Of a stretch of DNA of 64,000 nt, positions 1 to 64,000 are shown one piece after another. Position numbers and translations under genes: made by a program. Source of the stretch: Clostridia bacterium (GTDB lineage Bacteria; Bacillota; Clostridia; CAKSNL01; HGM11501). A model generated the notes under the pieces. The model searched no databases. It saw only the letters and a list, made by a program, of their open reading frames with translations, and had not been told where the DNA came from. The first letter of the stretch is position 1; the number at the start of each line of letters is the position of its first letter. The DNA lies in contig JAZQAZ010000034.1 of the NCBI GenBank assembly GCA_045545475.1, forward strand, positions 33,287 to 97,286, in the 5' to 3' direction.

Positions 1-126
1 CTGCTTGAGCAGATAAGGACAATTGATAAAAAGAGATTAAGGGAAAAGATTGGGCATCTGGATGATGAAAAAATGAAATCGGTAAACGAGGCACTTAACA
101 TAAGCTTCGGTTTGCCTGGAAACTGA
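1..126 (+). CDS. 3' end of a mazF/ndoA-type endoribonuclease toxin gene (5' part upstream of the window)
   Basis: In-frame translation [41 protein letters not shown] closely resembles the C-terminus of B. subtilis NdoA/MazF; stop TGA at 124-126. Confidence 0.6.
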
Positions 127-145
127 GGGATAAGAAAGGGGTATA

Positions 146-589
146 TTGATGAAGGGACAAAAGAAAAATATTTTTGTTATTACCTTGATACTGATGTTGC
201 TTTTTACAGCGGTTATAAAAGGTACTGTGGGATCGGAGGATGATCCTTTAATTTCTTTAAGCTATGTTGAAAATGTAATTATGCCCTATATTGATGAGGT
301 CGCAGGTGAAAACGACGGCTTTACCGTGGTGGAAGTTGAAAAGGGAAGCAGCATAGAATTTCATGCTGGTGCCGAAATTATTTTAAGAAGCGGTGAAGGC
401 GTTATTGTAATTCCCAAAAGTGCGGGCGGCGGTTTTACAGATGTAACCTCCGGTGTGGATAAGGCCACAGGCACTTTAGCTGAGGCAAACCATCTTTTAA
501 TTTGTCCAAGAAGTGACGGACGCAGAATAAAGGCTAACTCCAAGCTTTATATTATGGTAAGAGGAAGCTATGAAATTATTCAGGGGTGA
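146..589 (+). CDS. hypothetical protein with N-terminal TM/signal segment, Gly-rich beta-type C-terminal region
   Basis: 147-aa ORF, hydrophobic N-terminus, 4-nt overlap with the next gene; no family recognised. Confidence 0.4.
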   Translation: MMKGQKKNIFVITLILMLLFTAVIKGTVGSEDDPLISLSYVENVIMPYIDEVAGENDGFTVVEVEKGSSIEFHAGAEIILRSGEGVIVIPKSAGGGFTDVTSGVDKATGTLAEANHLLICPRSDGRRIKANSKLYIMVRGSYEIIQG

Positions 590-1854
590 AGAGAATGAAA
601 AAATTGCTCGTTGCCCTGACGCTCCTTTTGTCTGCTTTGTTTATTAATTGCTCTGCCATGGAAATTCCTGATTTTGTAAGAGTTGGAATAAATGCATCAA
701 ACCTGACAGAACAAGTTATTCTTGAAGCAGACGGAGGAGTTTATACGGAGGCTCTCTTTGCCATGCCCGAAGAAGGCGGTGAAGGTTCGGCCTTTTATAT
801 AGCGGAAAGGGCAGAAGTTACCGTTTCCGAAAACGGTACATTAATATGTAACGGTATAGAAACCGACGAAACCGAGGTTGACTTTTTAAAGACTTCGGAA
901 TTTATCGTGTGTCAGGGGAAAAAATACCGAGGAGCCATAAGGCTTAGTGTAAGACACGGAAAAATTCTGATAATAAGCGTTTTATCGATGGATGAATATC
1001 TTTACGGAGTTGTGGGAAAGGAAATGTCTGAAAGCTTTCCCCTTGAAGCGTTAAAGGCACAGAGCGTTGCGGCAAGAAACTATACCGTAATTTCCATGGG
1101 ACGTCATGAAAGTCAGGGCTTTGACCTGTGTAACGGCATCCACTGTCAGGCCTACGGTGCAGTGGCATCGGAGGGCAGTAAAGTAAGGCAGGCGGTGGAC
1201 GAGACAACAGGAAAGCTTTTATATTATGAAGGTGAAGTGGTTCAGTGCTACTATTATTCTTCAAACGGAGGCTACAGCGAAAGCTCGGAAAACGTATGGG
1301 TATCCGAAATCGGCTACCTTAAGGGAAAGGCCGACCCCTTTGAGGACGGCACAAGAATTCCCGGGTATAACTGGGAAGTAACCTTTACGGCAGAGGAAAT
1401 AAGAAACAATCTTGCATCCCGAGGCATTGACATAGGGGACATTGTAAATGTGGAAGTTACGGAGTATTCCGAGAATAACCATGTTACGGAAATAAAAATT
1501 GAAGGCACAAAGGACGATAAATATTATTATAAGGATAACATCAGAGCAGCCTTTCCTCAAAGCCTCAAAAGTACATATTTCACAGTTTCTTCGGGAAATA
1601 AAGAAGCATCGGTAAGAGTTTTATCAATAAACGGTATGGAAACCGTAAAAATAGCTCCGTCCTATGTCCTTAGCGGAAGCGGACTGGCTTATGTAGAGGG
1701 AAAAGGACAAGAAGGCGAATTTACATTTACCGGAAGCGGCTACGGCCACGGCGTGGGAATGAGCCAGTACGGTGCTTACTTTATGGCGGAGCAGGGTTAC
1801 ACCTTTGATGATATACTTAAATTTTACTATACAGACACGGAGATTTCAGAATAA
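586..1854 (+). CDS. SpoIID/LytB-domain protein (sporulation-type lytic transglycosylase family)
   Basis: C-terminal motif [31 protein letters not shown] typical of SpoIID/LytB; signal peptide present. Confidence 0.8.
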
Positions 1855-2882
1855 TGAGAGTAGAAGATTTTGATTATTACCTTCCCGAGGAGCTTATAGC
1901 TCAGGAGCCTCTGGCAGACAGGTCCTCCTCAAGGCTTCTTACATTGGAAAAGAATACGGGAAAAACGGAGCATAAAATATTTAAAGACATTGTTACCATG
2001 CTTAACAAGGGTGATTGCCTGGTTTTGAATAATACCAGGGTAATTCCTGCAAGGCTTATCGGAACCAAGGAGAAAACAGGCGGTGCCATTGAGATGCTCC
2101 TTTTAAAAAGGGTAAATACCTCTGACTGGGAGGTTGCCTTAAAACCCGGAAAAAGAGCAAAGGTAGGGGCGATGTTTGTTTTCGGCCCCAATGAGGAACT
2201 AAAGGCCGAAATTCTTGAAATTGTAGAGTGCGGAAACAGAATCGTACGTTTTTACTACGACGGTCTTTTTGAAAATGTGCTTGATAAATTAGGGCAGATT
2301 CCACTTCCCGGTTACATAACAAAAAAGCTTGAAGATAAGGAACGCTATCAGACCGTTTATGCAAAGTACGACGGAAGTGCGGCAGCACCGACGGCGGGGC
2401 TTCACTTTACAAAGGAGCTTTTATCCTCCATTTCGGAAAAGGGCGTAAAAATTGCATATGTTACGTTGCATGTTGGCCTTGGAACATTCCGTCCGGTAAA
2501 GGTGGATAACATTGAAGAGCACACCATGCACTCGGAATATTTCATAATTGATGAAAAAGCGGCAAGTATTATAAATGAAACAAAGTCATCAGGCGGCAGA
2601 GTTATTGCCGTCGGAACAACCTCCTGCAGAACTCTTGAATCTGCGGCAGATGAAAACGGACATATATCACCCTGCGAAATGAATACGTCAATTTTCATTT
2701 ATCCGGGCTATAAGTTCAAGGCGATTGATGCACTTATTACAAATTTCCATCTGCCCAAATCAACTCTTGTTATGTTGGTTTCGGCTCTTGCGGGAAGAGA
2801 AAATGTGCTTTCTGCATATAAAGAGGCAATTGAAAACCGATATCGCTTCTTCAGCTTCGGCGATGCGATGTTTATAAAATAA
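1854..2882 (+). CDS. queA: S-adenosylmethionine:tRNA ribosyltransferase-isomerase
   Basis: N-terminus [19 protein letters not shown] and overall 342-aa length match QueA; followed by tgt as in the classic queA-tgt-yajC-secDF arrangement. Confidence 0.93.
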
Positions 2883-3014
2883 AAGAAATTGTTCGTCCGA
2901 GATCCTTCATTGCGTCACAACGCACTGTCATTCTCGAGCGAAGCGAAGAATCCCGCGTGGCGACGCAGTTCAAGGATGACACGGGCGAGGTTCTTATATC
3001 CCGTACACATCGTT
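2876..3014. mobile_element. ~139-bp MITE-like structured insertion flanked by 14-bp target-site duplication GATGCGATGTTTAT (2862-2875 and 3015-3028)
   Basis: Direct repeat on both sides; internal imperfect ~30-nt inverted repeats (cgtccgagatccttcattgcgtcacaacgc / gcgtggcgacgcagttcaaggatgacacgggcg) around a central stem-loop. Confidence 0.5.
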
Positions 3015-3178
3015 GATGCGATGTTTATTAATTGAAATTTTATTTGTAATATCGTTTTTCAGAACGGCTTGCCCGTTCCGAAAAACAAAAGGGCAGGAGC
3101 TCTTCTCCTGCCCTACAGTATTGCATAAATCAATACCATAGAAATGGAAAATTTTGCACTTAATAAGGGGGGCGGCGG

Positions 3179-3586
3179 ATGAAAAGGCACAGATATCTCT
3201 TTTTAGCAATAGGATTTTTAATTCTTTCTGGAATATCGGCTTTGTTTTTCACAGAAACCTTTTCTTCTGATTTCACTCTGTTTATGGGGTTCGGTCTTTT
3301 GCCGGTTTCCCTTGCTTTGACCATTGGCTTTTTAGCAGCATGGCTATTTGAAATTTTCAAAAAAAGCGGAAAAAAACCGGGCCTTACGGTGAGTTTTATT
3401 TTGGTAACGGCTTCTGCTTTAATAATTGCGGGAATAGCAACATGGGATGTTTTATTCAGCAATGAAAGCTTTTTCCCTGGGCTGTTCGGATTGATTTTAT
3501 TTATTTTTGCTCTGCCGCCTTTGGCGGTTGCGGCAATAACGCTTCTTGTAATAATGATAGTGAAGAGAACGAGAAATGCAAAATGA
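3179..3586 (+). CDS. polytopic membrane protein, unknown function
   Basis: 135 aa, four hydrophobic helices, RBS GGGGGG upstream. Confidence 0.5.
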   Translation: MKRHRYLFLAIGFLILSGISALFFTETFSSDFTLFMGFGLLPVSLALTIGFLAAWLFEIFKKSGKKPGLTVSFILVTASALIIAGIATWDVLFSNESFFPGLFGLILFIFALPPLAVAAITLLVIMIVKRTRNAK

Positions 3587-3638
3587 ATAATTTTGCATAA
3601 CCCATTTTGCGTTTTACATTTAACAAAGGAGGACAGAA

Positions 3639-4769
3639 ATGTTTGAGCTTTTAAAGACTGAAAACAAGGCGAGGCGAGGTCGTTTTACTACGCCTCACGG
3701 TGTAATAGAAACCCCGGTTTTTATGAACGTTGGAACATCTGCCGCAATTAAAGGCGGCTTATCCGCCGAGGATTTAAGCGAGCTTCACTGTCAGGTGGAG
3801 CTTTCCAATACATATCATCTTCATGTACGTCCGGGGGATGAAGTCGTGAGAGACCTTGGCGGTATAAGAAAATTTATGAATTGGAACGGACCTGTATTAA
3901 CCGACAGTGGCGGCTTTCAGGTTTTCTCCCTTGCAGACCTTCGTAAAATAAAGGAAGAGGGCGTGTCTTTCAAGTCCCATCTTGACGGAACAAGAATTTT
4001 CATGGGACCCGAAGAGAGTATGCAGATTCAGTCAAATCTGGCATCCACCATTGCCATGGCCTTTGACGAGTGTATAGAAAATCCGGCACCCAAGGATTAT
4101 GTTAAAAACTCCATTGCGAGAACCACAAGATGGCTCCATCGCTGTAAGGCGGAAATGGCAAGGCTCAATTCCCTTCCCGACACAATAAATAAAGAGCAGA
4201 TGCTTTTTGGCATCAATCAGGGCGGAACTTATCCCGACCTCAGAATTGAGCACATGAAGGAAATTTCCGAGCTTGACCTTCCCGGCTACGCCATAGGCGG
4301 CCTTGCGGTGGGGGAAACCGCCGAAGAAATGTATGACATAATAGATGCTGTTGAACCCTTTATGCCAAAGGACAAGCCCCGTTACTTAATGGGTGTGGGA
4401 ACACCTGTAAATATTTTGGAAGGCGTGGCCCGAGGTGTTGACTTTTTCGATTGTGTAATGCCCAGCCGTAATGCCCGCCACGGCCTTTTATTTACCAGCG
4501 TGGGAATTATAAATTTAAACAATAACAGATATTTAAGGGACGAAAACCCCATAGACCCGAATTGCGACTGCCCTGCCTGCAGAAAGCATTCCCGCGGTTA
4601 CATCCGTCACCTTTTAAAGGCAAAGGAAATGCTTGGTATGCGTCTTTGTGTAATTCACAACATTCATTTCTACAATCAGATGATGCAGGATATAAGAGAC
4701 GCTCTTGACGAGGGCCGTTTTACGGAATTTTATAAAGAAAAAGTGGAGCTTTACGGTTCGAGATATTAA
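3639..4769 (+). CDS. tgt: queuine tRNA-ribosyltransferase
   Basis: MFELLKTENKARRGRFTTPHGVIETPVFMNVGT... and C-terminal zinc site CDCPAC...H typical of Tgt. Confidence 0.93.
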   Translation: MFELLKTENKARRGRFTTPHGVIETPVFMNVGTSAAIKGGLSAEDLSELHCQVELSNTYHLHVRPGDEVVRDLGGIRKFMNWNGPVLTDSGGFQVFSLADLRKIKEEGVSFKSHLDGTRIFMGPEESMQIQSNLASTIAMAFDECIENPAPKDYVKNSIARTTRWLHRCKAEMARLNSLPDTINKEQMLFGINQGGTYPDLRIEHMKEISELDLPGYAIGGLAVGETAEEMYDIIDAVEPFMPKDKPRYLMGVGTPVNILEGVARGVDFFDCVMPSRNARHGLLFTSVGIINLNNNRYLRDENPIDPNCDCPACRKHSRGYIRHLLKAKEMLGMRLCVIHNIHFYNQMMQDIRDALDEGRFTEFYKEKVELYGSRY

Positions 4770-4836
4770 AAAGGACTTGCAAAGTTTTGGAAAATAGTAT
4801 ATAATTAGTAAAAAATATTTTTGGAGGTTTACTTTT

Positions 4837-5214
4837 ATGTTAATGATGATGTTAATGTCCATGCCTCAGGGTATGGGTGACACGGCAACAACAGAGGCTG
4901 TTACACAGACAACGGAAGCTGCAACTCAGAGCGGCAGTTCATGGATAACTTTCCTTCCCATGATTATAGTTTTGGTGGCTATGTACTTTATCTTGATTCT
5001 TCCTCAGAAGAAGCAGGAAAAGAAGCAGCGTTCCATGATTGATGCCCTTGTTCCCGGTGATGAAATTGTTACCATCGGCGGTATTTACGGTAATGTTGTT
5101 TCCGTAAAGGATGATTGCATCGTAATCGAATCTTCTGCTGATAAGACAAAGATAAAAATCGCAAAGTCTTCCGTAAGCAGATGCTTAACCGTTCACGAAG
5201 AAGAAAAGAAATAA
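4837..5214 (+). CDS. yajC: preprotein translocase subunit YajC
   Basis: TM helix followed by ILPQKKQEKKQRSMIDALVPGDEIVTIGGIYGNVVSV, the YajC signature; position between tgt and secD. Confidence 0.8.
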   Translation: MLMMMLMSMPQGMGDTATTEAVTQTTEAATQSGSSWITFLPMIIVLVAMYFILILPQKKQEKKQRSMIDALVPGDEIVTIGGIYGNVVSVKDDCIVIESSADKTKIKIAKSSVSRCLTVHEEEKK

Positions 5215-5264
5215 GTAATTAAAACGCCTTTTCCCGAATAGACTTATTTGGGGAGGCGTTTTTT

Positions 5265-5663
5265 ATGGATGAAAAAGAAAAAAGAAAAGGCCTGGATATG
5301 CTTTATGCGGTTCTCGGCTCACTTTTAACGGCACTTGTGCTTACAGGGCTTTCGCTTCTGATTATTTCGGTAATTTATCTTTCAAGAGATTTATCTGACG
5401 AAACGGCAAGAAGCCTGGTTACGGCGGCGGCTCTTGTTTCGGTGTTTGTGTCTGCCTTAATTTCCGGCAGAAAAATGAAAAGCAGAGGCCTTTTAACAGG
5501 CTCGCTTGTGGGGGCGGCCTATTCTTTGTGCCTTTATATCACAGGGGTTCTTGCCTTTGGGATAATGCACTTTTCAAAAAGCTTTTTCGGAATCCCGGCA
5601 CTTTCGGTATTCATCGGGGCCCTGGGCGGAATTGCAGGAGTAAATCTTAAGGGCAAAAAATAA
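5265..5663 (+). CDS. small polytopic membrane protein, unknown function
   Basis: 132 aa, 4 predicted TM helices. Confidence 0.45.
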   Translation: MDEKEKRKGLDMLYAVLGSLLTALVLTGLSLLIISVIYLSRDLSDETARSLVTAAALVSVFVSALISGRKMKSRGLLTGSLVGAAYSLCLYITGVLAFGIMHFSKSFFGIPALSVFIGALGGIAGVNLKGKK

Positions 5664-5740
5664 CAGGGCAAAAGACTTAAAAAGATGCGGAGTTTTTAAA
5701 ATATCCGCATCTTTTATTTTGCTCTTTTAACAAATTTTAG

Positions 5741-5775
5741 TTGACTAAACGCTCCGAAAGTTATATAATAGATGT
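5741..5775 (+). promoter_or_regulatory. sigma-A type promoter (TTGACT-N17-TATAAT) upstream of secD
   Basis: ttgactaaacgctccgaaagttatataat read directly. Confidence 0.45.
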
Positions 5776-5803
5776 GCTATACATTTTTTAAGGAGGATAA
5801 AGC

Positions 5804-7108
5804 ATGAGAGCAAAAAACATTATTGCACTTATCTTAATTGCGGCAGTTATATTCATGATGTGCTTCGTATGCCTGTTTGATGTAACTATCGGCGATTACA
5901 GATTCCCGGATGCTCTTGATGAAGAGTACGGAATTAAGCAGGGCCTTGACCTGGTGGGAGGTTCGCTTATTGAATTTAAACCTGATACAGAGGAAACACC
6001 TTCTGCAGACCAGATGGCAACGGTTAATTCCATTATGAGAAACCGTCTGGACTCCCAGAGCTATTATGATGCAACGGTAGCAATTCAGGCTGACAATACC
6101 ATAAGAATTGAAATTCCCAACGTGGATGACCCTTCCGAGGCAGTTTCAATTCTCGGTTCCACAGCAAAGCTTACCTTCAGAGATTATGAGGGTAACGTTC
6201 TTATGGAAGGCTCCGAAGAATTCGTTGCAGATGCACAGATGCAGTACGGACAGACTTCCGAGGTTGGTGTAGCACAGTATTATGTTGCACTTACACTTAC
6301 CGCTCAGGGAAGAGAAGCTTTCAAGGCAGCAACAGAGGCTGTTCTTAACTACACTTCCGAGGGTAATAACTACATCGCAATTTATCTTGACGAAACACCC
6401 TTCAGCCAGCCCATGGTATCTGAAGTAATCGATGCAGAATCCTGCGTAATCACAGGTGATTTCTCAAGAGAAAGTGCTGAAACACTTGCGGCACAGATCA
6501 GAAGCGGTCAGCTTCCCTTTAATCTTGCCGTTTCTCAGCTTCAGAGCGTAGGTCCCACACTCGGTGAGGAAGCTCTTTCAAAGAGCCTTGTTGCAGCAGG
6601 TATTGGTATTCTTCTTGTAATCATTTTCATGATTGCATTGTACAGACTTTCCGGTGTTACTGCGGCAATCAGCCTTTGTGCTTACGCAGCACTCGTTGTA
6701 ATCATTCTTATAAGAATCGGTGCAACACTTACACTTTCAGGTATTGCAGGTTTGGTTCTTTCAATCGGTATGGCGGTTGACGCTGACTGTATTATATTTG
6801 AAAGAATGAAGGAAGAACTTCGTACAGGAAAAACCATTGGTGCATCACTTGATGCAGCATTCAACCGTGCAATGGTTGCAATTTTCGACGCTAACGTAAC
6901 AACATTGATCTGTGCTGTAGTGCTTTACTTCTTCGGTACAGGCTCTATCAAGGGCTTCGCTGTTACACTCGGCGTTGGTACATTGGTAAGCTTCTTTACA
7001 GCAATCGTTCTTACAAAGGTTATATTAAAGCTTATCGTTAAAGGCTTTGGAATCAAAAGTTCCGGCTGGTTCGGTGTGAAAGGAGTGGCTATTGATGAAA
7101 CAGTATAA
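5804..7108 (+). CDS. secD: protein translocase subunit SecD
   Basis: LDLVGGSLIEF periplasmic motif and C-terminal 6-TM SSD-like region; followed by overlapping secF. Confidence 0.9.
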   Translation: MRAKNIIALILIAAVIFMMCFVCLFDVTIGDYRFPDALDEEYGIKQGLDLVGGSLIEFKPDTEETPSADQMATVNSIMRNRLDSQSYYDATVAIQADNTIRIEIPNVDDPSEAVSILGSTAKLTFRDYEGNVLMEGSEEFVADAQMQYGQTSEVGVAQYYVALTLTAQGREAFKAATEAVLNYTSEGNNYIAIYLDETPFSQPMVSEVIDAESCVITGDFSRESAETLAAQIRSGQLPFNLAVSQLQSVGPTLGEEALSKSLVAAGIGILLVIIFMIALYRLSGVTAAISLCAYAALVVIILIRIGATLTLSGIAGLVLSIGMAVDADCIIFERMKEELRTGKTIGASLDAAFNRAMVAIFDANVTTLICAVVLYFFGTGSIKGFAVTLGVGTLVSFFTAIVLTKVILKLIVKGFGIKSSGWFGVKGVAIDETV

Positions 7109-8024
7109 TTTTACAAAAAACAGTAAAATATTTGCCATCGTTTCTCTGGTTCTCATTCTTGCCGGAATCGTAGGCCTTGTAATAAACGGCGGTCTTAACT
7201 ACGGTATCGACTTTACAGGCGGTACAAACATTCAGCTTTCCATGAAAACAGAAAGCTATGAAATTTCCGCAACAACAGACGAAATTGAAGACCTTGTGTC
7301 AGGCGTTCTTGGCGGTGCTGAGGTTCAGGCGCAGTCTCTCGGAACAGAGGCCATTGTTATAAAGACTGTTGAGCTCGGCGGATATTTAGATGCAGAGGCT
7401 GAAGCAGTTGAGGGCGAAAGCGATGTTGAAAAGGTTTTCGCAGCAATTGAAGAAGCATATGGCATTTCCATTCCCGAAGAGGAGAGAAACGTAACCACAA
7501 TCAGCGCATCCACAAGTAAGAAAATCTTAACCGATTCTCTTTCTGCAACATTACTTGCTGTTGTGCTTATGCTGCTCTACATCACCGTAAGATTCGAATT
7601 CCTGTCAGGTGCTGCAGCTGTTATCGGTCTTATCCATAACATCGTAATTATGATCGGTGCATATGCACTCTTCCGTCTTCCCATAAACAACTCCTTTGTT
7701 GCGGCAGTTCTTACAATTGTAGGTTACTCCATCAACAATACAATCGTTATTTTCGACCGTGTGCGTGAAAACGTTAAGAAGGAGAGAAAGCTTTCCTATA
7801 AAGATATTGCTGACAAGAGCGTAACTCAGTCTTTAGCCCGAACAATCAACAGCTCTATTACCACACTTCTTACAATAGGAATGCTTTATATCATGGGCGT
7901 AAACTCCATAAGAGAGTTTGCACTTCCCATCATCATCGGTATCGTTGCAGGTACCTACTCTTCAATTTTCCTTTGTGCACCTCTTTGGGTTAAGATGAAG
8001 GAAGCCTTCATTAAGAAAAGATAA
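7092..8024 (+). CDS. secF: protein translocase subunit SecF
   Basis: GIDFTGGT motif, 6 TM, overlaps secD stop. Confidence 0.9.
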   Translation: MMKQYNFTKNSKIFAIVSLVLILAGIVGLVINGGLNYGIDFTGGTNIQLSMKTESYEISATTDEIEDLVSGVLGGAEVQAQSLGTEAIVIKTVELGGYLDAEAEAVEGESDVEKVFAAIEEAYGISIPEEERNVTTISASTSKKILTDSLSATLLAVVLMLLYITVRFEFLSGAAAVIGLIHNIVIMIGAYALFRLPINNSFVAAVLTIVGYSINNTIVIFDRVRENVKKERKLSYKDIADKSVTQSLARTINSSITTLLTIGMLYIMGVNSIREFALPIIIGIVAGTYSSIFLCAPLWVKMKEAFIKKR

Positions 8025-8121
8025 AAATGAAAATAATAAACGGCCAAGGCTTGCCTTGGCCGTTTATATTTGACTTTTCATTACGAAAGGTGTATAATGA
8101 CCTTACAATTTATAAGGAGAG

Positions 8122-9951
8122 ATGACAATGAAAAAGAAATTTTTTGCGGCAATATGTGTTTTTGTGCTTGCCATGGCGGCACTCACTCTTACTTCCTTTG
8201 CGGCAAGAAAGGAGAGTTTGCCCATAACTCTTCGCACAACGGGATATAAAACAGTGAATGAAACGGTAATTACAAGGTTTGAAGTTACCGAAATTGAATC
8301 TTACTACAATGACCAGATACAACTGTGCTTCGAAATGGACAGAATAGTGGTTTCCGGAAGCAACTCAATCAGCATGGAAGTGGACTGCTTCGATGCTGAG
8401 GGCGAATATATAAAAACGGTATACTTAAGTTCATACAGCGATTATATACTGGTACCCGACAATACCGCAACAATTGAACTTAAGGCAGATACCCCTGCAT
8501 CCGACAGCGAAAGCTATGTTTACCGCAAATATGTAGCATTATACAATATTGACGGGGCAACTGCACAGGTTACTAATATACAGGCAGCTACTTATCAGGA
8601 AAACGGATGGCGTACCGCAGCACAGTATAACAATATTAAGAGAACGCTTCCCATTAACCTGGTTTATGATGACGGTGATATTACAACTATAAGTGCATTT
8701 GATATTACAAAAGTAGAAACCGCATGGGATGGAGATCTCAGGCTGAGCTATTCGCTGGAATATGAGTATACAAGAGGATACAGCGGCCCATCTATATACA
8801 TAAGATGTTACAATTCTTCAAGAGAATGTGTTGATACAATGTTAGTTTCGGAGTACGGTTCATATGTGGATGTTCCCTATGATACCACCGATATTGAGCT
8901 GTTTACCAAGTATGGTGCAGCAGACAGCCAGAGCTATCTCATAAGCAATTATTCCACGATGTATTCATCCGACGGAAGAAGCATAGTTGTAAGTGATTTG
9001 CAGATATCTTCCTATGAGGCTGTGGGTTGGGCACTTGCGGTTCCCGTTTACGCTTATGAAAACGGAGAATTTACGAGAATGACTTATATAAGTCCTTATG
9101 ACGTTTCTTCGTGGCAGGCTGTAGGCTGGTACAGCTATGAAGAAACCTGCAATGCCGAAACCTTGTATGCAATGGATGAAAACGGTAAGTTTACGAGAAC
9201 ACTTAAGGTTCCGCAGAGGTTGGTATCTGCATATACGGCGGTTGGTTGGTATACCTATTCTCAGAAAAATGATATTGAAACTGCCGTAACTTTGTACGCA
9301 CCGGATGCAAACGGAAACTTCACAAGAACCATAAGCGTGCCTGCAAAGGATGTTGCCGCATATACGGCGGTTGGTTGGTATACAAAAGAGGAAGCCTTTA
9401 AGAAAACGAGTCTTCCTGTTATATTCTGCAATGCCAATGGCGGAACAATTACATTCAGTAACTTTACGGTTAACGGCGTAAGTAAAGATGATGACGGCAG
9501 AACAAAGATTGAATATGAAATCGGATACACAAATAACAGTAACTCGAATTTTAAGATTTTATATAATCTTTATGATGCGTACGGCAATCTTTACGGGTCC
9601 GTCACGAGCAGTCATACGACAAGAGGCTCAGAAAAGGAAAATTGGACACTCCGAACAGATAGTAAAATTGCAAAAATTGAAATAAAATTAGACGGCGGAG
9701 CAAGTAACAGCCAGACTTATGTATACAGTAATATGATAACAGTATATGCCTCCGACGGAAGAACCATGGAAATTTATGATTTGCAGCTTCCCGTTTACGA
9801 AGCTGTGGGCTGGTACTCATCGCCGGAAGCGGCAAATGCTCCTCCTCCCGGGTCCGAGCCGGAAGAACCCCAGGAGCCGGAAGAACCGGCTGCAGGTTCA
9901 GCCCCCAAAGGTGAAAAGCCTTCCAAGCCCAGCAGACCTCCACGCTCATAA
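8122..9951 (+). CDS. secreted repeat protein with ~40-aa 'YTAVGWY' repeats and Pro/Glu-rich C-terminal tail
   Basis: Signal peptide; repeated blocks ...YTAVGWY...TLYA.D.NG.FTRT..VP...; tail PPPGSEPEEPQEPEEP...KPSKPSRPPRS. Confidence 0.6.
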   Translation: MTMKKKFFAAICVFVLAMAALTLTSFAARKESLPITLRTTGYKTVNETVITRFEVTEIESYYNDQIQLCFEMDRIVVSGSNSISMEVDCFDAEGEYIKTVYLSSYSDYILVPDNTATIELKADTPASDSESYVYRKYVALYNIDGATAQVTNIQAATYQENGWRTAAQYNNIKRTLPINLVYDDGDITTISAFDITKVETAWDGDLRLSYSLEYEYTRGYSGPSIYIRCYNSSRECVDTMLVSEYGSYVDVPYDTTDIELFTKYGAADSQSYLISNYSTMYSSDGRSIVVSDLQISSYEAVGWALAVPVYAYENGEFTRMTYISPYDVSSWQAVGWYSYEETCNAETLYAMDENGKFTRTLKVPQRLVSAYTAVGWYTYSQKNDIETAVTLYAPDANGNFTRTISVPAKDVAAYTAVGWYTKEEAFKKTSLPVIFCNANGGTITFSNFTVNGVSKDDDGRTKIEYEIGYTNNSNSNFKILYNLYDAYGNLYGSVTSSHTTRGSEKENWTLRTDSKIAKIEIKLDGGASNSQTYVYSNMITVYASDGRTMEIYDLQLPVYEAVGWYSSPEAANAPPPGSEPEEPQEPEEPAAGSAPKGEKPSKPSRPPRS

Positions 9952-9954
9952 ACA

Positions 9955-9991
9955 AAAAGATACCGCATCCGTCGGATGCGGTATCTTTTTT
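9955..9991. terminator. bidirectional rho-independent terminator
   Basis: gataccgcatccgtcggatgcggtatc hairpin flanked by A-run and T-run, between convergent genes. Confidence 0.7.
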
Positions 9992-9994
9992 AAC

Positions 9995-11194
9995 TTACTT
10001 TAATTCTCTTGCACCATCGCCGATATCGAAGATGTAGAAGGATGCTTCATAGCCGATTTTTTCCTTATAAATCTTACCAACGGTTTCGATGAAATTATCT
10101 ATCGCATCATTTTTAACAATGCTTACTGTGCATCCGCCAAAGCCTGCACCTGTCATTCTGCTTCCGATTACGCCATCTACCTTCTGTGCGGTCTCAGCCA
10201 GGGTGTCAAGCTCAACGCCCGTTACCTCGTATAAATCCTTTAAGGAAGCGTGGGATTGATTTAAATACTGACCGAAGGTGGCAATGTCGCCTTTCTTTAA
10301 GGCTTCAACGCTCTTTAATACTCTGTCATCCTCGTAAATTACGTGGGTAACTCTGTTTTTAACGATTTCGTCCTTAATTACATCTTTGTGAGCTTCAAAC
10401 TCCGCAGGTGTGATTTCACCGAGGCAGGTTTTTTCGGGCATCACTTCGTGTAAAAGACGGAAGCCTTCCTCGCACTGACTTCTTCGCTCGTTGTATGCCG
10501 ATGCGCCAAGCTTGTGCTTTTTGTTGGTGTTGGAAAGAACCAACTTGCAGTCGCCGATTTCAGCGGGAACCATTTCACACTCCAATGTATCGCACTTTAA
10601 GAACATGGCCATGTTCTTAACACCGTTTGCCGATGCAAACTGGTCCATAATACCGCAGTTTACGCCGACATACTTGTTCTCGGCACGCTGTCCGATTAAG
10701 GCAAGCTCGGTTTTGTTAGCTTCTTTTCCGCCCATCTCGCCTGAGAAGGTGGAGAAAATCTTTGCTGTTACAACCTCGATTGCGGCAGAGGAAGAAAGAC
10801 CGCTTCCGTGGGGAACGCTGTCCTCATAGAGTAAGTCGGCACCCGTTAAAATGTAGCCGTCCTTCATAAGCTCGCAGAGTACGCCTGCCTGATAGTTGCC
10901 GTAGTCAATGTCCTTGTAGTCGCCGATTTTGTCAAGGTCAAGGGTTACGATTCCGTCTAAATCCGTTGCCTTTAAGCGTACAATTCTGTCCGCTCTTTTT
11001 CTTACCGCAACGGTGCTTTCTGCGGAAATTGCCGCAGGGAAAACGAAACCTCCGTTATAGTCGGTGTGTTCGCCTATCAAATTAACTCGTCCGGGAGAAG
11101 CGAAAAAACGGATTTCGCCGCCCTCACCGTAGATTTTTTCAAACTCTTTTTTAAGTGCACATAAATCTGCCATAAAAATCATCCTTTCGATCAT
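9995..11194 (-). CDS. galK: galactokinase
   Basis: GRVNLIGEHTDYNGG GHMP-kinase/galactokinase signature near N-terminus; 399 aa. Confidence 0.9.
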   Translation of the reverse strand: MIERMIFMADLCALKKEFEKIYGEGGEIRFFASPGRVNLIGEHTDYNGGFVFPAAISAESTVAVRKRADRIVRLKATDLDGIVTLDLDKIGDYKDIDYGNYQAGVLCELMKDGYILTGADLLYEDSVPHGSGLSSSAAIEVVTAKIFSTFSGEMGGKEANKTELALIGQRAENKYVGVNCGIMDQFASANGVKNMAMFLKCDTLECEMVPAEIGDCKLVLSNTNKKHKLGASAYNERRSQCEEGFRLLHEVMPEKTCLGEITPAEFEAHKDVIKDEIVKNRVTHVIYEDDRVLKSVEALKKGDIATFGQYLNQSHASLKDLYEVTGVELDTLAETAQKVDGVIGSRMTGAGFGGCTVSIVKNDAIDNFIETVGKIYKEKIGYEASFYIFDIGDGARELK

Positions 11195-11235
11195 TTGCTT
11201 TATATTCTATCATAAAACAAGATGATTTACAAGAA

Positions 11236-12768
11236 TTAATTTCTGAAATCAAAAGAAAGTGTGTTTCCGTCGGACTTGATTTCTTTCTCTGAAACGGCAC
11301 AGCCACAGGTAAGCTTAACCTTGTATGAAACGCCCGAAAAGGAAAGTGTAAGTTCCTTTTCGCTTACACTTTTCACTTCATAGGAATGGGGGCATTCGAT
11401 GCCGATTGCATTTTTAAGTGTAAAGGGCATTTTGCCTTCAATTTTCATGCCGCTTTCCGTGAGAGTAATCGTAATGTCTGAAAATTCAGCTTTGGCAGAG
11501 CCGTTGCTCAAATCTGTAAATTTCATTTCGCTATTTTCGGGAAAGCTTCCGTCTTCAAATGTAATAAATCCGCCTGCTCTCACGCCTTTCCCGGTAAAGC
11601 GACAGCCGTCAATAAAGGGAAGTGCCTCGTAAGTTGCACAGTTTTCGGTGCATACGGAATCAAGGAAGGGGTCTTTAAGGCTGTCAGAATAAATGTGAAG
11701 ATCGCGGATACGTACGCCTTTTTCGTCGGAATAAATATTAACTCTGAAAAATTTGCTTGAATACCAGAGGGAATTTTTGCCCTCGTCGTCAAAAGCAGTG
11801 TGCGCCGTAATTGCCGAGGCGGGAGTGTCGGAAAAGGTTTTTTTATACCATCTGCCCGTTTCGCCTGCTGTTTCAACGGTGATTTTTCCCTCCCTCTGAA
11901 GCTTTTCAAAAAGCGGGAACTGATAATTAAGCCCATCTTTCATTTTGCTCCAGCCGAAGGAATTTTCCTGACCTGCCTGGGTATAGCCAAAGGAAAGACA
12001 GTCGCCGTTAAAGTTTTCCTTCATATACCAGTCAATCCATTTTGGGTTTCCGCCGCATCCGGGATATACAGGCTCTAAAGAGATAACGTCCTGGCGATTG
12101 TAGCTTTCTGCATTTTCATCAAGCTTGTAGTCATATTGATAAACAGGGTCCGATCCCAGCATTCTGAATAGGGGCACCGGCAGCATATTTTCCTTATTTA
12201 CAGCAGGAAGGAACACGTTTTTGCGGTTGGGATAATAGCCCTGACCGTAGTATCCGCCCCAGAGGGTGTATCCGTCGGTGCCGAACTGCTCTTTACAGTT
12301 CATAAAAGCATCAATGCCGTAGTGCTCGTTGGCATATACTGCCGTGTGGGAATCAAAAAGCCAGGAGCCGAAGGTTTTGGGATAGCAGCCAAAAACCTCG
12401 TGGAATTTTGAGAAAAGTACATCGATGAGCTTTTCGCGTTCTTCTTTTGTGTAGCCCACGGAAAAGCCTGTATCTGTGTGCCAGTCCCAGGAATAGCGTC
12501 CGCGCCATGTAAGATTTGCCGCTTCAACGTGGGGCTGGGTGATTTCATACCAAACGCCGATTTCAAACTGACCGGGGTCAAGCTCCTTTAAAAGATCCTG
12601 ATAAAAGGGCATAATCAGTGCATCATACTGAAGCAGAAAGGTTGCCTTTAAATTGTGCTTTTTAAGAAGAGAAATCTGTTCCTTTACGGGAGTTTCCAGA
12701 TCCATGGGAAGACGTGGTTCAACGGCTCTTATAAAGTTTACTATATTTACAATTTGTCTTTTTTTCAT
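11236..12768 (-). CDS. hypothetical ~510-aa protein, possibly carbohydrate-active (operonic with galK)
   Basis: ORF track start at 12966 trimmed to ATG at 12768 (MKKRQIV..., RBS GGAGAC); no family recognised by eye; Trp/Tyr/Gly-rich like glycan-binding enzymes. Confidence 0.45.
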   Translation of the reverse strand: MKKRQIVNIVNFIRAVEPRLPMDLETPVKEQISLLKKHNLKATFLLQYDALIMPFYQDLLKELDPGQFEIGVWYEITQPHVEAANLTWRGRYSWDWHTDTGFSVGYTKEEREKLIDVLFSKFHEVFGCYPKTFGSWLFDSHTAVYANEHYGIDAFMNCKEQFGTDGYTLWGGYYGQGYYPNRKNVFLPAVNKENMLPVPLFRMLGSDPVYQYDYKLDENAESYNRQDVISLEPVYPGCGGNPKWIDWYMKENFNGDCLSFGYTQAGQENSFGWSKMKDGLNYQFPLFEKLQREGKITVETAGETGRWYKKTFSDTPASAITAHTAFDDEGKNSLWYSSKFFRVNIYSDEKGVRIRDLHIYSDSLKDPFLDSVCTENCATYEALPFIDGCRFTGKGVRAGGFITFEDGSFPENSEMKFTDLSNGSAKAEFSDITITLTESGMKIEGKMPFTLKNAIGIECPHSYEVKSVSEKELTLSFSGVSYKVKLTCGCAVSEKEIKSDGNTLSFDFRN

Positions 12769-12964
12769 AAAAAAGTCTCCTTTTCCATTTTTTGCGATTA
12801 TACTGCCGCTCGCATAAAAAGTCAACCGAAAACAGAGAATTGTGTTATTAAATTTAATTTTGTACGATTTTATAATTTTAAAATGTACTTGTATAAAATG
12901 GGAAATTGATGTATAATGAATAAAATATGCAGAGAATGCATTTTGCAAAAAAGGAGGGAGAACC

Positions 12965-13648
12965 ATGCTTCTTGAAGATGAAAAAATTGAAGAGCTTGGG
13001 ATTGAAGGCTTAAGGCTTATTCAATCGGACAAGCTTTTTAAGTACGGCACTGATGCGGTGCTTCTTTCAAAATTCGCCAAGGTGAAAAAAGGTGGCGAGG
13101 TTTTGGACTTTTGCACAGGAAGCGGAATAATTCCTCTCCTTATGTATGCCCGAAACAAGGAATGCTCCTTCGATGCCCTTGAAATAACGGAAAAAGCCTC
13201 GGATATGGCAAGGCGGAGTATGGAATTAAATAACCTTTCCGATAAAATAAAGGTAACAAAGGGCGATATCAAAAACGCCCGTGAAATTTATAAGGGCAGA
13301 CAGTTTGATTTAATAACCTGCAATCCCCCTTATATGGATGCAGGGGGAGGTTTAGTTAATCCCGACACGGATAAAGCCTGTGCAAGGCATGAAATTTTCT
13401 GCACGCTGGAGGATGTAATAAGGGAAGCATCCCACTTAGTGCGTCCCGGCGGATTTTTCTCAATGGTGCATCGTCCACGCCGCTTAACCGACATAATGTG
13501 CTTTATGAGAGAGTATAAGTTAGAGCCGAAACGCCTCACCTTCGTGGCAGACTCACCGGGTAAAGAGCCTGATATGATTTTGATTGAAGGTTTGAAATGC
13601 GGCGGAAAGTTCTTGAAAACAGACATCCTCTATTTAAAGGAGAATTGA
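12965..13648 (+). CDS. tRNA (adenine-N6)-methyltransferase-like (TrmN6/YfiC family)
   Basis: SAM-binding LDFCTGSGIIPL and N6-adenine MTase motif NPPY. Confidence 0.7.
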   Translation: MLLEDEKIEELGIEGLRLIQSDKLFKYGTDAVLLSKFAKVKKGGEVLDFCTGSGIIPLLMYARNKECSFDALEITEKASDMARRSMELNNLSDKIKVTKGDIKNAREIYKGRQFDLITCNPPYMDAGGGLVNPDTDKACARHEIFCTLEDVIREASHLVRPGGFFSMVHRPRRLTDIMCFMREYKLEPKRLTFVADSPGKEPDMILIEGLKCGGKFLKTDILYLKEN

Positions 13649-13649
13649 T

Positions 13650-14486
13650 ATGGCAGGAAAACTTTATTTATGTGCAACACCCATCGGAAATTTGTCCGAT
13701 ATTACTCTTCGCTGTTTAGAAGTTCTGGAATCGGTTGACTTAATTGCGGCGGAGGATACAAGGCACACCTTAAAATTACTTAACCATTTTGAAATTACAA
13801 AGCCATTAACCAGCTACTATGAGCATAACCGAAAGGAAAAAGGCTATATGCTGGCAGATGAAATACTGGCAGGTAAAAATATCGCCCTGGTTTCCGATGC
13901 GGGCACTCCCGCAATCAGCGACCCCGGCGAGGATCTGGTTGCAATATGCATAGAAAAGGGGATTGATGTTGTCCCCGTTCCCGGATGCGTTGCGGCTATA
14001 AATGCTTTAATCGGAAGCGGTATGCCCACGGGCAGATTTTGCTTCGAAGGCTTTTTAAGCGTAAACAAGCAAAGCAGAAAAGAGCATTTAGAGGCGATAA
14101 AAGACGAAACAAGAACGATGATTTTCTACGAAGCTCCCCATAAATTACTTGCTACATTAAAGGATTTTGAAAAGGTGTTCGGTGGTGACCGCAGAATTTC
14201 CCTTTGCCGTGAGCTTACTAAAATCCACGAGGAATATGTAAGGCTTACTGTTTCCGAGGCAATAGCTAAATATGAAGAAACGCCCCCAAAGGGAGAGTTT
14301 GTGCTGGTGGTATCGGGGGCAGAGGAAAAAATCGAGGACTTTTCATCCTTGTCCATATCAGACCACGTTGAAATGTATATAAACGAAGGTTTATCTGAAA
14401 AGGACGCCATGAAGGCGGTTGCAAAGGACAGAGGAATTAAAAAAAGCGATATATACGCAGAATATAAATTAGGGAAGTGCGACTAA
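13650..14486 (+). CDS. rsmI: 16S rRNA (cytidine1402-2'-O)-methyltransferase
   Basis: MAGKLYLCATPIGNLSDITLRCLEVL tetrapyrrole-methylase-like N-terminus typical of RsmI. Confidence 0.88.
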   Translation: MAGKLYLCATPIGNLSDITLRCLEVLESVDLIAAEDTRHTLKLLNHFEITKPLTSYYEHNRKEKGYMLADEILAGKNIALVSDAGTPAISDPGEDLVAICIEKGIDVVPVPGCVAAINALIGSGMPTGRFCFEGFLSVNKQSRKEHLEAIKDETRTMIFYEAPHKLLATLKDFEKVFGGDRRISLCRELTKIHEEYVRLTVSEAIAKYEETPPKGEFVLVVSGAEEKIEDFSSLSISDHVEMYINEGLSEKDAMKAVAKDRGIKKSDIYAEYKLGKCD

Positions 14487-15133
14487 TGGAAAAGACAAGA
14501 ATGATTTTCGTCCGCCACGGCGAAAGCGAAGGAAATAAGGTACACGCCTTTTTGGGCCATTCCGATGCCAATCTTTCGGAAAAGGGACACCTTCAGGCGG
14601 AAAAGACAGCGGAATACTTAAAAAACGAAAAAATTGACGCGTTTTATTCAAGTGACCTAAAGAGAGCCTATCAGACGGGCTGTCACATCGCAGGCCGTCA
14701 CGGATGTGCACCCATTCCGGATGAGCAGCTTCGTGAGGTTTTTGCAGGTGAGTGGGAATGGAAAAAGTTTGAGGATTTATTAATAGAATATCCCGTAAGC
14801 TTCGGCATATGGAAGGATAACGTGGGCGAGGCACACCCCGACGGGGGCGAGGCGGTAAGTCACCTTTATGACAGAATTATAAAAAGGGTTTGGGAAATTG
14901 CAAGGGAAAACCTTGGCAAAACCGTTTTAATCACGTCCCACGCAACGCCGATCCGTGCCCTTCGCGCCTATTGGGAAGGCTTGCCCGCCGGGGATATGAA
15001 GCTTTTCCCCTGGGCAAGCAATGCTTCGGTTTCAATTGCAGATTACTATGAGGATGGTCACATTGAGCTTGTATGCTACAGCGACGATTCTTTTATGGGG
15101 GATATTGCAACAGCATTACCCAAGAATGTGTAA
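14477..15133 (+). CDS. histidine phosphatase family protein (phosphoglycerate mutase-like)
   Basis: RHGES...G catalytic motif (IFVRHGESEGN) and SHATPIRAL. Confidence 0.7.
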   Translation: MRLMEKTRMIFVRHGESEGNKVHAFLGHSDANLSEKGHLQAEKTAEYLKNEKIDAFYSSDLKRAYQTGCHIAGRHGCAPIPDEQLREVFAGEWEWKKFEDLLIEYPVSFGIWKDNVGEAHPDGGEAVSHLYDRIIKRVWEIARENLGKTVLITSHATPIRALRAYWEGLPAGDMKLFPWASNASVSIADYYEDGHIELVCYSDDSFMGDIATALPKNV

Positions 15134-15220
15134 GGGAAAAATTTTCACTTGTCAACGTCAGCGGCGAATATTTCCTGTTTGTAATGCTCTTTATGATATT
15201 AAGAAAATCAATAAGAACAT

Positions 15221-15472
15221 ATGAAAGGACACAGAATGATTGATAAGAAAAAAATCGAGGAATTGTTCAATTACAGTGCAACTATTCCTCTGAACAATGA
15301 AGGACTTAGAAAAGAATATAGGAAGAATTTGTTGTCGGAACTTGGAGAAAACAAGGAAGAGGTTATCCTTTTTATCTCGAATGCAGACGATGACACACGT
15401 TTTATGCTGGATGAAATCTATGAGGAACTGGCTGAGAAGTTTGGCGAAGAGATTGATGATGTGTTGTATTAA
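15221..15472 (+). CDS. small acidic hypothetical protein
   Basis: 83-aa ORF, no recognisable family. Confidence 0.3.
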   Translation: MKGHRMIDKKKIEELFNYSATIPLNNEGLRKEYRKNLLSELGENKEEVILFISNADDDTRFMLDEIYEELAEKFGEEIDDVLY

Positions 15473-15536
15473 AAATTAGAACCTCAAAAGCTTCTCGCAG
15501 GCTATTACTTTGAAGGAACAAAGATGAAACAAAGGG

Positions 15537-15812
15537 GTGCTATTTTTGAACAGTACAGTATTCACGGTTTTTGTTTTACCTTATTTTATCGGAATAATTA
15601 TAAGACTGATATTTGTTAAGTGGAAAAAAGGATATATTTTAACGGGAGCTTTTGCTGCTCTCTCGGTTATAGCGTGGATATGGACAAAGCACCTTACAAA
15701 TCACGGAGTTGACGGAACTGTAATGCTTTGGGCTTTGATGATGACAGAGCTTACTGTGGGGGCCTTGATTACAGGCGTAATAAGGCTTTTAATAAAAAAG
15801 CTAAAGCGTTAA
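15537..15812 (+). CDS. small membrane protein, unknown
   Basis: 91 aa, three hydrophobic helices; followed by hairpin+T-run. Confidence 0.35.
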   Translation: MLFLNSTVFTVFVLPYFIGIIIRLIFVKWKKGYILTGAFAALSVIAWIWTKHLTNHGVDGTVMLWALMMTELTVGALITGVIRLLIKKLKR

Positions 15813-15828
15813 AAATGCTTTAGCTATC

Positions 15829-15862
15829 GGCATAACGCTTTGGCGTTGTGCCTTTTATTTTT
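15829..15862. repeat. 34-nt direct repeat copy A (ggcataacgctttggcgttgtgccttttattttt); second copy at 16407-16440
   Basis: Exact 34/34 identity; copy B encodes the C-terminus ...KGTTPKRYANDI* of the AraC gene on the minus strand, copy A is a non-coding relic (KGTTPKRYADS*). Confidence 0.8.
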
Positions 15863-16358
15863 ATGTATCGGATAACATGTTGCATATGTCTCTGACAATA
15901 TCATCAATATTTTTTTCTGCTGTAATAGGTGTTTCGTTCAACACATCGGAAAAATCTTTTTCGCGCCACCATCTGCGCATATCTTCCTCACCAAATTCAT
16001 GGCAATTGGATTTTGTCTGATGTCTCTTCAAAGTTTCCTCGAAAGGTAAATCAAAATAGAAAGCGTATATTTCCGAATTATATAGTTTATTGGAGAGTTC
16101 AAATAATGGCTTATACCAATCTGCATTCATTATTCCTTCCAATATAACGATATCGCAATGCTTGTGACCGTATATCAAAAGTTCTTTCATAAGCGGCAGT
16201 GCGAGGGTGTTTTCGCCATCTTTAACTTTAAGCATATCTCTTCTTATTACATCCTGCGAAATAAGCATAGTATTAAATCCGAATCTGTCTTGTAATTCTC
16301 TCGCAATCGTGGATTTTCCGCTGCCTGAATTACCTCGGAGTATAATTAATTTTTTCAT
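15861..16358 (-). CDS. P-loop kinase/NTPase (AAA_33 / zeta-toxin-like small kinase fold)
   Basis: Walker A LRGNSGSGKSTIAREL at N-terminus, Walker B-like DIVILEG; 165 aa. Confidence 0.65.
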   Translation of the reverse strand: MKKLIILRGNSGSGKSTIARELQDRFGFNTMLISQDVIRRDMLKVKDGENTLALPLMKELLIYGHKHCDIVILEGIMNADWYKPLFELSNKLYNSEIYAFYFDLPFEETLKRHQTKSNCHEFGEEDMRRWWREKDFSDVLNETPITAEKNIDDIVRDICNMLSDT

Positions 16359-16394
16359 ATTTACACCTCTATGAAAATTTATAATTCTATCTGC

Positions 16395-17216
16395 CTAAAT
16401 ATCATTGGCATAACGCTTTGGCGTTGTGCCTTTTATTTTTTTAAAAAGCTGAACGAAATAGGGAACGTCGGAAAAGCCTGAGCCTTCCGCCGCTTCCGAC
16501 ACGGAAGAGCCGTTTTTAAGCATCTTGCATGCCTCGGAAATCCTTACCCCGTTAAGATAGGAAAGGTATGTAATTCCCGCACTTTCCCGAAACTTTGTGC
16601 AGAAATAAAACTTACTGTAGCCCATTTTTTCCGCTATGTCGGAAATAGAAATTTTCTCACGGAAATGAAGCTTGGTATAGTTTATAATTTCCCGAAGCTC
16701 ACTTTCGTCAAAGGCGTTACCCGATGGGAGAACTTCCTCACGGCTGAAGGTGCGAAGATGAGAAAAAAGGGATACGGCAATGCTTGTTGCCGAAAATATA
16801 TCTTCGGCTTTTGCCAAAGCGTTCACAATGGGCAAAATTTCATCAAAGCAGTCGGGATTTACGTCAATTGACATAAGGCTTTTTCCCTCGGATGCCAAAA
16901 GTGCCTCAAAGCTCAAAAAGGGCGAAAAGCCCTCGGGGGAAAGCTTTACGTTTAAGAGATTACCGCTGCTTTTTTTATAGCTCATTGAATGAACTGTTTC
17001 CGGCGGAATATAAAAAACCTGATTGCCCGACAGCTTATAGCGGTGTCCTCCTATAATCACCTCGCCCGTCGCCCCTGAAAAAAGCAAAATCTCAACAGTT
17101 TCCGCATAGTGGGGTGCGACAAGCTCATCACGGTCAAAGGTCGTATAAATCACCGAAAAAGGTATGCTTTTTGAAAAATCTTTATGCTCTTTAAAAGCGG
17201 TGAAAATATTGTTCAT
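16395..17216 (-). CDS. AraC family transcriptional regulator
   Basis: Cupin-like N-terminal half and C-terminal HTH (YLSYLNGVRISEACKMLKN...PYFVQLFKKIKGTTPKRY). Confidence 0.8.
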   Translation of the reverse strand: MNNIFTAFKEHKDFSKSIPFSVIYTTFDRDELVAPHYAETVEILLFSGATGEVIIGGHRYKLSGNQVFYIPPETVHSMSYKKSSGNLLNVKLSPEGFSPFLSFEALLASEGKSLMSIDVNPDCFDEILPIVNALAKAEDIFSATSIAVSLFSHLRTFSREEVLPSGNAFDESELREIINYTKLHFREKISISDIAEKMGYSKFYFCTKFRESAGITYLSYLNGVRISEACKMLKNGSSVSEAAEGSGFSDVPYFVQLFKKIKGTTPKRYANDI

Positions 17217-17323
17217 AGCCCCATTATATATTAAATAACAAAATATTGCAACATTTTTCCTTAATATTTCCCATTGAAACGGGACTTTTTTCGCACTATA
17301 ATATAATAAAAGGAGGTTTTATT

Positions 17324-18427
17324 ATGATTAAAGCTGTAATTATTGGTTGTGCACATATGCACGTTAACGAAATTGCCTTATATATAACCGAGGCGGAGGG
17401 GATAAATCTGGTTGCCGCCGCCGACCTTGTGCCGGATACCGCAGAAATCGTAAAGGCGAGATACACAAGGGACTGGAATAAGGAAAACATTAAAAATAAC
17501 TATTGTGACAACATTTACGACGACTATATTAAAATGCTTGATACTGAAAAGCCTGACTGGGCGTTTATCTTAACGGAGAACAAAAACAAGCCTGCCGTGG
17601 TGGAAGAGTGTGCAAAAAGGGGAATTAACGTAAGCATCGAAAAGCCCATTGCCGTAAGCTATGAAGAGGCATTAAAAATCGAAGAATCCGTTAATAAGTA
17701 CGACATCGAGGCAATTGTAAACTGGCCCGTAATCTGGCGCCCCTATATGTATGAAATGATAAATGCATATAGACTCGGTCTGGTGGGAGACCTTAAAAAG
17801 CTTTACTACATAAACGGTCACACAGGCCCCCTTGGTGCAGGTGCAAAGCACAGAGGCGTTTCCGACACCGCCGAGGAAATGACGGACGAGGCAAGAAGCA
17901 AAACCTGGTGGTATCAGAAGAATCAGGGCGGCGGTGCCATCCTTGACATTCTGTGCTACGGTGCAATGTATTCTGCACTATTACAGGAAGGCGATGCAAA
18001 AAGCGTTTATGCCTATTCCGACAACTTAAATACGCCCTACTCCGATGCGGAGGACAACGTGAGTGCGGTAATCAAATACGATAACACCTACACCGTTGCC
18101 GAGGGAACATGGACAATTCCTCAGCTTGTTCTTCCTGGCGGCCCCGTACTTATGTGCGAAAAGGGTGCAATTTACACTAAAAAGGAAGACGGTGTATGCA
18201 CCGTTCTCGCTGTTGATATGTACGGAAATCCCTTGGAAATTCCCAAATGCGAATTTCCAAAGTATATGAAAAACATTGCAGAGCATCTTACTTATGTAAA
18301 GAAAACGGGTTCGCCCCTTACAAAGGAAGTAACCCTTTCACAGAATATGAAGGTTATGGCAATTTTAGATGCGGCGAAAAAATCCACCGAATCGGGATGC
18401 GAGGAAAAGGTAGTATGCAGACCGTAA
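17324..18427 (+). CDS. Gfo/Idh/MocA family NAD(P)-dependent oxidoreductase
   Basis: Start trimmed to MIKAVIIGCAHMH (RBS AGGAGG); EKP motif (SIEKPIAVS) of Gfo/Idh/MocA. Confidence 0.78.
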   Translation: MIKAVIIGCAHMHVNEIALYITEAEGINLVAAADLVPDTAEIVKARYTRDWNKENIKNNYCDNIYDDYIKMLDTEKPDWAFILTENKNKPAVVEECAKRGINVSIEKPIAVSYEEALKIEESVNKYDIEAIVNWPVIWRPYMYEMINAYRLGLVGDLKKLYYINGHTGPLGAGAKHRGVSDTAEEMTDEARSKTWWYQKNQGGGAILDILCYGAMYSALLQEGDAKSVYAYSDNLNTPYSDAEDNVSAVIKYDNTYTVAEGTWTIPQLVLPGGPVLMCEKGAIYTKKEDGVCTVLAVDMYGNPLEIPKCEFPKYMKNIAEHLTYVKKTGSPLTKEVTLSQNMKVMAILDAAKKSTESGCEEKVVCRP

Positions 18428-19194
18428 AAGGAATCGTCGCTGACATTCAGCGCTCATCCATCCACGACGGGCCGGGGATAAGAACCACCGTGTTCTTAAA
18501 GGGCTGTCCCTTAAACTGCAGTTGGTGTCACAACCCCGAATGTATAAAAAAAGAGCCCGAAACCCTTTTCTATCCCGAAAAGTGCATCGGCTGTAATATG
18601 TGCGATAAGGGTTGTTTTTCCGGGGCAAAAGTCATTTGCGGAAAGGAAATGACTTCTTACGAGGTTTTAGCCGAGGTTATGCTTGATAAGGCATATTATA
18701 AAAACGATGGCGGCGTCACTTTCTCGGGGGGCGAGCCTATGCTGCAAAAGGAATTTGTGGCGCACCTTTCCGACCTTTGTCACGAAAACGGAATCAACAC
18801 AGCCATTGAAACATCAATGTATATTTTCGACAGCGACGTTTTATCGAAAATGGACTACATAATGTGCGACGTTAAAATATGGGATGACGAAAAGCACAAA
18901 AAATACACCGGCGTGTCGGGCGAAAAAATAAGGGAAAACATTAAAAAAGCGGATAAGCTTGGTATCCCGATTTTAATAAGAACGCCCATAATACCGGGAA
19001 TTAATGACACGGTTGATGAAATTAAAAACATAAAAAGCTTCGTTATGTCCCTTGAAAATGCGGCAGGTTATGAGCTTTTGCCCTATCATCCGCTGGGAGA
19101 CGGGAAGAGGGCGGCGTTGGGACTTATCGCACCCGAATTTAACATTCCCGAAAAAGAAAAAATGGAGGAATTAAAAAGCTATGCTCACATATAA
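18415..19194 (+). CDS. glycyl-radical enzyme activating protein (radical SAM)
   Basis: Start trimmed to MQTVKG (overlaps upstream stop); IHDGPGIRTTVFLKGCPLNCSWCHNPE is the PflA-family cluster motif. Confidence 0.85.
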   Translation: MQTVKGIVADIQRSSIHDGPGIRTTVFLKGCPLNCSWCHNPECIKKEPETLFYPEKCIGCNMCDKGCFSGAKVICGKEMTSYEVLAEVMLDKAYYKNDGGVTFSGGEPMLQKEFVAHLSDLCHENGINTAIETSMYIFDSDVLSKMDYIMCDVKIWDDEKHKKYTGVSGEKIRENIKKADKLGIPILIRTPIIPGINDTVDEIKNIKSFVMSLENAAGYELLPYHPLGDGKRAALGLIAPEFNIPEKEKMEELKSYAHI

Positions 19195-21397
19195 AGACAG
19201 ACTTTCAAGTATGAGGGAAACAAAAATCCGTCATACTCTCTTAAAAAGAAAGCAAAACGGCTTTACCGATTTAGACGATTTCGGCACAGTGCCCATTTCC
19301 GAGGGCTATGCCGTAACACCCTGGTACAACAGCGAAAACGGAAGCTTTTACGGACTTGACGGAATGTGTGAAAACTTCTGCCGTGTACTTGATGCCCACG
19401 AGCCATATGTTGACCCCATGGAAATGCTTTGCGGTCGCTGGAGAGATATGCTTGTAAACTACAGAGGCGACCTTCACTATATGCCCGACTGGCTTAAGAA
19501 CAACCTTAAAAATCTTGAGTTTATCAAAAACGGTGCCACAAATCAGTGGAGTAAGCGTTGGGACGAACAGCGTTTTCCCTATGACCACTTAAAGCCCTGG
19601 CAGGAAAAGTACAACATCACCACCGGCATTGACGGGGATGCCCACTTTGCCTGCGACTATAAAATCGGCTTTGAGCTTGGCTTTGGCGGTTTCCTTGACA
19701 AAATTAAAAAATACCGCGAAATAAATCCCGATAAAAAGGCGTTTTACGATGCGGAAGAGCGATGCGTTCTTGCGATAGTTGCCTTTATCGACCGCCATAT
19801 TGCAAAAATCGGAGAGATGATAAAAACGGAAAACCGCTCCGAAATAAAGGAAAATCTTGAAACGATGAAAAAGGTCTGTGAAAATATTCGCCTGGGTGCA
19901 CCGCAAACCTTCCACGAGGCTTGTCAATGGACGGCGTTTTTCAACTGCGCATCCCGAATTTACACCCGTGACGGTGCAGGCTTTCAGCTTGACGGGCTTT
20001 TATATCCCTTCTACGAAAAGGACGTAAAGGACGGAATAATAGACGATGAAACAGCAAAATTCTTAATTGCAAACCTTCTTTTAATTGATCCCCATTACTA
20101 TCAGATTTCGGGCGTTGACGAAAATGATTGCGATATGACAAATAAGCTTTCCTACCTTATTCTTGACGCGGCAGATTCCATAAACATCGCCTGCAACTTA
20201 ACCGTAAGGGTGCATCCTGCCTGCGATAAGGAGTTTCTTAAGAAAGCGGTTTCCTGCCTTCTTAAAAATAAAAACGGATGGCCCAGATTCTGTAACGATA
20301 AAGCTCTTTGCGAGGGCTATATGAGAAACGGCGTGGACAAGAAAACCGCCCGTGAAAGAATTGCCGTGGGCTGTAACTGGATGTGCGTGCCCGGCAAGGA
20401 ATTCCCCATGAATGACACGGTAAAAATCAACGTGGCAAAGGTTATGGAAGAAGCCTTAAAGGATATGAAATCGGAAAAGGAAAAATCCACCACCCGACTT
20501 TTTGAAATTTACAATGAGCATCTTAAAAAAGCGGTTGAAATCACCGCCGAGGGCATAAATCTTCATATTGACCACGCCCACGACGTAACCCCCGAGCTTA
20601 TTATGAATTTAATGATGCATAACACTTTGGAAAAAGGCCTTGATATATCAGAGTGTGCCTCTCTTTACACCGTGGGCATTGACGGAGCGGGCCTTGCTGT
20701 GGTTGCCGATTCCTTCGGTGCTATGGAAAGCCGCATCGAAAAGGAAAAACTTCTTACCTGGGATGAGCTTTACGGGGCACTGGAGAGTAATTTTGCCGAT
20801 GAGCGAATCCGCCTTATGTTAAATTCAGCACCCCGCTACTGCGGCGGCGAAACGGTGTCGGATATTTGGGCAAATCGTCTTACAGAGTCCTGGGTTAAAA
20901 CCGTCAAGGGGCAGAAAATGCCTGAGGGCAGGTGTTTAGTTCCCGGTTGGTTTTCCTGGAGCAGAACCATTGAATATGGTTCTAAGGTTGGCGCAACCCC
21001 CAACGGCAGAAGGGCAGGGGAGCCCATTTCCCATGGTGCAAACCCCAATCCCGGCTTCCGTCGTGACGGTGCCGTTACCGCGCAGAGCGAGGGCATCGCA
21101 AAAATTCAGTGCGGCTACGGAAACACAGCACCGTTGCAGCTTGAGTTTGATCCCAATCTTGCAAATGACGAGGCGGGAATTGACACGGTTACAAGCTTAA
21201 TTGAAGCACATTTTGAAAACGGCGGAACATTAATAAACATCAACATCCTTGATAAGGATAAGCTTCTTGCCGCCAACGAAAACCCCGACCTTTACCCCGA
21301 CCTGGTTGTAAGAGTAACAGGCTTCACCGCATATTTTGCAAGCCTTTCACCACGTTTCCGTCAGCTTGTGGTAGACAGGTTCTTAGAAGGTATGTAA
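19181..21397 (+). CDS. glycyl radical enzyme, PFL2/HPAD-like, short (738 aa), unknown substrate
   Basis: C-terminal glycine-radical motif VVRVTGFTAYFASLSPRFRQLV; Cys-loop region AVGCNWMCVPGKE; overlaps activase gene. Confidence 0.8.
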   Translation: MLTYKDRLSSMRETKIRHTLLKRKQNGFTDLDDFGTVPISEGYAVTPWYNSENGSFYGLDGMCENFCRVLDAHEPYVDPMEMLCGRWRDMLVNYRGDLHYMPDWLKNNLKNLEFIKNGATNQWSKRWDEQRFPYDHLKPWQEKYNITTGIDGDAHFACDYKIGFELGFGGFLDKIKKYREINPDKKAFYDAEERCVLAIVAFIDRHIAKIGEMIKTENRSEIKENLETMKKVCENIRLGAPQTFHEACQWTAFFNCASRIYTRDGAGFQLDGLLYPFYEKDVKDGIIDDETAKFLIANLLLIDPHYYQISGVDENDCDMTNKLSYLILDAADSINIACNLTVRVHPACDKEFLKKAVSCLLKNKNGWPRFCNDKALCEGYMRNGVDKKTARERIAVGCNWMCVPGKEFPMNDTVKINVAKVMEEALKDMKSEKEKSTTRLFEIYNEHLKKAVEITAEGINLHIDHAHDVTPELIMNLMMHNTLEKGLDISECASLYTVGIDGAGLAVVADSFGAMESRIEKEKLLTWDELYGALESNFADERIRLMLNSAPRYCGGETVSDIWANRLTESWVKTVKGQKMPEGRCLVPGWFSWSRTIEYGSKVGATPNGRRAGEPISHGANPNPGFRRDGAVTAQSEGIAKIQCGYGNTAPLQLEFDPNLANDEAGIDTVTSLIEAHFENGGTLININILDKDKLLAANENPDLYPDLVVRVTGFTAYFASLSPRFRQLVVDRFLEGM

Positions 21398-21415
21398 TAA
21401 GGAGAGGTAAAAAAG

Positions 21416-21516
21416 AGATTCTTCCTCGGCATAGCCTTCATCAGAATGACATAGGTGTACTATGCTGTCATTCTGATAGAGGGGATTCTGAAAGCCCCGA
21501 AGGAAGAATCTGAAAA
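21416..21516. mobile_element. ~100-bp MITE-like palindromic element with 13-nt terminal inverted repeats, flanked by near-identical 16-17-nt direct repeats (21400-21415 / 21517-21533)
   Basis: TIR gattcttcctcgg...ccgaaggaagaatc; inner perfect 12-bp stem atcagaatgaca/tgtcattctgat; flanks aggagaggtaaaaaag vs aggagatgtaaaaaaag. Confidence 0.5.
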
Positions 21517-21770
21517 AGGAGATGTAAAAAAAGTCCAGACCGCAAAAAGGCAAATAAATTAGTGGGTTGGGCAAAGTTACAAACTCTATGTTGTAAAATA
21601 GTGTTGAAAAATCGCATTCCTGCGATTTTTCTTCATTTTGAGCCTTTTTGCTACGAACAAACTTCACCCTCAACGTATCTATATACGCCTTCGGGTAACT
21701 TTCGAAAAGTCTGTAAACAGACTTTCTCAATTCAGTTTGTCCGTTCTGAAGCATTTTTTCCTATCTCCTG

Positions 21771-21800
21771 AAAAAGGGGCTGTAATTATTTTACAGCCCC
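21771..21800. terminator. bidirectional terminator
   Basis: aaaaaggggctgtaattattttacagcccctttatttt. Confidence 0.6.
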
Positions 21801-21801
21801 T

Positions 21802-24636
21802 TTATTTTACAAGATATGCACTTATTTCCTTTACGGTAATTGTACCTGCACCGGTATCTGTTTTGGGTGTAACGGATATTTTCTTAACACAGATTGGTTT
21901 TGTGAAAGTGTAAAGGGATGCACCTGTTGTTATGTCATAGTCGCTGACTCCAACGGACAGTTTATTTCCCTCCGAGTCATATATGTGAACTTCCATTTTC
22001 ATATATTCATCTGATAAGACTGCCGAAATGCTTACACCATCTATCACAAGACCTTCTTTGCCGGGAAACTCCACCATAAGAGTTTTGTCATGAAGAAAAT
22101 CAATGACTTCTGCACTGTCTGTTTCATCAAGAACTGCGGCGGCGGGAAGGTAGGAGGTGTCCTTTTCTATCTTATAGGCGGACCACCCTGTTTTGTTTAC
22201 GAAAGCCTTTTCTCCTGTGGAAGCGTTAAGTGTTGCTATAGTTTCGTCGTTATTTTTTGCTGTGAAGAGACCGCCTATGGCAATGCCACCAAATACGATA
22301 ATGGCAATAGAGGCGATGAGAACCATGAACTTGAAGTTTTTTCCGGAAACTATTTTATTGAAAACACGTTTAATCGGGGAATAATGCTCGCTTACTATTC
22401 CGGATATAACTTTTTTGAATTCCAAAGTGAGGTCTTTATATTCAGGGTGAAGTACCGATACATTATCAAGCTCTTTTTTCAGCTTTTTTATATTACGGTC
22501 ATTGGTTAAAAGTGTATTGTGACGAATGAAAAATTTACGCAGTGACTCATAAAATGATGTGAGGACGGTAAAGTCTGTTCTGATTCCGGGGATATCCCTT
22601 ACAATACGCCCGTTTTTGGTCATAGGTGGAATAAAGAGGTTTGATGATAAAAACCACTCTATGAATTCAAAGGGAGGAATTGATTGCTCCTTATCTATAA
22701 ATTCCAGAATGCTGTCAAAATCCACCTGAGCACGGGAATCCTTTGAACCGTAAATATAAAACAAAATTATGTAAACAATGCGTCTCGGAGAGTCCTTCTT
22801 TTCCTTTATACAACGGAGAAGTAGGGCTTTGAGCAAATCTTCTTTAGCTTTACCGTCTGATTGAGAGTCTGCAAAGTTTGCCCTTATGTTTTCAAAACCG
22901 AAGGCATCATAGTGAACAAATGACATGGCCATATCGTTGGTTAATGCCATTATTTCCTTTGCAGCCATTGCGATTTTGTGTTTGACAGTACATTCTTCGT
23001 TGATTGCTTCTCCGTCGGCAAGGGGGAATTTTTCAATTTTTGCAAGGTTGAGCTCCGAAATATCCAGCGTGGTCATATAGTTTTCAAGAGCATAACGATA
23101 AATTACGTTAAAGAGGGAGGCGTTATCAGGATGCTTGTCTTTAAGGGCAAGACACTTCTCCTCAAGATACTTAACTGCCTCAAAGCGGTCGCCCGAAGTA
23201 TCATAAAGTTGCATTGCTCTTTGCTGTATCATTGATATAATAAGCTCGCTGTCGGCAAGCTGAGGCATTTCGGAAAAAATACTGTCCGCAAATTCCATAA
23301 CCGAATGAACGGTTTTACGCTGTTCGATAAGATAGGTGAAATAGCGTGTTATTAAGCGGTTGCTTTTTGCCATTTTATGCTCTATTAATTTGTTATACAG
23401 CTCGCTGCTTCCTCTGGATGAGTCGATGTGCATGAAAAGAATTTCATTTTCCGAGGATTTAAGGCAGGAATCTATATCCAGCGTTATAAGGTCATAAAGT
23501 TCGTCTTTCTGCTTTTCTGGACAAAGGTCGTATGTTGAAACCAGTCTTTTGAGAATTTCCGGAGGGATCAGTATTTCCTTGCTTTTAATATAGCGTCTGT
23601 AAAGCTTTATAAATTCAGAATAAGAGGCGAGCAGACCTGGTTTGTCATCAGAACGCAAAAATTCTGCAAAAACTGTTGTAATTCTGCCGAGTCTTTGAGG
23701 AAGTGTTTCCTCGTTATCCTTTAAGTTATATATATAGGCAAGGTCGTTATAAAAACGCAGTGACAGAATTTTTTCTGTGGGAAAAGCACGTTCAGCTTCT
23801 CTGGCAAAAGCAAAAAAGTCTGAAAGTGAGGTGCCTGTGGCAAAGCTTGTTGATACAAAGGAAAGGTATTCCTCAGAAAGAGCTTCCTTTGTGTCAGGAA
23901 CCTGAGAACGGTTTTTCTTGCTGAAATTGAATATATAATCCTTTGAAGCGTCATAGGATTCGATTGAAAATCTTCCGCTGGGCGAGACTTTATCGTCGGG
24001 AATAAAGTAGATATTTATTTCGGGGCGAATCTCTGTTTCTCCGAAAAGAGTGCAAAAGCCGGTTTTGCTTCTCATAAAAAAGGGAAGGTATTCGTAGAGT
24101 CCGTACATTATGGCACATATTTTATCAATGTCTGTTTTTCTGGGAAGAGCAATGAAAATTTTTCTGTTTTGCTCAACAGATGCGAAAACAGCGGCGAGAA
24201 GTGCCATGTATTCTGTATGAGACATGTTAAGGGAGGCAAAAGCTTTTTTCAGGAAAGTGCTGCGTTCTTTTGTAAAAGGAAGTTCCTTTAGCGACGGCAG
24301 ATATGGGTTTTTTGCATCATCGGGTTCAGGGAGAGCCAAAATGGCAGCAGGGTCGGAAACAACGGCAGATACATCATCCTGAGGAATGATGTAATTATGG
24401 ATGCAGGAATAAGGTTCTGTAGCCGATTTCATTCCCGTGCCGATTAAAAGACCGCCACCCGATAAAGGAATGAAGCTTTTGTATCCGGGCGAGTCTTTGC
24501 CCTCTAGATAAAAGAGATCCAGCATGGAGTAAAAAGGACGGATTGCATTGTCGATATATTCTTCGGTTAACGTTGTGGATTTTGAAGAAGTTTCAAGTCC
24601 AATTCCCGTTTTTATGTAAATTTGCTGTTCTATCAT
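21802..24636 (-). CDS. large (944 aa) hypothetical protein: ~745-aa cytoplasmic alpha-rich region, single TM helix, ~170-aa beta-rich extracytoplasmic C-terminal domain
   Basis: Long uninterrupted ORF with RBS GGAGGAAAAGG; TM FKFMVLIASIAIIVFGGIAIGGLF near residue 750; no recognisable catalytic motifs. Confidence 0.6.
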   Translation of the reverse strand: MIEQQIYIKTGIGLETSSKSTTLTEEYIDNAIRPFYSMLDLFYLEGKDSPGYKSFIPLSGGGLLIGTGMKSATEPYSCIHNYIIPQDDVSAVVSDPAAILALPEPDDAKNPYLPSLKELPFTKERSTFLKKAFASLNMSHTEYMALLAAVFASVEQNRKIFIALPRKTDIDKICAIMYGLYEYLPFFMRSKTGFCTLFGETEIRPEINIYFIPDDKVSPSGRFSIESYDASKDYIFNFSKKNRSQVPDTKEALSEEYLSFVSTSFATGTSLSDFFAFAREAERAFPTEKILSLRFYNDLAYIYNLKDNEETLPQRLGRITTVFAEFLRSDDKPGLLASYSEFIKLYRRYIKSKEILIPPEILKRLVSTYDLCPEKQKDELYDLITLDIDSCLKSSENEILFMHIDSSRGSSELYNKLIEHKMAKSNRLITRYFTYLIEQRKTVHSVMEFADSIFSEMPQLADSELIISMIQQRAMQLYDTSGDRFEAVKYLEEKCLALKDKHPDNASLFNVIYRYALENYMTTLDISELNLAKIEKFPLADGEAINEECTVKHKIAMAAKEIMALTNDMAMSFVHYDAFGFENIRANFADSQSDGKAKEDLLKALLLRCIKEKKDSPRRIVYIILFYIYGSKDSRAQVDFDSILEFIDKEQSIPPFEFIEWFLSSNLFIPPMTKNGRIVRDIPGIRTDFTVLTSFYESLRKFFIRHNTLLTNDRNIKKLKKELDNVSVLHPEYKDLTLEFKKVISGIVSEHYSPIKRVFNKIVSGKNFKFMVLIASIAIIVFGGIAIGGLFTAKNNDETIATLNASTGEKAFVNKTGWSAYKIEKDTSYLPAAAVLDETDSAEVIDFLHDKTLMVEFPGKEGLVIDGVSISAVLSDEYMKMEVHIYDSEGNKLSVGVSDYDITTGASLYTFTKPICVKKISVTPKTDTGAGTITVKEISAYLVK

Positions 24637-24755
24637 ATCCTTTTCCTCCTTTTTTGAAATTCATAAATATATTCTATCAAAAGTCAGTACATTTTTCAAG
24701 TTATTCTTGACAAATGAATGAAAATTTTTTATAATATTAAATGTTGTGAATATAT

Positions 24756-24831
24756 GCTGGTGTGGCTCAGTCGGTAGAGCAATTGATTCGTAATCAATAG
24801 ATCGTCGGTTCAAGTCCGATCACCAGCTCCA
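24756..24831 (+). tRNA. tRNA-Thr (anticodon CGT)
   Basis: 76 nt, acceptor stem GCTGGTG/CACCAGC, D-loop AGTCGGTAGAGC, anticodon loop tTCGTAa, T-arm GGTTCAAGTCC, 3' CCA encoded; TTGACA-N18-TATAAT promoter upstream. Confidence 0.88.
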
Positions 24832-24835
24832 AAAA

Positions 24836-24871
24836 AGAGAGAGCTACGCAAAGCGTGGCTCTCTCTTTTTT
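24836..24871 (+). terminator. rho-independent terminator after tRNA-Thr
   Basis: agagagagctacgcaaagcgtggctctctct hairpin + TTTTTT. Confidence 0.7.
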
Positions 24872-25175
24872 GAATCTTAATGACGGACTTGAAAGGGCGG
24901 TCCAAACAAACAGTCCGGCGGACTGTTTGTCCGCCCGTGGCTTTTCCGCAGAAAAGCAAGTCCGATCACAAATAAAAGTATAGCTGTTTTTTGAATTTGT
25001 AATTGGCGGAGCGAACTTGTCTTAGGCGAAATTACCCGAAGGGAATTTAGCCGGAGGCAACGCTCAAGGTCCGCCGTGAGGTTAAGCGTTGACTGATTAT
25101 GGGAGCGAACTTGTCTGGCGTGTTTTTTTCTATTGAAAAAGACACAATAATATGATAAAATTTATTTATTAATAT

Positions 25176-26105
25176 TTGACGGTGATAAAAATGAAAAAAT
25201 TACTTGATAAAATACTCAGAGAAACTTATGATTTAAGAAAAGAAGGAAAGGTTGCTTCCTATATCCCGGAACTAGCTAAGGCAAATATCGACAAAATGGG
25301 AATATGCATTGTCAATGCAGAAGGTGAATATTTTGCCGGGGACTACGATGAAAAATTTACCATGCAGAGCGTGGTAAAACCTGTAATACTTCTTCTGGCT
25401 CTTATGGATAGAGGAATGGATGCCGTCCGTGCATTGGTGGGAGTTGAGGCGACGGGAAAGCCCTTTGATGCCTTTAATTACAGCGACCAGGCACTAAAGG
25501 AAGACCACATAAATCCTATGATAAATACGGGTGCAATTGCTCTTTGTACATTGATTTCAGGAGAAAATTATGATGAAAAGTTTAACCGCCTTTTAAATCT
25601 TGCAAGAAAAATGGCGGATAATCCGAATCTTTCCCTTGATAAAAGCGTGTATCTTTCTGAGAAGGCGACCGGGAATAAAAACAGGGCACTTGCCTACATG
25701 CTTAAGGCTTACGGAATGATAGAAGATGATGTTGAAAGTGTGGTTGACTGTTATTTCAAGGCCTGCTCTGTTAAGGTGGACTCATCTGACCTTGCAAAAA
25801 TTGCCTACGTCCTTTCAAATAAGGGAGTGAATCCTAAAACCGGCGAAAGGCTTTTCAATGAGGAATATGCAAGGTTTGTAAATGCTGTTTTAACAACGTC
25901 GGGTATGTACGATGGCTCCGGAGAATTTGCTATAAATGTGGGAATTCCGGCAAAAAGCGGTGTCGGCGGCGGAATTATGGGCGTTGTGCCGGGTAAAATG
26001 GGAATAGGAATATATTCTCCGGCCCTTGATAAAAAAGGAAACAGTGTTGCAGGAGTAAAGGCGATGGAGGCCTTGAGCAGACATCTTGACTTAAGTATTT
26101 TCTGA
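25176..26105 (+). CDS. glsA: glutaminase A
   Basis: Serine-beta-lactamase-like glutaminase motifs: ...VASYIPELAK...QSVVKP (S-x-x-K) ... Confidence 0.88.
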   Translation: MTVIKMKKLLDKILRETYDLRKEGKVASYIPELAKANIDKMGICIVNAEGEYFAGDYDEKFTMQSVVKPVILLLALMDRGMDAVRALVGVEATGKPFDAFNYSDQALKEDHINPMINTGAIALCTLISGENYDEKFNRLLNLARKMADNPNLSLDKSVYLSEKATGNKNRALAYMLKAYGMIEDDVESVVDCYFKACSVKVDSSDLAKIAYVLSNKGVNPKTGERLFNEEYARFVNAVLTTSGMYDGSGEFAINVGIPAKSGVGGGIMGVVPGKMGIGIYSPALDKKGNSVAGVKAMEALSRHLDLSIF

Positions 26106-26161
26106 TATCTTGACAAAAGGAATAATCCGTTATAAAATCAATGATTAAAGGAGGCGTTTTT

Positions 26162-27826
26162 ATGTTGCTTTCAGGTGCAGATATTATAGTAAAAACTTTA
26201 ATAGAGCAAAATTGCGAAGTTGTTTTCGGCTACCCCGGAGGGCAGATATTGAACGTCTACGATTCGCTTTACAAATACAAAGATGAAATCCGCCATATCT
26301 TAACGGCTCACGAGCAGGGTGCCGCTCATGCGGCAGACGGTTATGCAAGAGCCACGGGCAAGGTTGGAGTTGTTATGGCAACAAGCGGCCCCGGTGCTAC
26401 AAATCTTGTCACCGGAATTGCTACGGCTCATCTTGATTCCGTTCCTATGGTGGCGATTACAGGTAACGTAATATCAAGCCAGATAGGTAATGACAGCTTT
26501 CAGGAAATTGACATAACAGGTATCACACTTCCTATTACAAAACACAACTATTTCGTTGACGATATTTCCGAGTTAGCGGATACTATCAGAGAGGCTTTTG
26601 CTCTTGCAAAAAGCGGAAGACCAGGCCCGGTCTTAGTTGACGTTCCGAAGGATGTACAGATGGCTTTTTATGAATATGAAAAAGAGGAGCCTGTAGAGCC
26701 TTACGAAGCTTTCCCCGCAAAGGAAATAAGGATAAAGGAAGCGGCAAAAACCATAAATAAAGCTAAAAAGCCTTTTATTTATTTCGGAGGAGGTCTTCTG
26801 TCATCGGGGGCAAAAGAGGAAATGCTTGCCTTGGCTGAAAAAATCGATGCCCCCATCGGTTGCTCTCTTATGGGGCTTTCGGTAATTCCTACGGATCACC
26901 CACGCTTTTTAGGAATGCAGGGGATGCACGGTAATTTAGCCTCGACGCTTACCATGCATGCATCGGATTTAATTATTGCCCTCGGCGTCCGCTTTTCAGA
27001 ACGTGTGGTTGGAAGAAGGAATAAGTTTTCTCCAGATGCAAAAATTGTGCATATTGATATTGACGGTGCGGAGTTATCAAAGATACTGTCAACAGAGCAC
27101 GCCTTGAGGGGAGATATAAAGGAAACGCTTACAAAGCTTATTCCTCTTATACGCACAAAGCATAATGAAGAATGGAATGATACGGTAGTAAAAAACAGAG
27201 AAAAAGCGGCGTCTCTTTCTGACAGCAGAGAGGGAATGACACCAAAGAACATACTCGGACTTTTAGGAGAATTTTTAAGTGAGGATACCCCGGTTGCAAC
27301 GGATGTGGGACAGCATCAGATGTGGTCGGCACAGTATCTCAAATTCAGAAAAGAACGGAAATTCCTAACCTCCGGGGGACTTGGTACAATGGGCTTTGGT
27401 TTAGGAGCGGCAATCGGTGCATCTGTCGGAACAGACGAACGGAGTGTTTTAATAACAGGCGACGGAAGCTTCGGCATGAATTTAACTGAGCTTGCAACGG
27501 CGGTTAGTGAAAAAGTTCCTGTTGTGATAATTATAATGAATAACGGGGTACTGGGAATGGTCCGCCAGTGGCAGACTCTTTTCTTCGATAAGCACTATTC
27601 GGAGACGGAGCTTTTAAGAAAAACCGATTTCTGTGCTGTGGCAAAGGCTTTCGGTGCAACAGGCGAAAAGGCAGAAAATCTTTCGGAGCTTAAGGCGGCA
27701 CTTGAAAAAGCCTTTAAGGAGGAAGGACCTTTCGTTATTGATTGCAAGGTTTGTAAAGACGAATTTGTTCTTCCCATGCTTCCACCGGGAGGCTCGGTTT
27801 CCGATATAATAACAGAAAAGGAGTAA
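26162..27826 (+). CDS. ilvB: acetolactate synthase large subunit (ThDP-dependent)
   Basis: Start trimmed to MLLSGADIIVKTL (RBS AGGAGG); ThDP motif GDGSFGMNLTELATA...NNGVLGMVRQWQ. Confidence 0.88.
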   Translation: MLLSGADIIVKTLIEQNCEVVFGYPGGQILNVYDSLYKYKDEIRHILTAHEQGAAHAADGYARATGKVGVVMATSGPGATNLVTGIATAHLDSVPMVAITGNVISSQIGNDSFQEIDITGITLPITKHNYFVDDISELADTIREAFALAKSGRPGPVLVDVPKDVQMAFYEYEKEEPVEPYEAFPAKEIRIKEAAKTINKAKKPFIYFGGGLLSSGAKEEMLALAEKIDAPIGCSLMGLSVIPTDHPRFLGMQGMHGNLASTLTMHASDLIIALGVRFSERVVGRRNKFSPDAKIVHIDIDGAELSKILSTEHALRGDIKETLTKLIPLIRTKHNEEWNDTVVKNREKAASLSDSREGMTPKNILGLLGEFLSEDTPVATDVGQHQMWSAQYLKFRKERKFLTSGGLGTMGFGLGAAIGASVGTDERSVLITGDGSFGMNLTELATAVSEKVPVVIIIMNNGVLGMVRQWQTLFFDKHYSETELLRKTDFCAVAKAFGATGEKAENLSELKAALEKAFKEEGPFVIDCKVCKDEFVLPMLPPGGSVSDIITEKE

Positions 27827-27830
27827 TTTT

Positions 27831-28337
27831 ATGGAGAGATATACTCTTGCGGTACTGGTAAGAAACCGTTTCGGTGTTCTTAACAGAGTAACCAGCATGT
27901 TCAGAAGAAGAAGGTTTAATATAAGTGCCCTTACGGTTAGTGAAACGGAATCTGCGGATTTTTCACGAATTACTGTGGTTTTCGACGGGGATGACGACAA
28001 CAAGGATCAGCTTATCAATCAGCTTTACAAGCTTCCTGATGTGTCCTCAATTCGTGAGCTTAACAAGTCGGAGTCCGTAAGCTGTGAGCTTATGCTTATA
28101 AAGATGGAAAATAATCCCGAAACAAGAGAGGATATATTAACGGCAGCTGATGCCTTCGGTGCAAAAACCGTTAACTATACAAAGGATGCCATTATGTTCC
28201 GTCTGACGGGAGACAGCGTGAAAATTGATGAATTCATAAACCTTATGCGTGATTTCAACATTCTTGAAATCTGCCGAACCGGAAGCGTTTCCCTTGAAAA
28301 GGGCGCAACCACCATAAGGAAGGTAACAAATTTATAA
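27831..28337 (+). CDS. ilvN: acetolactate synthase small (regulatory) subunit
   Basis: ACT domain N-terminus MERYTLAVLVRNRFGVLNRVTSMFRRRRFNI. Confidence 0.88.
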   Translation: MERYTLAVLVRNRFGVLNRVTSMFRRRRFNISALTVSETESADFSRITVVFDGDDDNKDQLINQLYKLPDVSSIRELNKSESVSCELMLIKMENNPETREDILTAADAFGAKTVNYTKDAIMFRLTGDSVKIDEFINLMRDFNILEICRTGSVSLEKGATTIRKVTNL

Positions 28338-28350
28338 GATAAAAAACCGT

Positions 28351-28377
28351 CGCATATGCGGTGTACTCATAAGGACA
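28351..28377. repeat. 27-nt element cgcatatgcggtgtactcataaggaca in 3' UTR of ilvN; inverted copy at 34643-34669
   Basis: Exact 27/27 reverse-complement identity 6.3 kb apart; contains perfect palindrome ccgcatatgcgg. Confidence 0.8.
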
Positions 28378-28385
28378 GTAATTTA

Positions 28386-28423
28386 AAAAGGCAGAAACAA
28401 TTAAATTTGTTTCTGCCTTTTTT
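28386..28423 (+). terminator. rho-independent terminator
   Basis: ggcagaaacaattaaatttgtttctgcc + T-run. Confidence 0.7.
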
Positions 28424-28541
28424 TCTGCCTTTTTATTGTAGGGGCGATTCGCGAATCGCCCATTTTTAAGGTCTTAGGATTATCCTAAAATATTGGAAGA
28501 TGCCATACATCTTCCCTGCTTGTTACAATGCCGGACATAAT

Positions 28542-29417
28542 TTATTTGTTCGAAATATATATTCCCGTTGTAATGAGCAAAAATGATATAATATATTGCA
28601 TTTTAAATATATTCTCGCCTAAAATCAAAGCTCCAAATATACATGCAAACACCGGTTCTGCAAATTTTACGATAAATAGTTTTGAAAGCTCCCCGTTTTT
28701 CACCACGGAAAACCAGATGCAATAGCTGAAAATTGATGCAAAACATATGTAAACCATGACAAATGCAGATTTGCTAAAGGCAAAGTCCATCCCCCCGCCC
28801 AGGAGATTGCCTATAATCAATAAAACTATACCGCCAAACAATTGTGATATTCCTGTTGATGTAATCGGTTTTACTGTTTGAAATACCTTTTTACTAATTA
28901 CATTTGAAAAAACGGTGCAAAAAGACGCTGCAATAATTAGTGCATCGCCAATATTAAAACTTATTCCACCAAAATTTGCATTTATCGCAACAATACCCAC
29001 AAATCCTATAAGTACGCCAATCAGTTTTTTTGCAGTAAGCTTGTCTTCTTTAAAAAACATAGAGGAAAAGCAAACATAAAATAATACACCAACTTGTTTT
29101 AATATTGCAGTTTTAGAACTATCTGTGAGCTTCAATGCACTATATGTAAAGCTATAATGCAAGATTATTGCAAAAAGTCCTGATAAAAGAACAGGAACTA
29201 ATGCATTTTTTGCATCTTTAAAGGAAACCTTATCTGTAATAAAAGTATACAAGCATATAAGTGCACCGCATATAGTAAACCTAACTCCGGCGAAAAACAG
29301 AATATCTCCGGTTGTTACAATGTTGTATGCACCATAACCGAGCTTTACCATAGGAAAAAGCGTTCCCCAAAGGAGCATTACCAAAAGTGCATAAAGCATA
29401 GATTTATTTTTACTCAT
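28542..29417 (-). CDS. EamA/DMT family transporter
   Basis: 10-TM 291-aa protein with duplicated EamA-like halves. Confidence 0.7.
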   Translation of the reverse strand: MSKNKSMLYALLVMLLWGTLFPMVKLGYGAYNIVTTGDILFFAGVRFTICGALICLYTFITDKVSFKDAKNALVPVLLSGLFAIILHYSFTYSALKLTDSSKTAILKQVGVLFYVCFSSMFFKEDKLTAKKLIGVLIGFVGIVAINANFGGISFNIGDALIIAASFCTVFSNVISKKVFQTVKPITSTGISQLFGGIVLLIIGNLLGGGMDFAFSKSAFVMVYICFASIFSYCIWFSVVKNGELSKLFIVKFAEPVFACIFGALILGENIFKMQYIISFLLITTGIYISNK

Positions 29418-30396
29418 TGCACACTCTCAAAACCACTTTGCCTATGTTTTCTCCTCTTTCTAAAATATCCAAAGCCTCGTTTGCCTCTTCCAAAGGCAGA
29501 ACCTTATATATGGATGGCTTCATTTCGCCTTTTTCAATTTTTGGCCATACTTTTTCTACAAGTTCAGCAAGAAGCAAAGCTTTTTCTTCGCTTGTGCGTT
29601 TTCTGAGCATGCTTCCAACAAGGTGAAGCCCTTTTGTAAGAAGAGGTCTTAACATAATATTTGTCTCTGTACCCGCAAGAGTTGAAATAACTACCCAATA
29701 TCCGCCTTCTGCCATATAAGGCAGGCTTTTACCAAGGGTTTCTCCGCACAGACAATCCATTGACATATTGACAGGAGTACCTTTTAATTCTTCTTGTTTT
29801 AAAAATTCCGAAACATCCTGCTTGGTGGAAATTATAACCACATCCGCACCAAGTGATACAATTTTTTCGGCAATTTCATCAGACAAAACGGAAGTAATAA
29901 CTCTTGCGCCAAAAGCTTTTGCCATAGGAATTGCAACAGATGCAAGGCCACTGGCGCCGGCAGGAATAAAAGCGGTTTGCCCCACTTTAAGATGCCCCTC
30001 CCAAAATAAATTCAAATATGAAGTTGCATATGCTTCAGGCAAGGTCGCCGCTTCTTCAAAGGATAAATTTTTTGGCATTGGCATAACCATTCCTTCCGGG
30101 GCACAAACATACTGTGCATAACCGCCTCCGCCTAAAAGGGCACAAACAGAATCGCCGATTTTAAATCTTCCCTTTTGTTTTGCGGTCTCTCCCATAGCGT
30201 CAACAGTCCCTGATACTTCAAGACCGGGCCACTCGGGCCAACCCTTTGGAGACGGATATGTCCCCTTCTTTTGCAAAAGGTCAGCACGATTTATGCCAAT
30301 CGCCTTGACTTTTATACGTATTTCATCGTCACCTGCATTTGGTATTTCCGCGTCTGTCAATAACAGCTTTTCTTCTTTAACAGTCATTGCTTTCAT
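29410..30396 (-). CDS. MDR-family quinone oxidoreductase / NADPH:quinone reductase-like
   Basis: Start trimmed to MKAMTVKEE; GroES-like N-domain and Rossmann GASGLASVAIPMAKAFGARVI. Confidence 0.72.
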   Translation of the reverse strand: MKAMTVKEEKLLLTDAEIPNAGDDEIRIKVKAIGINRADLLQKKGTYPSPKGWPEWPGLEVSGTVDAMGETAKQKGRFKIGDSVCALLGGGGYAQYVCAPEGMVMPMPKNLSFEEAATLPEAYATSYLNLFWEGHLKVGQTAFIPAGASGLASVAIPMAKAFGARVITSVLSDEIAEKIVSLGADVVIISTKQDVSEFLKQEELKGTPVNMSMDCLCGETLGKSLPYMAEGGYWVVISTLAGTETNIMLRPLLTKGLHLVGSMLRKRTSEEKALLLAELVEKVWPKIEKGEMKPSIYKVLPLEEANEALDILERGENIGKVVLRVCNE

Positions 30397-30412
30397 ATCA
30401 ATCAGTTCCTTT

Positions 30413-31468
30413 CTATAATCTGTAAACCACTTCGCCGTCTGCAATAGTCAAGATGCATCTGTATCCGTATTTGCTTTCAATGTGATTTTTGGCTGCGTCT
30501 GTCAGGTCAAAGCCTTCATCGGTATAGTCAAATACTGCAAGGTCAGCACGTCTGCCAACCCTTAAATATCCCCATTCGTTTTCTTTATGGAGAGCTTTTG
30601 CAGGGGCACAAGTTACTGCGCGGAAAATATTTTCTTCATTCATGCCAAGTGCTTTCGCTATGTTCATACACATAGTCATTCCGTATCTTCCGCCACGCTT
30701 ATAGGCGCTGAATTTAGTAATATCCGTGCTTATTGTATCCGGCAGATTTCCGTTCTTTATCGCACTTTCAAATACCGCAAAATCCGTATGGACATTTCCG
30801 GCAAAACCTGCATCAATAATAATTCCCTTTTCTTTTGCTTTGCTTAAGCACTCAAAATTATCTAAGGAAGCGTTATTTCCTCCGCCGTGGTATGCGTGAG
30901 TTATTATGTCGCCTTTGTTTAAGGTTTCTGAAATTTCAGACATACTGACAGGGGCGCCTGTCGTATGAACCATAACAATAAGGTCATTTCTTTTTGCATA
31001 ATCGCAAACTTCTTTCAGCGGATTAGTATCTCGCACATCCGAACTGTTAGTGTCAAAGTACACTTTTATTCCTGCCGCCTTTTCTCCGTAATATTCGAGT
31101 AATTTGATGGTGTTATCGAGTTGTGCTTTATTATCTTTAAAGTCAGCACGGAGGAAGACCTTATTTTTTATAAGGGAATTACTATACTGCTCTTTGCGGT
31201 CAGGCTCTGCTGAAGCATCAGCCGCCGCCGTAACACCAAAGGGAATACAGCTCATTTCTGCGTTTATTCCCCAGTAGCCAAACATATGCGTATGAATATC
31301 AACAAGCCCGGTCGAAACAACCTTTCCGTCCGCATCATATATGTAGTCGGCACTCTCTTTTATATCAGGCGCTATTGAGTGGATATGTCCGTTGTCTGTC
31401 AGAATGTCAGCGTATAAAAATTGTTCTCCGTCCCATACTTTCCCGTTTTTAATCAATATTTTTCCCAA
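30413..31468 (-). CDS. amidohydrolase family protein (metal-dependent, DHOase/D-aminoacylase-like)
   Basis: N-terminal LVDIHTHM metal-binding HxH motif; 351 aa. Confidence 0.68.
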   Translation of the reverse strand: MGKILIKNGKVWDGEQFLYADILTDNGHIHSIAPDIKESADYIYDADGKVVSTGLVDIHTHMFGYWGINAEMSCIPFGVTAAADASAEPDRKEQYSNSLIKNKVFLRADFKDNKAQLDNTIKLLEYYGEKAAGIKVYFDTNSSDVRDTNPLKEVCDYAKRNDLIVMVHTTGAPVSMSEISETLNKGDIITHAYHGGGNNASLDNFECLSKAKEKGIIIDAGFAGNVHTDFAVFESAIKNGNLPDTISTDITKFSAYKRGGRYGMTMCMNIAKALGMNEENIFRAVTCAPAKALHKENEWGYLRVGRRADLAVFDYTDEGFDLTDAAKNHIESKYGYRCILTIADGEVVYRL

Positions 31469-32462
31469 AGAATTTCACACCACCTATTATTTCACTTAAT
31501 ACCTCTTGCACAGCATATTCATGTTCGTATGTAAAAGGATTTTCTTTTGTGCCGTTGATATAAGCATAAAAATCTTTCATCATTTCATCGTATCTGCCTG
31601 TGTCAGTATTATCTTCAAACGGAATAAAAATCTTTCTGTCCTCATAGGTGGCATCTGCAATTGATGTATCAGAATATGTCATTGTAAGCGGACGCTCAAT
31701 CGGACAGATATTAACAGTTCCTTTGCTGCCTGACACCATAAACTGCCGTCTTCCAAATCCATTGACCTCAACAGAAGAAACAAAAACTCTTGCCAGTGCC
31801 TTTTCATATTCCAGAACAGCAAGATTATTATCCGCGAAATCAATGTCTTCTAACATTGTGTGCTTTAGGAATGCTGTTATATTATCGGGTTTTCCCAAGA
31901 TGTAAACTATTAAGTCAACCAAGTGAGAACCTAATATATACATAATTCCGCCACCGAAATTTGTGAGCCACCTTTTATAATCCTTTGGGTGATATGTACT
32001 CATTTCAGCATTGATAGAATAAATCTCACCGAGCTTGCCGTCTTTTATCAGTTCAAAGCATTTCTGTACTGCCGGATTATAACGAAACATATATGCTAAC
32101 TGTACAATAAGATTTTGTGCTTTTGCTGACTCTAACAAGCTTTTGTATTCTTCCAATGTGCCGCTTGCAGGCTTATCCATATGAATATGCTTTCCTGCAT
32201 CCACACATTTTTTTGCAGTTTCGGTTAAATCCCATACATCTGTTTCAATCAGCAAAGCATCGCATTTATGGATTAATTCATCCACCTGATATCTTGTTAA
32301 TCCTTCATATCCTTTTGCTTTACCACGTTTCTTTATCCATTCTTCGTTTTCTTCAGCAAAGCCAATGATTTCAAATAGTTCAGGAAATTTTCTGATTGCA
32401 AGCATTTTATCTTCGCCGTGATTATGTCCTATTCCAATTTGTCCGATTTTTATTTTTTTCAT
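31449..32462 (-). CDS. Gfo/Idh/MocA family oxidoreductase
   Basis: Start at ATG 32460-32462 (MKKIKIGQIGIGHNHG), overlapping upstream stop as ATGA; MDKP motif. Confidence 0.72.
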   Translation of the reverse strand: MKKIKIGQIGIGHNHGEDKMLAIRKFPELFEIIGFAEENEEWIKKRGKAKGYEGLTRYQVDELIHKCDALLIETDVWDLTETAKKCVDAGKHIHMDKPASGTLEEYKSLLESAKAQNLIVQLAYMFRYNPAVQKCFELIKDGKLGEIYSINAEMSTYHPKDYKRWLTNFGGGIMYILGSHLVDLIVYILGKPDNITAFLKHTMLEDIDFADNNLAVLEYEKALARVFVSSVEVNGFGRRQFMVSGSKGTVNICPIERPLTMTYSDTSIADATYEDRKIFIPFEDNTDTGRYDEMMKDFYAYINGTKENPFTYEHEYAVQEVLSEIIGGVKFFGKNID

Positions 32463-33475
32463 CACATATTCCTCCAATCAAATACTGTTCCCATCGGGAA
32501 GTTTTTGTCGTCGCAAAGTTCGTTGTAAATCTGCGGTGCATTTTCAGGCGATTCTATGCGTGATATAATAGGCTCTACCTGAATTCGCTTTGATGCTATC
32601 ATATCAAGGATTGCTCTGCAATCATCGTGATGTGTCCAGTGGTGCGGATAGGATTCAAACTTAGGACGCACAAAATTATGTGCACCGATAAGCTTAACAC
32701 CCGGGCGATGCACCTGCTGATAATAGTCGACTGCACTGTCCGAAACTCTTGTACAACCAAGAAGAGATATTCTTCCCATCCAGGACGCACACTCAAGTGC
32801 CTGATTCATAGCCTGTGCTATTCCCGTAACCTCAACACAGCCGTTTACCCCTTTACCCTTTGTAACTTCTTTTACTTTTTCCACAAAATCTTTGTCTGAC
32901 GGATCAAAAGCATAGTCGGCGCCAAGCTTTAATGCAAGCTCACGTCTTTGTGGATTAAGGTCTACTGCAATTACAGGATTTGCACCGGAAAGTCTTAAAA
33001 ACTGCGTTGCAAATATTCCAAGCAGGCCCTGTCCCATAACCATTGCGCTTTCGCCAAGCTCTATTTCCAGCTTCCTGACTCCGCCAAGCCCCATGGAAGC
33101 GATAATTACAAATGCCGCTTCAAGGGATGAAACATTATCATTTTCGACCTTTGTTATATCATCTTCGGTGCGGATATTATATTTAGAATGGCAGCCGTGA
33201 TAAACTAAAACTCTGTCGCCAACTGACACCTTTTTTACATCCTTGCCGATTTCTTCTACATATCCTACACCACAGTACCCCAGAGACATAGGGAATTTTT
33301 GCGAAGTATTGTTCATTCCTAAAATGCAGGCTCTTTCTGTACCGCCACTCACAACTGTATATTCCATTTTCGCAAGCACTTCATTTTCTTTTACTTTGCG
33401 GACTTCATTTTCTAAAAGCTCCGCCTTGTGAACATCTGTAAAAAATATCTGTTTATTTAACATATTGCACCTCAC
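32462..33475 (-). CDS. zinc-dependent alcohol/polyol dehydrogenase (MDR family)
   Basis: GYCGVGYVEEIG...GDRVLVYHGCHSKYN and Rossmann GQGLLGIFATQFLRLSGA. Confidence 0.72.
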   Translation of the reverse strand: MRCNMLNKQIFFTDVHKAELLENEVRKVKENEVLAKMEYTVVSGGTERACILGMNNTSQKFPMSLGYCGVGYVEEIGKDVKKVSVGDRVLVYHGCHSKYNIRTEDDITKVENDNVSSLEAAFVIIASMGLGGVRKLEIELGESAMVMGQGLLGIFATQFLRLSGANPVIAVDLNPQRRELALKLGADYAFDPSDKDFVEKVKEVTKGKGVNGCVEVTGIAQAMNQALECASWMGRISLLGCTRVSDSAVDYYQQVHRPGVKLIGAHNFVRPKFESYPHHWTHHDDCRAILDMIASKRIQVEPIISRIESPENAPQIYNELCDDKNFPMGTVFDWRNM

Positions 33476-33520
33476 TATATCTTTTTCATATTATCAATCA
33501 CAGCTTTAACTGTTTTTAAA

Positions 33521-33681
33521 TCAAGCTGTTCCATTGTACTGCTTTGGGAAAATCTGCCGACACAGAATATTATCTGCCCCGTCATACATACAATTTTTGA
33601 TTTCTGCAATTGCGTCTTTTGCAGTTTTTTCTCGGATAGCTCCTGCAATAGCAGGTGCCTGTAGTTTTGATAACACTTTCA
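33521..33681 (-). other. 53-aa ORF with RBS; weak resemblance to N-terminus of KDPG/KHG aldolase (possible gene remnant)
   Basis: MKVLSKLQAPAIAGAIREKTAKDAIAEIKNCMYDGADNI...; GAGGTGA RBS 8 nt upstream. Confidence 0.2.
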
Positions 33682-33812
33682 TAAAATCACCTCTTGATGC
33701 CATTATACAAAAGAGTGAAATAAAACGAAATAGCAAATATGATATTTTTATCAAATTTGCTACAAAATTATTGACAAAATATTTTCTATGATTTACAATT
33801 ATTCCAAAAGGT

Positions 33813-34580
33813 GTGATATATATGAATTTAGAAATTTTATCAGATTTGATTATTACCAAAGTCTATTCTGCAACTACAATGTATACAGAAAAAAATGCAA
33901 AAACTGAAAGAAATAATCGTCCAAACTGGGCAATTGTTATCAAATACGAAGGGGAAACCCTGTATGTTTCCGGTGGAAAATCCTATCTCTCAGACATAAA
34001 CAATCTTGTTATTTTACCAAAGGGCTGTTCTTATGAATGGCGGTGTACACATTCTGGACACTTTTCAATTATTGAATTTGAAAGCGAACTTGTATGTAAT
34101 GACATTTTCAGTTTTTATGTGAAGAACAGCGAGAAATTTTTAAAGCTTTTCAAGGAGCTGGAATATCAAAGAACTCTCAGAAAGCCGATGTATGAGGCTG
34201 AAAGTATTCGTGACACATATTCGATTCTGCTGATGCTGATACAATCTGTACAAAAAAAGTATTTACCTACCGAAAAAATAAATAAAATCAGTCCTGCATT
34301 AGATTATATTGCTAAAAACTATAATATAAATATTAAAAACGACATTCTGGCAAATCTTTGCAATCTATCAACTGTTTATTTCAGAAAACTATTTACCGAA
34401 ATTATGGGCACTTCACCAATATCGTATGTGCATGAACTGCGCATAAAAAAAGCCAAGGAAATGCTGAAAAGCGATTACGGCAGCATAACTGATATAGCAC
34501 AATCCTTGGGATATTTAAATATTTACGATTTTTCAAGAACTTTTAAAAAGTATGTTGGTATTTCACCATCAAAATACTAA
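33813..34580 (+). CDS. AraC family transcriptional regulator
   Basis: Cupin-type N-terminal domain + C-terminal HTH (LCNLSTVYFRKLFTEIMGTSPISYVHELRIKKAKEML). Confidence 0.75.
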   Translation: MIYMNLEILSDLIITKVYSATTMYTEKNAKTERNNRPNWAIVIKYEGETLYVSGGKSYLSDINNLVILPKGCSYEWRCTHSGHFSIIEFESELVCNDIFSFYVKNSEKFLKLFKELEYQRTLRKPMYEAESIRDTYSILLMLIQSVQKKYLPTEKINKISPALDYIAKNYNINIKNDILANLCNLSTVYFRKLFTEIMGTSPISYVHELRIKKAKEMLKSDYGSITDIAQSLGYLNIYDFSRTFKKYVGISPSKY

Positions 34581-34630
34581 AAAAGAGGCATAAATTATTG
34601 AAGTAGTCAATAATTTATGCCTCTTTTTTT
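34581..34630. terminator. bidirectional terminator between convergent AraC genes
   Basis: aaaaagaggcataaattattgaagtagtcaataatttatgcctcttttttt. Confidence 0.7.
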
Positions 34631-34678
34631 CTTTAACCATTATGTCCTTATGAGTACACCGCATATGCGGCGTTTTTT

Positions 34679-35551
34679 TTACTTTATGCTTGCTATATAA
34701 GCCTTAGGGGAAAAGCCGGTAGCTTTTTTGAAACTGCGGGAAAAGTTATGGATACTCGAATAGCCGAAAAGGTCAGATATCTGGCTTACAGACAGTGTTT
34801 TCGTGCGGAGCAGCCTCTTTGCCTCGCTTACGCGTAAGCTGTGATAATATTCTATAGGGCTTTGTCCAGTATCGTCACGGAAAAGCTTGCATAGCTGACT
34901 CTTTCCGATGGAGAACTTATCGCACACGGCACTAAGGGTAACGGTGCTGTATACGTTGGATGCAAGAAAATTTTTTACAAGCTCAATAACGGAGCTGTCG
35001 GTGAGGGTGCGGTTTTCCTCTTGAGTTGGAATTCTCATGAAATAGGAGTTTTTCTCACGGTAGAGCTTTATTAAAAATTCCGTCAGATAGCAGGATAAAA
35101 GCTGTGTTGCACCGAAGGGAGCATTTGAGAAATCAGGACTGTCGTGCTTTTCCTGAAATCTTCTGAATTTTCCCAGCGTTTGCTGTGCTTCTTTTATGAA
35201 AAGGGAGAGAAGGGTTTTTTCCGTGCTGTCCAAAGTGAAAATTTTCTTTTTGAAATAGTCCATAGCTTCCCCTTCCACACTGAAGGAAATGACAAGCATA
35301 TTATTTGGCACCTTCTGGTCGGAAATATGGGCGTGCAAATCATTGGGCTCGTGGAAAATTACCTGCCCCTGGGAAAGATGGGTGCTTACTCCGTCGGTTA
35401 CGGCGATGATTTCTCCATTATCCACATACACCAGCTCCCAGAAGTCGTGGCTTTCGGGGGCGTGGGTGAAATCCTTGGTGAACTCAAAGTAATATATGCT
35501 GTAAAAGCCAAGAACGTTTATTTCATTTTTTATTTTCTGAAGTTCGTACAT
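34679..35551 (-). CDS. AraC family transcriptional regulator
   Basis: Cupin N-domain, C-terminal HTH (SQISDLFGYSSIHNFSRSFKKATGFSPKAY). Confidence 0.78.
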   Translation of the reverse strand: MYELQKIKNEINVLGFYSIYYFEFTKDFTHAPESHDFWELVYVDNGEIIAVTDGVSTHLSQGQVIFHEPNDLHAHISDQKVPNNMLVISFSVEGEAMDYFKKKIFTLDSTEKTLLSLFIKEAQQTLGKFRRFQEKHDSPDFSNAPFGATQLLSCYLTEFLIKLYREKNSYFMRIPTQEENRTLTDSSVIELVKNFLASNVYSTVTLSAVCDKFSIGKSQLCKLFRDDTGQSPIEYYHSLRVSEAKRLLRTKTLSVSQISDLFGYSSIHNFSRSFKKATGFSPKAYIASIK

Positions 35552-35674
35552 CTATGTCACCTCGTCGGAATAAATGATACAAAATAGAACCAAAGTGATA
35601 AATACTTTTTATTTTTTTTATTATATAATAATAGTAGCGTAATGTCAATTTTAATTTGAAAGAGAGGTATATTT

Positions 35675-36373
35675 ATGAAAGTTCTGGCAGTTGGATGTCA
35701 TCCCGATGACGTTGAAATCGGATGCAGCGGCACACTCATCAAATGTGTAAAAAGAGGCGACGAGGTTATGGTTTGCCACGTAGCTAACGGCGATATGGGA
35801 CATGCTATTATTATGCCCCCCGAACTTCGTGAAATAAGAATAGGAGAGGCAAAAAAGGCAGGAAGTCTTGCCGGTATCAAGGTTACAACACTTGACATCG
35901 GAGACCTTATGCCCAATGCGGCTATCCAGGAACAGCGTGATAAGATGGTTAAGCTCTTAAAAGAGTTCCAGCCTGATTTTATTATTACTCACGCTCCCAA
36001 CGACTATATGCCCGACCACAGAGAGGTTTCAAAGCTTGTGTTTGACGCATCCTTTGCGGCAAGCGTACCTCACTACGGTGCAGAAGGTTCTGCTGCAGTA
36101 ACTCCCATTTTCTATATGGACAATCTTGCGGGAACAAACACCATTCCCACAGAGTATGTTGATATCACTGATGAAATCGACTTAAAGCTTCAGATGCTTG
36201 AATGCCACGAAAGCCAGCTTAAGTGGATGAGAGACCATGACCACATCGACTTTGCTGAGTTTGTAAAGAGCTGTTCACGCTTCCGCGGAATCCAGGCAAG
36301 CTGCGGCTATGCAGAAGGCTACACACAGGAGCTTTCCTGGCCCAGAATCACAACAAAGAGACTCTTACCGTAA
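35675..36373 (+). CDS. PIG-L/LmbE family N-acetylglucosaminyl deacetylase
   Basis: N-terminal MKVLAVGCHPDDVEIGCSGTL (HPDDE motif). Confidence 0.8.
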   Translation: MKVLAVGCHPDDVEIGCSGTLIKCVKRGDEVMVCHVANGDMGHAIIMPPELREIRIGEAKKAGSLAGIKVTTLDIGDLMPNAAIQEQRDKMVKLLKEFQPDFIITHAPNDYMPDHREVSKLVFDASFAASVPHYGAEGSAAVTPIFYMDNLAGTNTIPTEYVDITDEIDLKLQMLECHESQLKWMRDHDHIDFAEFVKSCSRFRGIQASCGYAEGYTQELSWPRITTKRLLP

Positions 36374-36393
36374 AATAAAAGGAGGAAAAAAAC

Positions 36394-37332
36394 ATGGATT
36401 TTTTAACAACAGTAAAAGGCAGTCTTCTTGAAGGCTTCTATCCCAAGGGATGGGATATGGCTAAAATTGACGCTTGCTGCGACAAGGGCGTTGCAAGAGA
36501 GGATTTCTGGCATAAGGATTTCAATCCTGTTGAGTGCCAGAACATCTATGAATTTGACACACTTATGGGTCACGAAATTGCTCTTCAGATTAAGAAGGCA
36601 AAGGAAGAGGGTATTAAGCTTGCTATGATTCTTCCCGTAGGTCCCATGGGTATGTACAAGTGGGCATCCTACTTCATCAACGAATGGAACATCAAGTGCG
36701 ACCACGTTTACACATTTAATATGGACGAATGGGCTGACGGTGACGGAAATACTCTTGAAAACACCAACCCCGCTTCCTTCGAATACAGCATGAAGCAGGC
36801 ATTTTTCGATAAGCTTGGAGAAAATACAGTTCCTCCCGCTCAGAGAAATTTTGCTACAAAGGCAAACCTTCCCACATATCCCGAAAAGATTGCAGCGTTA
36901 AAGGCTGAAGGTGCACGTCTTGTTCTTGTATTCGGTATCGGAAGAATGTGCCACATCGCATTCTGGGAGCCTCACTTTGCTGACGACTTTAACTCTGTTG
37001 AAGAGTGGAAGAGCCAGTGCTACAGAATCGGAGCTAAGCTTCATCCTCTTACAATAGAGCAGAACGCTATTACAAGCTTTAAGAGCCGTTCTACACTTGT
37101 TCCCTGCAGAGCTAACACAATCGGTCCCGGCCTCTTCTTACAGGCTGACTATATTATCGGCGGATGCGACGGTGCTCTCGGTAGAGGAATGGGCTGGCAG
37201 GGTATGAGCTTTTTAACAACTCTCCACTACGGTCCCGAAATCAGCATTCCTTCAACATTTATGCCTACAATGCCCGGAAGACTCTTCTATCTTTCTGAGC
37301 TTGCAGGTCCGTTAGTTGCTGAATGTAACTAA
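36394..37332 (+). CDS. glucosamine-6-phosphate deaminase/isomerase (NagB) family protein, long form
   Basis: Alignable by eye to E. coli NagB: [10 protein letters not shown].., ..FFD.., [17 protein letters not shown] (cf. GVGNDGHIAFNEP); ~70-aa N-terminal extension. Confidence 0.65.
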
Positions 37333-37384
37333 GAAAATAACATAGGAATAAAAAACTGTCATCCGTCAGGATGACAGTTTTTTA

Positions 37385-39727
37385 TTATATTTCTTCTACA
37401 GTTCCGCCAGATGGTACAGGAACTGGAACCTGAGGGGGTTCCGGGGAAGGGGTATCTTCAACTTCCGGAGCTGGGGTTATAGTTTCTGTGGTAGCAGTTT
37501 CGCTTGTGGAAGGAAGAGAGGGAGAGGAGGGTGAGGAGGGTGAGGAGGGAGTGATTGTCGATTCTCCTGTAGCCGTACCGTTTTCCGGTGAAGTTAAAGT
37601 TCCATCGGTACCCGGTAATGCTTCGAGTTCTTCTTCAGAAATGTGCTCTTCGGGAGTACATTTTTTTATACTGTAGGCCACATCCTCTTCCATATATACT
37701 CTGTATGTTGTTTCCAGTGCTGTGCATACGCTTGTAGCACGGAGTCCGCTCACGGTACACAAAGTACAACGCTGAAGATTATCAAAGCTTAAAACATCCT
37801 CAAATCTGTGTGGTTTATCCTCATAGTCGATCTGGGACATAACCTTTTTCCACAAATTAATCGCAGGGTTTCCGGAAACACTAATGTTTGTAGGAGTGTC
37901 ATAACCAACCCATGTGGCACCGATAAGTGAAGGTGTAAAGCCGACAAACCATTTGTCGTGGTTGTTTGTGGTGGTTCCTGTTTTACCTGCAAGGTCCACT
38001 CCGCTGAAGCGTGCGGAACTACCTGTACCTCCTGTTACAACCCCTGAAAGAAGCTCTGTCATTATGGTTGCTGTGGAGGACCTAATGGCTCTGTGTCTTA
38101 AGGGGTGCTTAGAATAGAGTAAGTTTCCGTTATAGTCATATATTTCGGTATAGGTGTGTGCTTCGGTATAATAACCCTTGCTTATGAAAGGTGTATATGC
38201 GGCGGCCATTTCTATGGGAGATATACCGTCGGTCAAACCTCCAAGAGACAAGGGGGCAAGGCTTTTGTCTGAAATGATTCCTTCATCGGTTTTGCGGCTT
38301 TCAACAAGAGTTGAAATTCCAAGGCCTTCTGTAAGAAATTCGTAGGATCGTTCGATTCCCATATCGTGAAGAACCTGAGCGGCAGGGACGTTGAGCGATC
38401 TTGAAATTGCAGTTTTGAGAGAGACGGGACCTGAATAGTAGCCGCCGGAGTTTCTTGGGGTCCAGGTCGTACCGTCATCCAGTGTGAAGGTGGTTTTAAC
38501 ATCGTTTAATACGCTTCCGCTGTGAATGATGCCAAAATCTAAGGCAGGAGCATATACTGATATAGGCTTTATTGAGGAGCCCGGCTGACGTGGTGCCGTT
38601 GCACGGTTGTATGTTCTTGAACCGCCTTTATCGCCTATGCCTCCGACAACGCCTTTTACCTCGCCTGTAACGGCTTCGATAACAACCATTGAGGATTGCA
38701 GAAGCTCGCCGTCTGCGTTTCTTATGAAATTAGCTTCGTCTTCGTATACACTTTCAAGAATTGCCTGTATTTCGGGATCTATCGTACATTTAATCTGCAG
38801 ACCGCCGGTGTACAGGAGATTTTGAGCCATTGCAGGGCTGTAATTATATCTTGTTTCAAGGTCTTCTAAAACTTCCTCGATAACCGTGTCAACAAAGTAG
38901 GAGTAATAAGATGTGTCAAACTCGGCCGCCCGCTCAAATATCAATTCGTAAGAAACGGCTTCGTCGTATTCCTCCTGAGTGATCATTTCAAGCTCAAGCA
39001 TTTTGGAAAGAACGGTAAGCTGTTTTTCCTTGTTTGCCTCCGGGTTAAGATAAGGGTCGTAAAGAGAGGGATACTGTGTTATTCCCGCTATGGAGGCACA
39101 TTCGGCCAGATTTAATTCACTGATATCTTTATCAAAGTAGATTTTGGAAGCAGAGCCGACACCGTTGCAGTTCTGACTGAGATAGATTGTGTTAAGGTAA
39201 AGTTCCAGTATATCGTTTTTGGATAAATCCTTTTCCAGTCTTATGGCACGATATATTTCCCTGAACTTACGGAGAATGGACCTGTCGTCTTCTTTTGTGA
39301 GGTTTTTTACAAGCTGCTGTGTGATAGTACTTCCGCCGTAAACGGAACGGTTTTTATCGAAAAGACGTAAAATGGTGTTTAGTCCTGCACCGGTAAGTCT
39401 TTTGATATCGAAGCCGGGGTGTGAATAAAAACGTTCATCCTCAATTGCAACGAAGGCGTTTTTCATATCAAGGGGAATCTCGTCAAAATTTACCCAGCTT
39501 CGGTTTTCTCCGCTGTATAGGTTCTGCATTATCACCTGTTCACCGTTATCATCCTCGTAGTACAGGACAGAAGTCATCTTCATGTTAAGCAATGAAGCGT
39601 CAATTGGTTCTGTCGTTATGCATATTGCAACGCCTGCAAGGATGGCGGTGAGCATGGCCAAAAGTACAAATGCCAGGGTAAAGCGAAGAAGCTTTTTGGC
39701 AATTTTCTTTTTACGTTTTTTAGCCAT
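37385..39727 (-). CDS. class A penicillin-binding protein (PBP1A; transglycosylase + transpeptidase) with Ser/Pro/Thr-rich C-terminal tail
   Basis: GT51 motifs (EDERFYSHPGFD, GGSTITQQL) and transpeptidase SxxK/SxN/KTG (GSSIKP..., KTGTT). Confidence 0.9.
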   Translation of the reverse strand: MAKKRKKKIAKKLLRFTLAFVLLAMLTAILAGVAICITTEPIDASLLNMKMTSVLYYEDDNGEQVIMQNLYSGENRSWVNFDEIPLDMKNAFVAIEDERFYSHPGFDIKRLTGAGLNTILRLFDKNRSVYGGSTITQQLVKNLTKEDDRSILRKFREIYRAIRLEKDLSKNDILELYLNTIYLSQNCNGVGSASKIYFDKDISELNLAECASIAGITQYPSLYDPYLNPEANKEKQLTVLSKMLELEMITQEEYDEAVSYELIFERAAEFDTSYYSYFVDTVIEEVLEDLETRYNYSPAMAQNLLYTGGLQIKCTIDPEIQAILESVYEDEANFIRNADGELLQSSMVVIEAVTGEVKGVVGGIGDKGGSRTYNRATAPRQPGSSIKPISVYAPALDFGIIHSGSVLNDVKTTFTLDDGTTWTPRNSGGYYSGPVSLKTAISRSLNVPAAQVLHDMGIERSYEFLTEGLGISTLVESRKTDEGIISDKSLAPLSLGGLTDGISPIEMAAAYTPFISKGYYTEAHTYTEIYDYNGNLLYSKHPLRHRAIRSSTATIMTELLSGVVTGGTGSSARFSGVDLAGKTGTTTNNHDKWFVGFTPSLIGATWVGYDTPTNISVSGNPAINLWKKVMSQIDYEDKPHRFEDVLSFDNLQRCTLCTVSGLRATSVCTALETTYRVYMEEDVAYSIKKCTPEEHISEEELEALPGTDGTLTSPENGTATGESTITPSSPSSPSSPSLPSTSETATTETITPAPEVEDTPSPEPPQVPVPVPSGGTVEEI

Positions 39728-39872
39728 CTGTTATCCTTCCTTTCCAAGAGAAAATAGCTAATAATATACAGCCTACATTATATCAGCTATTTTTTAAAAA
39801 AGTATTACAATCGCATATTTTTTTGATTACAGGTAAAAATGTTAAATGAATACTTGTGAAAGATGTGTTTTT

Positions 39873-40190
39873 ATGAAAAAAGTTTTATGTATGATTGCTG
39901 TGGCGGTAGCGGTATTTGCTTTTGCGTATTTTATTATCGGGAGCGAAAAGACAGTAAATGATGCATCAAGCGGGAAAATTGATTTGCCCGTGGCAAAAGA
40001 GAGTAGCTATATAATTTTAATTGAAGATGATGACGTGGTTTTATACAGGACAGAAAAAGGCGAAAAAATACTCATCAAACGGGAACGGCATATGCCGGCG
40101 AGAGAAGGTGACAGAGCATTGCTTCTTAAAGGGGTAAGGGTTGAAAGCTTAGAAGAGGCTCTTATGATTTTCGAGGATTTCATAAGCTAA
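39873..40190 (+). CDS. small membrane-anchored hypothetical protein
   Basis: Start trimmed to MKKVLCMIAVAVAVFA; ~105 aa. Confidence 0.4.
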   Translation: MKKVLCMIAVAVAVFAFAYFIIGSEKTVNDASSGKIDLPVAKESSYIILIEDDDVVLYRTEKGEKILIKRERHMPAREGDRALLLKGVRVESLEEALMIFEDFIS

Positions 40191-40192
40191 TA

Positions 40193-40224
40193 AAAAAACT
40201 CCGATGCATTTGCATCGGAGTTTT
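40193..40224. terminator. bidirectional terminator
   Basis: aaaaaactccgatgcatttgcatcggagtttt. Confidence 0.7.
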
Positions 40225-40231
40225 AAGTTTG

Positions 40232-41353
40232 TTAGTTAAGAATTGCAAGCTCTGTATCTTTGTCGAAGATGTGAAGTCTGTTTGTATCAAATACAACGTC
40301 AATCTTTTCGCCTGCTTTAGCCTTTGTTCTGGGGTTAACTCTTGCAACAGCGTGTGTGCCGTCGATATCAAGGTGAAGAAGAGTATCTGCACCAAGAGAT
40401 TCTGTTAAATCAACGTCAACAGTAATCATGCTGTCGGGCATTGTTGCGATGTAATTTTCTTCATCATGTACGTTTTCAGGACGGATACCGATGATAACTT
40501 CTTTTCCGATATACTCGGGATGTGTTTCCATTAGCTGCTTAGCCTTTCCTTCAACAAGGAAAATCTTGTGGCTTTCGCCGAAGGAAATAGCAACTCTTTC
40601 GCCTTCCTTATCAAGCTTTGCATTGATGAAGTTCATTTCGGGGCTTCCGATGAAGCCTGCAACGAAAAGGTTAACGGGATGATCGTAAAGTTCCTGAGGA
40701 GAGTCAACCTGCTGAATGTAACCGTCCTTCATAACAACGATCCTTGTACCCATTGTAAGAGCTTCTGTCTGGTCGTGTGTAACGTAGATGAATGTTGTCT
40801 GAAGTCTCTGATGAAGCTTGGAAATCTCAGCTCTCATCTGTACACGAAGCTTAGCGTCAAGGTTTGATAAAGGTTCGTCCATCAAGAATACCTTGGGCTC
40901 ACGAACGATAGCACGGCCGAGAGCAACACGCTGTCTCTGACCACCGGATAAAGCCTTGGGCTTTCTGTCAAGAAGGTGCTCGATGCCAAGAATCTTAGCT
41001 GCGTCAGAAACACGTCTCTTGATTTCATCCTTGGGAGTCTTTCTGAGCTTAAGACCGAATGCCATGTTATCAAATACTGTCATGTGGGGATAAAGAGCAT
41101 AGTTCTGGAAAACCATTGCGATGTCTCTGTCCTTGGGAGCAACGTCGTTCATAAGCTTGCCGTCGATATAAAGCTGGCCGGAAGAAATGTCTTCAAGACC
41201 TGCGATCATACGGAGAGTTGTGGACTTACCGCATCCGGAAGGACCAACGAGGATGATGAACTCCTTATCTTCGATTTCAAGACAAATGTCGTTTGCAGCG
41301 ATAACGCCGCCGGAATATTTCTTATAGATGTTTTTTAAACTTAAACCTGCCAT
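40232..41353 (-). CDS. sugar ABC transporter ATP-binding protein (MalK/MsmK/UgpC family)
   Basis: Walker [10 protein letters not shown], signature [14 protein letters not shown], Walker [13 protein letters not shown]-terminal TOBE/MalK regulatory domain. Confidence 0.9.
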
Positions 41354-41496
41354 ATCTGATTATTTCCTCCTAAATATTGTTAAAATGATAGATTTATTAA
41401 CGATACATAAATAGGATACCACAATTTTGTAAAAAAAGAAAGTGTGTTTATTAACAAAAAAAGAAAAGTATCTTTGGCACAATTGCATAAATATAT

Positions 41497-42183
41497 CTAA
41501 AAAATACTTTCGTCCGGCTTTAAGGGGCGATATTCACCTTCTTTGAGGCTTTTGTCCAGCATAAGCTTGCCGAATTTTATCCTTTTTAAATATACAACTT
41601 TATTGCCTCTTGCCTCAAACATAAGCTTGACCTGATGGAACTTTCCTTCGGTTATTGTAAGATGAGCACTTTTTTCGGAAAGGATTGAAAGTTTTGCGGG
41701 AAGAGTCTTTGTGCCGCCCGCTATAAAAACGCCTTCTTCGAAAGCAAGCTTGTCATCTTCGGTTATTAAAGTTTCTGTTTCCACATAGTAAGTTTTTTCC
41801 ACATGTGATTTCGGGGAGAGTGCTTTATGTGCCATTTCTCCGTCATTGGAAATGATTAAAAGACCTACGGTGTCTATATCAAGTCTTCCTACGGGGAATA
41901 AATCATAGTGGTCATATTTTTTGTCGATAAGCGACAATACGGTTTTCTTGCTTTTGTCTTCTGTGGCGGATATTACGCCTGCGGGTTTATTCATCATAAG
42001 ATAAATGAAGGGGGAATAGGTAACGGCCTGTCCCGAAAAAGTGACGGAATCTTTTTCGTCAACGTGAAATCCGGGATCTTTTATTATAACAGAATTTACT
42101 GTGACATTGCCTTTCTTTATGGCGTTTTTTATTTCGCTTCGACTGCCTAAGGCACAGTCGGCAAGGAATTTATCAAGTCGCAT
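41497..42183 (-). CDS. rsuA: 16S rRNA pseudouridine synthase (RsuA/RluB family)
   Basis: S4 domain MRLDKFLADCALGSRSEIK + catalytic GRLDIDTVGLLIISNDGE. Confidence 0.85.
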   Translation of the reverse strand: MRLDKFLADCALGSRSEIKNAIKKGNVTVNSVIIKDPGFHVDEKDSVTFSGQAVTYSPFIYLMMNKPAGVISATEDKSKKTVLSLIDKKYDHYDLFPVGRLDIDTVGLLIISNDGEMAHKALSPKSHVEKTYYVETETLITEDDKLAFEEGVFIAGGTKTLPAKLSILSEKSAHLTITEGKFHQVKLMFEARGNKVVYLKRIKFGKLMLDKSLKEGEYRPLKPDESIF

Positions 42184-42186
42184 AAT

Positions 42187-42597
42187 TTACTCCTTTTTGC
42201 TAAGAGGAATCATATCTCCCGACAGGGAAGGATTGAGTATATCTCCGCCGCAGATTTCACCTTCTGAAATTAGAATATTTGCCAGAGTATATTCACTGTT
42301 TGTCAGCCTGAAGGAATAACGCATAATTGTTTTTCCTCTGAAAGGCGTAAGGTCAAATCCTGCTTCTTTTTGGAGATTGTTGTAGGATTCGTACACTTTT
42401 CCAAATCCCTCCGGAATGCTTATTTCTGAAATTTCATAAGGCTTTTTTTCAAATGAATACCCTTGCTCTTTCAGAAATTTTCTACAAAGAGATACGTTTT
42501 TATCGCAGGGCAAGACGGACAGAAAAAGGGCTGTAATAATTATGGCAATCAAAAGAACGGAGAGTATAATCTGACTTTTCTTAACAACAAAAAACAT
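42187..42597 (-). CDS. hypothetical membrane-anchored protein
   Basis: 136 aa, N-terminal TM, no family recognised. Confidence 0.4.
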   Translation of the reverse strand: MFFVVKKSQIILSVLLIAIIITALFLSVLPCDKNVSLCRKFLKEQGYSFEKKPYEISEISIPEGFGKVYESYNNLQKEAGFDLTPFRGKTIMRYSFRLTNSEYTLANILISEGEICGGDILNPSLSGDMIPLSKKE

Positions 42598-42648
42598 ATA
42601 AGCACCCCTTATTATGAGTTATTATATGTTTATGTAAAAAATAAGCTT

Positions 42649-42906
42649 TTATTCTAAATTGTTTTTTGCATCAAGCAATGCTTTTGCCAACTGGTCAGGG
42701 CAGCTTGTCTGTTTAAAACCGCATTTTATGCCTGCTAAGGATGCGATAATCTCATCTGCGGATTTGCCTTCGCAAAGAGCGGCTATACCCTGAAGGTTTC
42801 CGTGGCATCCGCCTTCAAAGGAAACGGCTGAAACAGTTCCGTTTTCTGATATGTCAAAGCTTACGCTTCTTGAGCAGGTCCCCTGGTTTTTTCTTGTGTA
42901 TTTCAT
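42649..42906 (-). CDS. TSCPD domain protein (4-Cys small protein)
   Basis: GGCHGN...KQTSCPDQLAKAL motif. Confidence 0.55.
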   Translation of the reverse strand: MKYTRKNQGTCSRSVSFDISENGTVSAVSFEGGCHGNLQGIAALCEGKSADEIIASLAGIKCGFKQTSCPDQLAKALLDAKNNLE

Positions 42907-42919
42907 AAAATCTTCCTTT

Positions 42920-43432
42920 CTATAATAGCTCTCTTGGTATGTGATCGGGGTCTTCTTTAAGCATTCCTGCTTCTTTTAAATCCGAAAACCCGGTCTGACG
43001 AAGCGCCTCGTATATCATTATAGCAACGGAATTTGAGAGATTTAAGCTTCTTGCCTCATCAATCATGGGAATACGGACCGAGGAGTCGGGGTTGTCCCAT
43101 ATAAGAGTTTCCGGAAGCCCCCGTGTTTCCTTTCCGAAAACAAGAAAATCTCCATCCTCATAGGATATATCGGAATAAACCTTTTTTGCCTTTGTTGTGG
43201 CGAAAAACAATCTTTTCCCTTTGGCATATTCCAAAAATGCTTCAAGATTGTCATGATATGTAATATTTAAAAGATGCCAGTAGTCAAGACCTGCACGCTT
43301 TAACTTTTTGTCGTCGATTTCAAAGCCAAGGGGACGAACCAGATGAAGTGCGGCACCGGTTGCCGCACAGGTTCTTGCAATGTTTCCTGTGTTCTGGGGG
43401 ATTTCAGGCTCGATTAAAACTATGTTGAACAT
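42920..43432 (-). CDS. trmL: tRNA (cytidine/uridine-2'-O-)-methyltransferase TrmL (SpoU family)
   Basis: Start trimmed to MFNIVLIEPEIPQNTGNIARTCAATGAALHLV. Confidence 0.82.
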   Translation of the reverse strand: MFNIVLIEPEIPQNTGNIARTCAATGAALHLVRPLGFEIDDKKLKRAGLDYWHLLNITYHDNLEAFLEYAKGKRLFFATTKAKKVYSDISYEDGDFLVFGKETRGLPETLIWDNPDSSVRIPMIDEARSLNLSNSVAIMIYEALRQTGFSDLKEAGMLKEDPDHIPRELL

Positions 43433-43448
43433 ATAAAAATCCTTTCTT

Positions 43449-44072
43449 TTATGTTGTTCCCGATGCATAGAGGGAAGGTATTTCTCCTGCTATTACTGTT
43501 TCGGAAAGCGGAAGAAGCATTTCTGCCTCCGTAACCTTATTTGAAAATGGTGCCATAAGCCGAAGAGATACTTTTGCATTTATGTATACGGAATGCTTTG
43601 TCTGATTAATGCCTGCCGATGAAAATTCCGAACTGACGGTTGCGTCTATGCTTCCCAATTGGACAATCCTCAGCGGAATCTTCATCCCTCTGCCTGAAAG
43701 GAGAGGGATTCCGGTCAGGTTACCCAAAGGGATGTTAAAAACCGAATAATCATCCTTTGCCAGCGTGCTGTTGGCTTTACTTGCAAAGGATGATGTTATT
43801 TTGTTAACCTTGGCAGAATTTAAAGAGATGCCGCATATTTTGCCGTTTTCTCTCAAAATTACCGAAAGGTCAGAAAAGTCTTCGCTTTCAGAAACAGAGT
43901 TTAAAGCTTCGTACAGTGCCGCACGGGCAATGTTGGAAGCACCGGATTCTGCAAGAACGCTGAAAGCTGAGGACATAAAAACCGCAGAAAGTGTAATAAA
44001 AATAAAAACGGTAATAAGAGAAAGCGTTATAAAAGGAAGAAACCGTCTTTTCTTTAAATTAAGCCTTTTCAT
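43449..44072 (-). CDS. sporulation protein YunB-like
   Basis: N-terminal TM then secreted domain of size/composition typical of YunB; weak by-eye call. Confidence 0.4.
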   Translation of the reverse strand: MKRLNLKKRRFLPFITLSLITVFIFITLSAVFMSSAFSVLAESGASNIARAALYEALNSVSESEDFSDLSVILRENGKICGISLNSAKVNKITSSFASKANSTLAKDDYSVFNIPLGNLTGIPLLSGRGMKIPLRIVQLGSIDATVSSEFSSAGINQTKHSVYINAKVSLRLMAPFSNKVTEAEMLLPLSETVIAGEIPSLYASGTT

Positions 44073-44223
44073 TATATCACCCCTGAAACAGTTTATGCAG
44101 TTTCATAAAAGGGGTTACTGAGTATTATACACTATTTTGGCAGATTATGCAAGAGAAGAAATCTTGACTATTTTTGATAACTGGTATATAATAACAGAGA
44201 ATGAACTTATAAAGGAAGATTTT

Positions 44224-44976
44224 ATGAAGGAAGTAACCGTAAAGAACATTAAAATATGTTATAATGATGAAGGCGAGGGAAAATGCATTCTTTTGCTTCA
44301 CGGCTGGGGAGCAAACAAGGAAAGTCTTTCGCCGATATTCAATTCGCTTAAAAATTCCTTCAGGGTAATCGCTCCTGATCTTCCCGGTTTTGGTGCATCG
44401 GGAGAACCTTCTGATGCATGGAATGCGAAAGATTATGCCGATTTTCTTTTGGAATTCATAAAGGTTCTTGATATTAAACCCTTTGCTGCACTGGGGCATT
44501 CCAACGGCGGAAGAATACTTATTAAAGTATCGGAAACTTTTTCTCCTGAAAAGCTTATTCTTATGGACAGTGCAGGGATAAAGAAAAAGCATGGCCCCAT
44601 ATATTATGCTAAAGTATATTCGTATAAGCTTGGCAAAAAGATATTAAAACTTCCTTTATTAAATAAAACGGGACTTTACGAAAAATTAATTAAAAATGCA
44701 GGAAGCGACGATTATAAAAATTCTTCGCCTGTAATGCGGGCAACTATGAGTAATTTGCTTTCAGAAGATCTTACGGGAATGCTTCCGGGAATAAAATCGG
44801 AAACGCTTCTTATCTGGGGTACGCTTGATACGGCAACGCCAATAGCGGACGGTCGCAAAATGGAAAAGCTCATAAAAGGGTCGGGGCTCGTTGAGGTTGC
44901 CGGCGGAGGACATTTTTCCTATCTTGACAATCCCGGAAAGGTTATGGGAGCTATAAACTATTTTCTCACACATTAA
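44224..44976 (+). CDS. alpha/beta hydrolase
   Basis: Start trimmed to MKEVTV (RBS AAGGAAG); LLHGWG oxyanion region and nucleophile elbow GHSNGG. Confidence 0.75.
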   Translation: MKEVTVKNIKICYNDEGEGKCILLLHGWGANKESLSPIFNSLKNSFRVIAPDLPGFGASGEPSDAWNAKDYADFLLEFIKVLDIKPFAALGHSNGGRILIKVSETFSPEKLILMDSAGIKKKHGPIYYAKVYSYKLGKKILKLPLLNKTGLYEKLIKNAGSDDYKNSSPVMRATMSNLLSEDLTGMLPGIKSETLLIWGTLDTATPIADGRKMEKLIKGSGLVEVAGGGHFSYLDNPGKVMGAINYFLTH

Positions 44977-44989
44977 TATATAGGAAGGA

Positions 44990-46534
44990 ATGAACCTTTT
45001 GAACTATTTGTTTTTGGTGGCAGCCTTTGCGTTTTTGCTGTTTTTTGCATTCAGCGGAACGTATTACATACATATGCTTCAGTTAAACTCATATAAAATA
45101 GAAAGATACGGTAAGTGGCTTTGCGAAAACAAGGGAAAGATTTTTGCTTTAAGGGCAATCTGGCCTGCTTTATCACTTGCACTTTTCGCTTTAGGAGATA
45201 CGGCGGTATACGTGGCGTTTTCCGTGCTTATGATTCTGGCTGTTCCGTTTAAGAAAAAGAAGGCTAAAAAGCCTCTTGTTTATACGGCCAGAGTTAAAAG
45301 ACTTATTATTGTATATATGATTCTTGGAACAGCAATTGCTGCGGGGGCTTTTTTTGTAAAAGATGGCATATGGAAAGCGGCAGTACTTGTTGTGGGGGCA
45401 TTTTTAATTCCGCATATAATTTCTCTTGCTCTTATCGTTGCGGAGCCCATGGAAAAGGGAATTTCTCAATATTATTATAACGATGCAAAGAAGATCCTTG
45501 CTTCGGCAAAGGATCTTATCGTAATAGGCGTAACAGGCTCTTACGGTAAGACAAGTATGAAGTACATAATAACAAGCCTGCTTTCCGAGAAATATAATGT
45601 GCTTATGACTCCCGGAAGCTTTAACACCACCATGGGAGTGGTGAGAACCGTAAGAGAGCAGCTTAAGCCTACCCATCAGGTATTTGTGGTTGAGATGGGA
45701 GCGAAAAACAAAGGGGATATCAAGGAGATTTGCGATCTTGTAAAGCCGGGATACGGAGTTATTTCGTCAATAGGCCCTCAGCACCTTGAAACCTTTAAGT
45801 CAATTGAAAATATAATTTCAACGAAGTTTGAACTTGCAGAGGCGGTACGCGAAAACGGAGGAACGGTATTCCTTAATTACAGCAACGACTATATAAAAAA
45901 TTACGGATTTTCCGGAAAGTTTGTTTCTTTTGGTAACAGTGAAGAGTGTACTTACAGAGCTATGGATATGAAGTGTTCATCTTCAGGTGCAAGCTTTACG
46001 ATAAAGGGCGAAGAACTTAAGACTACACTTCTCGGAGACTTCAGTGCGGTTAATATTGCCGGAGGTATGGCTGTGGCAGAGCATCTTGGCGTTAAGCTTG
46101 ATGATATAAAGGTGGCGGTTCGACGTTTGAAAGCCCCGGAACACAGACTTGAACTTAAGAAAAATCCGAGATATACGATAATTGATGATGCGTATAATTC
46201 AAATCCGGGAGGAAGCACGGCTGCACTTAAAACGCTGGCGTTGTTTGAAGAACGCAAGATTCTTGTCACCCCCGGAATGGTGGAGCTTGGAGAAGCTGAA
46301 TATGAGCTTAATAAGGAAATGGGCCGAAAGGCGGCTCATTCGGCGGATTACATAGTGCTTGTGGGTGAAAAACAGGCAAAGCCTCTGGCAGAAGGAATAA
46401 GGGAAGAGGGATTTTCTGAGGATAGGCTTTACATTGCGAAGGATATAAATGATGCTCTTTCGTATGTGTATGGGATTACGGATGTGCCTTCGGTGGTTCT
46501 TCTTGAAAACGACCTGCCGGACAATTTCCTTTGA
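44990..46534 (+). CDS. murF: UDP-MurNAc-tripeptide:D-Ala-D-Ala ligase (MurF)-like Mur ligase with N-terminal ~150-aa polytopic membrane domain
   Basis: Mur ligase P-loop VTGSYGKTS, MurF-like TPGSFNTTMGV and DDAYNSNP; N-terminal UDP-binding domain replaced by 4-5 TM helices; ddl immediately downstream. Confidence 0.7.
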   Translation: MNLLNYLFLVAAFAFLLFFAFSGTYYIHMLQLNSYKIERYGKWLCENKGKIFALRAIWPALSLALFALGDTAVYVAFSVLMILAVPFKKKKAKKPLVYTARVKRLIIVYMILGTAIAAGAFFVKDGIWKAAVLVVGAFLIPHIISLALIVAEPMEKGISQYYYNDAKKILASAKDLIVIGVTGSYGKTSMKYIITSLLSEKYNVLMTPGSFNTTMGVVRTVREQLKPTHQVFVVEMGAKNKGDIKEICDLVKPGYGVISSIGPQHLETFKSIENIISTKFELAEAVRENGGTVFLNYSNDYIKNYGFSGKFVSFGNSEECTYRAMDMKCSSSGASFTIKGEELKTTLLGDFSAVNIAGGMAVAEHLGVKLDDIKVAVRRLKAPEHRLELKKNPRYTIIDDAYNSNPGGSTAALKTLALFEERKILVTPGMVELGEAEYELNKEMGRKAAHSADYIVLVGEKQAKPLAEGIREEGFSEDRLYIAKDINDALSYVYGITDVPSVVLLENDLPDNFL

Positions 46535-46578
46535 TTAATATATTCCTTATTATATAGGAAAGAAAGGTATTGATATAA

Positions 46579-47766
46579 ATGAAAATAAATCTTGCGGTGA
46601 TATTCGGAGGAAAAAGCGTTGAACATGAAGTGTCTGTAATATCTGCTGTTCAGGCGATGTACTCTCTGAATAAAGAAAAGTATGAAATCTTTCCTTTGTA
46701 TATGACAAAGAAAAATGAATTTTACACGGGAAAAAGACTCTTTGATATAGAAAATTATAAGGATATCCCGTCTCTTTTGAAAGGTTGCGAAAGAGTGATA
46801 TTTACTTCAGACGGTGATGAGGCTTATATTGAACATTATCCGGCAAAGAAATTCGGAAATAACCGCTTGGCCAGAATTGACGCAGCGTTGCCCATTGTCC
46901 ACGGCACCAATGTGGAGGACGGAATTCTTCAAGGTTATCTTGAAACTTTGGGTATTCCCTATGCGGGATGCGATGTTATATCAAGTGCAGTGGGAATGGA
47001 TAAATATGTAATGAAGGTTATGCTTAAAGAAGCCGGAGTAAATGTACTTCCCGGTTTTTGCTTTAGCTCAAAGGATTTTTACAGGGATCCTTCTGACATA
47101 CTTGATAAAATAGAACTTGAAATAGGTTATCCCGTAATCGTAAAACCCGTAAACTTGGGTTCCAGTGTGGGAATTAAAGTGGCATCCGACAGACAGAGCT
47201 TAGAAGCGGCACTTGAAAATGCGGCACTTTTCGCAGGAAGGATACTTACGGAAAGAGCGATAACAAATCTCAGGGAGATAAATTGCTCTGTACTTGGCGA
47301 TTATATGACGGCAAGAGCTTCGGTTTGCGAGGAGCCGCTGACGGCCGGAGAAATCCTGAGCTATGATGATAAGTATAAAGGCGGGACAAAGGGTTCAAAG
47401 GGCATGAGTTCGGCCATGAGAAAAATTCCGGCAGACCTTACGGAAGAAGAAAGAAATACAATTGAAGCCATGGCAGTTAAAACTTTCAGGGTTTTGGGAT
47501 GTGCAGGGGTCGCGAGAATAGACTGCATGATTGATAAGGACAGCGGAGAAATTTTTGTAAACGAGATAAATACGATTCCCGGTTCTCTTTCGTTTTATCT
47601 CTGGGAGCCTTCGGGAGTTACATATACGGAGCTGTTGGATGAGCTTATAGATATAGCATTGAAAAGAAATCGTGAAAAGCAGAAGCTGAGCTTCTCTTAT
47701 GATACAAATTTACTGTCTTTTAACTCACTTTCGGGTTTAAAAGGGGCAAAAGGTACAAAAAAATAA
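46579..47766 (+). CDS. ddl: D-alanine--D-alanine ligase
   Basis: MKINLAVIFGGKSVEHEVSVISA N-terminus and ATP-grasp body. Confidence 0.88.
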   Translation: MKINLAVIFGGKSVEHEVSVISAVQAMYSLNKEKYEIFPLYMTKKNEFYTGKRLFDIENYKDIPSLLKGCERVIFTSDGDEAYIEHYPAKKFGNNRLARIDAALPIVHGTNVEDGILQGYLETLGIPYAGCDVISSAVGMDKYVMKVMLKEAGVNVLPGFCFSSKDFYRDPSDILDKIELEIGYPVIVKPVNLGSSVGIKVASDRQSLEAALENAALFAGRILTERAITNLREINCSVLGDYMTARASVCEEPLTAGEILSYDDKYKGGTKGSKGMSSAMRKIPADLTEEERNTIEAMAVKTFRVLGCAGVARIDCMIDKDSGEIFVNEINTIPGSLSFYLWEPSGVTYTELLDELIDIALKRNREKQKLSFSYDTNLLSFNSLSGLKGAKGTKK

Positions 47767-47774
47767 AAAAAGCT

Positions 47775-47803
47775 TGACAAGAAGATGAGGTTATGCTATA
47801 GTA
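47775..47803 (+). promoter_or_regulatory. sigma-A promoter TTGACA-N17-TATAGT for rpmG-secE-nusG
   Basis: ttgacaagaagatgaggttatgctatagt. Confidence 0.5.
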
Positions 47804-47884
47804 GTATTGCTTCATCTTCGGACGGAGCTTTTTTAGAGTGCAAAAAACGGGCCGGAAAGGCCGTTATTACAGGAGGTTTTAACA

Positions 47885-48034
47885 ATGAGAGTAAAGATTA
47901 CATTGGCATGCAGCGAATGCAAGCAGAGAAATTACGACACAGTAAAGAACAAGAAGAATACTCCCGACAGACTTGAACTTAGCAAATACTGTCCTTTCTG
48001 CCGTAAGCATACTATGCATAAAGAGGCTAAATAA
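47885..48034 (+). CDS. rpmG: 50S ribosomal protein L33 (not in ORF track, 49 aa)
   Basis: [49 protein letters not shown]. Confidence 0.88.
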
Positions 48035-48068
48035 TTTTGTTTAACTGAAGGAAGGAAGTGTACCTAAA

Positions 48069-48272
48069 ATGGCAGAGAAAAAGGGCAACATTTTCAAAAG
48101 AATCGTAAGATTTTTTAAGGACGTAAAATCTGAACTTAAGAGGGTTACCTGGCCTACAAAGAATCAGGCTGTTAAAAATACAGTTGTTGTATTGTTATTT
48201 TTAATAGTAATCGGTCTTTTCGTATTCTTGATTGACTTACTGTTCCAGGGAGTAGCAGGCTTTATCTGGTAA
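48069..48272 (+). CDS. secE: preprotein translocase subunit SecE
   Basis: VKSELKRVTWPTKNQAVKNTVVVLLFLIVIGLF signature. Confidence 0.85.
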   Translation: MAEKKGNIFKRIVRFFKDVKSELKRVTWPTKNQAVKNTVVVLLFLIVIGLFVFLIDLLFQGVAGFIW

Positions 48273-48336
48273 ATCCCGTAAAGAGAATCGAAAGGAGGCT
48301 TTGTGCGTCGCTTGAGGGCGGCTGCACAGATTTGTC

Positions 48337-48864
48337 ATGGCTGATAGTTCTCAGGCTAAATGGTATGTAGCTCATACTTATTCGGGCTACGAAAATAAAG
48401 TTAAGGACAATATCGAAAAGTCCATCGAAAATCTCGGAATGCAGGATTTGATTTTTGAAGTTAAAGTTCCCGTGGAAGAGATTGTAGAAGAAAAGGAAAA
48501 CGGCGAAAAGAAAATTGTCCAGCATAAAATTTTCCCGTCTTATGTGTTCATTAAAATGATTATTACCAATGACAGTTGGTATGTTGTCAGAAACATAAGA
48601 GGCGTAACAGGTTTCGTAGGCCCCGGAAGCGATCCCGTTCCGCTTACGGAAGACGAAATCATCCGCATGAATATAGAAAAGAAAGAAGTTAAGGTTGATT
48701 TCGCAGAAGGCGACAGCGTAATTATTACAGACGGTCCCTTCAGAGATTATGTTTGCACAGTCGATAAAATCGACATGGACAAACAGGTTGTTACCGTACT
48801 TGTTCCCATGTTTAACGGCGATACTCCCGTTGAGCTTGAGTTCGGACAGGTTGACACATTATAA
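48337..48864 (+). CDS. nusG: transcription termination/antitermination factor NusG
   Basis: KWYVAHTYSGYENKV NGN domain + C-terminal KOW (GDSVIITDGPF). Confidence 0.9.
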   Translation: MADSSQAKWYVAHTYSGYENKVKDNIEKSIENLGMQDLIFEVKVPVEEIVEEKENGEKKIVQHKIFPSYVFIKMIITNDSWYVVRNIRGVTGFVGPGSDPVPLTEDEIIRMNIEKKEVKVDFAEGDSVIITDGPFRDYVCTVDKIDMDKQVVTVLVPMFNGDTPVELEFGQVDTL

Positions 48865-48964
48865 GGTAACATTTTAAAGGTGATAAGCCGCATGCGGCTT
48901 GTTATAGTGGGAGGATGTTAAAGCATCCGCTCTTTACCACATTTTTTTAAGGAGGTGCAATTAG

Positions 48965-49390
48965 ATGGCTCAGAAAGTAGTAGGATACATTAAACTTCAG
49001 ATTCCTGCTGGTAAAGCGACTCCGGCTCCCCCCGTTGGTCCCGCTCTCGGTCCCTACGGTGTAAGCGCTCCTCAGTTTGCAAAGGAATTCAATGAGAGAA
49101 CATCAAAAGATGCAGGTCTCATCATTCCCGTTGTAATTACTGTTTACGCTGACAGAAGCTATTCCTTTATCACAAAGACTCCGCCTGCAGCAGTTCTTTT
49201 AAAGAAGGCTTGCGGACTTGAATCAGGAAGCGGCGTACCTAACAAGACAAAGGTTGCTACTGTAAAGAAAGAAGACGTAAGAAAGATCGCAGAGCAGAAG
49301 ATGCCTGACCTTAACGCGGCATCAATTGAAGCTGCAATGAGCATGGTTGCCGGAACGGCAAGAAGCATGGGCATTGTAGTAGAGGACTAA
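48965..49390 (+). CDS. rplK: 50S ribosomal protein L11
   Basis: [20 protein letters not shown] signature. Confidence 0.95.
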
Positions 49391-49448
49391 TCATTTAATT
49401 TAATTTTGTGGGAGAAAGCATTGACTTTCGCATGACCACAGGGAGGTT

Positions 49449-50141
49449 TTGAAATTGGGTAAAAAGTATATAGATAGTGTTAAAACTATCAACTCCGCCG
49501 AATTATATGATCCCGCTGCTGCAGTAGCTCTTGCAAAGAGCACAGCAAAGGCGAAATTCGACGAGACAATTGAGTGCCACATCAGACTTGGTGTTGACTC
49601 AAGACATGCAGATCAGCAGGTTAGAGGTGCAATCGTTCTTCCTCACGGAACAGGTAAGAAGGTTAGAGCTCTTGTTTTCGCTAAGGGCGACAAGGTTCAG
49701 GAAGCACTTGATGCAGGTGCTGATTACGCAGGCGGCGAAGAACTCGTTGCAAAGATCCAGGGCGAAAACTGGTTCGAGTTTGACGTTGTTATAGCTACTC
49801 CCGATATGATGGGTGTAGTAGGACGTATCGGTAGGGTCCTCGGTCCTAAGGGACTTATGCCCAACCCCAAGTCCGGAACAGTTACCATGGACGTGGCAAA
49901 GGCTGTTGCAGAAGTTAAGGCCGGTAAAATCGAATACCGTCTTGACAAGACCAACATCATTCACTGCCCCATCGGTAAGGCTTCATTTACTGAAGATCAG
50001 CTTAAAGAGAACTTCGACGCTCTCTTAGGTGCTGTTATTAAGGCTAAGCCCGCTGCAGCTAAAGGTCAGTATATCAAGAGCGTTGCTGTAGCAAGCACAA
50101 TGGGCCCCGGTGTAAAAATTAATCCTGCAAAAGTTGGTTAA
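49449..50141 (+). CDS. rplA: 50S ribosomal protein L1
   Basis: GKKYIDSV...[15 protein letters not shown]... typical L1. Confidence 0.95.
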
Positions 50142-50149
50142 TTTTTATA

Positions 50150-50312
50150 CTTGACAAAATAAGGATTATATGATATTATAATCAACGCAGTTATCCATAG
50201 ACAGCAGGCATAAAGGTAAGTCCTGCCGAGGAAGGTGCAAAAATCCATGAGATTTATGCGGCTTTGTCTATGTGACCAAGCCGCTTTTTTGCGGCTATAA
50301 ATTAAGAAGGAG
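50150..50312 (+). promoter_or_regulatory. rplJ (L10) leader region with promoter (TTGACA...TATAAT) and structured autoregulatory leader
   Basis: ttgacaaaataaggattatatgatattataat then ~120-nt structured leader with hairpin gaccaagccgcttttttgcggc before rplJ RBS; position matches L10-leader in Firmicutes. Confidence 0.5.
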
Positions 50313-50909
50313 GTGCCACATATGCCCAGTACACAGATATTGGAACAGAAGAAGCAGTTGGTAAACGAAATGGTTGAGAAGTTCAAATCAGCTTCCGCCG
50401 GCGTTTTCGTTGACTATTGCGGTCTTACTGTTGAAGAAGATACAGAACTTCGTAGAAAGTTCCGTGAAGCAGGCGTTGAGTACAAGGTTGTAAAGAATAC
50501 TCTTACTTCAAGAGCAGCTAAGGAAGTTGGCTTAGAAGCATTGGATCCTATTCTTAACGGCCCCACAGCTCTCGCTATGAGCGTTGATAATCCCGTTGCT
50601 CCTGCAAAGATTATCGCAGAATTCGCTAAGAAGCACGAAGCACTTGAGGTTAAGGCAGGTTTCATGGATGGTGCAGTTATGTCCATTGATGAAGTAAATG
50701 TACTTGCTGCTACACCTACAAGAGAAGAACTCTTAGCAAAGATGATGGGAAGCATGAAGTCTCCTATTTCCGGCCTCGTAAGATTGCTTAATACAATCGT
50801 TGAAGGTGGAGTAGAGATGGTTGATCTCGCAGCTAATAAGGCTGCAGAAGCTGCTCCCGCAGAAGAAGCTACTGAAGCTCCCGCAGAGGAAGCTCCCGCA
50901 GCTGAATAA
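50313..50909 (+). CDS. rplJ: 50S ribosomal protein L10
   Basis: typical L10 sequence; Ala/Glu-rich tail. Confidence 0.9.
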
Positions 50910-50965
50910 TTCCAGGCAATATTAAAAAGAAAAAAATAAAATTTTATAAACGGAGGTATATTAAA

Positions 50966-51337
50966 ATGGCAGATTTAAATCAGATCTTAGATTCCATTAA
51001 GGAATTAAAGTTATTAGAAGTTGCTGAACTCGTTAAGATGATGGAAGAGGAGTTCGGTGTTAGCGCAGCAGCTGCAGTAGTAGCAGCAGCTCCCGGTGCA
51101 GTAGCAGGTGCAGCTGCAGAAGAAAAGACAGATTTCGACGTAGTTCTTACAGAAGCAGGTGCAAACAAGCTTGCTGTTGTTAAGCTCGTTAAGGAAATCA
51201 CAGGTCTTGGTCTTAAGGAAGCTAAGGACGCTGTTGACAACGCTCCTTCTACCCTTAAGGAAGGCATCGGCAAGGAAGATGCTGAAAAGTATAAGGCTCA
51301 GCTTGAAGAAGCTGGTGCAAAGGTTGAACTTAAGTAA
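50966..51337 (+). CDS. rplL: 50S ribosomal protein L7/L12
   Basis: [32 protein letters not shown]... [21 protein letters not shown]. Confidence 0.95.
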
Positions 51338-51349
51338 TTTTGTTCATGT

Positions 51350-51388
51350 GAAAATCCGTCTGCATCTGCAGGCGGATTTTTGTTTTTT
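51350..51388 (+). terminator. rho-independent terminator after rplL
   Basis: aaaatccgtctgcatctgcaggcggatttttgttttttt. Confidence 0.75.
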
Positions 51389-51459
51389 TGGGATAATATG
51401 TATTGACAAAATAAGACAATTAAAGTATAATGAAACAAAATATATAGGAGGAATGAAAA

Positions 51460-51846
51460 ATGTTTTGTAAAAACTGTGGCGAAAGCATCAATGAAAATCA
51501 GGCAATTTGTGTTAAATGTGGCGTTAAAGTAGGAGATGGTTCTACATTTTGTGCTAACTGCGGGCAGACCGTGAATGGCGATGCAGACGTTTGTATGAAC
51601 TGTGGCGTCGCTATTAAAAAGGCTGCGGGCGGAAATCTCAACGGTCAGGATAAGGTTACAATGATTATCGTTTGCTTATTCCTCGGCGGTCTTGGTATAC
51701 ACAACTTTATGATGGGCGAAAGCAAGAAGGGCGTATTTAAGATAATAATGTCATTTTTGTGTGGCATCGGCGGTATCCTTGCTCTTATTGACCTTGTCAA
51801 AATTGCAATGGGTACTTACGTTGTAGATCCCACAAAGCTTGTTTGA
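51460..51846 (+). CDS. zinc-ribbon + TM2-domain membrane protein
   Basis: Three CxxC pairs (CKNCG...CVKCG...CANCG...CMNCG) then two TM helices. Confidence 0.5.
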   Translation: MFCKNCGESINENQAICVKCGVKVGDGSTFCANCGQTVNGDADVCMNCGVAIKKAAGGNLNGQDKVTMIIVCLFLGGLGIHNFMMGESKKGVFKIIMSFLCGIGGILALIDLVKIAMGTYVVDPTKLV

Positions 51847-52118
51847 TTTAGACTCGCTTCAAAAATGTGGATGTAGGAAATGTCGGTAGTGACTTACTGA
51901 TTCGTATTTACAATGTAAAAAAATGCAGGCACAACGTGTCTGCGTTTTTTTTGTGTTTTGCAGAGGCGAAATTACGACATGGAGTAAATGAGATTTTGAG
52001 ATGTTTTGCCTGACAATGCAAATGTTAAAAATTTCACAAAAATGCAAAAATATATTGAAATGCAGCTTTTCATATGTTATAATTTAGAAAAGATGATTTT
52101 TTTATATCGGAGAAACAG

Positions 52119-53417
52119 ATGAAAATAATAGTTACAGAGCTTATGAAAAAGTTAATACTGTTTATCCTGCTGCTTGGTTTTTTGTGGTTAGCTCTGGTAG
52201 GTGCTTGCACCATCCCCAATGAAAAAATCAGAGAAAATATGGAAAAAAGTGCACTTTACTATAAAAATACCGAGGCATTTTCTTATAAAAACGGTGAGAA
52301 GCTTAATGCCGTTTCCGACAATTATGCCGACAGTATACTTCTTAATCTGAGCTATAATATGGGGCGTGGTACATGCTTAAGGGCGAGTCTTGATACTGCA
52401 TATTATGCTGGAGAAGAAGGGCTTAATCTGGCACTTTACCGTACGGTACATGAGGATGTATTGCCTGATACAGCTTATACAAGATACTGGCACGGAACTG
52501 CGATGGTTGTACGATTTATGCATCTTTTTACCGATATTTCCGGGATAAAAACGGCAGGAATAATAAAGGTTATAATTTTTCTTTTTATAAATCTTTTTGT
52601 TCTAATAAAAAGGAAAAATTATGTAACTGCACTTTCTCTTTCGTTTGCAGCAGTTTTTATCCATATATGGAATGTGGGGCTTTCTCTTGAATATCAGAGT
52701 AGTTTTGTTATAGGTTTTCTTATGTGCATTCTGTTTCTTCAGGCAGAGCGGAAAAAGGAAAAAGCCTTATCATATATAGCACTTGCAGGTGGCGTTTTGG
52801 TTGCGTTTTTTGACTTTCTTACAACAGAAACCGTTGCGATTTTACTTCCGCTTATTCTTGTAACATCCGCAAGGCTGGAAGAAGGAAGGCTTAACGATAT
52901 TGAAAAATACGGAAAAACTCTTATAAACTGCGTCATATCCTATGCATCAGGCTATGCTCTTACATTTATTTCAAAGTGGGTTCTGGTAGGAGTTTTTACC
53001 GGAATGAACAGATTTTCAGAGGTTTTTTCTAAATCGCAGGCACTTTTTGAGAAAAGCGGTGAGACGGCAAACAATATATTTATCCGCATGATAAATGCAG
53101 TCGCGGCAAATTTTACAGTACTTTTTGGAGGGATTTATCGTATAGATTATTTTCTGGTGTTTATATACTTTGTCGTTATTTCTGTGTTGATATTATCTCT
53201 TTTATATCTTTTTGGAAAGAAGCGTAAAATAAATGGCTTGTTTCTTCTTCCTCTCTTAGGTGCAATAGTAATTTTGAGATACATTGCTTTGCCGGGGCAT
53301 TCCTATATGCATAATTTCTTTACATACAGAGCACTTATCTCAACACTTACGGCAATTTTTGCGACAACCGGAATCAGCATAACTTCAAGGCGGGTGAAAA
53401 AGAATGGAAAAGCTTGA
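52119..53417 (+). CDS. polytopic membrane protein, possibly GT-C-type glycosyltransferase (operonic with GT2)
   Basis: 432 aa, ~10 TM helices, overlaps downstream GT2 gene. Confidence 0.45.
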   Translation: MKIIVTELMKKLILFILLLGFLWLALVGACTIPNEKIRENMEKSALYYKNTEAFSYKNGEKLNAVSDNYADSILLNLSYNMGRGTCLRASLDTAYYAGEEGLNLALYRTVHEDVLPDTAYTRYWHGTAMVVRFMHLFTDISGIKTAGIIKVIIFLFINLFVLIKRKNYVTALSLSFAAVFIHIWNVGLSLEYQSSFVIGFLMCILFLQAERKKEKALSYIALAGGVLVAFFDFLTTETVAILLPLILVTSARLEEGRLNDIEKYGKTLINCVISYASGYALTFISKWVLVGVFTGMNRFSEVFSKSQALFEKSGETANNIFIRMINAVAANFTVLFGGIYRIDYFLVFIYFVVISVLILSLLYLFGKKRKINGLFLLPLLGAIVILRYIALPGHSYMHNFFTYRALISTLTAIFATTGISITSRRVKKNGKA

Positions 53418-54084
53418 ATTTACCATACTGATGCCCTGCCTGAACGAGGAAAAGTCCATAGGCTTCTGCATAAACGAAGCGAAAGAATATATAGAGAAAA
53501 ACAGCCTTTCGGCAGAAATTTTAATTGCGGATAACAAAAGCAGCGATTCTTCAAGAGAAATTGCTGAAAGTCTTGGAGCACGAGTGGTTATTTGTGAAGA
53601 TAAGGGCTACGGAAATACGCTTCGCAAAGGAATAAGAGAAGCAAAAGGAAAATACATAATAATGGGCGATTCCGACGGAAGCTATGATTTTTCCAATCTT
53701 TCGCCCTTCTGCGAAAAACTTCGTGAAGGCTATGACCTTGTAATGGGAAATCGGTTTTCCGGTAAAATAGAAAAAGGGGCAATGCCGTTTTTGCACAAAA
53801 TCGGAGTTCCTGCTCTTTCTCTTCTCGGAAGGCTTCGCTACGGCGTCAAAACAGGCGATTTTCATTCAGGGCTTCGGGGCTTTTTGAGAGAAGCTGCCAT
53901 GAAAATGGAATTTAAGGCTACGGGAATGGAATTTGCTACTGAAATAATCGGAAAATTTGCGGAAAAAAACAAAAAAATGTGTGAAGTGCCAATAAATTTA
54001 CGGTGCGACAAACGGGACGGAAAATCTCATATAAGAACATTCCGCGACGGATTAAGACACGTTTTTTTGATATTAAATAAGTAA
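53404..54084 (+). CDS. family 2 glycosyltransferase (polyprenol-phosphate sugar synthase-like, DPM1/ArnC type)
   Basis: FTILMPCLNEEKSI...ADNKSSD...MGDSDGS (DxD) motifs. Confidence 0.82.
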   Translation: MEKLEFTILMPCLNEEKSIGFCINEAKEYIEKNSLSAEILIADNKSSDSSREIAESLGARVVICEDKGYGNTLRKGIREAKGKYIIMGDSDGSYDFSNLSPFCEKLREGYDLVMGNRFSGKIEKGAMPFLHKIGVPALSLLGRLRYGVKTGDFHSGLRGFLREAAMKMEFKATGMEFATEIIGKFAEKNKKMCEVPINLRCDKRDGKSHIRTFRDGLRHVFLILNK

Positions 54085-54107
54085 TCAATTTAAAAGGAGG
54101 ACAATAT

Positions 54108-55946
54108 ATGAAGAAAAAATTAAAGGGGCTCATTTCAATCTATCTTGCGGTGATTATGGCTTTATCTATGGCACTTTCAGCCTTTGCGGCAAATCCCGCA
54201 ATGCTTTATACGGGTGATGAGGCAATAGAAGTTAATGATAACAAAGACCACAGCGAGTTTGATGAAATCAATATAAATTTCAGTAAGAAGCTTAATAAAC
54301 AGATAGATGTGACTGTTCCCGACAATCATGAGCATACAGGCTGGAAAATCTGGGGAGCAAATGAATCCGGCGGTCTTAACTTCTACGAAGAACCTGACGA
54401 GGTTGATGTTGATTTTACGGTTACCGAAGATTATTATAATGAAATTGTTGACTTCGGTTATCTTTTGGTTATCGAGCCTGTGTTTACAGAAAAACACGAT
54501 CATTCTTACATCTATGAAGCAGACGGTGCGATCCTCACTGAAAGCTATGACTGCGGCTGTACGGGACATACAGAAACTGCTGAAATTGCAGCACCCGACG
54601 ACCTCGTTTATAACGGAAAAGCGAAAAAGGCGACGGTTTCCTATTCCGACAACTGGCAGGGCGGGAAGCTTGAAATCACCTATGCTCCTTCCGATATTAT
54701 AAATTGCGGAAGCATAGAAGCAAGCATTGAAAAAGATGGAGAAGTTGCAAGTATAACTTATGAAATTGCGGAAAAGCCCGTTGATGAAGAAATTGACCTT
54801 GCAAAGCCTAAGGCGAACAGGACTCCTGTGACAGAGCTTGAAACAGATGAATACAATGCTACGGTTTCCTGGGAGGCGGACGATGAAAGGTTTGGATACG
54901 AAACTGTTTATACGGCAACCATTGAAATAACTGCAAAGGCAAACTATACCACAGAGGGGGTAGAATTTACCGTTCCCGGTGCGGATGAAGTTTCGCAGGC
55001 GGGAGATACCGTTACAGCGGTATTCCCCAAGACAGGTAAGAAACATACCGGAAGCAGCGGAGGAGATACAGGGTCCAGAACATACAATGTACAGTTTGAA
55101 TCAAATGGCGGTAGCTATGTTAAAATTCAGAGCGTTGAAGAAGGAAAAAAGCTTATAGAGCCTGAAGAACCCACTAAGGACGGAGCTGAATTTGCAGGCT
55201 GGTATAAAGATACTGAACTTGCCGAAGAATATGATTTTGATGAAAAGGTAACGAAGGGCTTCACTCTCTATGCTGCCTGGACAGAAGATGAGGAAGATGT
55301 AACCGGCAAAGATGAAAAGGATAAAACCGACGGAAATGGCAAGGAAAGTGCAGACTCAACCGGTGGCGGAGATGACGAATGTGCGAGAAATATTGAATGT
55401 CCTATCACTCCTTTCAAGGACGGAAATCCGAAGGCCTGGTATCATGACGGTGTTCACTATTGTCTTGATAAAGAGTATATGATAGGTTGCGGGGATGACA
55501 TGTTTTATCCCAACGCTACACTTACCCGTGCGATGATTGTTACTATTCTCTGGAGAATAGACGGAGAAACAGAGGCGGAATATGAGCTTGAGTTTGCTGA
55601 CGTAAGTGAAGATGCGTACTATTATGTACCAGTTAAGTGGGCAAGTGCTGAGGGGATTGTTGCAGAGAGTGAAAATTTCAGACCCGACGAAGTGATTACA
55701 AGAGAAGAGTTTGCCGTGATGCTTTACAATTATGCAAAGTATAAGGGTATGGATATGACTGCGGGTGAAAATACCAATATTCTCTCCTACGAAGATTTTG
55801 ATAAGGTTTCTGAAGAAGCAATTCCCGCAATGCAGTTTGTGACATCAACAAAAGTTGTAATAGGTAAAACTTCTACTACATTAAATCCCAAGGATACTAT
55901 TACAAGAGCAGAATTTGCTGAAATGATATATAGATTTTTAGGATAA
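54108..55946 (+). CDS. cell-surface protein with C-terminal triple S-layer-homology (SLH) domains
   Basis: Signal peptide; three C-terminal repeats of SLH type (FYPNATLTRAMIVTILWR; FADVSEDAYYYVPVKWASAEGIV...ITREEFAVMLYNYAK; ...ITRAEFAEMIYRFLG). Confidence 0.7.
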   Translation: MKKKLKGLISIYLAVIMALSMALSAFAANPAMLYTGDEAIEVNDNKDHSEFDEININFSKKLNKQIDVTVPDNHEHTGWKIWGANESGGLNFYEEPDEVDVDFTVTEDYYNEIVDFGYLLVIEPVFTEKHDHSYIYEADGAILTESYDCGCTGHTETAEIAAPDDLVYNGKAKKATVSYSDNWQGGKLEITYAPSDIINCGSIEASIEKDGEVASITYEIAEKPVDEEIDLAKPKANRTPVTELETDEYNATVSWEADDERFGYETVYTATIEITAKANYTTEGVEFTVPGADEVSQAGDTVTAVFPKTGKKHTGSSGGDTGSRTYNVQFESNGGSYVKIQSVEEGKKLIEPEEPTKDGAEFAGWYKDTELAEEYDFDEKVTKGFTLYAAWTEDEEDVTGKDEKDKTDGNGKESADSTGGGDDECARNIECPITPFKDGNPKAWYHDGVHYCLDKEYMIGCGDDMFYPNATLTRAMIVTILWRIDGETEAEYELEFADVSEDAYYYVPVKWASAEGIVAESENFRPDEVITREEFAVMLYNYAKYKGMDMTAGENTNILSYEDFDKVSEEAIPAMQFVTSTKVVIGKTSTTLNPKDTITRAEFAEMIYRFLG

Positions 55947-56157
55947 ATTTATATTTCTGCGGGAGAGGAATCGGTAATACTTGACATTCTGCGGATACTT
56001 ATACTATTGATACAGAGTAATAAAAAAGAGTAACAGCAACGCTGTTACTCTTTTTCGTAAAATGAAAAAAGGGCTATGCAATTTGACAAATGGCAATAAT
56101 ATATGGTAAAATTATATAAGGTGGGTATTTTGGCTGAAGCAAAAGGAGAGTGGCGGA

Positions 56158-56718
56158 ATGGAGCTTAATATTTTGGGCATATATCTTATCGGTATGTTAA
56201 TTGTCTTATCTCTTGCAATTATTGCAGGGGCAGTTTTTATTATCATAAAGGCGATAAAGGCGAAATCCACAGGTAGCAGAATGGTGCTGCTTTCTATATT
56301 TCCCGCTCTTGTAATTCAGGCACTTTCCTGGATTTTCAATATCGGGTGGATGAGATTTGGTCTTACCTTCTCGGGTTATCCCTTCATTCACGCCGTACTT
56401 TTTATAATTGCAAGTATTATAGCATCACCCTATTGGGATAAGTCAAAGAAAATAAGAGTAATGAATGTTCTGTTTTTTGTTTCCTATATTATGACATATA
56501 TTTTTCTTCCGGATGTATCCGATGACGGAACGTGGTATTTTCTGTTTTTCAGTGTAAGGAGCAACTGGCTTTCGCTTATTGCGGGAGTAATAGCTTCTGT
56601 TTCAGCAACAGGGAATTTTGTGCTGTTCATACTTCAGCTTGTCGGGATAAGAGAACTCAAGTCGGAAGAAAGCAGAAAAGTTCAGTCTATACATACTGAA
56701 AACAGCATTGAAGAATGA
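56158..56718 (+). CDS. polytopic membrane protein, unknown
   Basis: 186 aa, 5-6 TM. Confidence 0.4.
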   Translation: MELNILGIYLIGMLIVLSLAIIAGAVFIIIKAIKAKSTGSRMVLLSIFPALVIQALSWIFNIGWMRFGLTFSGYPFIHAVLFIIASIIASPYWDKSKKIRVMNVLFFVSYIMTYIFLPDVSDDGTWYFLFFSVRSNWLSLIAGVIASVSATGNFVLFILQLVGIRELKSEESRKVQSIHTENSIEE

Positions 56719-56749
56719 CGGAAAATATCAAATCGAAAGAGGGACAGCA

Positions 56750-57988
56750 ATGAAAGGTACTTTTGAAGAAAGAAATGAAAATATCTGCGGAATGGAATCA
56801 CTCCGTGAGCTTTATAAGGTGGGAAGAGGGCCGTCAAGCTCCCATACAATAGGACCTGAGCGCGCCTGCCGGGAGATGGCGGAAAAATATCCCGATGCTG
56901 ACGGCTTCAAGGCTGTTTTATACGGCTCCCTGGCAAAAACGGGAAAGGGGCACTGTACGGATGAGGTCATTAAAAAGACCTTTTTGCCAAAGGGGTGTAC
57001 TGTTGAGTTTAATCTTACAGAATCGGAATTGCCCCACCCTAATACTATGGATATTTTTGCATTAAAAAGAGAAGAAATAATCGGAAAAGCCCGCATTTTA
57101 AGCGTTGGCGGCGGAAGTATTGTCTTTGACGGAAAAGAAGAGGCACGCCCCGAAAGAATATATAAACACACGAAGTTTTCCGACATTTCAGCATACTGCG
57201 AAAAGGAAAATATCGAGCTCTGGGAATATGTTTTTTCTGTGGAGGGGGAAGAGTTTTACGACTATTTAGCCCATATATGGGAAACAATGAAAAACTCAAT
57301 AAATAGAGGTCTTGCCGACGAAGGAATATTGCCCGGAGGACTTGATGTCCATAAAAAGGCGAAGACACTTTTCTTAAGTCAGCATATTGATGAAAGCAGT
57401 GAAACCAGGGAAAACCGTATGGTTTGTGCCTATGCCTTCGCTGTGGGAGAGCAGAATGCCTCGGGTGAAACAATTGTAACTGCACCCACCTGCGGAGCGG
57501 CAGGAGTGCTTCCTTCGGTGCTTTACTATGAACAGAAAAAGCATCGCTTTTCGGATGATGCTGTAATAAAGGCTCTTGCGACGGCAGGGCTTATCGGAAA
57601 TCTTATAAAAACCAACGCCTCTATTTCGGGTGCGGAATGTGGCTGTCAGGCAGAAATAGGAAGTGCCTGTGCCATGGCAAGTGCGGCTCTTGCATCGCTT
57701 TTCTCCCTTTCAATAGATAAGATAGAGTATGCCGCTGAAATTGCCATAGAGCACCATTTGGGGCTTACCTGCGATCCTATATGCGGTCTTGTGCAGATTC
57801 CCTGCATCGAGCGTAATGCCGTTGCGGCAATGAGAGCAATAAATGCGGTAAATCTTTCGAGTTTTTTATGGAATACAAGAAAAATTTCCTTTGACAAGGT
57901 GGTAAAAACCATGAAGGAAACCGGACTTGATATGCATTCGGCGTACAAGGAAACCTCTGAGGGCGGGCTTGCAAAGATTGATGTGTGA
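56750..57988 (+). CDS. sdaA: L-serine dehydratase, iron-sulfur-dependent (fused beta/alpha)
   Basis: Start trimmed to MKGTF (RBS GAGGGA); GPSSSHTIGP motif; Cys residues for 4Fe-4S. Confidence 0.82.
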   Translation: MKGTFEERNENICGMESLRELYKVGRGPSSSHTIGPERACREMAEKYPDADGFKAVLYGSLAKTGKGHCTDEVIKKTFLPKGCTVEFNLTESELPHPNTMDIFALKREEIIGKARILSVGGGSIVFDGKEEARPERIYKHTKFSDISAYCEKENIELWEYVFSVEGEEFYDYLAHIWETMKNSINRGLADEGILPGGLDVHKKAKTLFLSQHIDESSETRENRMVCAYAFAVGEQNASGETIVTAPTCGAAGVLPSVLYYEQKKHRFSDDAVIKALATAGLIGNLIKTNASISGAECGCQAEIGSACAMASAALASLFSLSIDKIEYAAEIAIEHHLGLTCDPICGLVQIPCIERNAVAAMRAINAVNLSSFLWNTRKISFDKVVKTMKETGLDMHSAYKETSEGGLAKIDV

Positions 57989-57998
57989 GGAGGCAAAT

Positions 57999-58637
57999 AT
58001 GACAACTTTTGTTATAATAAGACACGGATTGAGTGTGACAAATAAGGGAAGCAGGTTTACAGGGCAGATGGATGTGCCTCTTGCCGAGGAGGGAGTTATT
58101 CAGGCGAAGGAAACCGGACGCTACATAAAGGAAAACTTTAAGATTGATTCGGTATATTCGAGCGACCTTTGCCGTGCAGTGGAAACTGCACGGCCCGCCG
58201 CAGAAGCTTTTGGACTTTCCATACAAAAAAGACCGGATTTAAGGGAAATGAATGTGGGCTTATGGCAGGGAAGGACACTTTCGGATATTGAAAAGGAAGA
58301 GCCGGAAGCATATGGAAGGTGGATAAAGGATATACCCTCATTTGGCTTTCCGGGAGGCGAAAGCCATAAGGATATGGCGATACGGGCAAAAAAAGCCTTT
58401 GATGAAATGGCCAGAGAGAATGAAGGAAAAACAGTCCTTGTTGCAACCCACGGCGGACTTATAAGGAATATTCTCTGCACATTTACCGATAAAGGTATCG
58501 AAGGCATAAAAGATACCCCCAGGCTTTTAAATGCTTCTGTTACGGTGATGAAATACGATAACGGAAAAGCAGAATTTGTTTCTGTGGGAAAAACCGACCA
58601 CCTTACAGAGAATGCATACAATATAAAAGGAGAATGA
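57999..58637 (+). CDS. histidine phosphatase family protein
   Basis: Start trimmed to MTTFVIIRHGLSVTNKGSRFTG (RBS GAGGAGG); RHG motif. Confidence 0.75.
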   Translation: MTTFVIIRHGLSVTNKGSRFTGQMDVPLAEEGVIQAKETGRYIKENFKIDSVYSSDLCRAVETARPAAEAFGLSIQKRPDLREMNVGLWQGRTLSDIEKEEPEAYGRWIKDIPSFGFPGGESHKDMAIRAKKAFDEMARENEGKTVLVATHGGLIRNILCTFTDKGIEGIKDTPRLLNASVTVMKYDNGKAEFVSVGKTDHLTENAYNIKGE

Positions 58638-59893
58638 TTATGGTTAAAGAATATTTTCCCGACGGCACGGAAATTTCTTCATGGTTTTACGATACAAAAA
58701 TCCCATCGCTTGCTGAGATGGGGAAAATATATAAAATTACAGATTACGGAATATTAAACGACGGAAGCGTGCATACCGAAAAGCTTCAGAACTTAATTGA
58801 TACGGCACATTCCGAGGGCGGTGGCGTAATTTATGTACCCGGCGGAATATTTAAAACCGGTGCACTCTTTTTCAAACAGGGTGTAAACCTTTACATAGAA
58901 AAGGGCGGCGTTTTAATGGGAAGCGATGATATATCGGATTATCCGCTTATGGAAACAAGAATCGAAGGCGAAAGCTGTATGTACTATCCTGCATTAATAA
59001 ATGCAGATAATGTTGACGGATTTGTGATTTCCGGTGAAGGCGTAATTGACGGAAACGGTCTTAAGAGCTGGAAGGCGTTCTGGCAGAGACTTAAGTGGAA
59101 CCCGAAAGCAACCAACAAGGATGAACAAAGGCCGAGGCTTCTTTATATCTCCAACAGCAAAAATGTGATTATTTCAAATCTTACTCTCCAAAATTCCCAT
59201 TTTTGGACAACTCATATATATAAGTGCAGTTTTGTTAAGTACTTAAACTTAAGAATTTTCTCGCCCGTAGCACCCGTAAAGGCACCCAGCACCGATGCCA
59301 TTGATATCGATGTCTGCACGGATGTGTTGGTTAAAAACTGTTATATGGAGGTAAACGATGATTCCGTTGTATTAAAGGGCGGAAAGGGTCCTTGGGCGGA
59401 TGAAGCACTCGAAAACGGATCAAATGAACGCATAATAGTTGAGGATTCAAAATACGGCTTCTGCCACGGATGCTTAACCTGCGGCTCGGAATCGGTGCAT
59501 AACAGAAATATAATTTTAAGAAGAGTTAAAATTGAAAAGGGTAACAACCTTTTGTGGCTTAAAATGCGTCCGGATACTCCTCAGAAGTATGAATATATCA
59601 GATTAGAGGATATAGAAGGCAGAGTTTCAAGCTTTATTAACATCAATCCCTGGACACAGTTTTTCGACCTTAAGGGAAGGGAGGATATCCCACTTTCATA
59701 TGCCGAAAATATTACGATGAAGAATATTGATATAGACTGCAACATTTACTTCAATGTAAAGGGCGACGAAAGCCAGTATCACCTTTCGGACTTTACCTTT
59801 GAAAATATAAAGGTGAGAGCAAAGGAAGACAGATTTACGGAAGGCGTTGTTAAAAATATGAAATGCATTGATGTAAATGTGGAATTAAAATAA
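58634..59893 (+). CDS. glycoside hydrolase family 28-like / pectin-lyase-fold beta-helix protein
   Basis: N-terminal KITDYGILNDGSVHTEKLQNLID...GGVIYVPGGIFKTG typical GH28; repeated beta-helix turns. Confidence 0.7.
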   Translation: MIMVKEYFPDGTEISSWFYDTKIPSLAEMGKIYKITDYGILNDGSVHTEKLQNLIDTAHSEGGGVIYVPGGIFKTGALFFKQGVNLYIEKGGVLMGSDDISDYPLMETRIEGESCMYYPALINADNVDGFVISGEGVIDGNGLKSWKAFWQRLKWNPKATNKDEQRPRLLYISNSKNVIISNLTLQNSHFWTTHIYKCSFVKYLNLRIFSPVAPVKAPSTDAIDIDVCTDVLVKNCYMEVNDDSVVLKGGKGPWADEALENGSNERIIVEDSKYGFCHGCLTCGSESVHNRNIILRRVKIEKGNNLLWLKMRPDTPQKYEYIRLEDIEGRVSSFININPWTQFFDLKGREDIPLSYAENITMKNIDIDCNIYFNVKGDESQYHLSDFTFENIKVRAKEDRFTEGVVKNMKCIDVNVELK

Positions 59894-59929
59894 ATAAATC
59901 GCTGAGGCATTGCCTCAGCGATTTATTTA
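59893..59929. terminator. bidirectional terminator
   Basis: aaataaatcgctgaggcattgcctcagcgatttattt. Confidence 0.75.
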
Positions 59930-60508
59930 TTTTCCGCTTTTTAATCTGAACTTAAGCTTTCCGATTACGTTTTCTATGGGAACCGGACCTATGACACGGC
60001 TGTCTGTAGAGTGATTGCGGTTATCTCCCATAACCCAGATATAGCCTTCGGGGACTTCGATTTCGCTTCCTGAATATACCGGGTCTTCATCGGGATTTAC
60101 ATAGGTTTCTTCAAGAAGAATTCCGTTTCTGTAAAGTTTTCCGTCTTCCATTTTAATGGTGTCACCGGGAAGGCCTATTACACGCTTAACCCAGTATATA
60201 TCATCTGTGGAAGGTTTCAAAAGCGATGTTATCACGTTGTATTTCAGTATGTCGGTAAAATCATCCGAAAGAGATCTTACACGCTGACTTCTGCTGTCGA
60301 TAACAATGACGTCTTCGTAGTCGGGGAAGGCATTGGTTAAATTGCCAATCTTTGAGATTACATATAAATCACCATGATGCAGTGTGGGAACCATTGAAGA
60401 ACCTTGCACCCTGGTAATCTGGAACACAAAAACATTCAATAAGGAAGCAATAATGAATGCGGCGGCAATGTATAAAAGCCAGCTTCCGATTTCTTTTAAG
60501 ATTTTCAC
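59927..60508 (-). CDS. lepB: signal peptidase I
   Basis: VQGSSMVPTL (box B), YWVKRVIGLPGD (box D Lys), GDNRNHSTDSR (box E). Confidence 0.88.
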   Translation of the reverse strand: MKILKEIGSWLLYIAAAFIIASLLNVFVFQITRVQGSSMVPTLHHGDLYVISKIGNLTNAFPDYEDVIVIDSRSQRVRSLSDDFTDILKYNVITSLLKPSTDDIYWVKRVIGLPGDTIKMEDGKLYRNGILLEETYVNPDEDPVYSGSEIEVPEGYIWVMGDNRNHSTDSRVIGPVPIENVIGKLKFRLKSGK

Positions 60509-60677
60509 TTAAAACAAGTCCTTTCTTAATGGGTTACTAATTATTATAGTACATAGTTTCCGCTTAGTCAATAAAAATTAAGTAACTTTTTGTCCGAAAA
60601 TTTTAATTATTTTATGACATGGTATGACATGATTTGCATCCGTTTGACTGTATAATTAAGCAAAAGAGGGTGGTTGT

Positions 60678-61583
60678 TTGATTTTGTATATAGACAGCTT
60701 CTTTTTCATCAATTTTCTTTTTGATTTTCTTATTCTCTTTATAACGGCATATCTTGGCGGAATAAAAATCTGTTTTGGGAGACTTATTCTTTCATCAGTT
60801 ATCGGAAGTATTGCTTCCTGTATAGCGGTGCTTTTCGGCTTTGTGACGTCATTTTTCTTAAAAGCCGTAGTTATTGCTTTAATGAGCCTTGTTGCCTTTG
60901 GGTTTTCGTCCTTTAAGATATATTTAAGGCAGAGCGTATTGCTGTTTACGGGATTTTTCATTCAGGGAGGTGCTGCCGGTCTTTTGTCACTTTACGGAAA
61001 GGGAGATGTTTACAGCGGCATTTATCATGTGGACTTTCCGCTTATCGGGTTTCTTTTTCTGATAGTTATGGGGTTAAGTGCTACGTTTATTATTTCAGCA
61101 GGCATAAAAGAAAGAAGAGGAAAAATATTTGTGGCGGTGGAAATTTACAAAAACGGTGAGCGTTTTAAGCTTAAAGCACTCTATGACAGCGGAAATCTTT
61201 GTACCGATGTTTTGACTAATCTGCCCGTTATAGTGGCAGAAAATATATTTCCGGGAGTGCAAACTCGGGAGAATGTATTTACAACGGCGTCGGGAATCGG
61301 AGAAATGGGGATTTTTTATCCTGATTATGTAAGGGTAAATATAAAAGGAGAAACCTATGAAGGAAAAGATATAGCAATCGGTGTTGTAAATGAAAGGCTT
61401 TCGTCTGACCGCAGGTTTAATGCATTAATTGGAGGGATTTGTTTTGACAGACTTATTAAAGAAATTAATTCATCTTCTGGCTGTATTAAGGGGAGAAGAA
61501 GGAGTTTATTACATAGGGACGGCACATCCGCTCCCACCGCCCCTGGACATACAAGAGGAGGAAAAACTTTTAAGGGAGCTTAA
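60678..61583 (+). CDS. spoIIGA: sigma-E processing peptidase SpoIIGA
   Basis: [27 protein letters not shown]-terminus, 5 TM, C-terminal protease domain with NALIGG; ORF as read overlaps sigE by ~140 nt in another frame. Confidence 0.78.
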
Positions 61584-62148
61584 AGACGGAAACGAAAAAG
61601 CAAAGGAGGAACTTATCGAAAGAAACTTAAGACTTGTAATTTATATTGCAAGAAAATTTGAAAACACGGGAGTTGGAACAGAGGATTTGGTATCCATTGG
61701 TTCAATCGGACTTATCAAAGCCATAAACACATTTGATACGGATAAAAATATTAAGCTTGCAACCTATGCATCCAGATGTATAGAAAATGAAATTTTAATG
61801 TATCTTCGTAAAACCGGAAATCAAAGAACAGAAATTTCTCTGGATGAGCCGCTTAATACAGACTGGGATGGAAACGATTTGCTTTTATCCGAACTTCTGG
61901 GTACAGACGAGGATGTGGTGAACAGAAATATTGAAACAAAAACAGAGCATAAAATGCTTCTGGATGCTGTGGGAAGACTTGGGAAAAGAGAAAGGATAAT
62001 AATGAATTTGAGGTTTGGGCTTGACGGTTCTAATGAGAAAACTCAAAAAGAAGTGGCAGATTTGCTGGGAATATCGCAAAGCTATATATCGAGATTGGAA
62101 AAGAGAATTTTGGAAAAGCTTAAAAAGGAAATTATAAAATTAAGCTGA
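61444..62148 (+). CDS. sigE: RNA polymerase sporulation sigma factor E (pro-sigma-E); TTG start with GGAGGGA RBS (alternative TTG at 61429)
   Basis: [13 protein letters not shown] pro-sequence/region 1.2 junction, [13 protein letters not shown]..., [34 protein letters not shown] nearly identical to B. subtilis SigE. Confidence 0.9.
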
Positions 62149-62159
62149 AAGGAATTTTT

Positions 62160-62459
62160 ATGTATATAAATAAAGTGGAACTTTCGGGAGTTAACACATC
62201 AAAGCTTCCGGTTTTGACGAAAAAGGAAAAGGAAGAGCTTCTTTTAAGAATCAAAGAAGGAGACGGCCAGGCCCGGGAAAAATTTATAGGCGGAAATTTA
62301 AAGCTTGTCCTGAGCGTTATGCAACGTTTTTCATCCCGCGGAGAAAACCCGGATGATTTATTCCAGGTGGGTTGCATAGGGCTGATAAAGGCAATTGATA
62401 ATTTTGACATTACACAAAACGTACAGTTCAGTACGTACGCAGTGCCGATGAATGTATAA
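62160..62459 (+). pseudogene. sigG: sporulation sigma factor G, 5' fragment only (99 codons; regions 3-4 missing)
   Basis: VELSGVNTSKLPVL...GGNLKLVLSVMQRFSSRGENPDDLFQVGCIGLIKAIDNFD...VQFSTYAVPM then NV*; B. subtilis SigG continues ...AVPMIIGEIRRYLRD... for ~160 more aa. Confidence 0.7.
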
Positions 62460-62465
62460 AGGCAT

Positions 62466-62512
62466 GAAAAACGCATAGCTCAAAGAAAGGTTTGAAGCTA
62501 TGCGTTATTTTT
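62466..62512. terminator. bidirectional terminator at the sigG break / end of minus-strand cluster
   Basis: gaaaaacgcatagctcaaagaaaggtttgaagctatgcgttattttttt. Confidence 0.65.
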
Positions 62513-62518
62513 TTATGT

Positions 62519-63010
62519 TTATTTTTTTATGTTTAATTTTTTAAGGAGATTTTTTAATGCTCGTTTCGGAAGGCGAAAACGATTTTTTGCCTTTTTTTCT
62601 TTAATCATTTTCTCGGTATAGCGAGAATATTCTTCGCATTCGGAGAAGATTATTTCAATATCGTCTCTTATCATTCCTGATGCCACAGCAATCATATGTT
62701 GCCTTAAAATACCTTTTTCAAGAACAGTCTGATTGTCTCCGCACATTGTATAAGCATTACGTTCTTTTCTTATAACTCTGTGAAGAACGAATTTGCCGTC
62801 ATCTCTTTTATATAAAATTATATCTCCGGCTTTTACCTCATCGGGTAACGGGGAAAGAATAACTGAATCGTATCCTTCACGGATAAGAGGAAGCATGCTT
62901 GTTCCCCTGGGCATCATTGGAAAGGTATAGCCATTTTCAAGGGTTTCCCTTATCAGTGGCTCTAAGTCCTTCATGGAAAAGCTGATGCCCATTTTAATCC
63001 TCCAGAGCAC
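62519..63010 (-). CDS. S24/S26 (signal-peptidase/LexA-fold)-like peptidase, probable Ser-His variant
   Basis: PMMPRGTSMLPLI (cf. SPase box B GSSMxPTL), GDIILYKRDDGKFVLHRVI (cf. box D ...VKRIIG, Lys->His). Confidence 0.5.
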   Translation of the reverse strand: MLWRIKMGISFSMKDLEPLIRETLENGYTFPMMPRGTSMLPLIREGYDSVILSPLPDEVKAGDIILYKRDDGKFVLHRVIRKERNAYTMCGDNQTVLEKGILRQHMIAVASGMIRDDIEIIFSECEEYSRYTEKMIKEKKAKNRFRLPKRALKNLLKKLNIKK

Positions 63011-63263
63011 CGATGGAAGAAAGGGTGCTTATAAATTTGGTTATATCGGCATTTGCTGTTGCTTCATCAACATCATATTCGTTAAGGAAAGCATCAAGGA
63101 TTTCTTCTTTGCCCTTGCCTTCCGAGATGAGGTTAAATAAAAAAACACCTGTTTCGTTTAATGTAATGATTTTATTTTTGAGGTCTGGGTTAAGAAACAT
63201 TAAAATGTTTTCTCCGGCAATTTCCTTTAATATAAAGCCTGATTTGATTTTCATTTTTATCAT
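62994..63263 (-). CDS. PqqD-family protein (RiPP recognition element-like)
   Basis: 89 aa; ...ILMFLNPDLKNKIITLNETGVFLFNLISEGKGKEEILDAFLNEYDVDEATANADITKFISTLSSIGAL matches PqqD/RRE pattern. Confidence 0.7.
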   Translation of the reverse strand: MIKMKIKSGFILKEIAGENILMFLNPDLKNKIITLNETGVFLFNLISEGKGKEEILDAFLNEYDVDEATANADITKFISTLSSIGALED

Positions 63264-63964
63264 CCTTTCTTATTCATTGTCCGCTCGGCAATGATTGCGG
63301 CTTCATCTGATATATTGCATGAAAGTCTGTATGCAGGAATATGATTTAAAAAACTGTCAAGTAGAGTGAACAGTTTTTCGGTGGCTTCTTTTTCTTCAGG
63401 TATATACAACTGGTCAAATATTTTTAAGAGAACCTCTTTGCTGCTTATGGGACAGATACTGTTTTTTTTGGATCTTTCAATAAAGCAAAGGGCACCGACC
63501 TTTGCACGGGCGTTTTTATTATAGCCTTCTTTTCCGCACCAGGGAGTGCCGTATACATAAAACTCCCCGTCAATAAGTCTGAAAATGGGTTTATCCCCGT
63601 TTATTATAAAAGAGCCGGGGAAGTTTTTGAGCCACAGCATCGAATGGGTGGTTTTTCCCGTTCCGCTTTTAGCAGTAAAGACGTAGGCAACACCTTGATG
63701 AACCACCACGGAAGAATGCATCATAAAGGCGTTATGTGAAATAACCAGCGAACAGATTTTTCTGTAAAGACAAAGGGATTCGTGATAAGGAACAGGGAAG
63801 GCGGGTTCCTTCTTTGCGGCAAGAAGGAGATCATCTTCTGTAACCTCAACGGTGAAGTCGGCTTCATCTTCGGTCGTTACTACATAATCCTTTATAAGGT
63901 CAAGGGTGCATTTATACTTTATTTTTATATCGAACAACAAGTCGCAAAGCTTAAGCTTAAGCAT
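63260..63964 (-). CDS. HPr kinase/phosphorylase C-terminal-domain-like P-loop protein (HprK-related kinase)
   Basis: Walker A FTAKSGTGKTTHS followed by G-rich loop; size and P-loop position as in HprK C-domain; overlaps PqqD gene by 4 nt (ATGA). Confidence 0.6.
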   Translation of the reverse strand: MLKLKLCDLLFDIKIKYKCTLDLIKDYVVTTEDEADFTVEVTEDDLLLAAKKEPAFPVPYHESLCLYRKICSLVISHNAFMMHSSVVVHQGVAYVFTAKSGTGKTTHSMLWLKNFPGSFIINGDKPIFRLIDGEFYVYGTPWCGKEGYNKNARAKVGALCFIERSKKNSICPISSKEVLLKIFDQLYIPEEKEATEKLFTLLDSFLNHIPAYRLSCNISDEAAIIAERTMNKKG

Positions 63965-64000
63965 TTTACACCCTCCTTACAAATATACTTATTTCAGTAT

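Follow-up and report, generated by a model that had tools for sequence, protein, structure and literature searches.

A kinase gene behind an AraC-family regulator gene: a probable old insertion scar in an uncultured Clostridia genus

Introduction

How does a single kinase gene come to lie between two identical copies of the 3' end of its neighbour, a gene for an AraC-family regulator? This question is raised by a 64-kb stretch of Clostridia DNA (hereafter the window, meaning the whole stretch that was analysed), in which the original prediction had read a 578-bp unit, bounded by a perfect 34-nt direct repeat, as a gene cassette inserted by site-specific or homology-mediated recombination at the 3' end of a gene. 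In this study, the repeat, the kinase and the surrounding genes were investigated in the window, and relatives of the locus, given here with L numbers, were reached via homologues of the AraC and kinase proteins. An identical-protein look-up for the AraC regulator and the kinase of the window returned no match.

The repeat and its surroundings

The features of the locus are as follows, in coordinates of the window.

14477..15133, + strand: histidine phosphatase gene, last of the MTS-rsmI-phosphatase block; as convergent neighbour it marks out the insertion hot spot
15537..15812, + strand: 91-aa predicted membrane ORF, exclusive to this species, lying between relic and phosphatase gene
15788..15825, - strand: terminator-like hairpin of the kinase transcript (AGCTAAAGC, 9-nt loop, GCTTTAGCT, then TTTTTATT), overlapping the 91-aa ORF's stop, which is on the + strand
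15826..15862, + strand: left repeat copy plus 3 nt, that is, the 34-nt repeat plus GAT (- strand); a non-coding relic of the AraC 3' end, homologous to L010:7598-7673
15861..16358, - strand: 165-aa P-loop kinase (NCBIfam PRK06762 group, Pfam AAA_33), the cassette cargo, with Walker A GNSGSGKST at residues 9-17
16359..16385, - strand: putative remnant of the cassette 5' UTR with its RBS (ATTATAAATTTTCATAGAGGTGTAAAT), identical to L082:103-129; cassette sequence further upstream, inverted-repeat module included, appears deleted
16384..16411, - strand: promoter-like site of the kinase, by consensus match only (-35 ATGCCA within the right repeat copy, 16-nt spacer, -10 TAGAAT)
16386..16406, - strand: remodelled AraC tail, AAT GAT ATT TAG plus 9 nt, in place of the ancestral ...DEVR-stop
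16407..16440, - strand: right repeat copy, functional AraC codons (K)IKGTTPKRYA; hairpin plus T-tract on the + strand, antisense to AraC
16395..17216, - strand: AraC-family regulator (cupin and HTH_18 domains), 273 aa, regulator of a divergent cluster of GFO/IDH/MocA oxidoreductase, radical-SAM activase and glycyl-radical enzyme

The 34-nt sequence GGCATAACGCTTTGGCGTTGTGCCTTTTATTTTT occurs as two exact + strand copies in the window (15829-15862 and 16407-16440), no further copy was found there at up to 3 mismatches, and 100 shuffles of the sequence gave 0 matches. Read on the - strand, the right copy gives ...KKIKGTTPKRYA-NDI-stop, the C-terminus of the 273-aa AraC/HTH_18 protein, which carries the C-terminal double helix-turn-helix of the AraC/XylS family above threshold (HTH_18 63.4 against a cut-off of 33.6, residues 194-270; HTH_AraC 51.4 against 26.6), and the left copy gives ...KGTTPKRYADS-stop, with no ORF ahead of it. 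The only credible ORF between the copies is that of the GNSGSGKST kinase, so the original prediction of a perfect two-copy repeat, with the working AraC end on the right, a non-coding relic on the left and a single enclosed gene, stands as far as the structure is concerned.

An origin of the repeat by chance or by misassembly is already refuted. Besides the shuffles, both copies are present in at least seven independent metagenome assemblies of the same species, which rules out an assembly artefact, and a homologous repeat exists in another species (L010). The repeat is exact in L001-L005 and L007, with one mismatch in the functional copy in L011 and one in the relic in L006. Its 26-nt core had 0 matches among viral contigs, and an Rfam search with the whole window and with the palindromic modules described below disclosed no family for the 34-mer or the modules. 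Just two features elsewhere in the window had an Rfam match, a tRNA at 24756-24828 and an L10 leader at 50177-50298.

The TAA stop of the kinase gene shares 2 nt with the left copy, and the 8 nt at the start of the repeat (AAAAATAA, - strand) serve in relatives as the native 3' end of the cassette. Since AAAAATAA is native to the cassette, the truly AraC-derived part of the left copy amounts to about 26 nt, plus the GAT at 15826-15828 (- strand), which matches the ancestral AraC tail.

On the + strand, both copies form a 10-pair stem with 6 GC pairs and a 4-nt loop, followed by TTTTATTTTT, with a folding energy of -17.8 kcal/mol (z -3.6 and -4.7), and by pattern match they have the shape of an intrinsic (rho-independent) terminator. 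This shape had been taken for the terminator of the AraC gene, an assignment which does not hold, as the hairpin and T-tract are antisense to AraC and cannot serve it in that way. The hairpin of the right copy is kept in sister species X and Z with pair-preserving changes, and its loop reads CAAA in both copies of the window as against CGAA in both copies of L010; such variants shared by the two copies of one genome fit gene conversion or independent duplications as well as selection. The left copy has its terminator shape 17 nt past the stop of the 91-aa ORF and, this shape being on the strand of that ORF, would act as its terminator. This ORF shows 5 synonymous and 3 non-synonymous differences from L001, and PADLOC and PHROGs searches with the two small ORFs gave no match.

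Family and distribution of the kinase

A PRK06762-group match covers residues 1-164 of the kinase (NF005257 202.8 against a cut-off of 202, which is marginal; NF005255 176.4 against 140; NF005253 175.7 against 159), and AAA_33 (PF13671) is matched at 36.4 bits against 27 over residues 4-118, with the Walker A pattern GxxxxGK[ST] present. The protein had been assigned to the fold shared by zeta-toxin-like and AAA_33 kinases; the AAA_33 half of this assignment is confirmed, but the zeta toxin family (PF06414) scores 20.0 bits, below its cut-off of 22.3, over residues 2-40 only, which is the P-loop. The PezT profile of NCBIfam gives 15.8 against 470, and an epsilon/PezA-type antitoxin gene is absent upstream of the kinase, where the 273-aa AraC regulator stands 36 nt away with no small ORF between. 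Chloramphenicol phosphotransferase (PF07931) likewise stays below its threshold (20.8 bits against 22, residues 3-43 only). The predicted fold is NMP-kinase-like (pLDDT 82.6), with NRK1, gluconate kinase and PNK as top PDB matches, and the best solved structure by sequence is T4 polynucleotide kinase (E 0.017); these matches are generic for NMP-kinase-like folds, so no substrate is assignable from them. PADLOC and PHROGs matched the kinase at P-loop level only (VakA 6.5e-5 over residues 1-52; polynucleotide kinase 1e-9), and a literature search on PRK06762 found no paper.

Homologues of the kinase comprise 4357 cluster representatives at E<=1e-10, the best 120 of which are all at least 75% identical. 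The sequence is highly conserved across gut Clostridia, its GC content remains at 0.32-0.37 irrespective of host GC, its neighbourhood changes in almost every genus, and a 100% identical kinase gene was found in two different contexts. Identical copies in different contexts mark an accessory, horizontally moving gene, and a conserved housekeeping paralogue is not what these varied contexts and low GC describe. In plasmid and phage collections, the homologues are only 30-58% identical and are labelled 'kinase', 'AAA family ATPase' or 'hypothetical protein', or are unannotated. We infer that the protein is an accessory small-molecule or nucleotide-type P-loop kinase which spreads horizontally among gut Clostridia.

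The locus in related genomes

In sister species Z (L061), the AraC gene (384-1208, +) is followed by a 56-bp spacer and the phosphatase gene (1265-1912, -), without the kinase and without the duplicate, and distant relatives, again without the kinase, have the order AraC, second AraC-family gene, phosphatase gene. The comparison with kinase-less loci thus upholds the insertion itself, which took place relative to an ancestral AraC/phosphatase junction. Within the species of the window, all 9-10 contigs carry the insertion and no empty site occurs among them. As the insertion is fixed in this species and shared with a species that is only about 80-86% identical in the neighbouring genes, it must be old.

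That other species is sister species X (L010), which has the same synteny, with the kinase at the same place as in the window. Here the duplication of the AraC tail measures 69-78 nt, with 41+20 exact nt and 67/69 identical positions (97%) between 6750-6818 and 7598-7666, and inverted modules at 6871-6956 and 7538-7605 flank the kinase. The relic runs on, as read by eye, into sequence resembling the native AraC downstream flank of L061. A 45-nt spacer in L010 was considered as a cassette flank common with L012 and rejected, the alignment giving only a 10-nt match, TTTTATCAAA; comparison with L082 and L061 suggests that this spacer is native AraC downstream flank.

The gene order of the distant relatives raises the alternative that the left copy is what remains of a second AraC-family gene which once lay between AraC and phosphatase and was mostly replaced by the kinase. 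Such a gene does occupy exactly that place in those relatives, and the C-terminal motifs of AraC proteins are conserved across the family; there, however, it is encoded on the other strand and points its 3' end at AraC, which means that its remnant would form an inverted and not a direct repeat, and the relic is identical to the resident AraC tail at 34/34 positions in the window and at 67/69 in L010, far above the level of paralogues. The apparent native flank beyond the L010 relic speaks against it as well, and we rejected this source on strand and identity, regarding it as scarcely credible.

In the relatives, the cassette consists of the kinase between two palindromic modules of about 90 nt with G/C runs, placed in inverted orientation. 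These modules are perfect hairpins of about 45 nt plus extensions (-33 to -37 kcal/mol), and their inverted repeats bracket the kinase in L010, L012 and L082 and are found at one end in L048. The 64-kb window harbors none of them. In view of these modules and of the 69-78-nt duplication, the 578-bp unit cannot be taken as the original boundary of the cassette. The module core has 13 exact matches in the metagenome collection and 0 among viral contigs; the modules lie downstream of genes and at points of rearrangement, some standing alone (L002) and others mixed with further short repeats in mosaics (L050, L053, L054). In about 30 other genera, neither direct nor inverted repeats were found flanking the kinase homologues, which makes the AraC duplicate and the palindromic modules genus-specific.

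Module-flanked kinases also stand at other or slightly different positions, without the duplication, in Y, V and L048. No direct repeat of at least 12 nt flanks the cassette in L012, shorter ones not being evident on reading the flanks, and L082, a contig of 814 nt, retains both modules and has no AraC relic on the phosphatase side, which is the visible side. These loci bear on the possibility that the two repeat copies represent the attL and attR sites of a small non-autonomous cassette, a circular kinase unit integrated at the AraC 3' end by a distant tyrosine or serine recombinase, with the unit's own AraC tail restoring the gene. The bracketing of just one gene by identical direct repeats (34/34 in the window) at the place where a host gene ends, an empty site in a relative, and the presence in both copies of each genome's own variant all agree with such an event. 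We nevertheless consider it very improbable, and do not retain the site-specific recombination of the original prediction, since no recombinase lies in the unit or adjoins it at any examined locus (the neighbours being AraC, the 91-aa ORF and the phosphatase), the repeat length is 34 nt in one species and 69-78 nt in the other, with the window edge set by a secondary deletion, and the same cassette has no flanking duplicate in L012 or on the visible side of L082. Moreover, the L010 junction cuts into the outer palindrome arm, some 5 nt short, at a 4-nt microhomology (CCCT), and the same-species contigs hold no empty site.

Again, the arrangement of the modules varies between loci. Their order is opposite in L082 (A-kinase-B') and L010 (B-kinase-A'), and the A and B modules are swapped about the kinase between L010 and L012/L048/L082, implying an inversion across a perfect 26-bp inner repeat. 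In L002 and L003, a solo A module with a GAGGTGTAA remnant stands behind the aldo-keto reductase gene, at the place taken by the full cassette in L012, and the divergence of the kinase among congeners resembles that of core genes despite its differing positions. In the window, L010 and L082, the cassette adjoins the 3' end of the phosphatase gene, at positions that differ relative to the native flank motif, and related palindromes occur in other metagenome contigs. All of these observations would suit a palindrome-flanked kinase that is mobilised in trans as an invertible cassette and repeatedly targets the terminator-rich spacer behind the phosphatase gene, the AraC-tail duplication being a by-product of the insertion chemistry. 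We judge this unlikely, although it deserves some weight: neither a short target-site duplication nor precise ends are seen, the L010 end being truncated, no transposase or invertase was identified at the loci, and the informative loci number only five, two of them short contigs. Homologous exchange between congeners, together with recombination between repeats, could yield the same picture, and the modules are similar to intergenic palindromes of the REP/BIME kind, which favour rearrangement but are not transposons. A broader proposal, which strikes us as decidedly doubtful, is an undescribed class of non-autonomous cassettes, in which a single accessory gene between REP-like G/C-run modules flips across the 26-bp inner repeat, relocates within the genus, repeatedly lands behind the phosphatase gene and can duplicate tens of bases at the 3' end of the neighbour, whereby the host gene survives; on this view the copy in the window would be a domesticated and immobilised one.

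Probable trimming of the window copy

The edges of the kinase unit in the window can be compared with the fuller copies. The 27 nt ahead of the kinase ATG are identical between the window and L082. At the other end, the kinase gene closes with ...CATAAAAATAA followed by CCCC in L010 and L082 as against ...CATAAAAATAA followed by AAGGCAC in the window, and AraC itself has TTTAAAAAAATAA followed by AAGGCAC. In the lineage of the window, two later microhomology deletions have thus probably taken out both palindromic modules. The first would have fused AraC, after ...RYA, to the cassette 5' UTR, giving the new NDI-stop tail; by comparison of L061, L010, L011 and L082, the 21 nt at 16386..16406 probably derive from that 5' UTR and were joined to AraC by the deletion. 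The second would have run from the AAAAATAA at the kinase stop to the one in the relic that belongs to the AraC KKIK codons, and such a AAAAATAA-to-AAAAATAA deletion would explain why the repeat abuts the kinase stop and is exactly 34 nt long. With both modules removed in this way, the remainder would be no more than the ORF with its RBS and 26-37 nt of the duplicate.

The relics of the window and L010 differ at 1 of 34 positions, as compared with 79-86% identity in the neighbouring genes (P ~0.005 if the relic were neutral). The relic has probably been retained through its + strand hairpin and T-tract, which on sequence grounds could terminate the convergent transcription of rsmI, the phosphatase gene and the 91-aa ORF, and gene conversion from the coding copy may add to this.

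Discussion

We read the locus as an ordinary, if well-documented, insertion scar rather than an active mobile element. The account we favour, and hold to be probable, is that of an old scar, in which a kinase cassette was inserted, the AraC tail was duplicated, and the copy was later trimmed by microhomology deletions. In an ancestor within this uncultured Clostridia genus, a cassette composed of the 165-aa kinase gene and its RBS, flanked by the two inverted modules of about 90 nt, would have entered the short spacer where the AraC and histidine-phosphatase genes converge. The insertion would have duplicated the last 70-80 nt or so of AraC, leaving a non-coding copy of the tail on the far side of the cassette, and through this duplication AraC would have stayed intact; L010 appears still to display the state after the insertion, with the long duplication. 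An illegitimate or replicative insertion (template switching, or break repair with an ectopic copy) seems more probable than an integrase-mediated one.

Two comparisons complicate this history. The kinase DNA of the window is 96.6% identical to that of L082, which has the modules and no relic on the phosphatase side, as against 88% to that of L010, which has the relic, and a single insertion followed by deletions alone does not fit such a pattern. Also, the neighbouring genes place Z, the species with the empty site, nearer to the window than X, so a single origin requires either a precise loss in Z or lateral exchange. Because these histories conflict, recombination between congeners or repeated insertion must be added to the account of the old scar.

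The locus is a clear illustration of how an accessory gene that spreads horizontally comes to be fixed. Sister lineages still display four stages: the empty site, the complete cassette together with its repeats and the long host-gene duplication, the cassette in other places, and the immobilised copy after trimming. It further indicates that a perfect repeat at a stop codon can arise by a secondary microhomology deletion and does not imply a recombinase site, and that a relic of coding sequence might persist through a terminator role on its antisense strand. The kinase family is of greater interest than the scar, being widespread, strongly conserved, low in GC and independent of context in gut Clostridia.

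Among known systems, genomic islets at gene 3' ends, such as islands in tRNA genes, are alike in that direct repeats duplicate the 3' end of the target, the gene stays intact and a relative has the empty site; this locus, however, has no integrase, its repeat differs in length between species, the repeat edges appear to be set by secondary deletions and microhomology, and the same kinase cassette exists elsewhere without such repeats. The attC site of integrons is an imperfect palindrome of 57-141 bp with R''/L''/L'/R' boxes. Integron cassettes resemble the locus in having a single small ORF that points the same way as the gene upstream and has a hairpin-forming site behind it, but the only hairpin at this locus is 24 nt long and comes from AraC coding sequence, the flanks are direct repeats of a host gene, and no integron integrase or attI was found among the genes flanking the kinase. 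REP/BIME-type intergenic palindromic units are established in enterobacteria, and the modules are like them as hairpins downstream of genes, single or in mosaics, at rearrangement points; the modules differ in their low copy number (0 in the window, 13 exact core matches) and in their sequence family.

Mobile insertion cassettes (MICs) include MIC231 of Bacillus cereus (cited in PMC6542083) and the Tn3-type MICs of Xanthomonas (PMC4337579). Like these, the cassettes of L010, L012 and L082 have one passenger gene, no transposase, long inverted repeats and varied positions. Unlike them, the cassette is without a short target-site duplication or precise ends, its repeats are internally palindromic G/C-run modules, both of which are lost from the window copy, and a host duplication of 69-78 nt is not an outcome of DDE transposition. 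As for the cargo, the kinase of the window is alike to the small P-loop kinases of the PRK06762/AAA_33 group, which NCBI names 'kinase' or 'AAA family ATPase', in its full-length match, its Walker A motif and its NMP-kinase-like predicted fold.

Repeat structure and its two copies

The repeat is the genuine scar of an insertion and duplication around an accessory kinase gene that was acquired horizontally. The scar is old, fixed in the window's species and trimmed by deletions, and does not represent an active cassette bounded by att sites. The 34-nt sequence GGCATAACGCTTTGGCGTTGTGCCTTTTATTTTT occurs exactly twice in the window, as the original prediction stated, and no further copy was detected there even at up to three mismatches, with 0 matches in 100 shuffles. 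The features concerned are as follows.

15537-15812, plus strand: 91-aa ORF
15829-15862: left copy of the repeat
15861-16358, minus strand: kinase ORF, 165 aa, Walker A GNSGSGKST
16395-17216, minus strand: AraC-family regulator gene, 273 aa
16407-16440: right copy of the repeat

Translation of the minus strand upheld the predicted roles of both copies, the right one being the functional C-terminal end of the AraC regulator (...FKKIKGTTPKRYANDI-stop; HTH_18, 63.4 bits) and the left one reading ...KGTTPKRYADS-stop with no ORF ahead of it, so that it is a non-coding duplicate, hereafter the relic. The kinase, whose stop codon shares 2 nt with the left copy, was confirmed as the only credible gene between them. 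Independent metagenome assemblies of the species show the same arrangement (AraC 99% identical), which indicates that the repeat is real, and the few differences among them are point changes, namely one mismatch in the relic of L006 and one in the functional copy of L009 and L011.

Classification and spread of the kinase

Three NCBIfam PRK06762 models scored the kinase above their curated cut-offs (202.8 against 202, 176.4 against 140 and 175.7 against 159), as did Pfam AAA_33 (36.4 against 27). Among the families proposed earlier AAA_33 therefore stood, and zeta toxin (20.0 against 22.3) and CPT (20.8 against 22) fell below their cut-offs as P-loop matches only. No antitoxin-like partner was present. 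The AlphaFold model (pLDDT 82.6) is about equally like nicotinamide riboside kinase, gluconate kinase, polynucleotide kinase and adenylate kinase, and the predicted fold is generic NMP-kinase-like, indicating no particular substrate.

With 4357 cluster representatives at E<=1e-10 the family is very large, and its conservation in gut Clostridia is strong, the best 120 of the 4357 representatives all being at least 75% identical. Homologues in different genera have unrelated neighbours, such as a GH36 melibiase, a flanking pair of HIT and Mur-ligase genes, or CorA; the GC content of the kinase gene is 0.32-0.37 irrespective of that of the host locus (0.34 or 0.55); and one allele, at 100% DNA identity, was found in two different contexts (L073:293-790 and L074:417-914, flank GC 0.47 and 0.53). 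On these grounds the kinase is an accessory, horizontally moving gene, and not the conserved housekeeping paralogue that the original prediction had named as the contrary case.

In other genera (L062, L066, L070, L073, L074), about 60 nt of conserved upstream sequence, holding an extended -10-like TGATAGAAT, accompanies the kinase ORF, and a short inverted repeat, GACAAACTTGAATTT ... AAATTCCAATTTGTC, spans it. Shortened ORFs in two same-species contigs (L003:6859-7257, 132 aa; L007:948-1415, 155 aa, about 30 nt missing) suggest that some strains can do without the kinase, or else represent assembly errors.

The locus in related genomes

Sister species were picked by their neighbouring genes, at 80-89% DNA identity. 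The comparison proposed earlier, for an AraC locus without the kinase, revealed an empty site in sister species Z (L061), where AraC (plus strand) directly converges on the histidine phosphatase gene across 56 bp that contain neither kinase nor AraC-tail duplicate. Distant relatives (AraC 56-57%) are likewise kinase-free there and carry in the spacer a second AraC-family gene on the opposite strand. This convergent gene (L078:2668-3543; L079:1260-2135; L081:4362-5240) encodes 291-292 aa with cupin and HTH_18 domains, and has been lost in the window's genus.

In sister species X (L010, GCA_052843735.1), the kinase matches the window's in position and orientation, is flanked by two mutually inverted modules of about 90 nt, and adjoins an AraC-tail duplicate far longer than the window's (41+20 exact nt; 69 nt at 97%; reaching about 78 nt). 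The module-flanked kinase of sister species Y (L012) sits after an aldo-keto reductase gene and lacks a flanking duplicate, and the cassette of L048 follows a sialate-esterase-like gene. The kinase of sister species V (L082) shares 96.6% DNA identity with that of the window. Downstream of it lie, in this order, module B', some 70 nt resembling the downstream flank of the Z AraC, and the phosphatase 3' end; no AraC relic is present in this short contig.

At the protein level the window's AraC shares only 73% identity with each sister orthologue (L010:6001-6828; L061:384-1208). The two sister proteins share 82.5% with each other, and flanking genes are 85-97% identical; AraC in this lineage is either evolving faster or was partly replaced.

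Origin and trimming of the insertion

With the empty site of Z, the predicted insertion and duplication at the AraC 3' end stand, and the site-specific recombination suggested with them does not: no recombinase gene is encoded in the unit or its neighbours, the duplicate differs in length among species, the same cassette occurs elsewhere without a duplicate, and there is no sign of a site-specific recombinase. At the module/relic junction of X, which falls about 5 nt within the palindrome arm, CCCT forms a microhomology with AraC GTTCCCTAT. From this microhomology and the duplication of tens of bases beside the copied segment, we infer that replicative template switching or ectopic-copy break repair fits better than transposition or integration.

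Kinase similarity, which places the window near V and far from X, conflicts with the relic distribution (present in the window and X, absent from V), and neighbouring genes place the empty-site Z nearer than X to the window. A single ancestral insertion with decay thus needs exchange among congeners or precise loss; the alternative is repeated insertion into the AraC/phosphatase spacer, and the short V contig prevents a decision.

Alignment with V and X showed that all the window keeps of the cassette is the last 27 nt of its 5' UTR with the RBS, the ORF, and 9 nt, TAAAAATAA, at the stop. The kinase end in X and V is CATAAAAATAA followed by CCCC..., running on into the module, and in the window CATAAAAATAA followed by AAGGCAC..., the AraC counterpart being TTTAAAAAAATAA followed by AAGGCAC. 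A deletion between two AAAAATAA stretches eliminated the downstream module and the front part of the relic, leaving a repeat of exactly 34 nt that touches the kinase stop codon. The window's AraC ends in ...RYA-NDI-stop against the ancestral ...RYADEVR-stop, and its new tail resembles the cassette 5'-UTR sequence (AATTGATAGGC in V); this likeness points to a second, upstream deletion that joined AraC with the UTR and took out the remaining module, the 21 nt behind ...RYA probably deriving from the 5' UTR. The relic runs 3 nt (GAT) past the perfect repeat, matching the ancestral tail.

Hairpins and persistence of the relic

The repeat has the shape of a terminator on the plus strand, with a hairpin and T-tract (10-bp stem, TTTG loop, TTTTATTTTT, -17.8 kcal/mol, z -3.6 and -4.7). 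This is antisense to AraC, and the AraC-terminator role given to the right copy was not borne out. The left copy lies 17 nt past the stop of the plus-strand 91-aa ORF and is thus placed to terminate its transcript; for the kinase there is a separate terminator-like hairpin on the minus strand, at about 15788-15825.

Between the relics of the window and X there is one difference in 34 positions, against an identity of only 79-86% in neighbouring genes (P ~0.005 for a neutral relic). The plus-strand terminator may be under selection, as W, X and Z conserve the hairpin through changes that keep its pairing and distant orthologues lack it. It is also possible that gene conversion from the coding copy keeps the relic like AraC, both copies in each genome having that genome's loop base, or that the likeness comes from independent, recent duplications.

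Within the genus, the last AraC codons (GTTPKRYA after KKIK) form a stable antisense hairpin with T-tract (16407-16440; L010:6777-6810; L061:1162-1195), with pairing kept by interspecies changes (perfect stem and TTCG loop in L010, two G-T pairs in L061); the combination is absent from distant orthologues. This coding stretch may double as terminator for the convergent operon.

Strain-variable segments nearby

The 91-aa ORF, a predicted membrane protein between relic and phosphatase gene, was found in the window's species only, being absent from L010, L061 and L082 and without family match; it shows five synonymous and three non-synonymous differences from L001. Between it and the phosphatase gene lies an extra segment of about 390 bp (15134-15536) with an 83-aa acidic ORF (15221-15472, plus strand) that has no Pfam family and a weak MazG-like match only (0.0036). 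Strain L001 has a 31-nt hairpin, GGGAATGCATTTATGCATTCC, instead, implying replacement and not simple insertion. With these ORFs beside the kinase, the AraC/phosphatase spacer has gained at least three small genes.

The region 21398-24828, downstream of a glycyl-radical enzyme gene, is also strain-variable. It lacks the aldo-keto reductase gene of L002, L003 and L010, which is replaced by a 944-aa ORF (minus strand) with a GAP1-M domain (GTPase-associated protein 1, conflict-system type; 24.4 bits against a cut-off of 24) adjoining a tRNA gene (24756-24828). In L002 and L003 the reductase gene, a solo palindromic module and a DNA methylase gene are found there.

Palindromic modules and known systems

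Each module comprises a perfect palindrome of about 45 nt around the hairpin AGGGGGATTGCGATTTCCCCCT (-33 to -37 kcal/mol), a variable C-run stretch of type A or B, and a 26-nt inner repeat, CCCCTTGAAACGCTTAAGTTAGTTTG.

G/C-run modules of about 90 nt with core AGGGGGATTGCGATTTCCCCCT, subtypes A/B
L010: 6871-6956 and 7538-7605
L012: 4861-4946 and 5515-5605
L082: 1-72 and 640-725
L002: 260-331

Relative to the kinase, A and B stand in one order in X and in the opposite order in Y, L048 and V, so that an inversion across the inner repeat is implied. Behind the reductase gene, the position of the whole cassette in Y, L002 and L003 as two strains of the window's species retain a solo A module and a GAGGTGTAA remnant.

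Related palindromes also occur in other metagenome contigs, inside mosaics of short repeats; neither they nor the modules matched an Rfam family or viral contigs. Palindromes starting TGTCAAGGGG... (L050:283-347, 1378-1405; L053:259-285; L054:245-295; L057:166-185; L049; L055) lie in unrelated metagenome contigs beside non-kinase genes, namely AbrB-like, RHH-like and XRE-like small ORFs and solute-binding proteins. The kind of event described here is known, and the window's instance and the palindrome-flanked kinase cassette of the sister species appear undescribed; in their short-repeat mosaics, the TGTCAAGGGG-type palindromes resemble a REP/BIME-like repeat system in some Clostridia.

Follow-up and report, generated by a model that had tools for sequence, protein, structure and literature searches.

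The window analysed here is a 64,000-nucleotide stretch of DNA from a Clostridia bacterium, and all positions are numbered within it. At the locus of interest, an AraC-family regulator is encoded divergently from three overlapping genes, which encode a Gfo/Idh/MocA oxidoreductase (GFO_A), a radical SAM activase, and a glycyl radical enzyme (GRE). The original prediction had described a divergent AraC gene and an overlapping three-gene operon, and all four open reading frames were as it described them.

Table 1. Features of the regulator-operon locus, with positions in the window.
Feature	Position	Strand	Evidence
AraC-family regulator, 273 aa	16395..17216	-	HTH_18 2.4e-17; HTH_AraC 1.1e-13; AraC_binding 21.2 bits vs cutoff 21.1
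Divergent intergenic control region	17217..17323		promoter-like sites on both strands and ribosome-binding site of first operon gene
Gfo/Idh/MocA NAD-type oxidoreductase GFO_A, 367 aa	17324..18427	+	GFO_IDH_MocA 5.8e-12; C3 domain 1.6e-09
Glycyl radical enzyme activase, radical SAM, 259 aa	18415..19194	+	TIGR02494 270.8 bits vs cutoff 174; Radical_SAM 1.2e-17
GRE of the C-x-W clade, 738 aa	19181..21397	+	PFL-like 6.6e-92; Gly_radical 5.9e-16
Cys loop G397-C398-N399-W400-M401-C402-V-P-G-K-E407 (GCNWMCVPGKE)	20369..20401	+	translation; alignments to PflD, glycerol dehydratase, YbiW, PflB
Gly loop VRVTGFTAYFASLS, radical site G714	21308..21349	+	translation; G714 invariant
Terminator-like hairpin	21606..21641	+	11-pair stem, imperfect T-run; ~210 nt past GRE stop

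Operon layout, dehydrogenase, and activase

The dehydrogenase and activase genes overlap by 13 nt and the activase and GRE genes by 14 nt, and the three genes are translationally coupled. The intergenic region contains the top two sigma-70-like matches in a scan of 15800-21900, TTGAAA-17-TATAAT on the + strand (17274-17302, 11/12) and TTGCAA-17-TATAAT on the - strand (17251-17223, 10/12), both of them putative sites recognized by their resemblance to the consensus. The divergent gene order suggests that the AraC-family protein may control the operon. In most related loci an AraC-type gene also lies upstream of the operon, nearly always divergently, with at least three different subfamilies represented (clusters c5, c9, and c10). 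The hairpin beyond the GRE gene may terminate the operon, but the candidate is weak: synteny with a sister genome, L009, stops at 21518, ahead of the hairpin, so that whether it belongs to the operon is uncertain.

Two longest-frame starts were rejected. For GFO_A, the orthologue lengths (363-378 aa), the alignment, and an AAGGAGG ribosome-binding site at 17310-17316 favored ATG 17324, which gives 367 aa, over TTG 17246. For the activase, orthologues of 255-257 aa pointed to ATG 18415 rather than 18247.

Three motifs of GFO_A, GxAHMHVNE, E107-K108-P109, and D209-x3-Y213, are invariant across 31 orthologues; judged from its sequence, the E-K-P/D-x3-Y catalytic set is intact. An AlphaFold2 model (pLDDT 93.8) has sugar oxidoreductases as structural neighbors at 14-18% identity, including RgNanOx, aldose-aldose oxidoreductase, 1,5-anhydrofructose reductase (2glx), DgpA, and NAD-dependent glycosidases. 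The activase carries CPLNCSWCHNPE, in which CPLNCSWC is the CX3CX2C motif, and has a short ferredoxin-like Cys insert (CIGCNMCDKGC...C) similar to that of E. coli PflC. Its sequence directly supports the presence of the motifs required to place a radical on Gly714 of the GRE. The activase gene does lie upstream of the GRE gene, as originally noted, but this order is not unusual, being the same in E. coli ybiY-ybiW.

The GRE and its cysteine loop

The GRE had been thought to be 60-100 aa shorter than characterized family members. This is true relative to CutC, propanediol dehydratase, IslA, and HPAD, but not relative to the nearest solved relatives, E. coli PflD (765 aa) and glycerol dehydratase (787 aa), where the gap is 27-50 aa. 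GREs of ~700-735 aa with the C-x-E motif are also numerous, and the short length stands out less than was first stated. A mis-called start was ruled out as its cause, since start and length are conserved in relatives: over 120 from databases, together with those at 58 genome loci, measure 736-757 aa, and the orthologues in 58 gut Clostridia species measure 736-742 aa.

The Cys loop reads G-C-N-W where the canonical loop reads G-C-V-E, with no indel. The P-G-K anchor falls at C+6 to C+8 in both loop types, so the substitution of N-W for V-E is in register, and the replacement seen originally proved real when the sequence was aligned with PflD, glycerol dehydratase, YbiW, and PflB. These alignments identify C398 as the catalytic Cys and place W400 exactly at the position of the canonical general-base Glu. 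Trp is found there in 100% of 26 members of the clade to which this GRE belongs, versus Glu in 62 of 74 other sequences. A second loop cysteine, Cys402 (C+4), is not conserved, and the loop is thus not a PFL-like Cys pair. Alignment also indicates that the GRE keeps, besides Cys398, H155 (His164 of glycerol dehydratase) and, at C+14, D412 (Asp447 of glycerol dehydratase).

According to a June 2026 review, C-x-E is kept by every characterized eliminase and isomerase, PflD Glu433 and YbiW Glu443 are required for C2-OH deprotonation, and whole GRE clades are still unvalidated. It is directly supported that the Cys-loop Glu deprotonates the substrate hydroxyl in all characterized eliminases and isomerases, and that Trp400 stands at its position in this GRE.

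Other positions also set the clade apart. The glycine motif is canonical overall, as had been described, except for Thr713 (RVTG), which is typical of the clade (92% of members vs 12% elsewhere), and N621 of a G-A-N-P motif is present in 88% of the clade vs 3% elsewhere. The canonical S-x-G-R-x-D-Q strand becomes G-A-G-F-Q-L-D in the GRE, and the canonical Y-S-V-S becomes F-S-W-S. The AlphaFold2 model of the GRE (pLDDT 91.7) gives TM scores of 0.74-0.84 to solved GREs.

Clade placement, known relatives, and gene neighborhood

In a tree, the C-x-W sequences form a monophyletic clade that is sister to all sampled C-x-E sequences, including E. coli PflD and YbiW. The GRE is roughly equidistant from all solved GREs (18-23% identity) and falls far under every NCBIfam equivalog cutoff (290 bits against 678 for TIGR01774); no C-x-W clade member tested reached the curated NCBIfam cutoffs. 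On these grounds we rejected membership of a characterized clade, and profile scores and tree together bear out the predicted placement outside such clades. Orthologues at 64-99% identity, ~80% overall, occur in 58 gut Clostridia genomes from Lachnospiraceae, Oscillospiraceae, Acutalibacteraceae, and others; the collection has a single genome for each species. This identity over 58 species, with C398, G714, H155, and D412 retained, argues for an active enzyme.

Among known systems, PflD and YbiW (8yjo, 8id0, 8id7) are isomerases that open the rings of 1,5-anhydromannitol-6-P and 1,5-anhydroglucitol-6-P and so act on sugar substrates. They share with the GRE the fold, Gly loop, catalytic Cys, and His and Asp positions (the Asp at C+14 in PflD), but are only 19-22% identical to it, have C-V/I-E in place of C-N-W, and are encoded with PTS and aldolase genes rather than Gfo/Idh/MocA dehydrogenases. 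The 1,2-eliminases, namely B12-independent glycerol dehydratase (1r8w), propanediol dehydratase (5i2a, 9rco), HypD, CutC, and IslA, have a similar fold (TM 0.75-0.84) but carry the C-x-E motif that the GRE lacks. A neighboring NAD(P)-dependent oxidoreductase, such as 1,3-propanediol dehydrogenase or P5C reductase, is common for these enzymes. Pyruvate formate-lyase and TdcE share the GRE fold, the lack of a Cys-loop Glu, and the G-A-N-P motif, but the match to PFL structures (E-value 2.4e-22) covers only the C-terminal third. Finally, the 3-keto "alternative glycosidase" clusters (Bacteroides BT2156-2160, Alistipes AL1-4, and the Gram-positive P2B11 cluster) are also found in gut bacteria and combine Gfo/Idh/MocA oxidoreductase pairs with sugar-phosphate-isomerase-like lyases, the same two families that occur as accessory genes in many GRE operons. 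Those clusters, however, have no GRE or activase, and the accessory proteins of GRE operons score 39-48 bits against BT_2158/BT_2159 NCBIfam cutoffs of 650-750.

The dehydrogenase-activase-GRE triad, with GFO_A directly upstream of the activase, is present in 41 of 54 operons. Another Gfo/Idh/MocA gene adjoins the activase in 3 of the operons lacking the triad, and the activase adjoins the GRE in 50 of the 54. Two GFO_A homologues sampled independently each adjoin an activase and a GRE. Relatives at <=55% identity (P0121, P0125) lack GFO_A, so its partnership with the GRE is specific to this orthologue group; chemistry across the wider C-x-W clade may vary. None of the literature we found connects a GRE to a Gfo/Idh/MocA enzyme.

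Related operons consist almost entirely of oxidoreductase genes, with 2-8 Gfo/Idh/MocA genes, a PF12831 flavoprotein, and a xylose-isomerase-like AP_endonuc_2 TIM barrel, and have no conserved kinase, aldolase, or transporter, which fits a short redox pathway. The window itself encodes only GFO_A, compared with several Gfo/Idh/MocA proteins plus AP_endonuc_2 in many related operons. Occasional neighbors are carbohydrate genes, among them those for sugar-binding ABC components, D-lyxose isomerase, aldose 1-epimerase, PfkB kinases, GH2, class II aldolase, KDPG aldolase, and DGOK. This content backs the sugar- or polyol-type substrate that the oxidoreductase partner had suggested, although substrate hints from single loci (DHquinase_I, glycerophosphodiesterase, phosphatases, rhaM) conflict.

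Candidate chemistries

The proposal that the GRE has unassigned chemistry and that its oxidoreductase partner is of a sugar or polyol type survived refutation tests on start codon and clade placement. We consider it probable that the GRE is an active member of an uncharacterized clade, partnered with GFO_A on a carbohydrate-type substrate, and lean slightly towards the locus being a substrate-inducible, functional GRE system of a clade without assigned chemistry. Tentatively, the GRE would act first and GFO_A would then reduce its product. The substrate would derive from a sugar and be a cyclic polyol or a keto-sugar in free, non-phosphorylated form. The thiyl radical would take a hydrogen from one of its carbinol carbons; a vicinal C-O bond would then break, by dehydration or ring opening, and GFO_A would reduce the resulting carbonyl product with NADH. 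The net reaction would be a reductive deoxygenation doubling as an electron sink. Known GRE dehydratases all depend on the Cys-loop Glu; in a dehydratase that lacks it the base must lie elsewhere, and the candidates here are D412 and two clade-specific residues, E472 and E407. GRE-reductase pairs have parallels in glycerol dehydratase with 1,3-propanediol dehydrogenase and HypD with P5C reductase, and the AprD4/AprD3 pair is a radical-SAM parallel for reductive deoxygenation.

The order of steps may instead be reversed, a possibility we regard as doubtful: GFO_A would convert a hydroxyl of a sugar or cyclitol into a ketone, after which the GRE would carry out a dehydration or ring opening of the keto-sugar that is out of reach of polar 3-keto chemistry. 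Because the radical of an alpha-hydroxy-ketone is much stronger as an acid than a simple ketyl, the Glu base would be dispensable and replaceable by Trp, which directly rationalizes its loss with Cys, His, and Asp kept. In gut bacteria, Gfo/Idh/MocA enzymes and "sugar-phosphate-isomerase" TIM barrels make up an oxidize-then-eliminate 3-keto pathway (bioRxiv 10.1101/2024.03.25.586180); these families recur in related operons, and the GFO_A structural neighbors DgpA and NAD-dependent glycosidases use keto intermediates. However, the product of a dehydrogenase oxidation is the substrate of no known GRE, carbonyl-activated eliminations are normally non-radical, the minimal operon in the window has no enzyme for a diketone product, and a net gain of NADH is a disadvantage to a fermenter. 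It is unlikely that GFO_A supplies an alcohol, by reducing or interconverting a keto-sugar (for example, 1,5-anhydrofructose to a 1,5-anhydro-alditol), for a PflD/YbiW-like isomerase of non-phosphorylated anhydro-sugars that opens the ring to a 1-deoxy-ketose. PflD (8yjo) is the best match by sequence (2.4e-56) and structure (1e-37), the Gfo/Idh/MocA enzyme 1,5-anhydrofructose reductase is a neighbor of GFO_A, and the PfkB kinase and class II aldolase of some loci could complete an "anhydroglycolysis"-type route. But the PflD match is only marginally above those to glycerol dehydratase, propanediol dehydratase, HplG, HypD, and CutC, Trp replaces the Glu that PflD and YbiW require, the GRE lies outside their group in the tree, and neither kinase nor aldolase is conserved in the operon.

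Quite improbable is a new reaction class in which the thiyl radical adds to, or cleaves beside, a carbonyl that GFO_A has produced, so that an alpha-hydroxy-ketone or 1,2-dione undergoes PFL-like C-C cleavage instead of C-O elimination. Like PFL, the GRE lacks a Cys-loop Glu; the clade and E. coli PflB share G-A-N-P where eliminases have S-P, and the clade branches outside the eliminase/isomerase group. Yet the adjacent Cys-Cys pair of PFL is missing (Cys402, at C+4, is not conserved), a Gln aligns with PFL Arg176, the GRE scores only 75 of the 994 bits required by TIGR01255, and no CoA- or formate-handling genes lie near the operons. That the GRE is a decayed or non-catalytic homologue, or that faulty annotation is to blame (a truncated gene, for example), would agree with the lost catalytic Glu and a length below that of textbook members, but the invariant Cys, Gly, His, and Asp at ~80% identity over 58 species, the conserved start and length, the cognate activase next to it in nearly all operons, and a complete, confident model effectively refute this reading, to which we give almost no credence. 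For the active, GFO_A-partnered GRE that we favor, the three-gene module of gut Clostridia probably represents an undescribed step of anaerobic carbohydrate metabolism.

Layout of the operon and its flanks

The window carries an AraC-family gene divergent from three plus-strand genes, which encode, in order, a Gfo/Idh/MocA dehydrogenase (GFO_A), a glycyl-radical activase and a glycyl radical enzyme (GRE). This is the gene content described in the original prediction, and our translations also agree with the two motifs it quoted for the GRE. The three genes overlap by 13 and 14 nt. In the spacer between the AraC gene and GFO_A, each strand has one sigma-70-like match, and these two outscore all others in the surrounding 6 kb; the spacer also includes a ribosome-binding site, AAGGAGG. 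That site, together with orthologue lengths, ruled out an upstream TTG as the GFO_A start. The activase bears CPLNCSWC, the CX3CX2C motif of radical-SAM enzymes. The idea that it is unusually short was dropped, as its Cys-rich insert matches E. coli PflC and nothing about it is remarkable.

Features of the operon and neighboring regions of the window
Feature	Position	Strand	Evidence or remark
Terminator-like hairpins, 37 nt each	15826-15862; 16404-16440		97% identical to each other
Region of the apparent insertion	15826-16440		bounded by the hairpins
AAA_33 / P-loop kinase-like gene, 165 aa	15861-16358	-	
AraC-family gene	16395-17216	-	HTH_18 2.4e-17
AraC/operon spacer, 107 bp	between the divergent AraC gene and the three plus-strand genes	both	sigma-70-like sites, ribosome-binding site
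Gfo/Idh/MocA oxidoreductase GFO_A, first gene, 367 aa	17324 (ATG)-18427	+	orthologue lengths, ribosome-binding site
Glycyl-radical activase, second gene	from 18415	+	TIGR02494 270.8 bits (cutoff 174)
GRE, third gene, 738 aa	19181-21397	+	Pfam PFL-like 6.6e-92, Gly_radical 5.9e-16
Cys loop GCNWMCVPGKE	20369-20401	+	translation
Gly motif RVTGFTAYF, G714	21308-21349	+	translation
944-aa protein	within 21518-24636	-	sole match weak, GAP1-M 3.6e-05
Second sugar-type redox cluster	28542-34580	-	
AraC-family regulators	33813-34580; 34679-35551		

Both flanks of the operon differ between related genomes. The kinase-like gene lies on a segment of about 545 bp that is missing from the sister genomes L009 and L065 and is flanked by the two hairpins; the arrangement suggests a small gene insertion specific to the strain. 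Because the second hairpin overlaps the last AraC codons, the AraC C-terminus is not the one seen in more distant orthologues. On the other side, synteny with L009 stops 121 nt past the GRE stop codon. Past the operon, loci L008 and L009 carry an aldo/keto reductase fused to a 4Fe-4S dicluster domain, an ArsR-like regulator and a membrane protein, whereas the window carries the 944-aa protein, whose match is to the GTPase-associated protein 1 middle domain. The sequence that follows the operon is therefore strain-variable. The second redox cluster holds an EamA transporter, two Zn-dependent alcohol dehydrogenases, an amidohydrolase and a conventional Gfo/Idh/MocA oxidoreductase.

Length, active site and family placement of the GRE

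The original prediction had considered the GRE unusually short. The best 120 database relatives (79-100% identity) are 728-757 aa long, and its orthologues at 58 genome loci, one per species, are 736-742 aa long with an identically placed N-terminus. Alignment attributes the length gap to glycerol dehydratase and to PflD, an E. coli isomerase, to internal deletions, with the termini not involved. Taken together, these observations uphold the called start and rule out a truncated gene. The short length is thus genuine, yet it is not extraordinary: the GRE is only 27 aa shorter than PflD (765 aa), and many GREs with the C-x-E Cys-loop motif of characterised eliminases and isomerases are also 700-735 aa long.

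A ten-stranded alpha/beta barrel GRE fold is supported by the PFL-like domain match and by an AlphaFold2 model with a pLDDT of 91.7. Foldseek matched this model to more than 50 GRE chains at TM 0.74-0.84, and it is about equally similar to all solved C-x-E GREs (TM 0.74-0.84, 18-23% identity). The glycine radical motif, R-V-x-G-[FYW], is present with an invariant G714. C398, invariant among 100 aligned sequences, lies opposite the Cys of PflD, glycerol dehydratase and YbiW (a second E. coli isomerase) and opposite C419 of PflB, the E. coli pyruvate formate-lyase.

In C-x-E enzymes the Glu at position +2 from the catalytic Cys forms a hydrogen bond with the substrate hydroxyl and removes its proton. 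This canonical general base is absent from the window GRE, where C398-N399-W400 lies opposite C-V/I-E with no indel, as found both by HMMER (PflD, glycerol dehydratase) and by MAFFT (PflD, YbiW, PflB). The two motifs are in register because the P-G-K anchor is equally spaced, and the concordance of all three rules out an alignment artefact concealing a Glu; the replacement of V-E by N-W first read from the sequence is a genuine substitution. Searching the full library of 50%-identity representatives with HMMER yielded graded relatives that retain G-C-[N/H/F/Q/Y]-W down to about 25-28% identity, and we refer to these Trp-bearing proteins as C-x-W. A June 2026 superfamily review states that C-x-E is kept by all six C-O eliminases, CutC, the C-S lyases and the three isomerases, that two loop cysteines occur in PFL and TdcE only, and that whole GRE clades are still unvalidated.

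We compared residue frequencies between 26 C-x-W members and 74 other sequences. W400 occurs in 100% of the clade and 0% of the others (62 of the 74 have Glu), E472 in 100% and 3%, E407 in 92% and 20%, D412 in 100% and 31%, N621 in 88% and 3%, and T713 in 92% and 12%, respectively. An active-site signature of the clade comprises W400, a second Trp in F-S-W, E472 and N621; the strands that read S-x-G-R-x-D-Q and Y-S-V-S in canonical GREs are G-A-G-F-Q-L-D and F-S-W-S in the window enzyme. Two further positions are kept. D412 is the counterpart of glycerol dehydratase Asp447, and H155, conserved in 88% of the clade, lies opposite the PflD His and glycerol dehydratase His164, the type of conserved His that protonates the leaving group.

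The enzyme scores far below the thresholds of named families: 290 bits against a cutoff of 678.2 for TIGR01774 (PFL2/glycerol dehydratase family), at most 228 bits against cutoffs of at least 1000 for the equivalogs HypD, CutC, HpsG, HpfG and PRK09983, and 75 bits against 994 for TIGR01255 (formate-lyase). Its top solved-structure matches are all C-x-E enzymes, namely PflD (2.4e-56), glycerol dehydratase, Archaeoglobus PFL2, HypD, propanediol dehydratase, YbiW, HplG and CutC, and among GREs the weakest similarity is to BSS, MASS and HPAD, of the X-succinate synthases and HPAD-type decarboxylases. In a neighbor-joining tree of 100 full-length sequences, a distance method with no bootstrap and with sampling skewed toward matches of the query, the 26 C-x-W proteins are monophyletic and sister to all C-x-E proteins, including PflD and YbiW. 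The wider clade yielded no named family, as none of 10 further C-x-W members reaches any curated NCBIfam cutoff. One C-x-W protein, P0127 (1052 aa, 39% identity), has an N-terminal radical-SAM CX3CX2C motif, SGCALRCPWCQNP, and appears to be a natural activase-GRE fusion. We conclude that the window GRE belongs to no characterised family within the known superfamily, which supports its reading as a GRE of unassigned chemistry.

Distribution and partner enzymes

GRE orthologues occur in 58 gut Clostridia genomes, one per species and hence from at least 58 species. Carriers include Lachnospiraceae, Oscillospiraceae, Acutalibacteraceae, Ructibacterium, Congzhengia, Faecalimonas and Tyzzerella, sampled from humans (including Hadza and Nepali), goat, roe deer, water buffalo, rabbit and rumen. 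The module is also found in a cultured organism, Qingrenia yutianensis (WP_262431346.1).

We called ORFs in all loci and clustered them, giving 54 operons for comparison. The GRE is present in 54/54 and an adjoining activase in 50/54, with a GFO_A-type dehydrogenase immediately 5' of the activase in 41/54. A second Gfo/Idh/MocA type is found in 31/54 operons, a third in 17/54, a PF12831 flavoprotein in 14/54, an AP_endonuc_2 TIM barrel in 9/54 and a 430-aa Gfo-like protein in 8/54; the window holds the minimal form, with AraC, GFO_A, activase and GRE. An AraC-type gene, from at least three subfamilies, is usually located 5' of the operon and divergent. Among the accessory proteins, those of the Gfo type are similar to inositol, levoglucosan and glycoside 3-dehydrogenases, yet fall far under cutoffs, and the TIM barrel is similar to hydroxypyruvate and 2-oxo-tetronate isomerases, also under cutoff. 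X-succinate synthases and HPAD-type decarboxylases have small accessory subunits encoded next to the catalytic one; among ORFs of at least 90 aa, no conserved gene lies 3' of the GRE, where the sequence changes from locus to locus.

Transporter, kinase or aldolase genes, which could have pointed to the substrate, each occur at only 1-3 loci, and none is conserved across the 54 operons. The genes that join the operon at single loci are carbohydrate-related: sugar-binding ABC components, D-lyxose isomerase, aldose 1-epimerase, PfkB kinases, GH2, class II and KDPG aldolases, DGOK, GalT and carbohydrate esterases. These neighbors agree with the sugar or polyol substrate that the oxidoreductase had suggested. 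Two GFO_A homologues picked independently of the GRE both adjoin an activase and a GRE. C-x-W proteins at 55% and 42% identity are without a dehydrogenase neighbor, and the pairing is therefore specific to the orthologue group of the window enzyme.

A few loci depart from this arrangement. At L055 and L056 (67% identical orthologues), and at L045 or L046, a second, different GRE with a C-terminal fragment reading RVGGFSARF or RVSGFSEYY sits beside the same activase, and large repeat-bearing surface proteins take the place of the dehydrogenases. At L069 the GRE is followed by a GDSL esterase, two SDRs and a type I 3-dehydroquinate dehydratase; L070 has a metallophosphatase, a dockerin-bearing glycerophosphodiester phosphodiesterase and a rhaM-like mutarotase. 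The L069 and L070 neighbors hint at cyclitol or phospho-inositol sources and are too sparse to assign a substrate. A cyclitol or quinate substrate was not adopted, since the genes concerned occur at single loci only (DHquinase_I at L069; glycerophosphodiesterase and phosphatases at L070 and L004).

GFO_A itself has the N-terminal Rossmann and C-terminal domains of its family (PF01408, 5.8e-12; PF22725, 1.6e-09), and an AlphaFold2 model (pLDDT 93.8) confirms the Gfo/Idh/MocA fold. All 31 orthologues compared share E107-K108-P109 and D209-x3-Y213, and likewise an unusual nucleotide loop, G9-x-A-H-M-H, instead of G-x-G-x-x-G; judged by these residues, the enzyme looks catalytically competent. Its structural neighbors, at 14-18% identity, are sugar oxidoreductases: TM_0425, RgNanOx, aldose-aldose oxidoreductase, 1,5-anhydrofructose reductase, NAD-dependent glycosidases, DgpA, WlbA and GFOR. 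The top NCBIfam equivalog match reaches 35 bits (cutoff 450), and none of its PDB or NCBIfam relatives is close enough for substrate assignment. Across the same operons (loci L008-L063) the GRE is about 80% identical and GFO_A about 55%, which indicates that the GRE is under much stronger constraint. Recent horizontal transfer is an unlikely cause of the GRE conservation, given the divergence of GFO_A in the same operons.

Candidate chemistry and its significance

We found no published link of any GRE with a Gfo/Idh/MocA enzyme, and nothing relevant in the literature on GREs acting on inositol or inosose, anhydroglucitol, levoglucosan, C-glycosides, quinate or sugar alcohols, or in sequence-similarity-network surveys. 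The substrate would be a free sugar-derived polyol or keto-sugar, on which the GRE would carry out radical C-O cleavage, with GFO_A handling the adjacent alcohol/ketone interconversion. The order that we tentatively favor, while recognizing that it may well be wrong, is that the GRE acts first, in a dehydration or ring opening, and NADH-dependent reduction follows. Known GRE dehydratases typically have a reductase as the next enzyme, and we prefer the GRE-first order because of this and because a two-enzyme reductive sink fits oxidoreductase-rich operons. It would need a relocated base, for which D412, E472 or E407 are candidates. The main rival, in our view only slightly less likely, is that oxidation comes first and the GRE acts afterward; the loss of the Glu would then be explained through carbonyl activation, and the order echoes the 3-keto glycoside pathway of gut bacteria.

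Other readings are less probable. PflD and YbiW open the ring of anhydro-hexitol 6-phosphates, and a PflD-like role on non-phosphorylated anhydro-sugars seems improbable. PFL-like C-C cleavage is harder still to credit: N621 gives the window GRE a G-A-N-P motif, likewise found in PflB, whereas G397 sits opposite PflB C418, leaving no adjacent Cys pair, and the position of the pyruvate-binding Arg176 of PFL/TdcE is the Gln of G-A-G-F-Q-L-D. Cys402, at C+4, was considered as a second catalytic Cys of the PFL type and ruled out because the position varies among relatives (A, S, C, G or N). That the enzyme is dead is effectively excluded. Every element of an active GRE system is present, with a competent-looking dehydrogenase closely coupled to it.

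We regard the GRE finding as real, with a defined active-site signature, a fixed partner enzyme, a wide gut distribution and a cultured host. A broader reading, possible though doubtful, is that the C-x-W proteins form a new functional class of GREs, distinct from formate-lyases, eliminases/isomerases, decarboxylases and succinate synthases, whose founding group is an obligate pair of a GRE and a dedicated Gfo/Idh/MocA enzyme that would deoxygenate free sugars or cyclitols, or cleave their rings, by radical chemistry. In such a class the base could be relocated or, the substrate being carbonyl-activated, dispensable.

GREs lie behind several activities of gut microbes with consequences for the host, among them the production of trimethylamine, hydrogen sulfide, p-cresol and skatole and the use of hydroxyproline, and characterising unannotated GRE clades has repeatedly yielded new functions. 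Here the fixed dehydrogenase partner lets the search for a substrate concentrate on free sugars, polyols or cyclitols, and the cultured carrier Q. yutianensis makes direct testing possible. Should the enzyme be a dehydratase with a relocated base, the assumed mechanistic need for the Cys-loop Glu would be revised; a new chemistry would bring a further class of GRE as well as a further carbohydrate pathway. If the C-x-W proteins are indeed a new class, they would represent an unrecognised anaerobic carbohydrate route in the gut Clostridia of herbivores and of humans on high-fibre diets.

Follow-up and report, generated by a model that had tools for sequence, protein, structure and literature searches.

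What kind of protein is encoded by a gene of 944 codons that lies back to back with a tRNA-Thr gene in the DNA of a Clostridia bacterium, and did it reach that position as mobile cargo or by descent? We addressed this question in a 64-kb stretch of DNA surrounding the gene (the window) and in the loci of its homologs. The initial annotation had described the product as an orphan of sensor or anchor topology in a typical accessory-gene position. Sequence comparison instead identifies it as a divergent, solo member of the GAP1-N2 family. A GAP1 protein is normally the partner of a GTPase in widespread predicted bacterial conflict systems, and GAP1 is a family that has so far been described by comparative genomics only (Kaur, Burroughs, Iyer and Aravind, eLife 2020). 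The family itself is thus already known, purely computationally, and what is new here is a solo, membrane-anchored variant.

Gene and Protein Architecture

The open reading frame is real, and its features are collected in Table 1. The protein has one hydrophobic segment, FKFMVLIASIAIIVFGGIAIGGLF (KD19 maximum 2.64), flanked by charges of +4 on the N side and -1 on the C side, a positive-inside distribution that supports an N-in/C-out orientation and upholds the big-inside, small-outside topology first proposed. The proposed division into 745 cytoplasmic and 170 outside residues was right in kind, with figures that we correct to about 767 and 153. Structure models (pLDDT 79 and 89) show a mostly helical cytoplasmic part and an all-beta C-terminal part, again as described, and the protein carries neither a Walker A motif nor any recognisable enzymatic motif. 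The gene is monocistronic, as first described: it has its own promoter, ribosome-binding site (RBS) and terminator, and the genes on both sides lie on the opposite strand.

Table 1. Features of the solo GAP1 gene and the adjoining tRNA-Thr gene, in window coordinates.
Feature	Position	Strand	Basis
Coding sequence, complete, ATG start, 944 aa	21802..24636	-	ORF call and collinear homologs
Remodelled GAP1-N2-like N-terminal alpha+beta domain, residues 1-110	24307..24636	-	hhalign from residue 2; residue comparison
GAP1-M alpha/beta domain (PF20014), residues 120-250, with LP..R...GF.T motif	23887..24279	-	Pfam; retained invariants
GAP1-C-equivalent all-helical region, residues 251-765, ARM/HEAT-like solenoid	22342..23886	-	
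TM helix, residues 768-791, N-in/C-out	22264..22335	-	KD19 peak; flank charges
Extracytoplasmic CBM32 / F5/8-type-C-like beta-sandwich, residues 816-944	21805..22191	-	
Gene promoter: -35 TTGAAA 24699-24694, 17-nt spacer, TG-extended -10 TAGAAT ending 24671; GGAGG RBS 24649-24645	24645..24699	-	
Intrinsic terminator of the gene: perfect 13-bp stem, 5-nt loop, TTTTT; overlaps stop codon	21773..21803	-	
tRNA-Thr promoter TTGACA-17-TATAAT, 12/12 consensus	24707..24735	+	
tRNA-Thr(CGT), divergent from the gene	24756..24831	+	Sole neighbour conserved across the family
tRNA terminator hairpin: 13-bp stem, AAA loop, T6	24837..24871	+	

Purifying selection on the gene is strong, with a dN/dS of ~0.09 against a 79%-identical ortholog. 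Across the family, 121 residues are invariant and are distributed over every domain, with conservation highest in the helical solenoid. Origin by fusion of frameshifted smaller genes is ruled out, both by this ratio and by the collinearity of 21 homologs from MIEQQ to the C-terminus.

Homologs and Assignment to the GAP1-N2 Family

The orphan label does not survive comparison with other genomes. At least 21 full-length homologs with 42-99% identity occur in uncultured gut and rumen Clostridia, and 20 of 21 have intact frames of 941-949 aa; the remaining one is listed at 1004 aa solely because an upstream start was miscalled. Their taxonomic range is narrow, comprising about 10 species-level MAGs, among them GCA_045588365.1, GCA_054274415.1, GCA_030705805.1, GCA_045644565.1 and GCA_045123995.1.

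The Pfam GAP1-M domain (PF20014) matches residues 144-221 at 24.4 bits, just above the gathering cutoff of 24 (E 3.6e-5), and is matched by all 21 family members (best E 3.6e-8). A profile search of 1.84e9 representatives returned 174 matches at E<=1e-3, canonical GAP1-N2+M proteins among them, and the matches at positions 1-315 are GAP1-N2+M proteins. The remote-homology check that the initial annotation had suggested yielded clear homology to a described family, an outcome that it had itself named as contradicting its reading: hhalign against canonical GAP1-N2 proteins gave a probability of 100% and an E-value of 4e-59 over 727 columns, from residue 2 to ~795. With a canonical GAP1 protein as query, tblastn recovered the window gene at 4e-17, covering query residues 3-767. 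Searches of NCBIfam, PADLOC, PHROGs and PDB sequences with the single protein as query produced nothing meaningful.

The N-terminal domain is the divergent part. PF20013 (GAP1-N2) has no direct Pfam match to the 944-aa protein, because this domain has been remodelled by an 8-residue deletion and the loss of many invariants; outgroup protein P0022 matches PF20013 at 1.5e-7. Residue comparison with canonical proteins showed that the N domain keeps the IEQQ start, G61, G66 and H80 of the 'HNY' motif. Among the canonical invariants that are gone, R13 is replaced by K, G17 is deleted, and K40, H44, C47, R96 and F127 are lost. The M domain retains P185, R189, G193 and T196 of the LP..R...GF.T motif. 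All three domains of the family are accordingly present: GAP1-M, GAP1-N (via hhalign and the outgroup) and a collinear helical GAP1-C region.

The protein therefore resembles the GAP1-N2 proteins of DO-GTPase systems (PF20013/PF20014, tubulin/vWA theme) along its whole cytoplasmic region, which is collinear with theirs. It shares with them the motifs IxQQ, HNY and LPxxxRxxxGFxT, ~750-800 cytoplasmic residues, a single TM helix and a variable ectodomain. A cytoplasmic body followed by a TM helix and an ectodomain is the GAP1-N2 norm, found in 80 of 107 full-length relatives with the TM at residues 740-810. Kaur et al. (2020) reported C-terminal fusions of GAP1-N2 proteins to TMs and extracellular domains, and they read TM-fused GAP1 proteins much as the initial annotation had; a sensor or anchor that spans the membrane was, in general terms, the right idea. 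The N domain in canonical proteins is not remodelled in this way, however, and their ectodomain is cadherin rather than CBM32-like.

Separation from the GTPase Operon

Canonical GAP1 genes have close partners: as the family is defined, GAP1 is encoded just downstream of a DO-GTPase or is fused to one. In all four canonical relatives studied as controls (P0028, P0029, P0030 and P0032), GAP1 forms part of a vWA-tubulin-DO-GTPase-GAP1 operon, and its start overlaps the stop codon of the upstream DO-GTPase. Close linkage and co-evolution of GAP1 and GTPase were likewise emphasised by Kaur et al. (2020).

The solo-type loci differ in this respect. The partner search covered +/-10 kb around the homologs and the 64 kb of the window; 0 of 10 distinct solo-type loci hold vWA, tubulin or DO-GTPase partners within 10 kb. 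Using tblastn on the window and nine homolog loci (L001-L009), we found no canonical DO-GTPase (PF19975/PF19993) homolog better than E 0.4, and tubulin, vWA and the two unknown operon partners were absent. The gene tables of the same nine loci list no GTPase-system partner families, and the window contains no large P-loop protein or P-loop GTPase candidate. GAP1-N2 systems come with a linked FNIII-repeat protein and a tubulin/vWA, HSP70/GrpE or kinase/PP2C theme; no such set accompanies the solo gene, which is surrounded by genes of metabolic or housekeeping function. When the neighbours in 11 loci (including L011, L016, L017 and L021) were clustered all against all, no partner-like gene recurred throughout: a DHDPS-family gene occurs in five and a pair made up of a small protein and a beta-propeller in two, neither being general.

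These results demonstrate that the solo protein derives from the GAP1 component of Firmicute vWA-tubulin-DO-GTPase-GAP1 systems, and that in this uncultured gut and rumen Clostridia clade it stands apart from the GTPase and from every other partner.

Promoters and Linkage to tRNA-Thr

The adjoining tRNA-Thr gene was reported correctly in the initial annotation. Its promoter and that of the protein gene stand back to back with their -35 boxes 7 bp apart. The protein gene is driven by a strong promoter of the sigma-A type, whose two hexamers hardly vary among 11 loci that reach down to 42% protein identity; the tRNA-Thr promoter is invariant in the same number of loci. The GGAGG RBS lies 8 nt ahead of the ATG. 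Every one of the 10 informative family loci, again down to 42% identity, has tRNA-Thr(CGT) in this same orientation. Its distance from the start codon is 117-125 nt in eight of them and 166 and 197 nt in the other two, and the tRNA variants follow the protein subgroups. Synteny with ilvBN is kept at 63-79% protein identity.

The shared promoter region on the 5' side, the 10/10 tRNA pairing and the ilvBN synteny indicate vertical inheritance, and the pairing is an ancestral linkage at the tRNA 5' side rather than a tRNA-3' island. This locus thereby departs from the mobile, patchy neighbourhoods of GAP1-N2 DO-GTPase systems, and the accessory-gene position first assigned to it does not hold. 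The marks of a tRNA island (insertion at the 3' end, an integrase, flanking att repeats, presence/absence variation) were not found at this locus. All six adjacent genes that were checked have metabolic roles, neither integrase nor transposase families occur among them, and Rfam at a permissive threshold detected only the tRNA around it. Only one repeat of a tRNA arm occurs: 13 nt of the 3' arm recur in direct orientation 146 nt downstream of the original, on the 3' side away from the gene. The MITE that had been proposed nearby is unsupported, because the nested palindrome at 21416-21511 occurs in a single copy in the window and nothing marks it as a repeated mobile element. The tRNA linkage itself may be a frozen result of overlapping promoters, without functional coupling.

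Ectodomain and Structural Resemblances

Structure comparison of the predicted model assigned the ectodomain to the galactose-binding-like beta-sandwiches of the CBM32 / F5/8 type C kind; the fold-match list also includes IFT25 and APC10/Doc1. Its conserved residues include W818 and an S-D-Y-D loop (898-901). Seventeen ectodomain sequences matched neither PF00754 (CBM32) nor any other Pfam family beyond noise at E<=10, and identity to the CBM32 modules of Clostridium perfringens NanJ, GH89, NagH and others is 8-19%. Whereas the Clostridium perfringens modules belong to secreted glycosidases, this one is joined by a TM helix to a cytoplasmic scaffold. From the modelled fold, the ectodomain may bind glycans outside the cell. 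Beta-sandwiches of the CBM32/discoidin fold also mediate protein-protein contacts.

The overall arrangement has an analogue in the RsgI-type anti-sigma factors of Clostridia, single-pass proteins with a CBM ectodomain outside and a protein-interaction region inside. By analogy, the solo GAP1 protein would share with these sensors an N-in/C-out single pass, a carbohydrate-binding-type module outside and an interaction region inside. It differs in having neither an anti-sigma domain nor an adjacent sigma factor, its cytoplasmic part being GAP1.

The order of secondary-structure elements in the modelled N domain appears to fit a longin-like beta-beta-alpha-beta-beta-beta-alpha-alpha topology. One structural method, but not Foldseek, matched the protein to the eukaryotic DENN module, a longin domain joined to a DENN core, as in the Rab35 GEF DENND1A (PDB 6ekk), and profile searches against PDB sequences gave no sequence signal for this likeness. 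The DENN module and GAP1 are both GTPase-associated. The resemblance is absent from the GAP1 paper (Kaur et al. 2020), and we treat a DENN-like fold as a possible lead from modelling, not as family membership.

Functional Interpretation

We found no experimental study of any GAP1 protein in the literature searched. Profile searches of PDB sequences with both GAP1 alignments returned designed helical proteins only, or nothing, indicating that no GAP1 relative has been solved. Statements on function consequently rest on architecture. On this footing, the protein is most likely a GAP1 scaffold, domesticated and anchored in the membrane, through which the binding of a glycan on the outside would be coupled to a partner in the cytoplasm. 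The glycan bound by the ectodomain would be the wall polysaccharide of the cell itself or one that is external or phage-associated, and this binding, or its loss, would be passed through the TM helix. In response, the GAP1 platform in the cytoplasm would change its conformation or its state of oligomerisation and would recruit or release its partner through the conserved M-domain surface (P185, R189, G193, T196) and the helical solenoid. The partner is probably no longer the cognate DO-GTPase of the operon, since N-domain invariants have been lost and the GAP1 N domain co-varies with DO-GTPase type (Kaur et al. 2020). As Q4, G61, G66, H80, P185, R189 and G193 are retained, the ancestral interaction surface may still serve. 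The joint reading, a vertically inherited solo GAP1-N2 protein that relays envelope glycan sensing to a cytoplasmic partner, probably no longer the DO-GTPase of the operon, has in our estimate a little less than an even chance of being correct in full.

The protein could alternatively still work in a DO-GTPase conflict (anti-phage) system whose GTPase and effectors are unlinked, sensing at the envelope and activating the GTPase in trans. Homology to system GAP1 proteins over the full length, together with the IxQQ strand kept at the extreme N-terminus and the PxxxRxxxG of the M domain, speaks for this. We nevertheless consider it unlikely, given that GAP1 overlaps the GTPase stop codon in 4/4 canonical relatives, in line with the linkage and co-evolution stressed by Kaur et al., while no partner lies within 10 kb in 10 distinct solo-type loci or in the window. 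The domain that tracks GTPase type has also lost many invariants, PADLOC gave no match, and a gene passed on vertically among housekeeping genes does not resemble a mobile defence island. Somewhat less probable still is a purely structural envelope protein, in which the CBM32-like domain tethers the membrane to wall polysaccharide and the large helical body serves as a scaffold or an anchor akin to the cytoskeleton, for instance in division, sporulation or the shaping of the cell, and does not switch. Such a role would be in keeping with the strong, invariant promoter, which seems to be constitutive and is paired with that of a tRNA, with a solenoid that is the most conserved region, and with the sporulation and housekeeping genes among the window ORFs. 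Against it, nothing points to self-assembly, the retained GAP1-M invariants argue for a specific partner surface, and about 10 species-level MAGs form an unusually narrow range for a basic structural function.

Two further explanations are already contradicted by the data. That the gene is accessory cargo carried by an island inserted at tRNA-Thr, as the initial annotation had it, would account for the adjoining tRNA, and the 13-nt copy of its 3' arm leaves room for the tRNA having once been an integration site. We regard this as very improbable: the gene sits at the tRNA 5' side with a promoter region common to both, opposite the att-like repeat, and the pairing recurs in every informative locus down to 42% identity with tRNA variants that follow protein subgroups. 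The metabolic character of the six neighbours, the absence of an integrase family among them and the preserved ilvBN synteny agree with this verdict. A gene in decay, left over from a GAP1 system that was lost and without current function, would fit the loss of every partner and the erosion of N-domain invariants, and it is scarcely credible in view of intact 941-949-aa frames in 20/21 homologs, the low dN/dS, the 121 invariant residues over all domains and the conserved promoter and RBS.

The naturally solo protein is a simplified case of GAP1 acting alone, strongly conserved and apparently constitutive, and its CBM32-type ectodomain is a direct experimental handle. The invariant bidirectional promoter likewise offers a clean case in which a gene for a protein has stayed tied to a tRNA gene despite many rearrangements. 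A broader and more speculative proposal, which we hold to be improbable at present, would make GAP1-N and GAP1-M together a bacterial GTPase-regulatory module of longin/DENN-like build, a structural counterpart of eukaryotic Rab GEF/GAP platforms. Here it would have been domesticated by release from the DO-GTPase system, addition of a lectin-type ectodomain and attachment to the tRNA-Thr(CGU) promoter, turning a former immunity component into a growth-coupled envelope or glycan receptor. If the DENN-like lead were true, it would be relevant to the prokaryotic ancestry of eukaryotic GTPase regulators. For these gut Clostridia MAGs, the annotation of the gene can be changed from 'hypothetical protein' to 'GAP1-N2 family membrane protein, CBM32-like ectodomain'.

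The 944-aa protein is a GAP1 family member

A search of 5.8 billion proteins retrieved 21 full-length homologs of the 944-aa protein, at 42–99% identity; those with a source name are all labelled uncultured Clostridia or Bacillota MAGs. Twenty of the 21 are 941–949 aa long, and the remaining one (P0007) reaches 1004 aa through a miscalled upstream start, its 59-residue N-terminal "extension" (alignment columns 1–59) coming from translation of the neighbouring tRNA-Thr gene's antisense strand. The window contains this spurious ORF as well. The homologs can be aligned over their full length and share 121 invariant positions, found in every region, which rules out a frameshift fusion of smaller genes. 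Comparison with a 79%-identical ortholog gave dN 0.13 and dS 1.43, and the resulting dN/dS of about 0.09 shows that purifying selection on the gene is strong. When one genome per species was scanned, the gene turned up in about 10 species-level MAGs, whose sources were goat colon, human faeces and Hadza samples.

The only Pfam match of the window protein is GAP1-M (PF20014), at 24.4 bits against a gathering threshold of 24; this domain is matched by all 21 family members (best E 3.6e-8). GAP1 (GTPase-associated protein 1) is, by its original definition, the partner conserved alongside DO-GTPases in systems predicted to act in conflict (Kaur, Burroughs, Iyer and Aravind, eLife 2020; PMC7159879). 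The family profile, searched exhaustively against 1.84 billion representatives, yielded 174 matches at E<=1e-3. Beyond the family and a 969-aa outgroup protein (P0022), matches covered profile positions 1–315, some reaching about 550; those at positions 1–315 are canonical GAP1-N2 plus GAP1-M proteins, with E-values for GAP1-N2 (PF20013) down to 1e-49. The outgroup itself matches GAP1-N2 at 1.5e-7. Profile-profile comparison with 21 canonical GAP1-N2 proteins gave a probability of 100% and an E-value of 4.1e-59; the alignment spans 727 columns, between residue 2 and about residue 795. Sequence comparison therefore assigns the whole cytoplasmic part to GAP1, beyond a single domain. No experimental study of GAP1 turned up in the literature searched, and a solved structure exists for none of the relatives. 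The initial annotation's description of the protein as an orphan thus fails, given its 21 homologs and its membership of a family already known, though only computationally; what is new is a solo GAP1, lacking the canonical partners nearby, that is vertically inherited, carries a modelled CBM32-like ectodomain and shares a promoter pairing with tRNA-Thr.

Gene structure and membrane topology

The ORF had been placed exactly, and the hydrophobic stretch originally quoted corresponds to residues 768–791, the sole segment whose Kyte-Doolittle mean over 19 residues exceeds 1.6 (maximum 2.64). Net charge is +4 in the 15 residues before this helix and -1 in the 15 after it, so that by the positive-inside rule the topology is N-in/C-out. 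The proposed large-inside, small-outside split stands, with its sizes corrected from 745 and 170 to about 767 residues inside and 153 outside; the reported lack of a Walker A motif was also borne out. A single hydrophobic segment at residues 740–810, followed by 0–260 further residues, occurs in 80 of 107 full-length relatives, making this layout the family norm. The gene owns its promoter, RBS and terminator and, since both neighbouring genes lie on the opposite strand, is monocistronic, as had been suggested.

Features of the gene, its product and the surrounding DNA
Feature	Position	Strand	Basis or detail
Solo GAP1 gene	21802..24636	-	ATG start, 944 aa
N domain, alpha+beta	residues 25-100		AF2 model
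M domain, alpha/beta	residues 123-250		AF2 model
Long helical region	residues 250-760		AF2 model
TM helix	residues 767-794		AF2 model
Beta-sandwich	residues 799-941		AF2 model
Promoter-like site	24699-24671	-	sequence; TTGAAA-17-TAGAAT with TG extension
RBS GGAGG	8 nt before ATG	-	sequence
Terminator of GAP1 gene	21773-21803		perfect 13-bp hairpin then T-run, overlapping stop codon
123-aa ORF	21383-21754	-	AGGAG RBS
Hairpin in 123-aa ORF	21606-21631		perfect, 11 bp
Nested palindrome	21416-21511		outer arms 11 nt (100% complementary), inner arms 26 nt (77%)
tRNA-Thr(CGT)	24756-24831	+
Spurious antisense-tRNA ORF	24661-24813	-
tRNA-Thr 3' arm and direct copy	24811-24823, 24957-24969		CAAGTCCGATCAC, 13 nt
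Inverted copy of T-arm	24884-24893		10 nt
Direct repeat	25008-25022, 25102-25116		GGAGCGAACTTGTCT, 15 nt
234-aa ORF	63260-63964	-	Walker A motif AKSGTGKT

The 123-aa ORF, whose good RBS immediately follows the GAP1 terminator, has no Pfam match; it may be non-coding, or may hold a small gene of about 45 codons whose end lies close to the internal hairpin. The nested palindrome just after the glycyl-radical-enzyme gene had been called a MITE. It is single-copy in the window, so nothing supports a mobile element. Its role may be that of a terminator, or of a structured element at the 3' end of the operon upstream.

The gene is paired with a divergent tRNA-Thr

The tRNA-Thr gene was confirmed beside the GAP1 gene; its reading as an accessory-island marker fails. 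No other neighbour is conserved. In all 10 family loci long enough to show it, with protein identity as low as 42%, a tRNA-Thr(CGT) gene is found divergently oriented ahead of the start codon. It is separated from that codon by 117–125 nt in eight of these loci and by 166 and 197 nt in the other two. The protein-coding genes on either side vary between lineages, and outgroup P0022 lacks the tRNA. Alignment of 11 intergenic regions demonstrated a near-invariant core with both promoters back to back: TATAAT-17-TTGACA for the tRNA strand, 7 bp, then TTGAAA-17-TGnTAAAAT for the gene strand. Variants of the tRNA sequence track protein subgroups and ilvBN synteny is kept at 63–79% identity, and these sequence patterns therefore indicate vertical co-inheritance of gene and tRNA. 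Each promoter sits in the other's upstream region; the pair may have survived many rearrangements because any breakpoint between the promoters would damage both.

Downstream of the tRNA, a direct copy of its 3' arm recurs 146 nt from the original (chance expectation about 6e-4), with an inverted T-arm copy between the two. These repeats look like an att-like scar left when an element once integrated at the tRNA 3' end and was excised, and lie on the glutaminase-gene side, away from the GAP1 gene. The 15-nt repeat, its copies 94 nt apart in the long leader between tRNA and glutaminase gene, may belong to this scar or represent a regulatory element not yet recognised; the leader has no Rfam match.

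Predicted structure and ectodomain

The AF2 model built on the family alignment had a mean pLDDT of 79, exceeding 90 across most of residues 250–760. Modelled alone, the ectodomain (pLDDT 88.9, pTM 0.85) is clearly predicted to be a CBM32 / F5/8-type-C / fucolectin-type sandwich, and the "discoidin-like feel" noted initially was correct. It has no Pfam sequence match; its conserved residues are W818, G862, G867 and the loop S898-D899-Y900-D901.

Beta-sandwich modules aside, the top-ranked natural-protein structural match was to the eukaryotic DENN module (longin plus DENN core; e.g., DENND1A, PDB 6ekk). Its aligned length corresponds to N+M, and the N domain has its strands and helices in an order compatible with a longin-like topology. 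The match was not reproduced by Foldseek, no sequence signal for a DENN relationship was found, and the GAP1 paper (PMC7159879) mentions neither DENN nor longin. We treat this modelled resemblance as a lead only, one that would raise the interest of solo GAP1 if confirmed.

Canonical partners missing from the loci, and proposed function

All four canonical relatives looked up, the closest outside the clade included, share one operon layout, vWA - Tubulin_2 - unknown (735-788 aa) - [vWA] - unknown (213-227 aa) - DO-GTPase - GAP1, in which the GAP1 start overlaps the GTPase stop. In canonical Firmicute operons (L010 4379-6745 and 8076-8723; equivalents in L022, L023 and L024), both conserved unknowns lack a Pfam family. 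No gene table of the first nine loci (L001-L009, which represent six distinct places and include the outgroup) lists a canonical partner, and tblastn of every canonical-operon protein against the window and these loci found the GAP1 gene alone (best other E 0.08). Four additional places from the genome scan (L011, L016, L017, L021) bring the solo-type loci to 10 distinct, and no partner-like neighbour recurs across the clustered loci, these four included. The 64-kb window holds no large P-loop protein; the 234-aa Walker A ORF, 39 kb from the GAP1 gene and without a Pfam match at E<=1e-3, is too small for a DO-GTPase.

Of the 39 columns conserved at 90% or more in canonical N+M, the solo clade keeps 13 at the same level, among them P185, R189, G193, T196, F211 and F236 of the M domain. 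Most N-domain invariants are altered: R13 is replaced by K9, G17 and C47 are deleted, and K40, H44, R96 and F127 are lost. GAP1-N type is reported to co-vary with DO-GTPase type (PMC7159879), and this erosion would thus be the expected outcome of losing the cognate GTPase.

The data establish the protein's family, layout, topology and ectodomain fold, the selection on its gene, its solo context and the pairing with the tRNA and its promoter; the function we infer. Most likely the protein would be a domesticated, membrane-anchored GAP1 scaffold. The lectin-type ectodomain would bind a wall or environmental glycan, and the cytoplasmic platform, comprising the M-domain surface and the solenoid, would engage some partner, a role that a cognate, operon-encoded DO-GTPase probably no longer fills. 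Continued service to an unlinked DO-GTPase system seems rather unlikely to us, and a non-signalling envelope scaffold slightly more so. The data contradict the two other readings: island cargo, set beside the conserved tRNA pairing, is highly improbable, and a relic, set beside the substitution rates, is the least credible of all.

Two neighbourhood patterns were also observed. At L003 (12877-16439) and L007 (7768-9711), which represent two distant lineages (outgroup P0022 and the member at 42% identity), the GAP1-like gene adjoins a gene for a homologous 173–195-aa protein and one or two LRP1-like beta-propeller genes, in differing orientations; these may be a lineage-specific partner or coincidence. 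A DHDPS/NanA-family gene lies within 10 kb of the GAP1-like gene at five of 11 clustered loci (L002, L014, L016, L017, L021), accompanied by a GH3 glycosidase at three of them (L002, L017, L021). What remains of an older synteny may explain this recurrence; alternatively, it may point to amino-sugar/sialic-acid metabolism, a link that would fit the lectin-type ectodomain.
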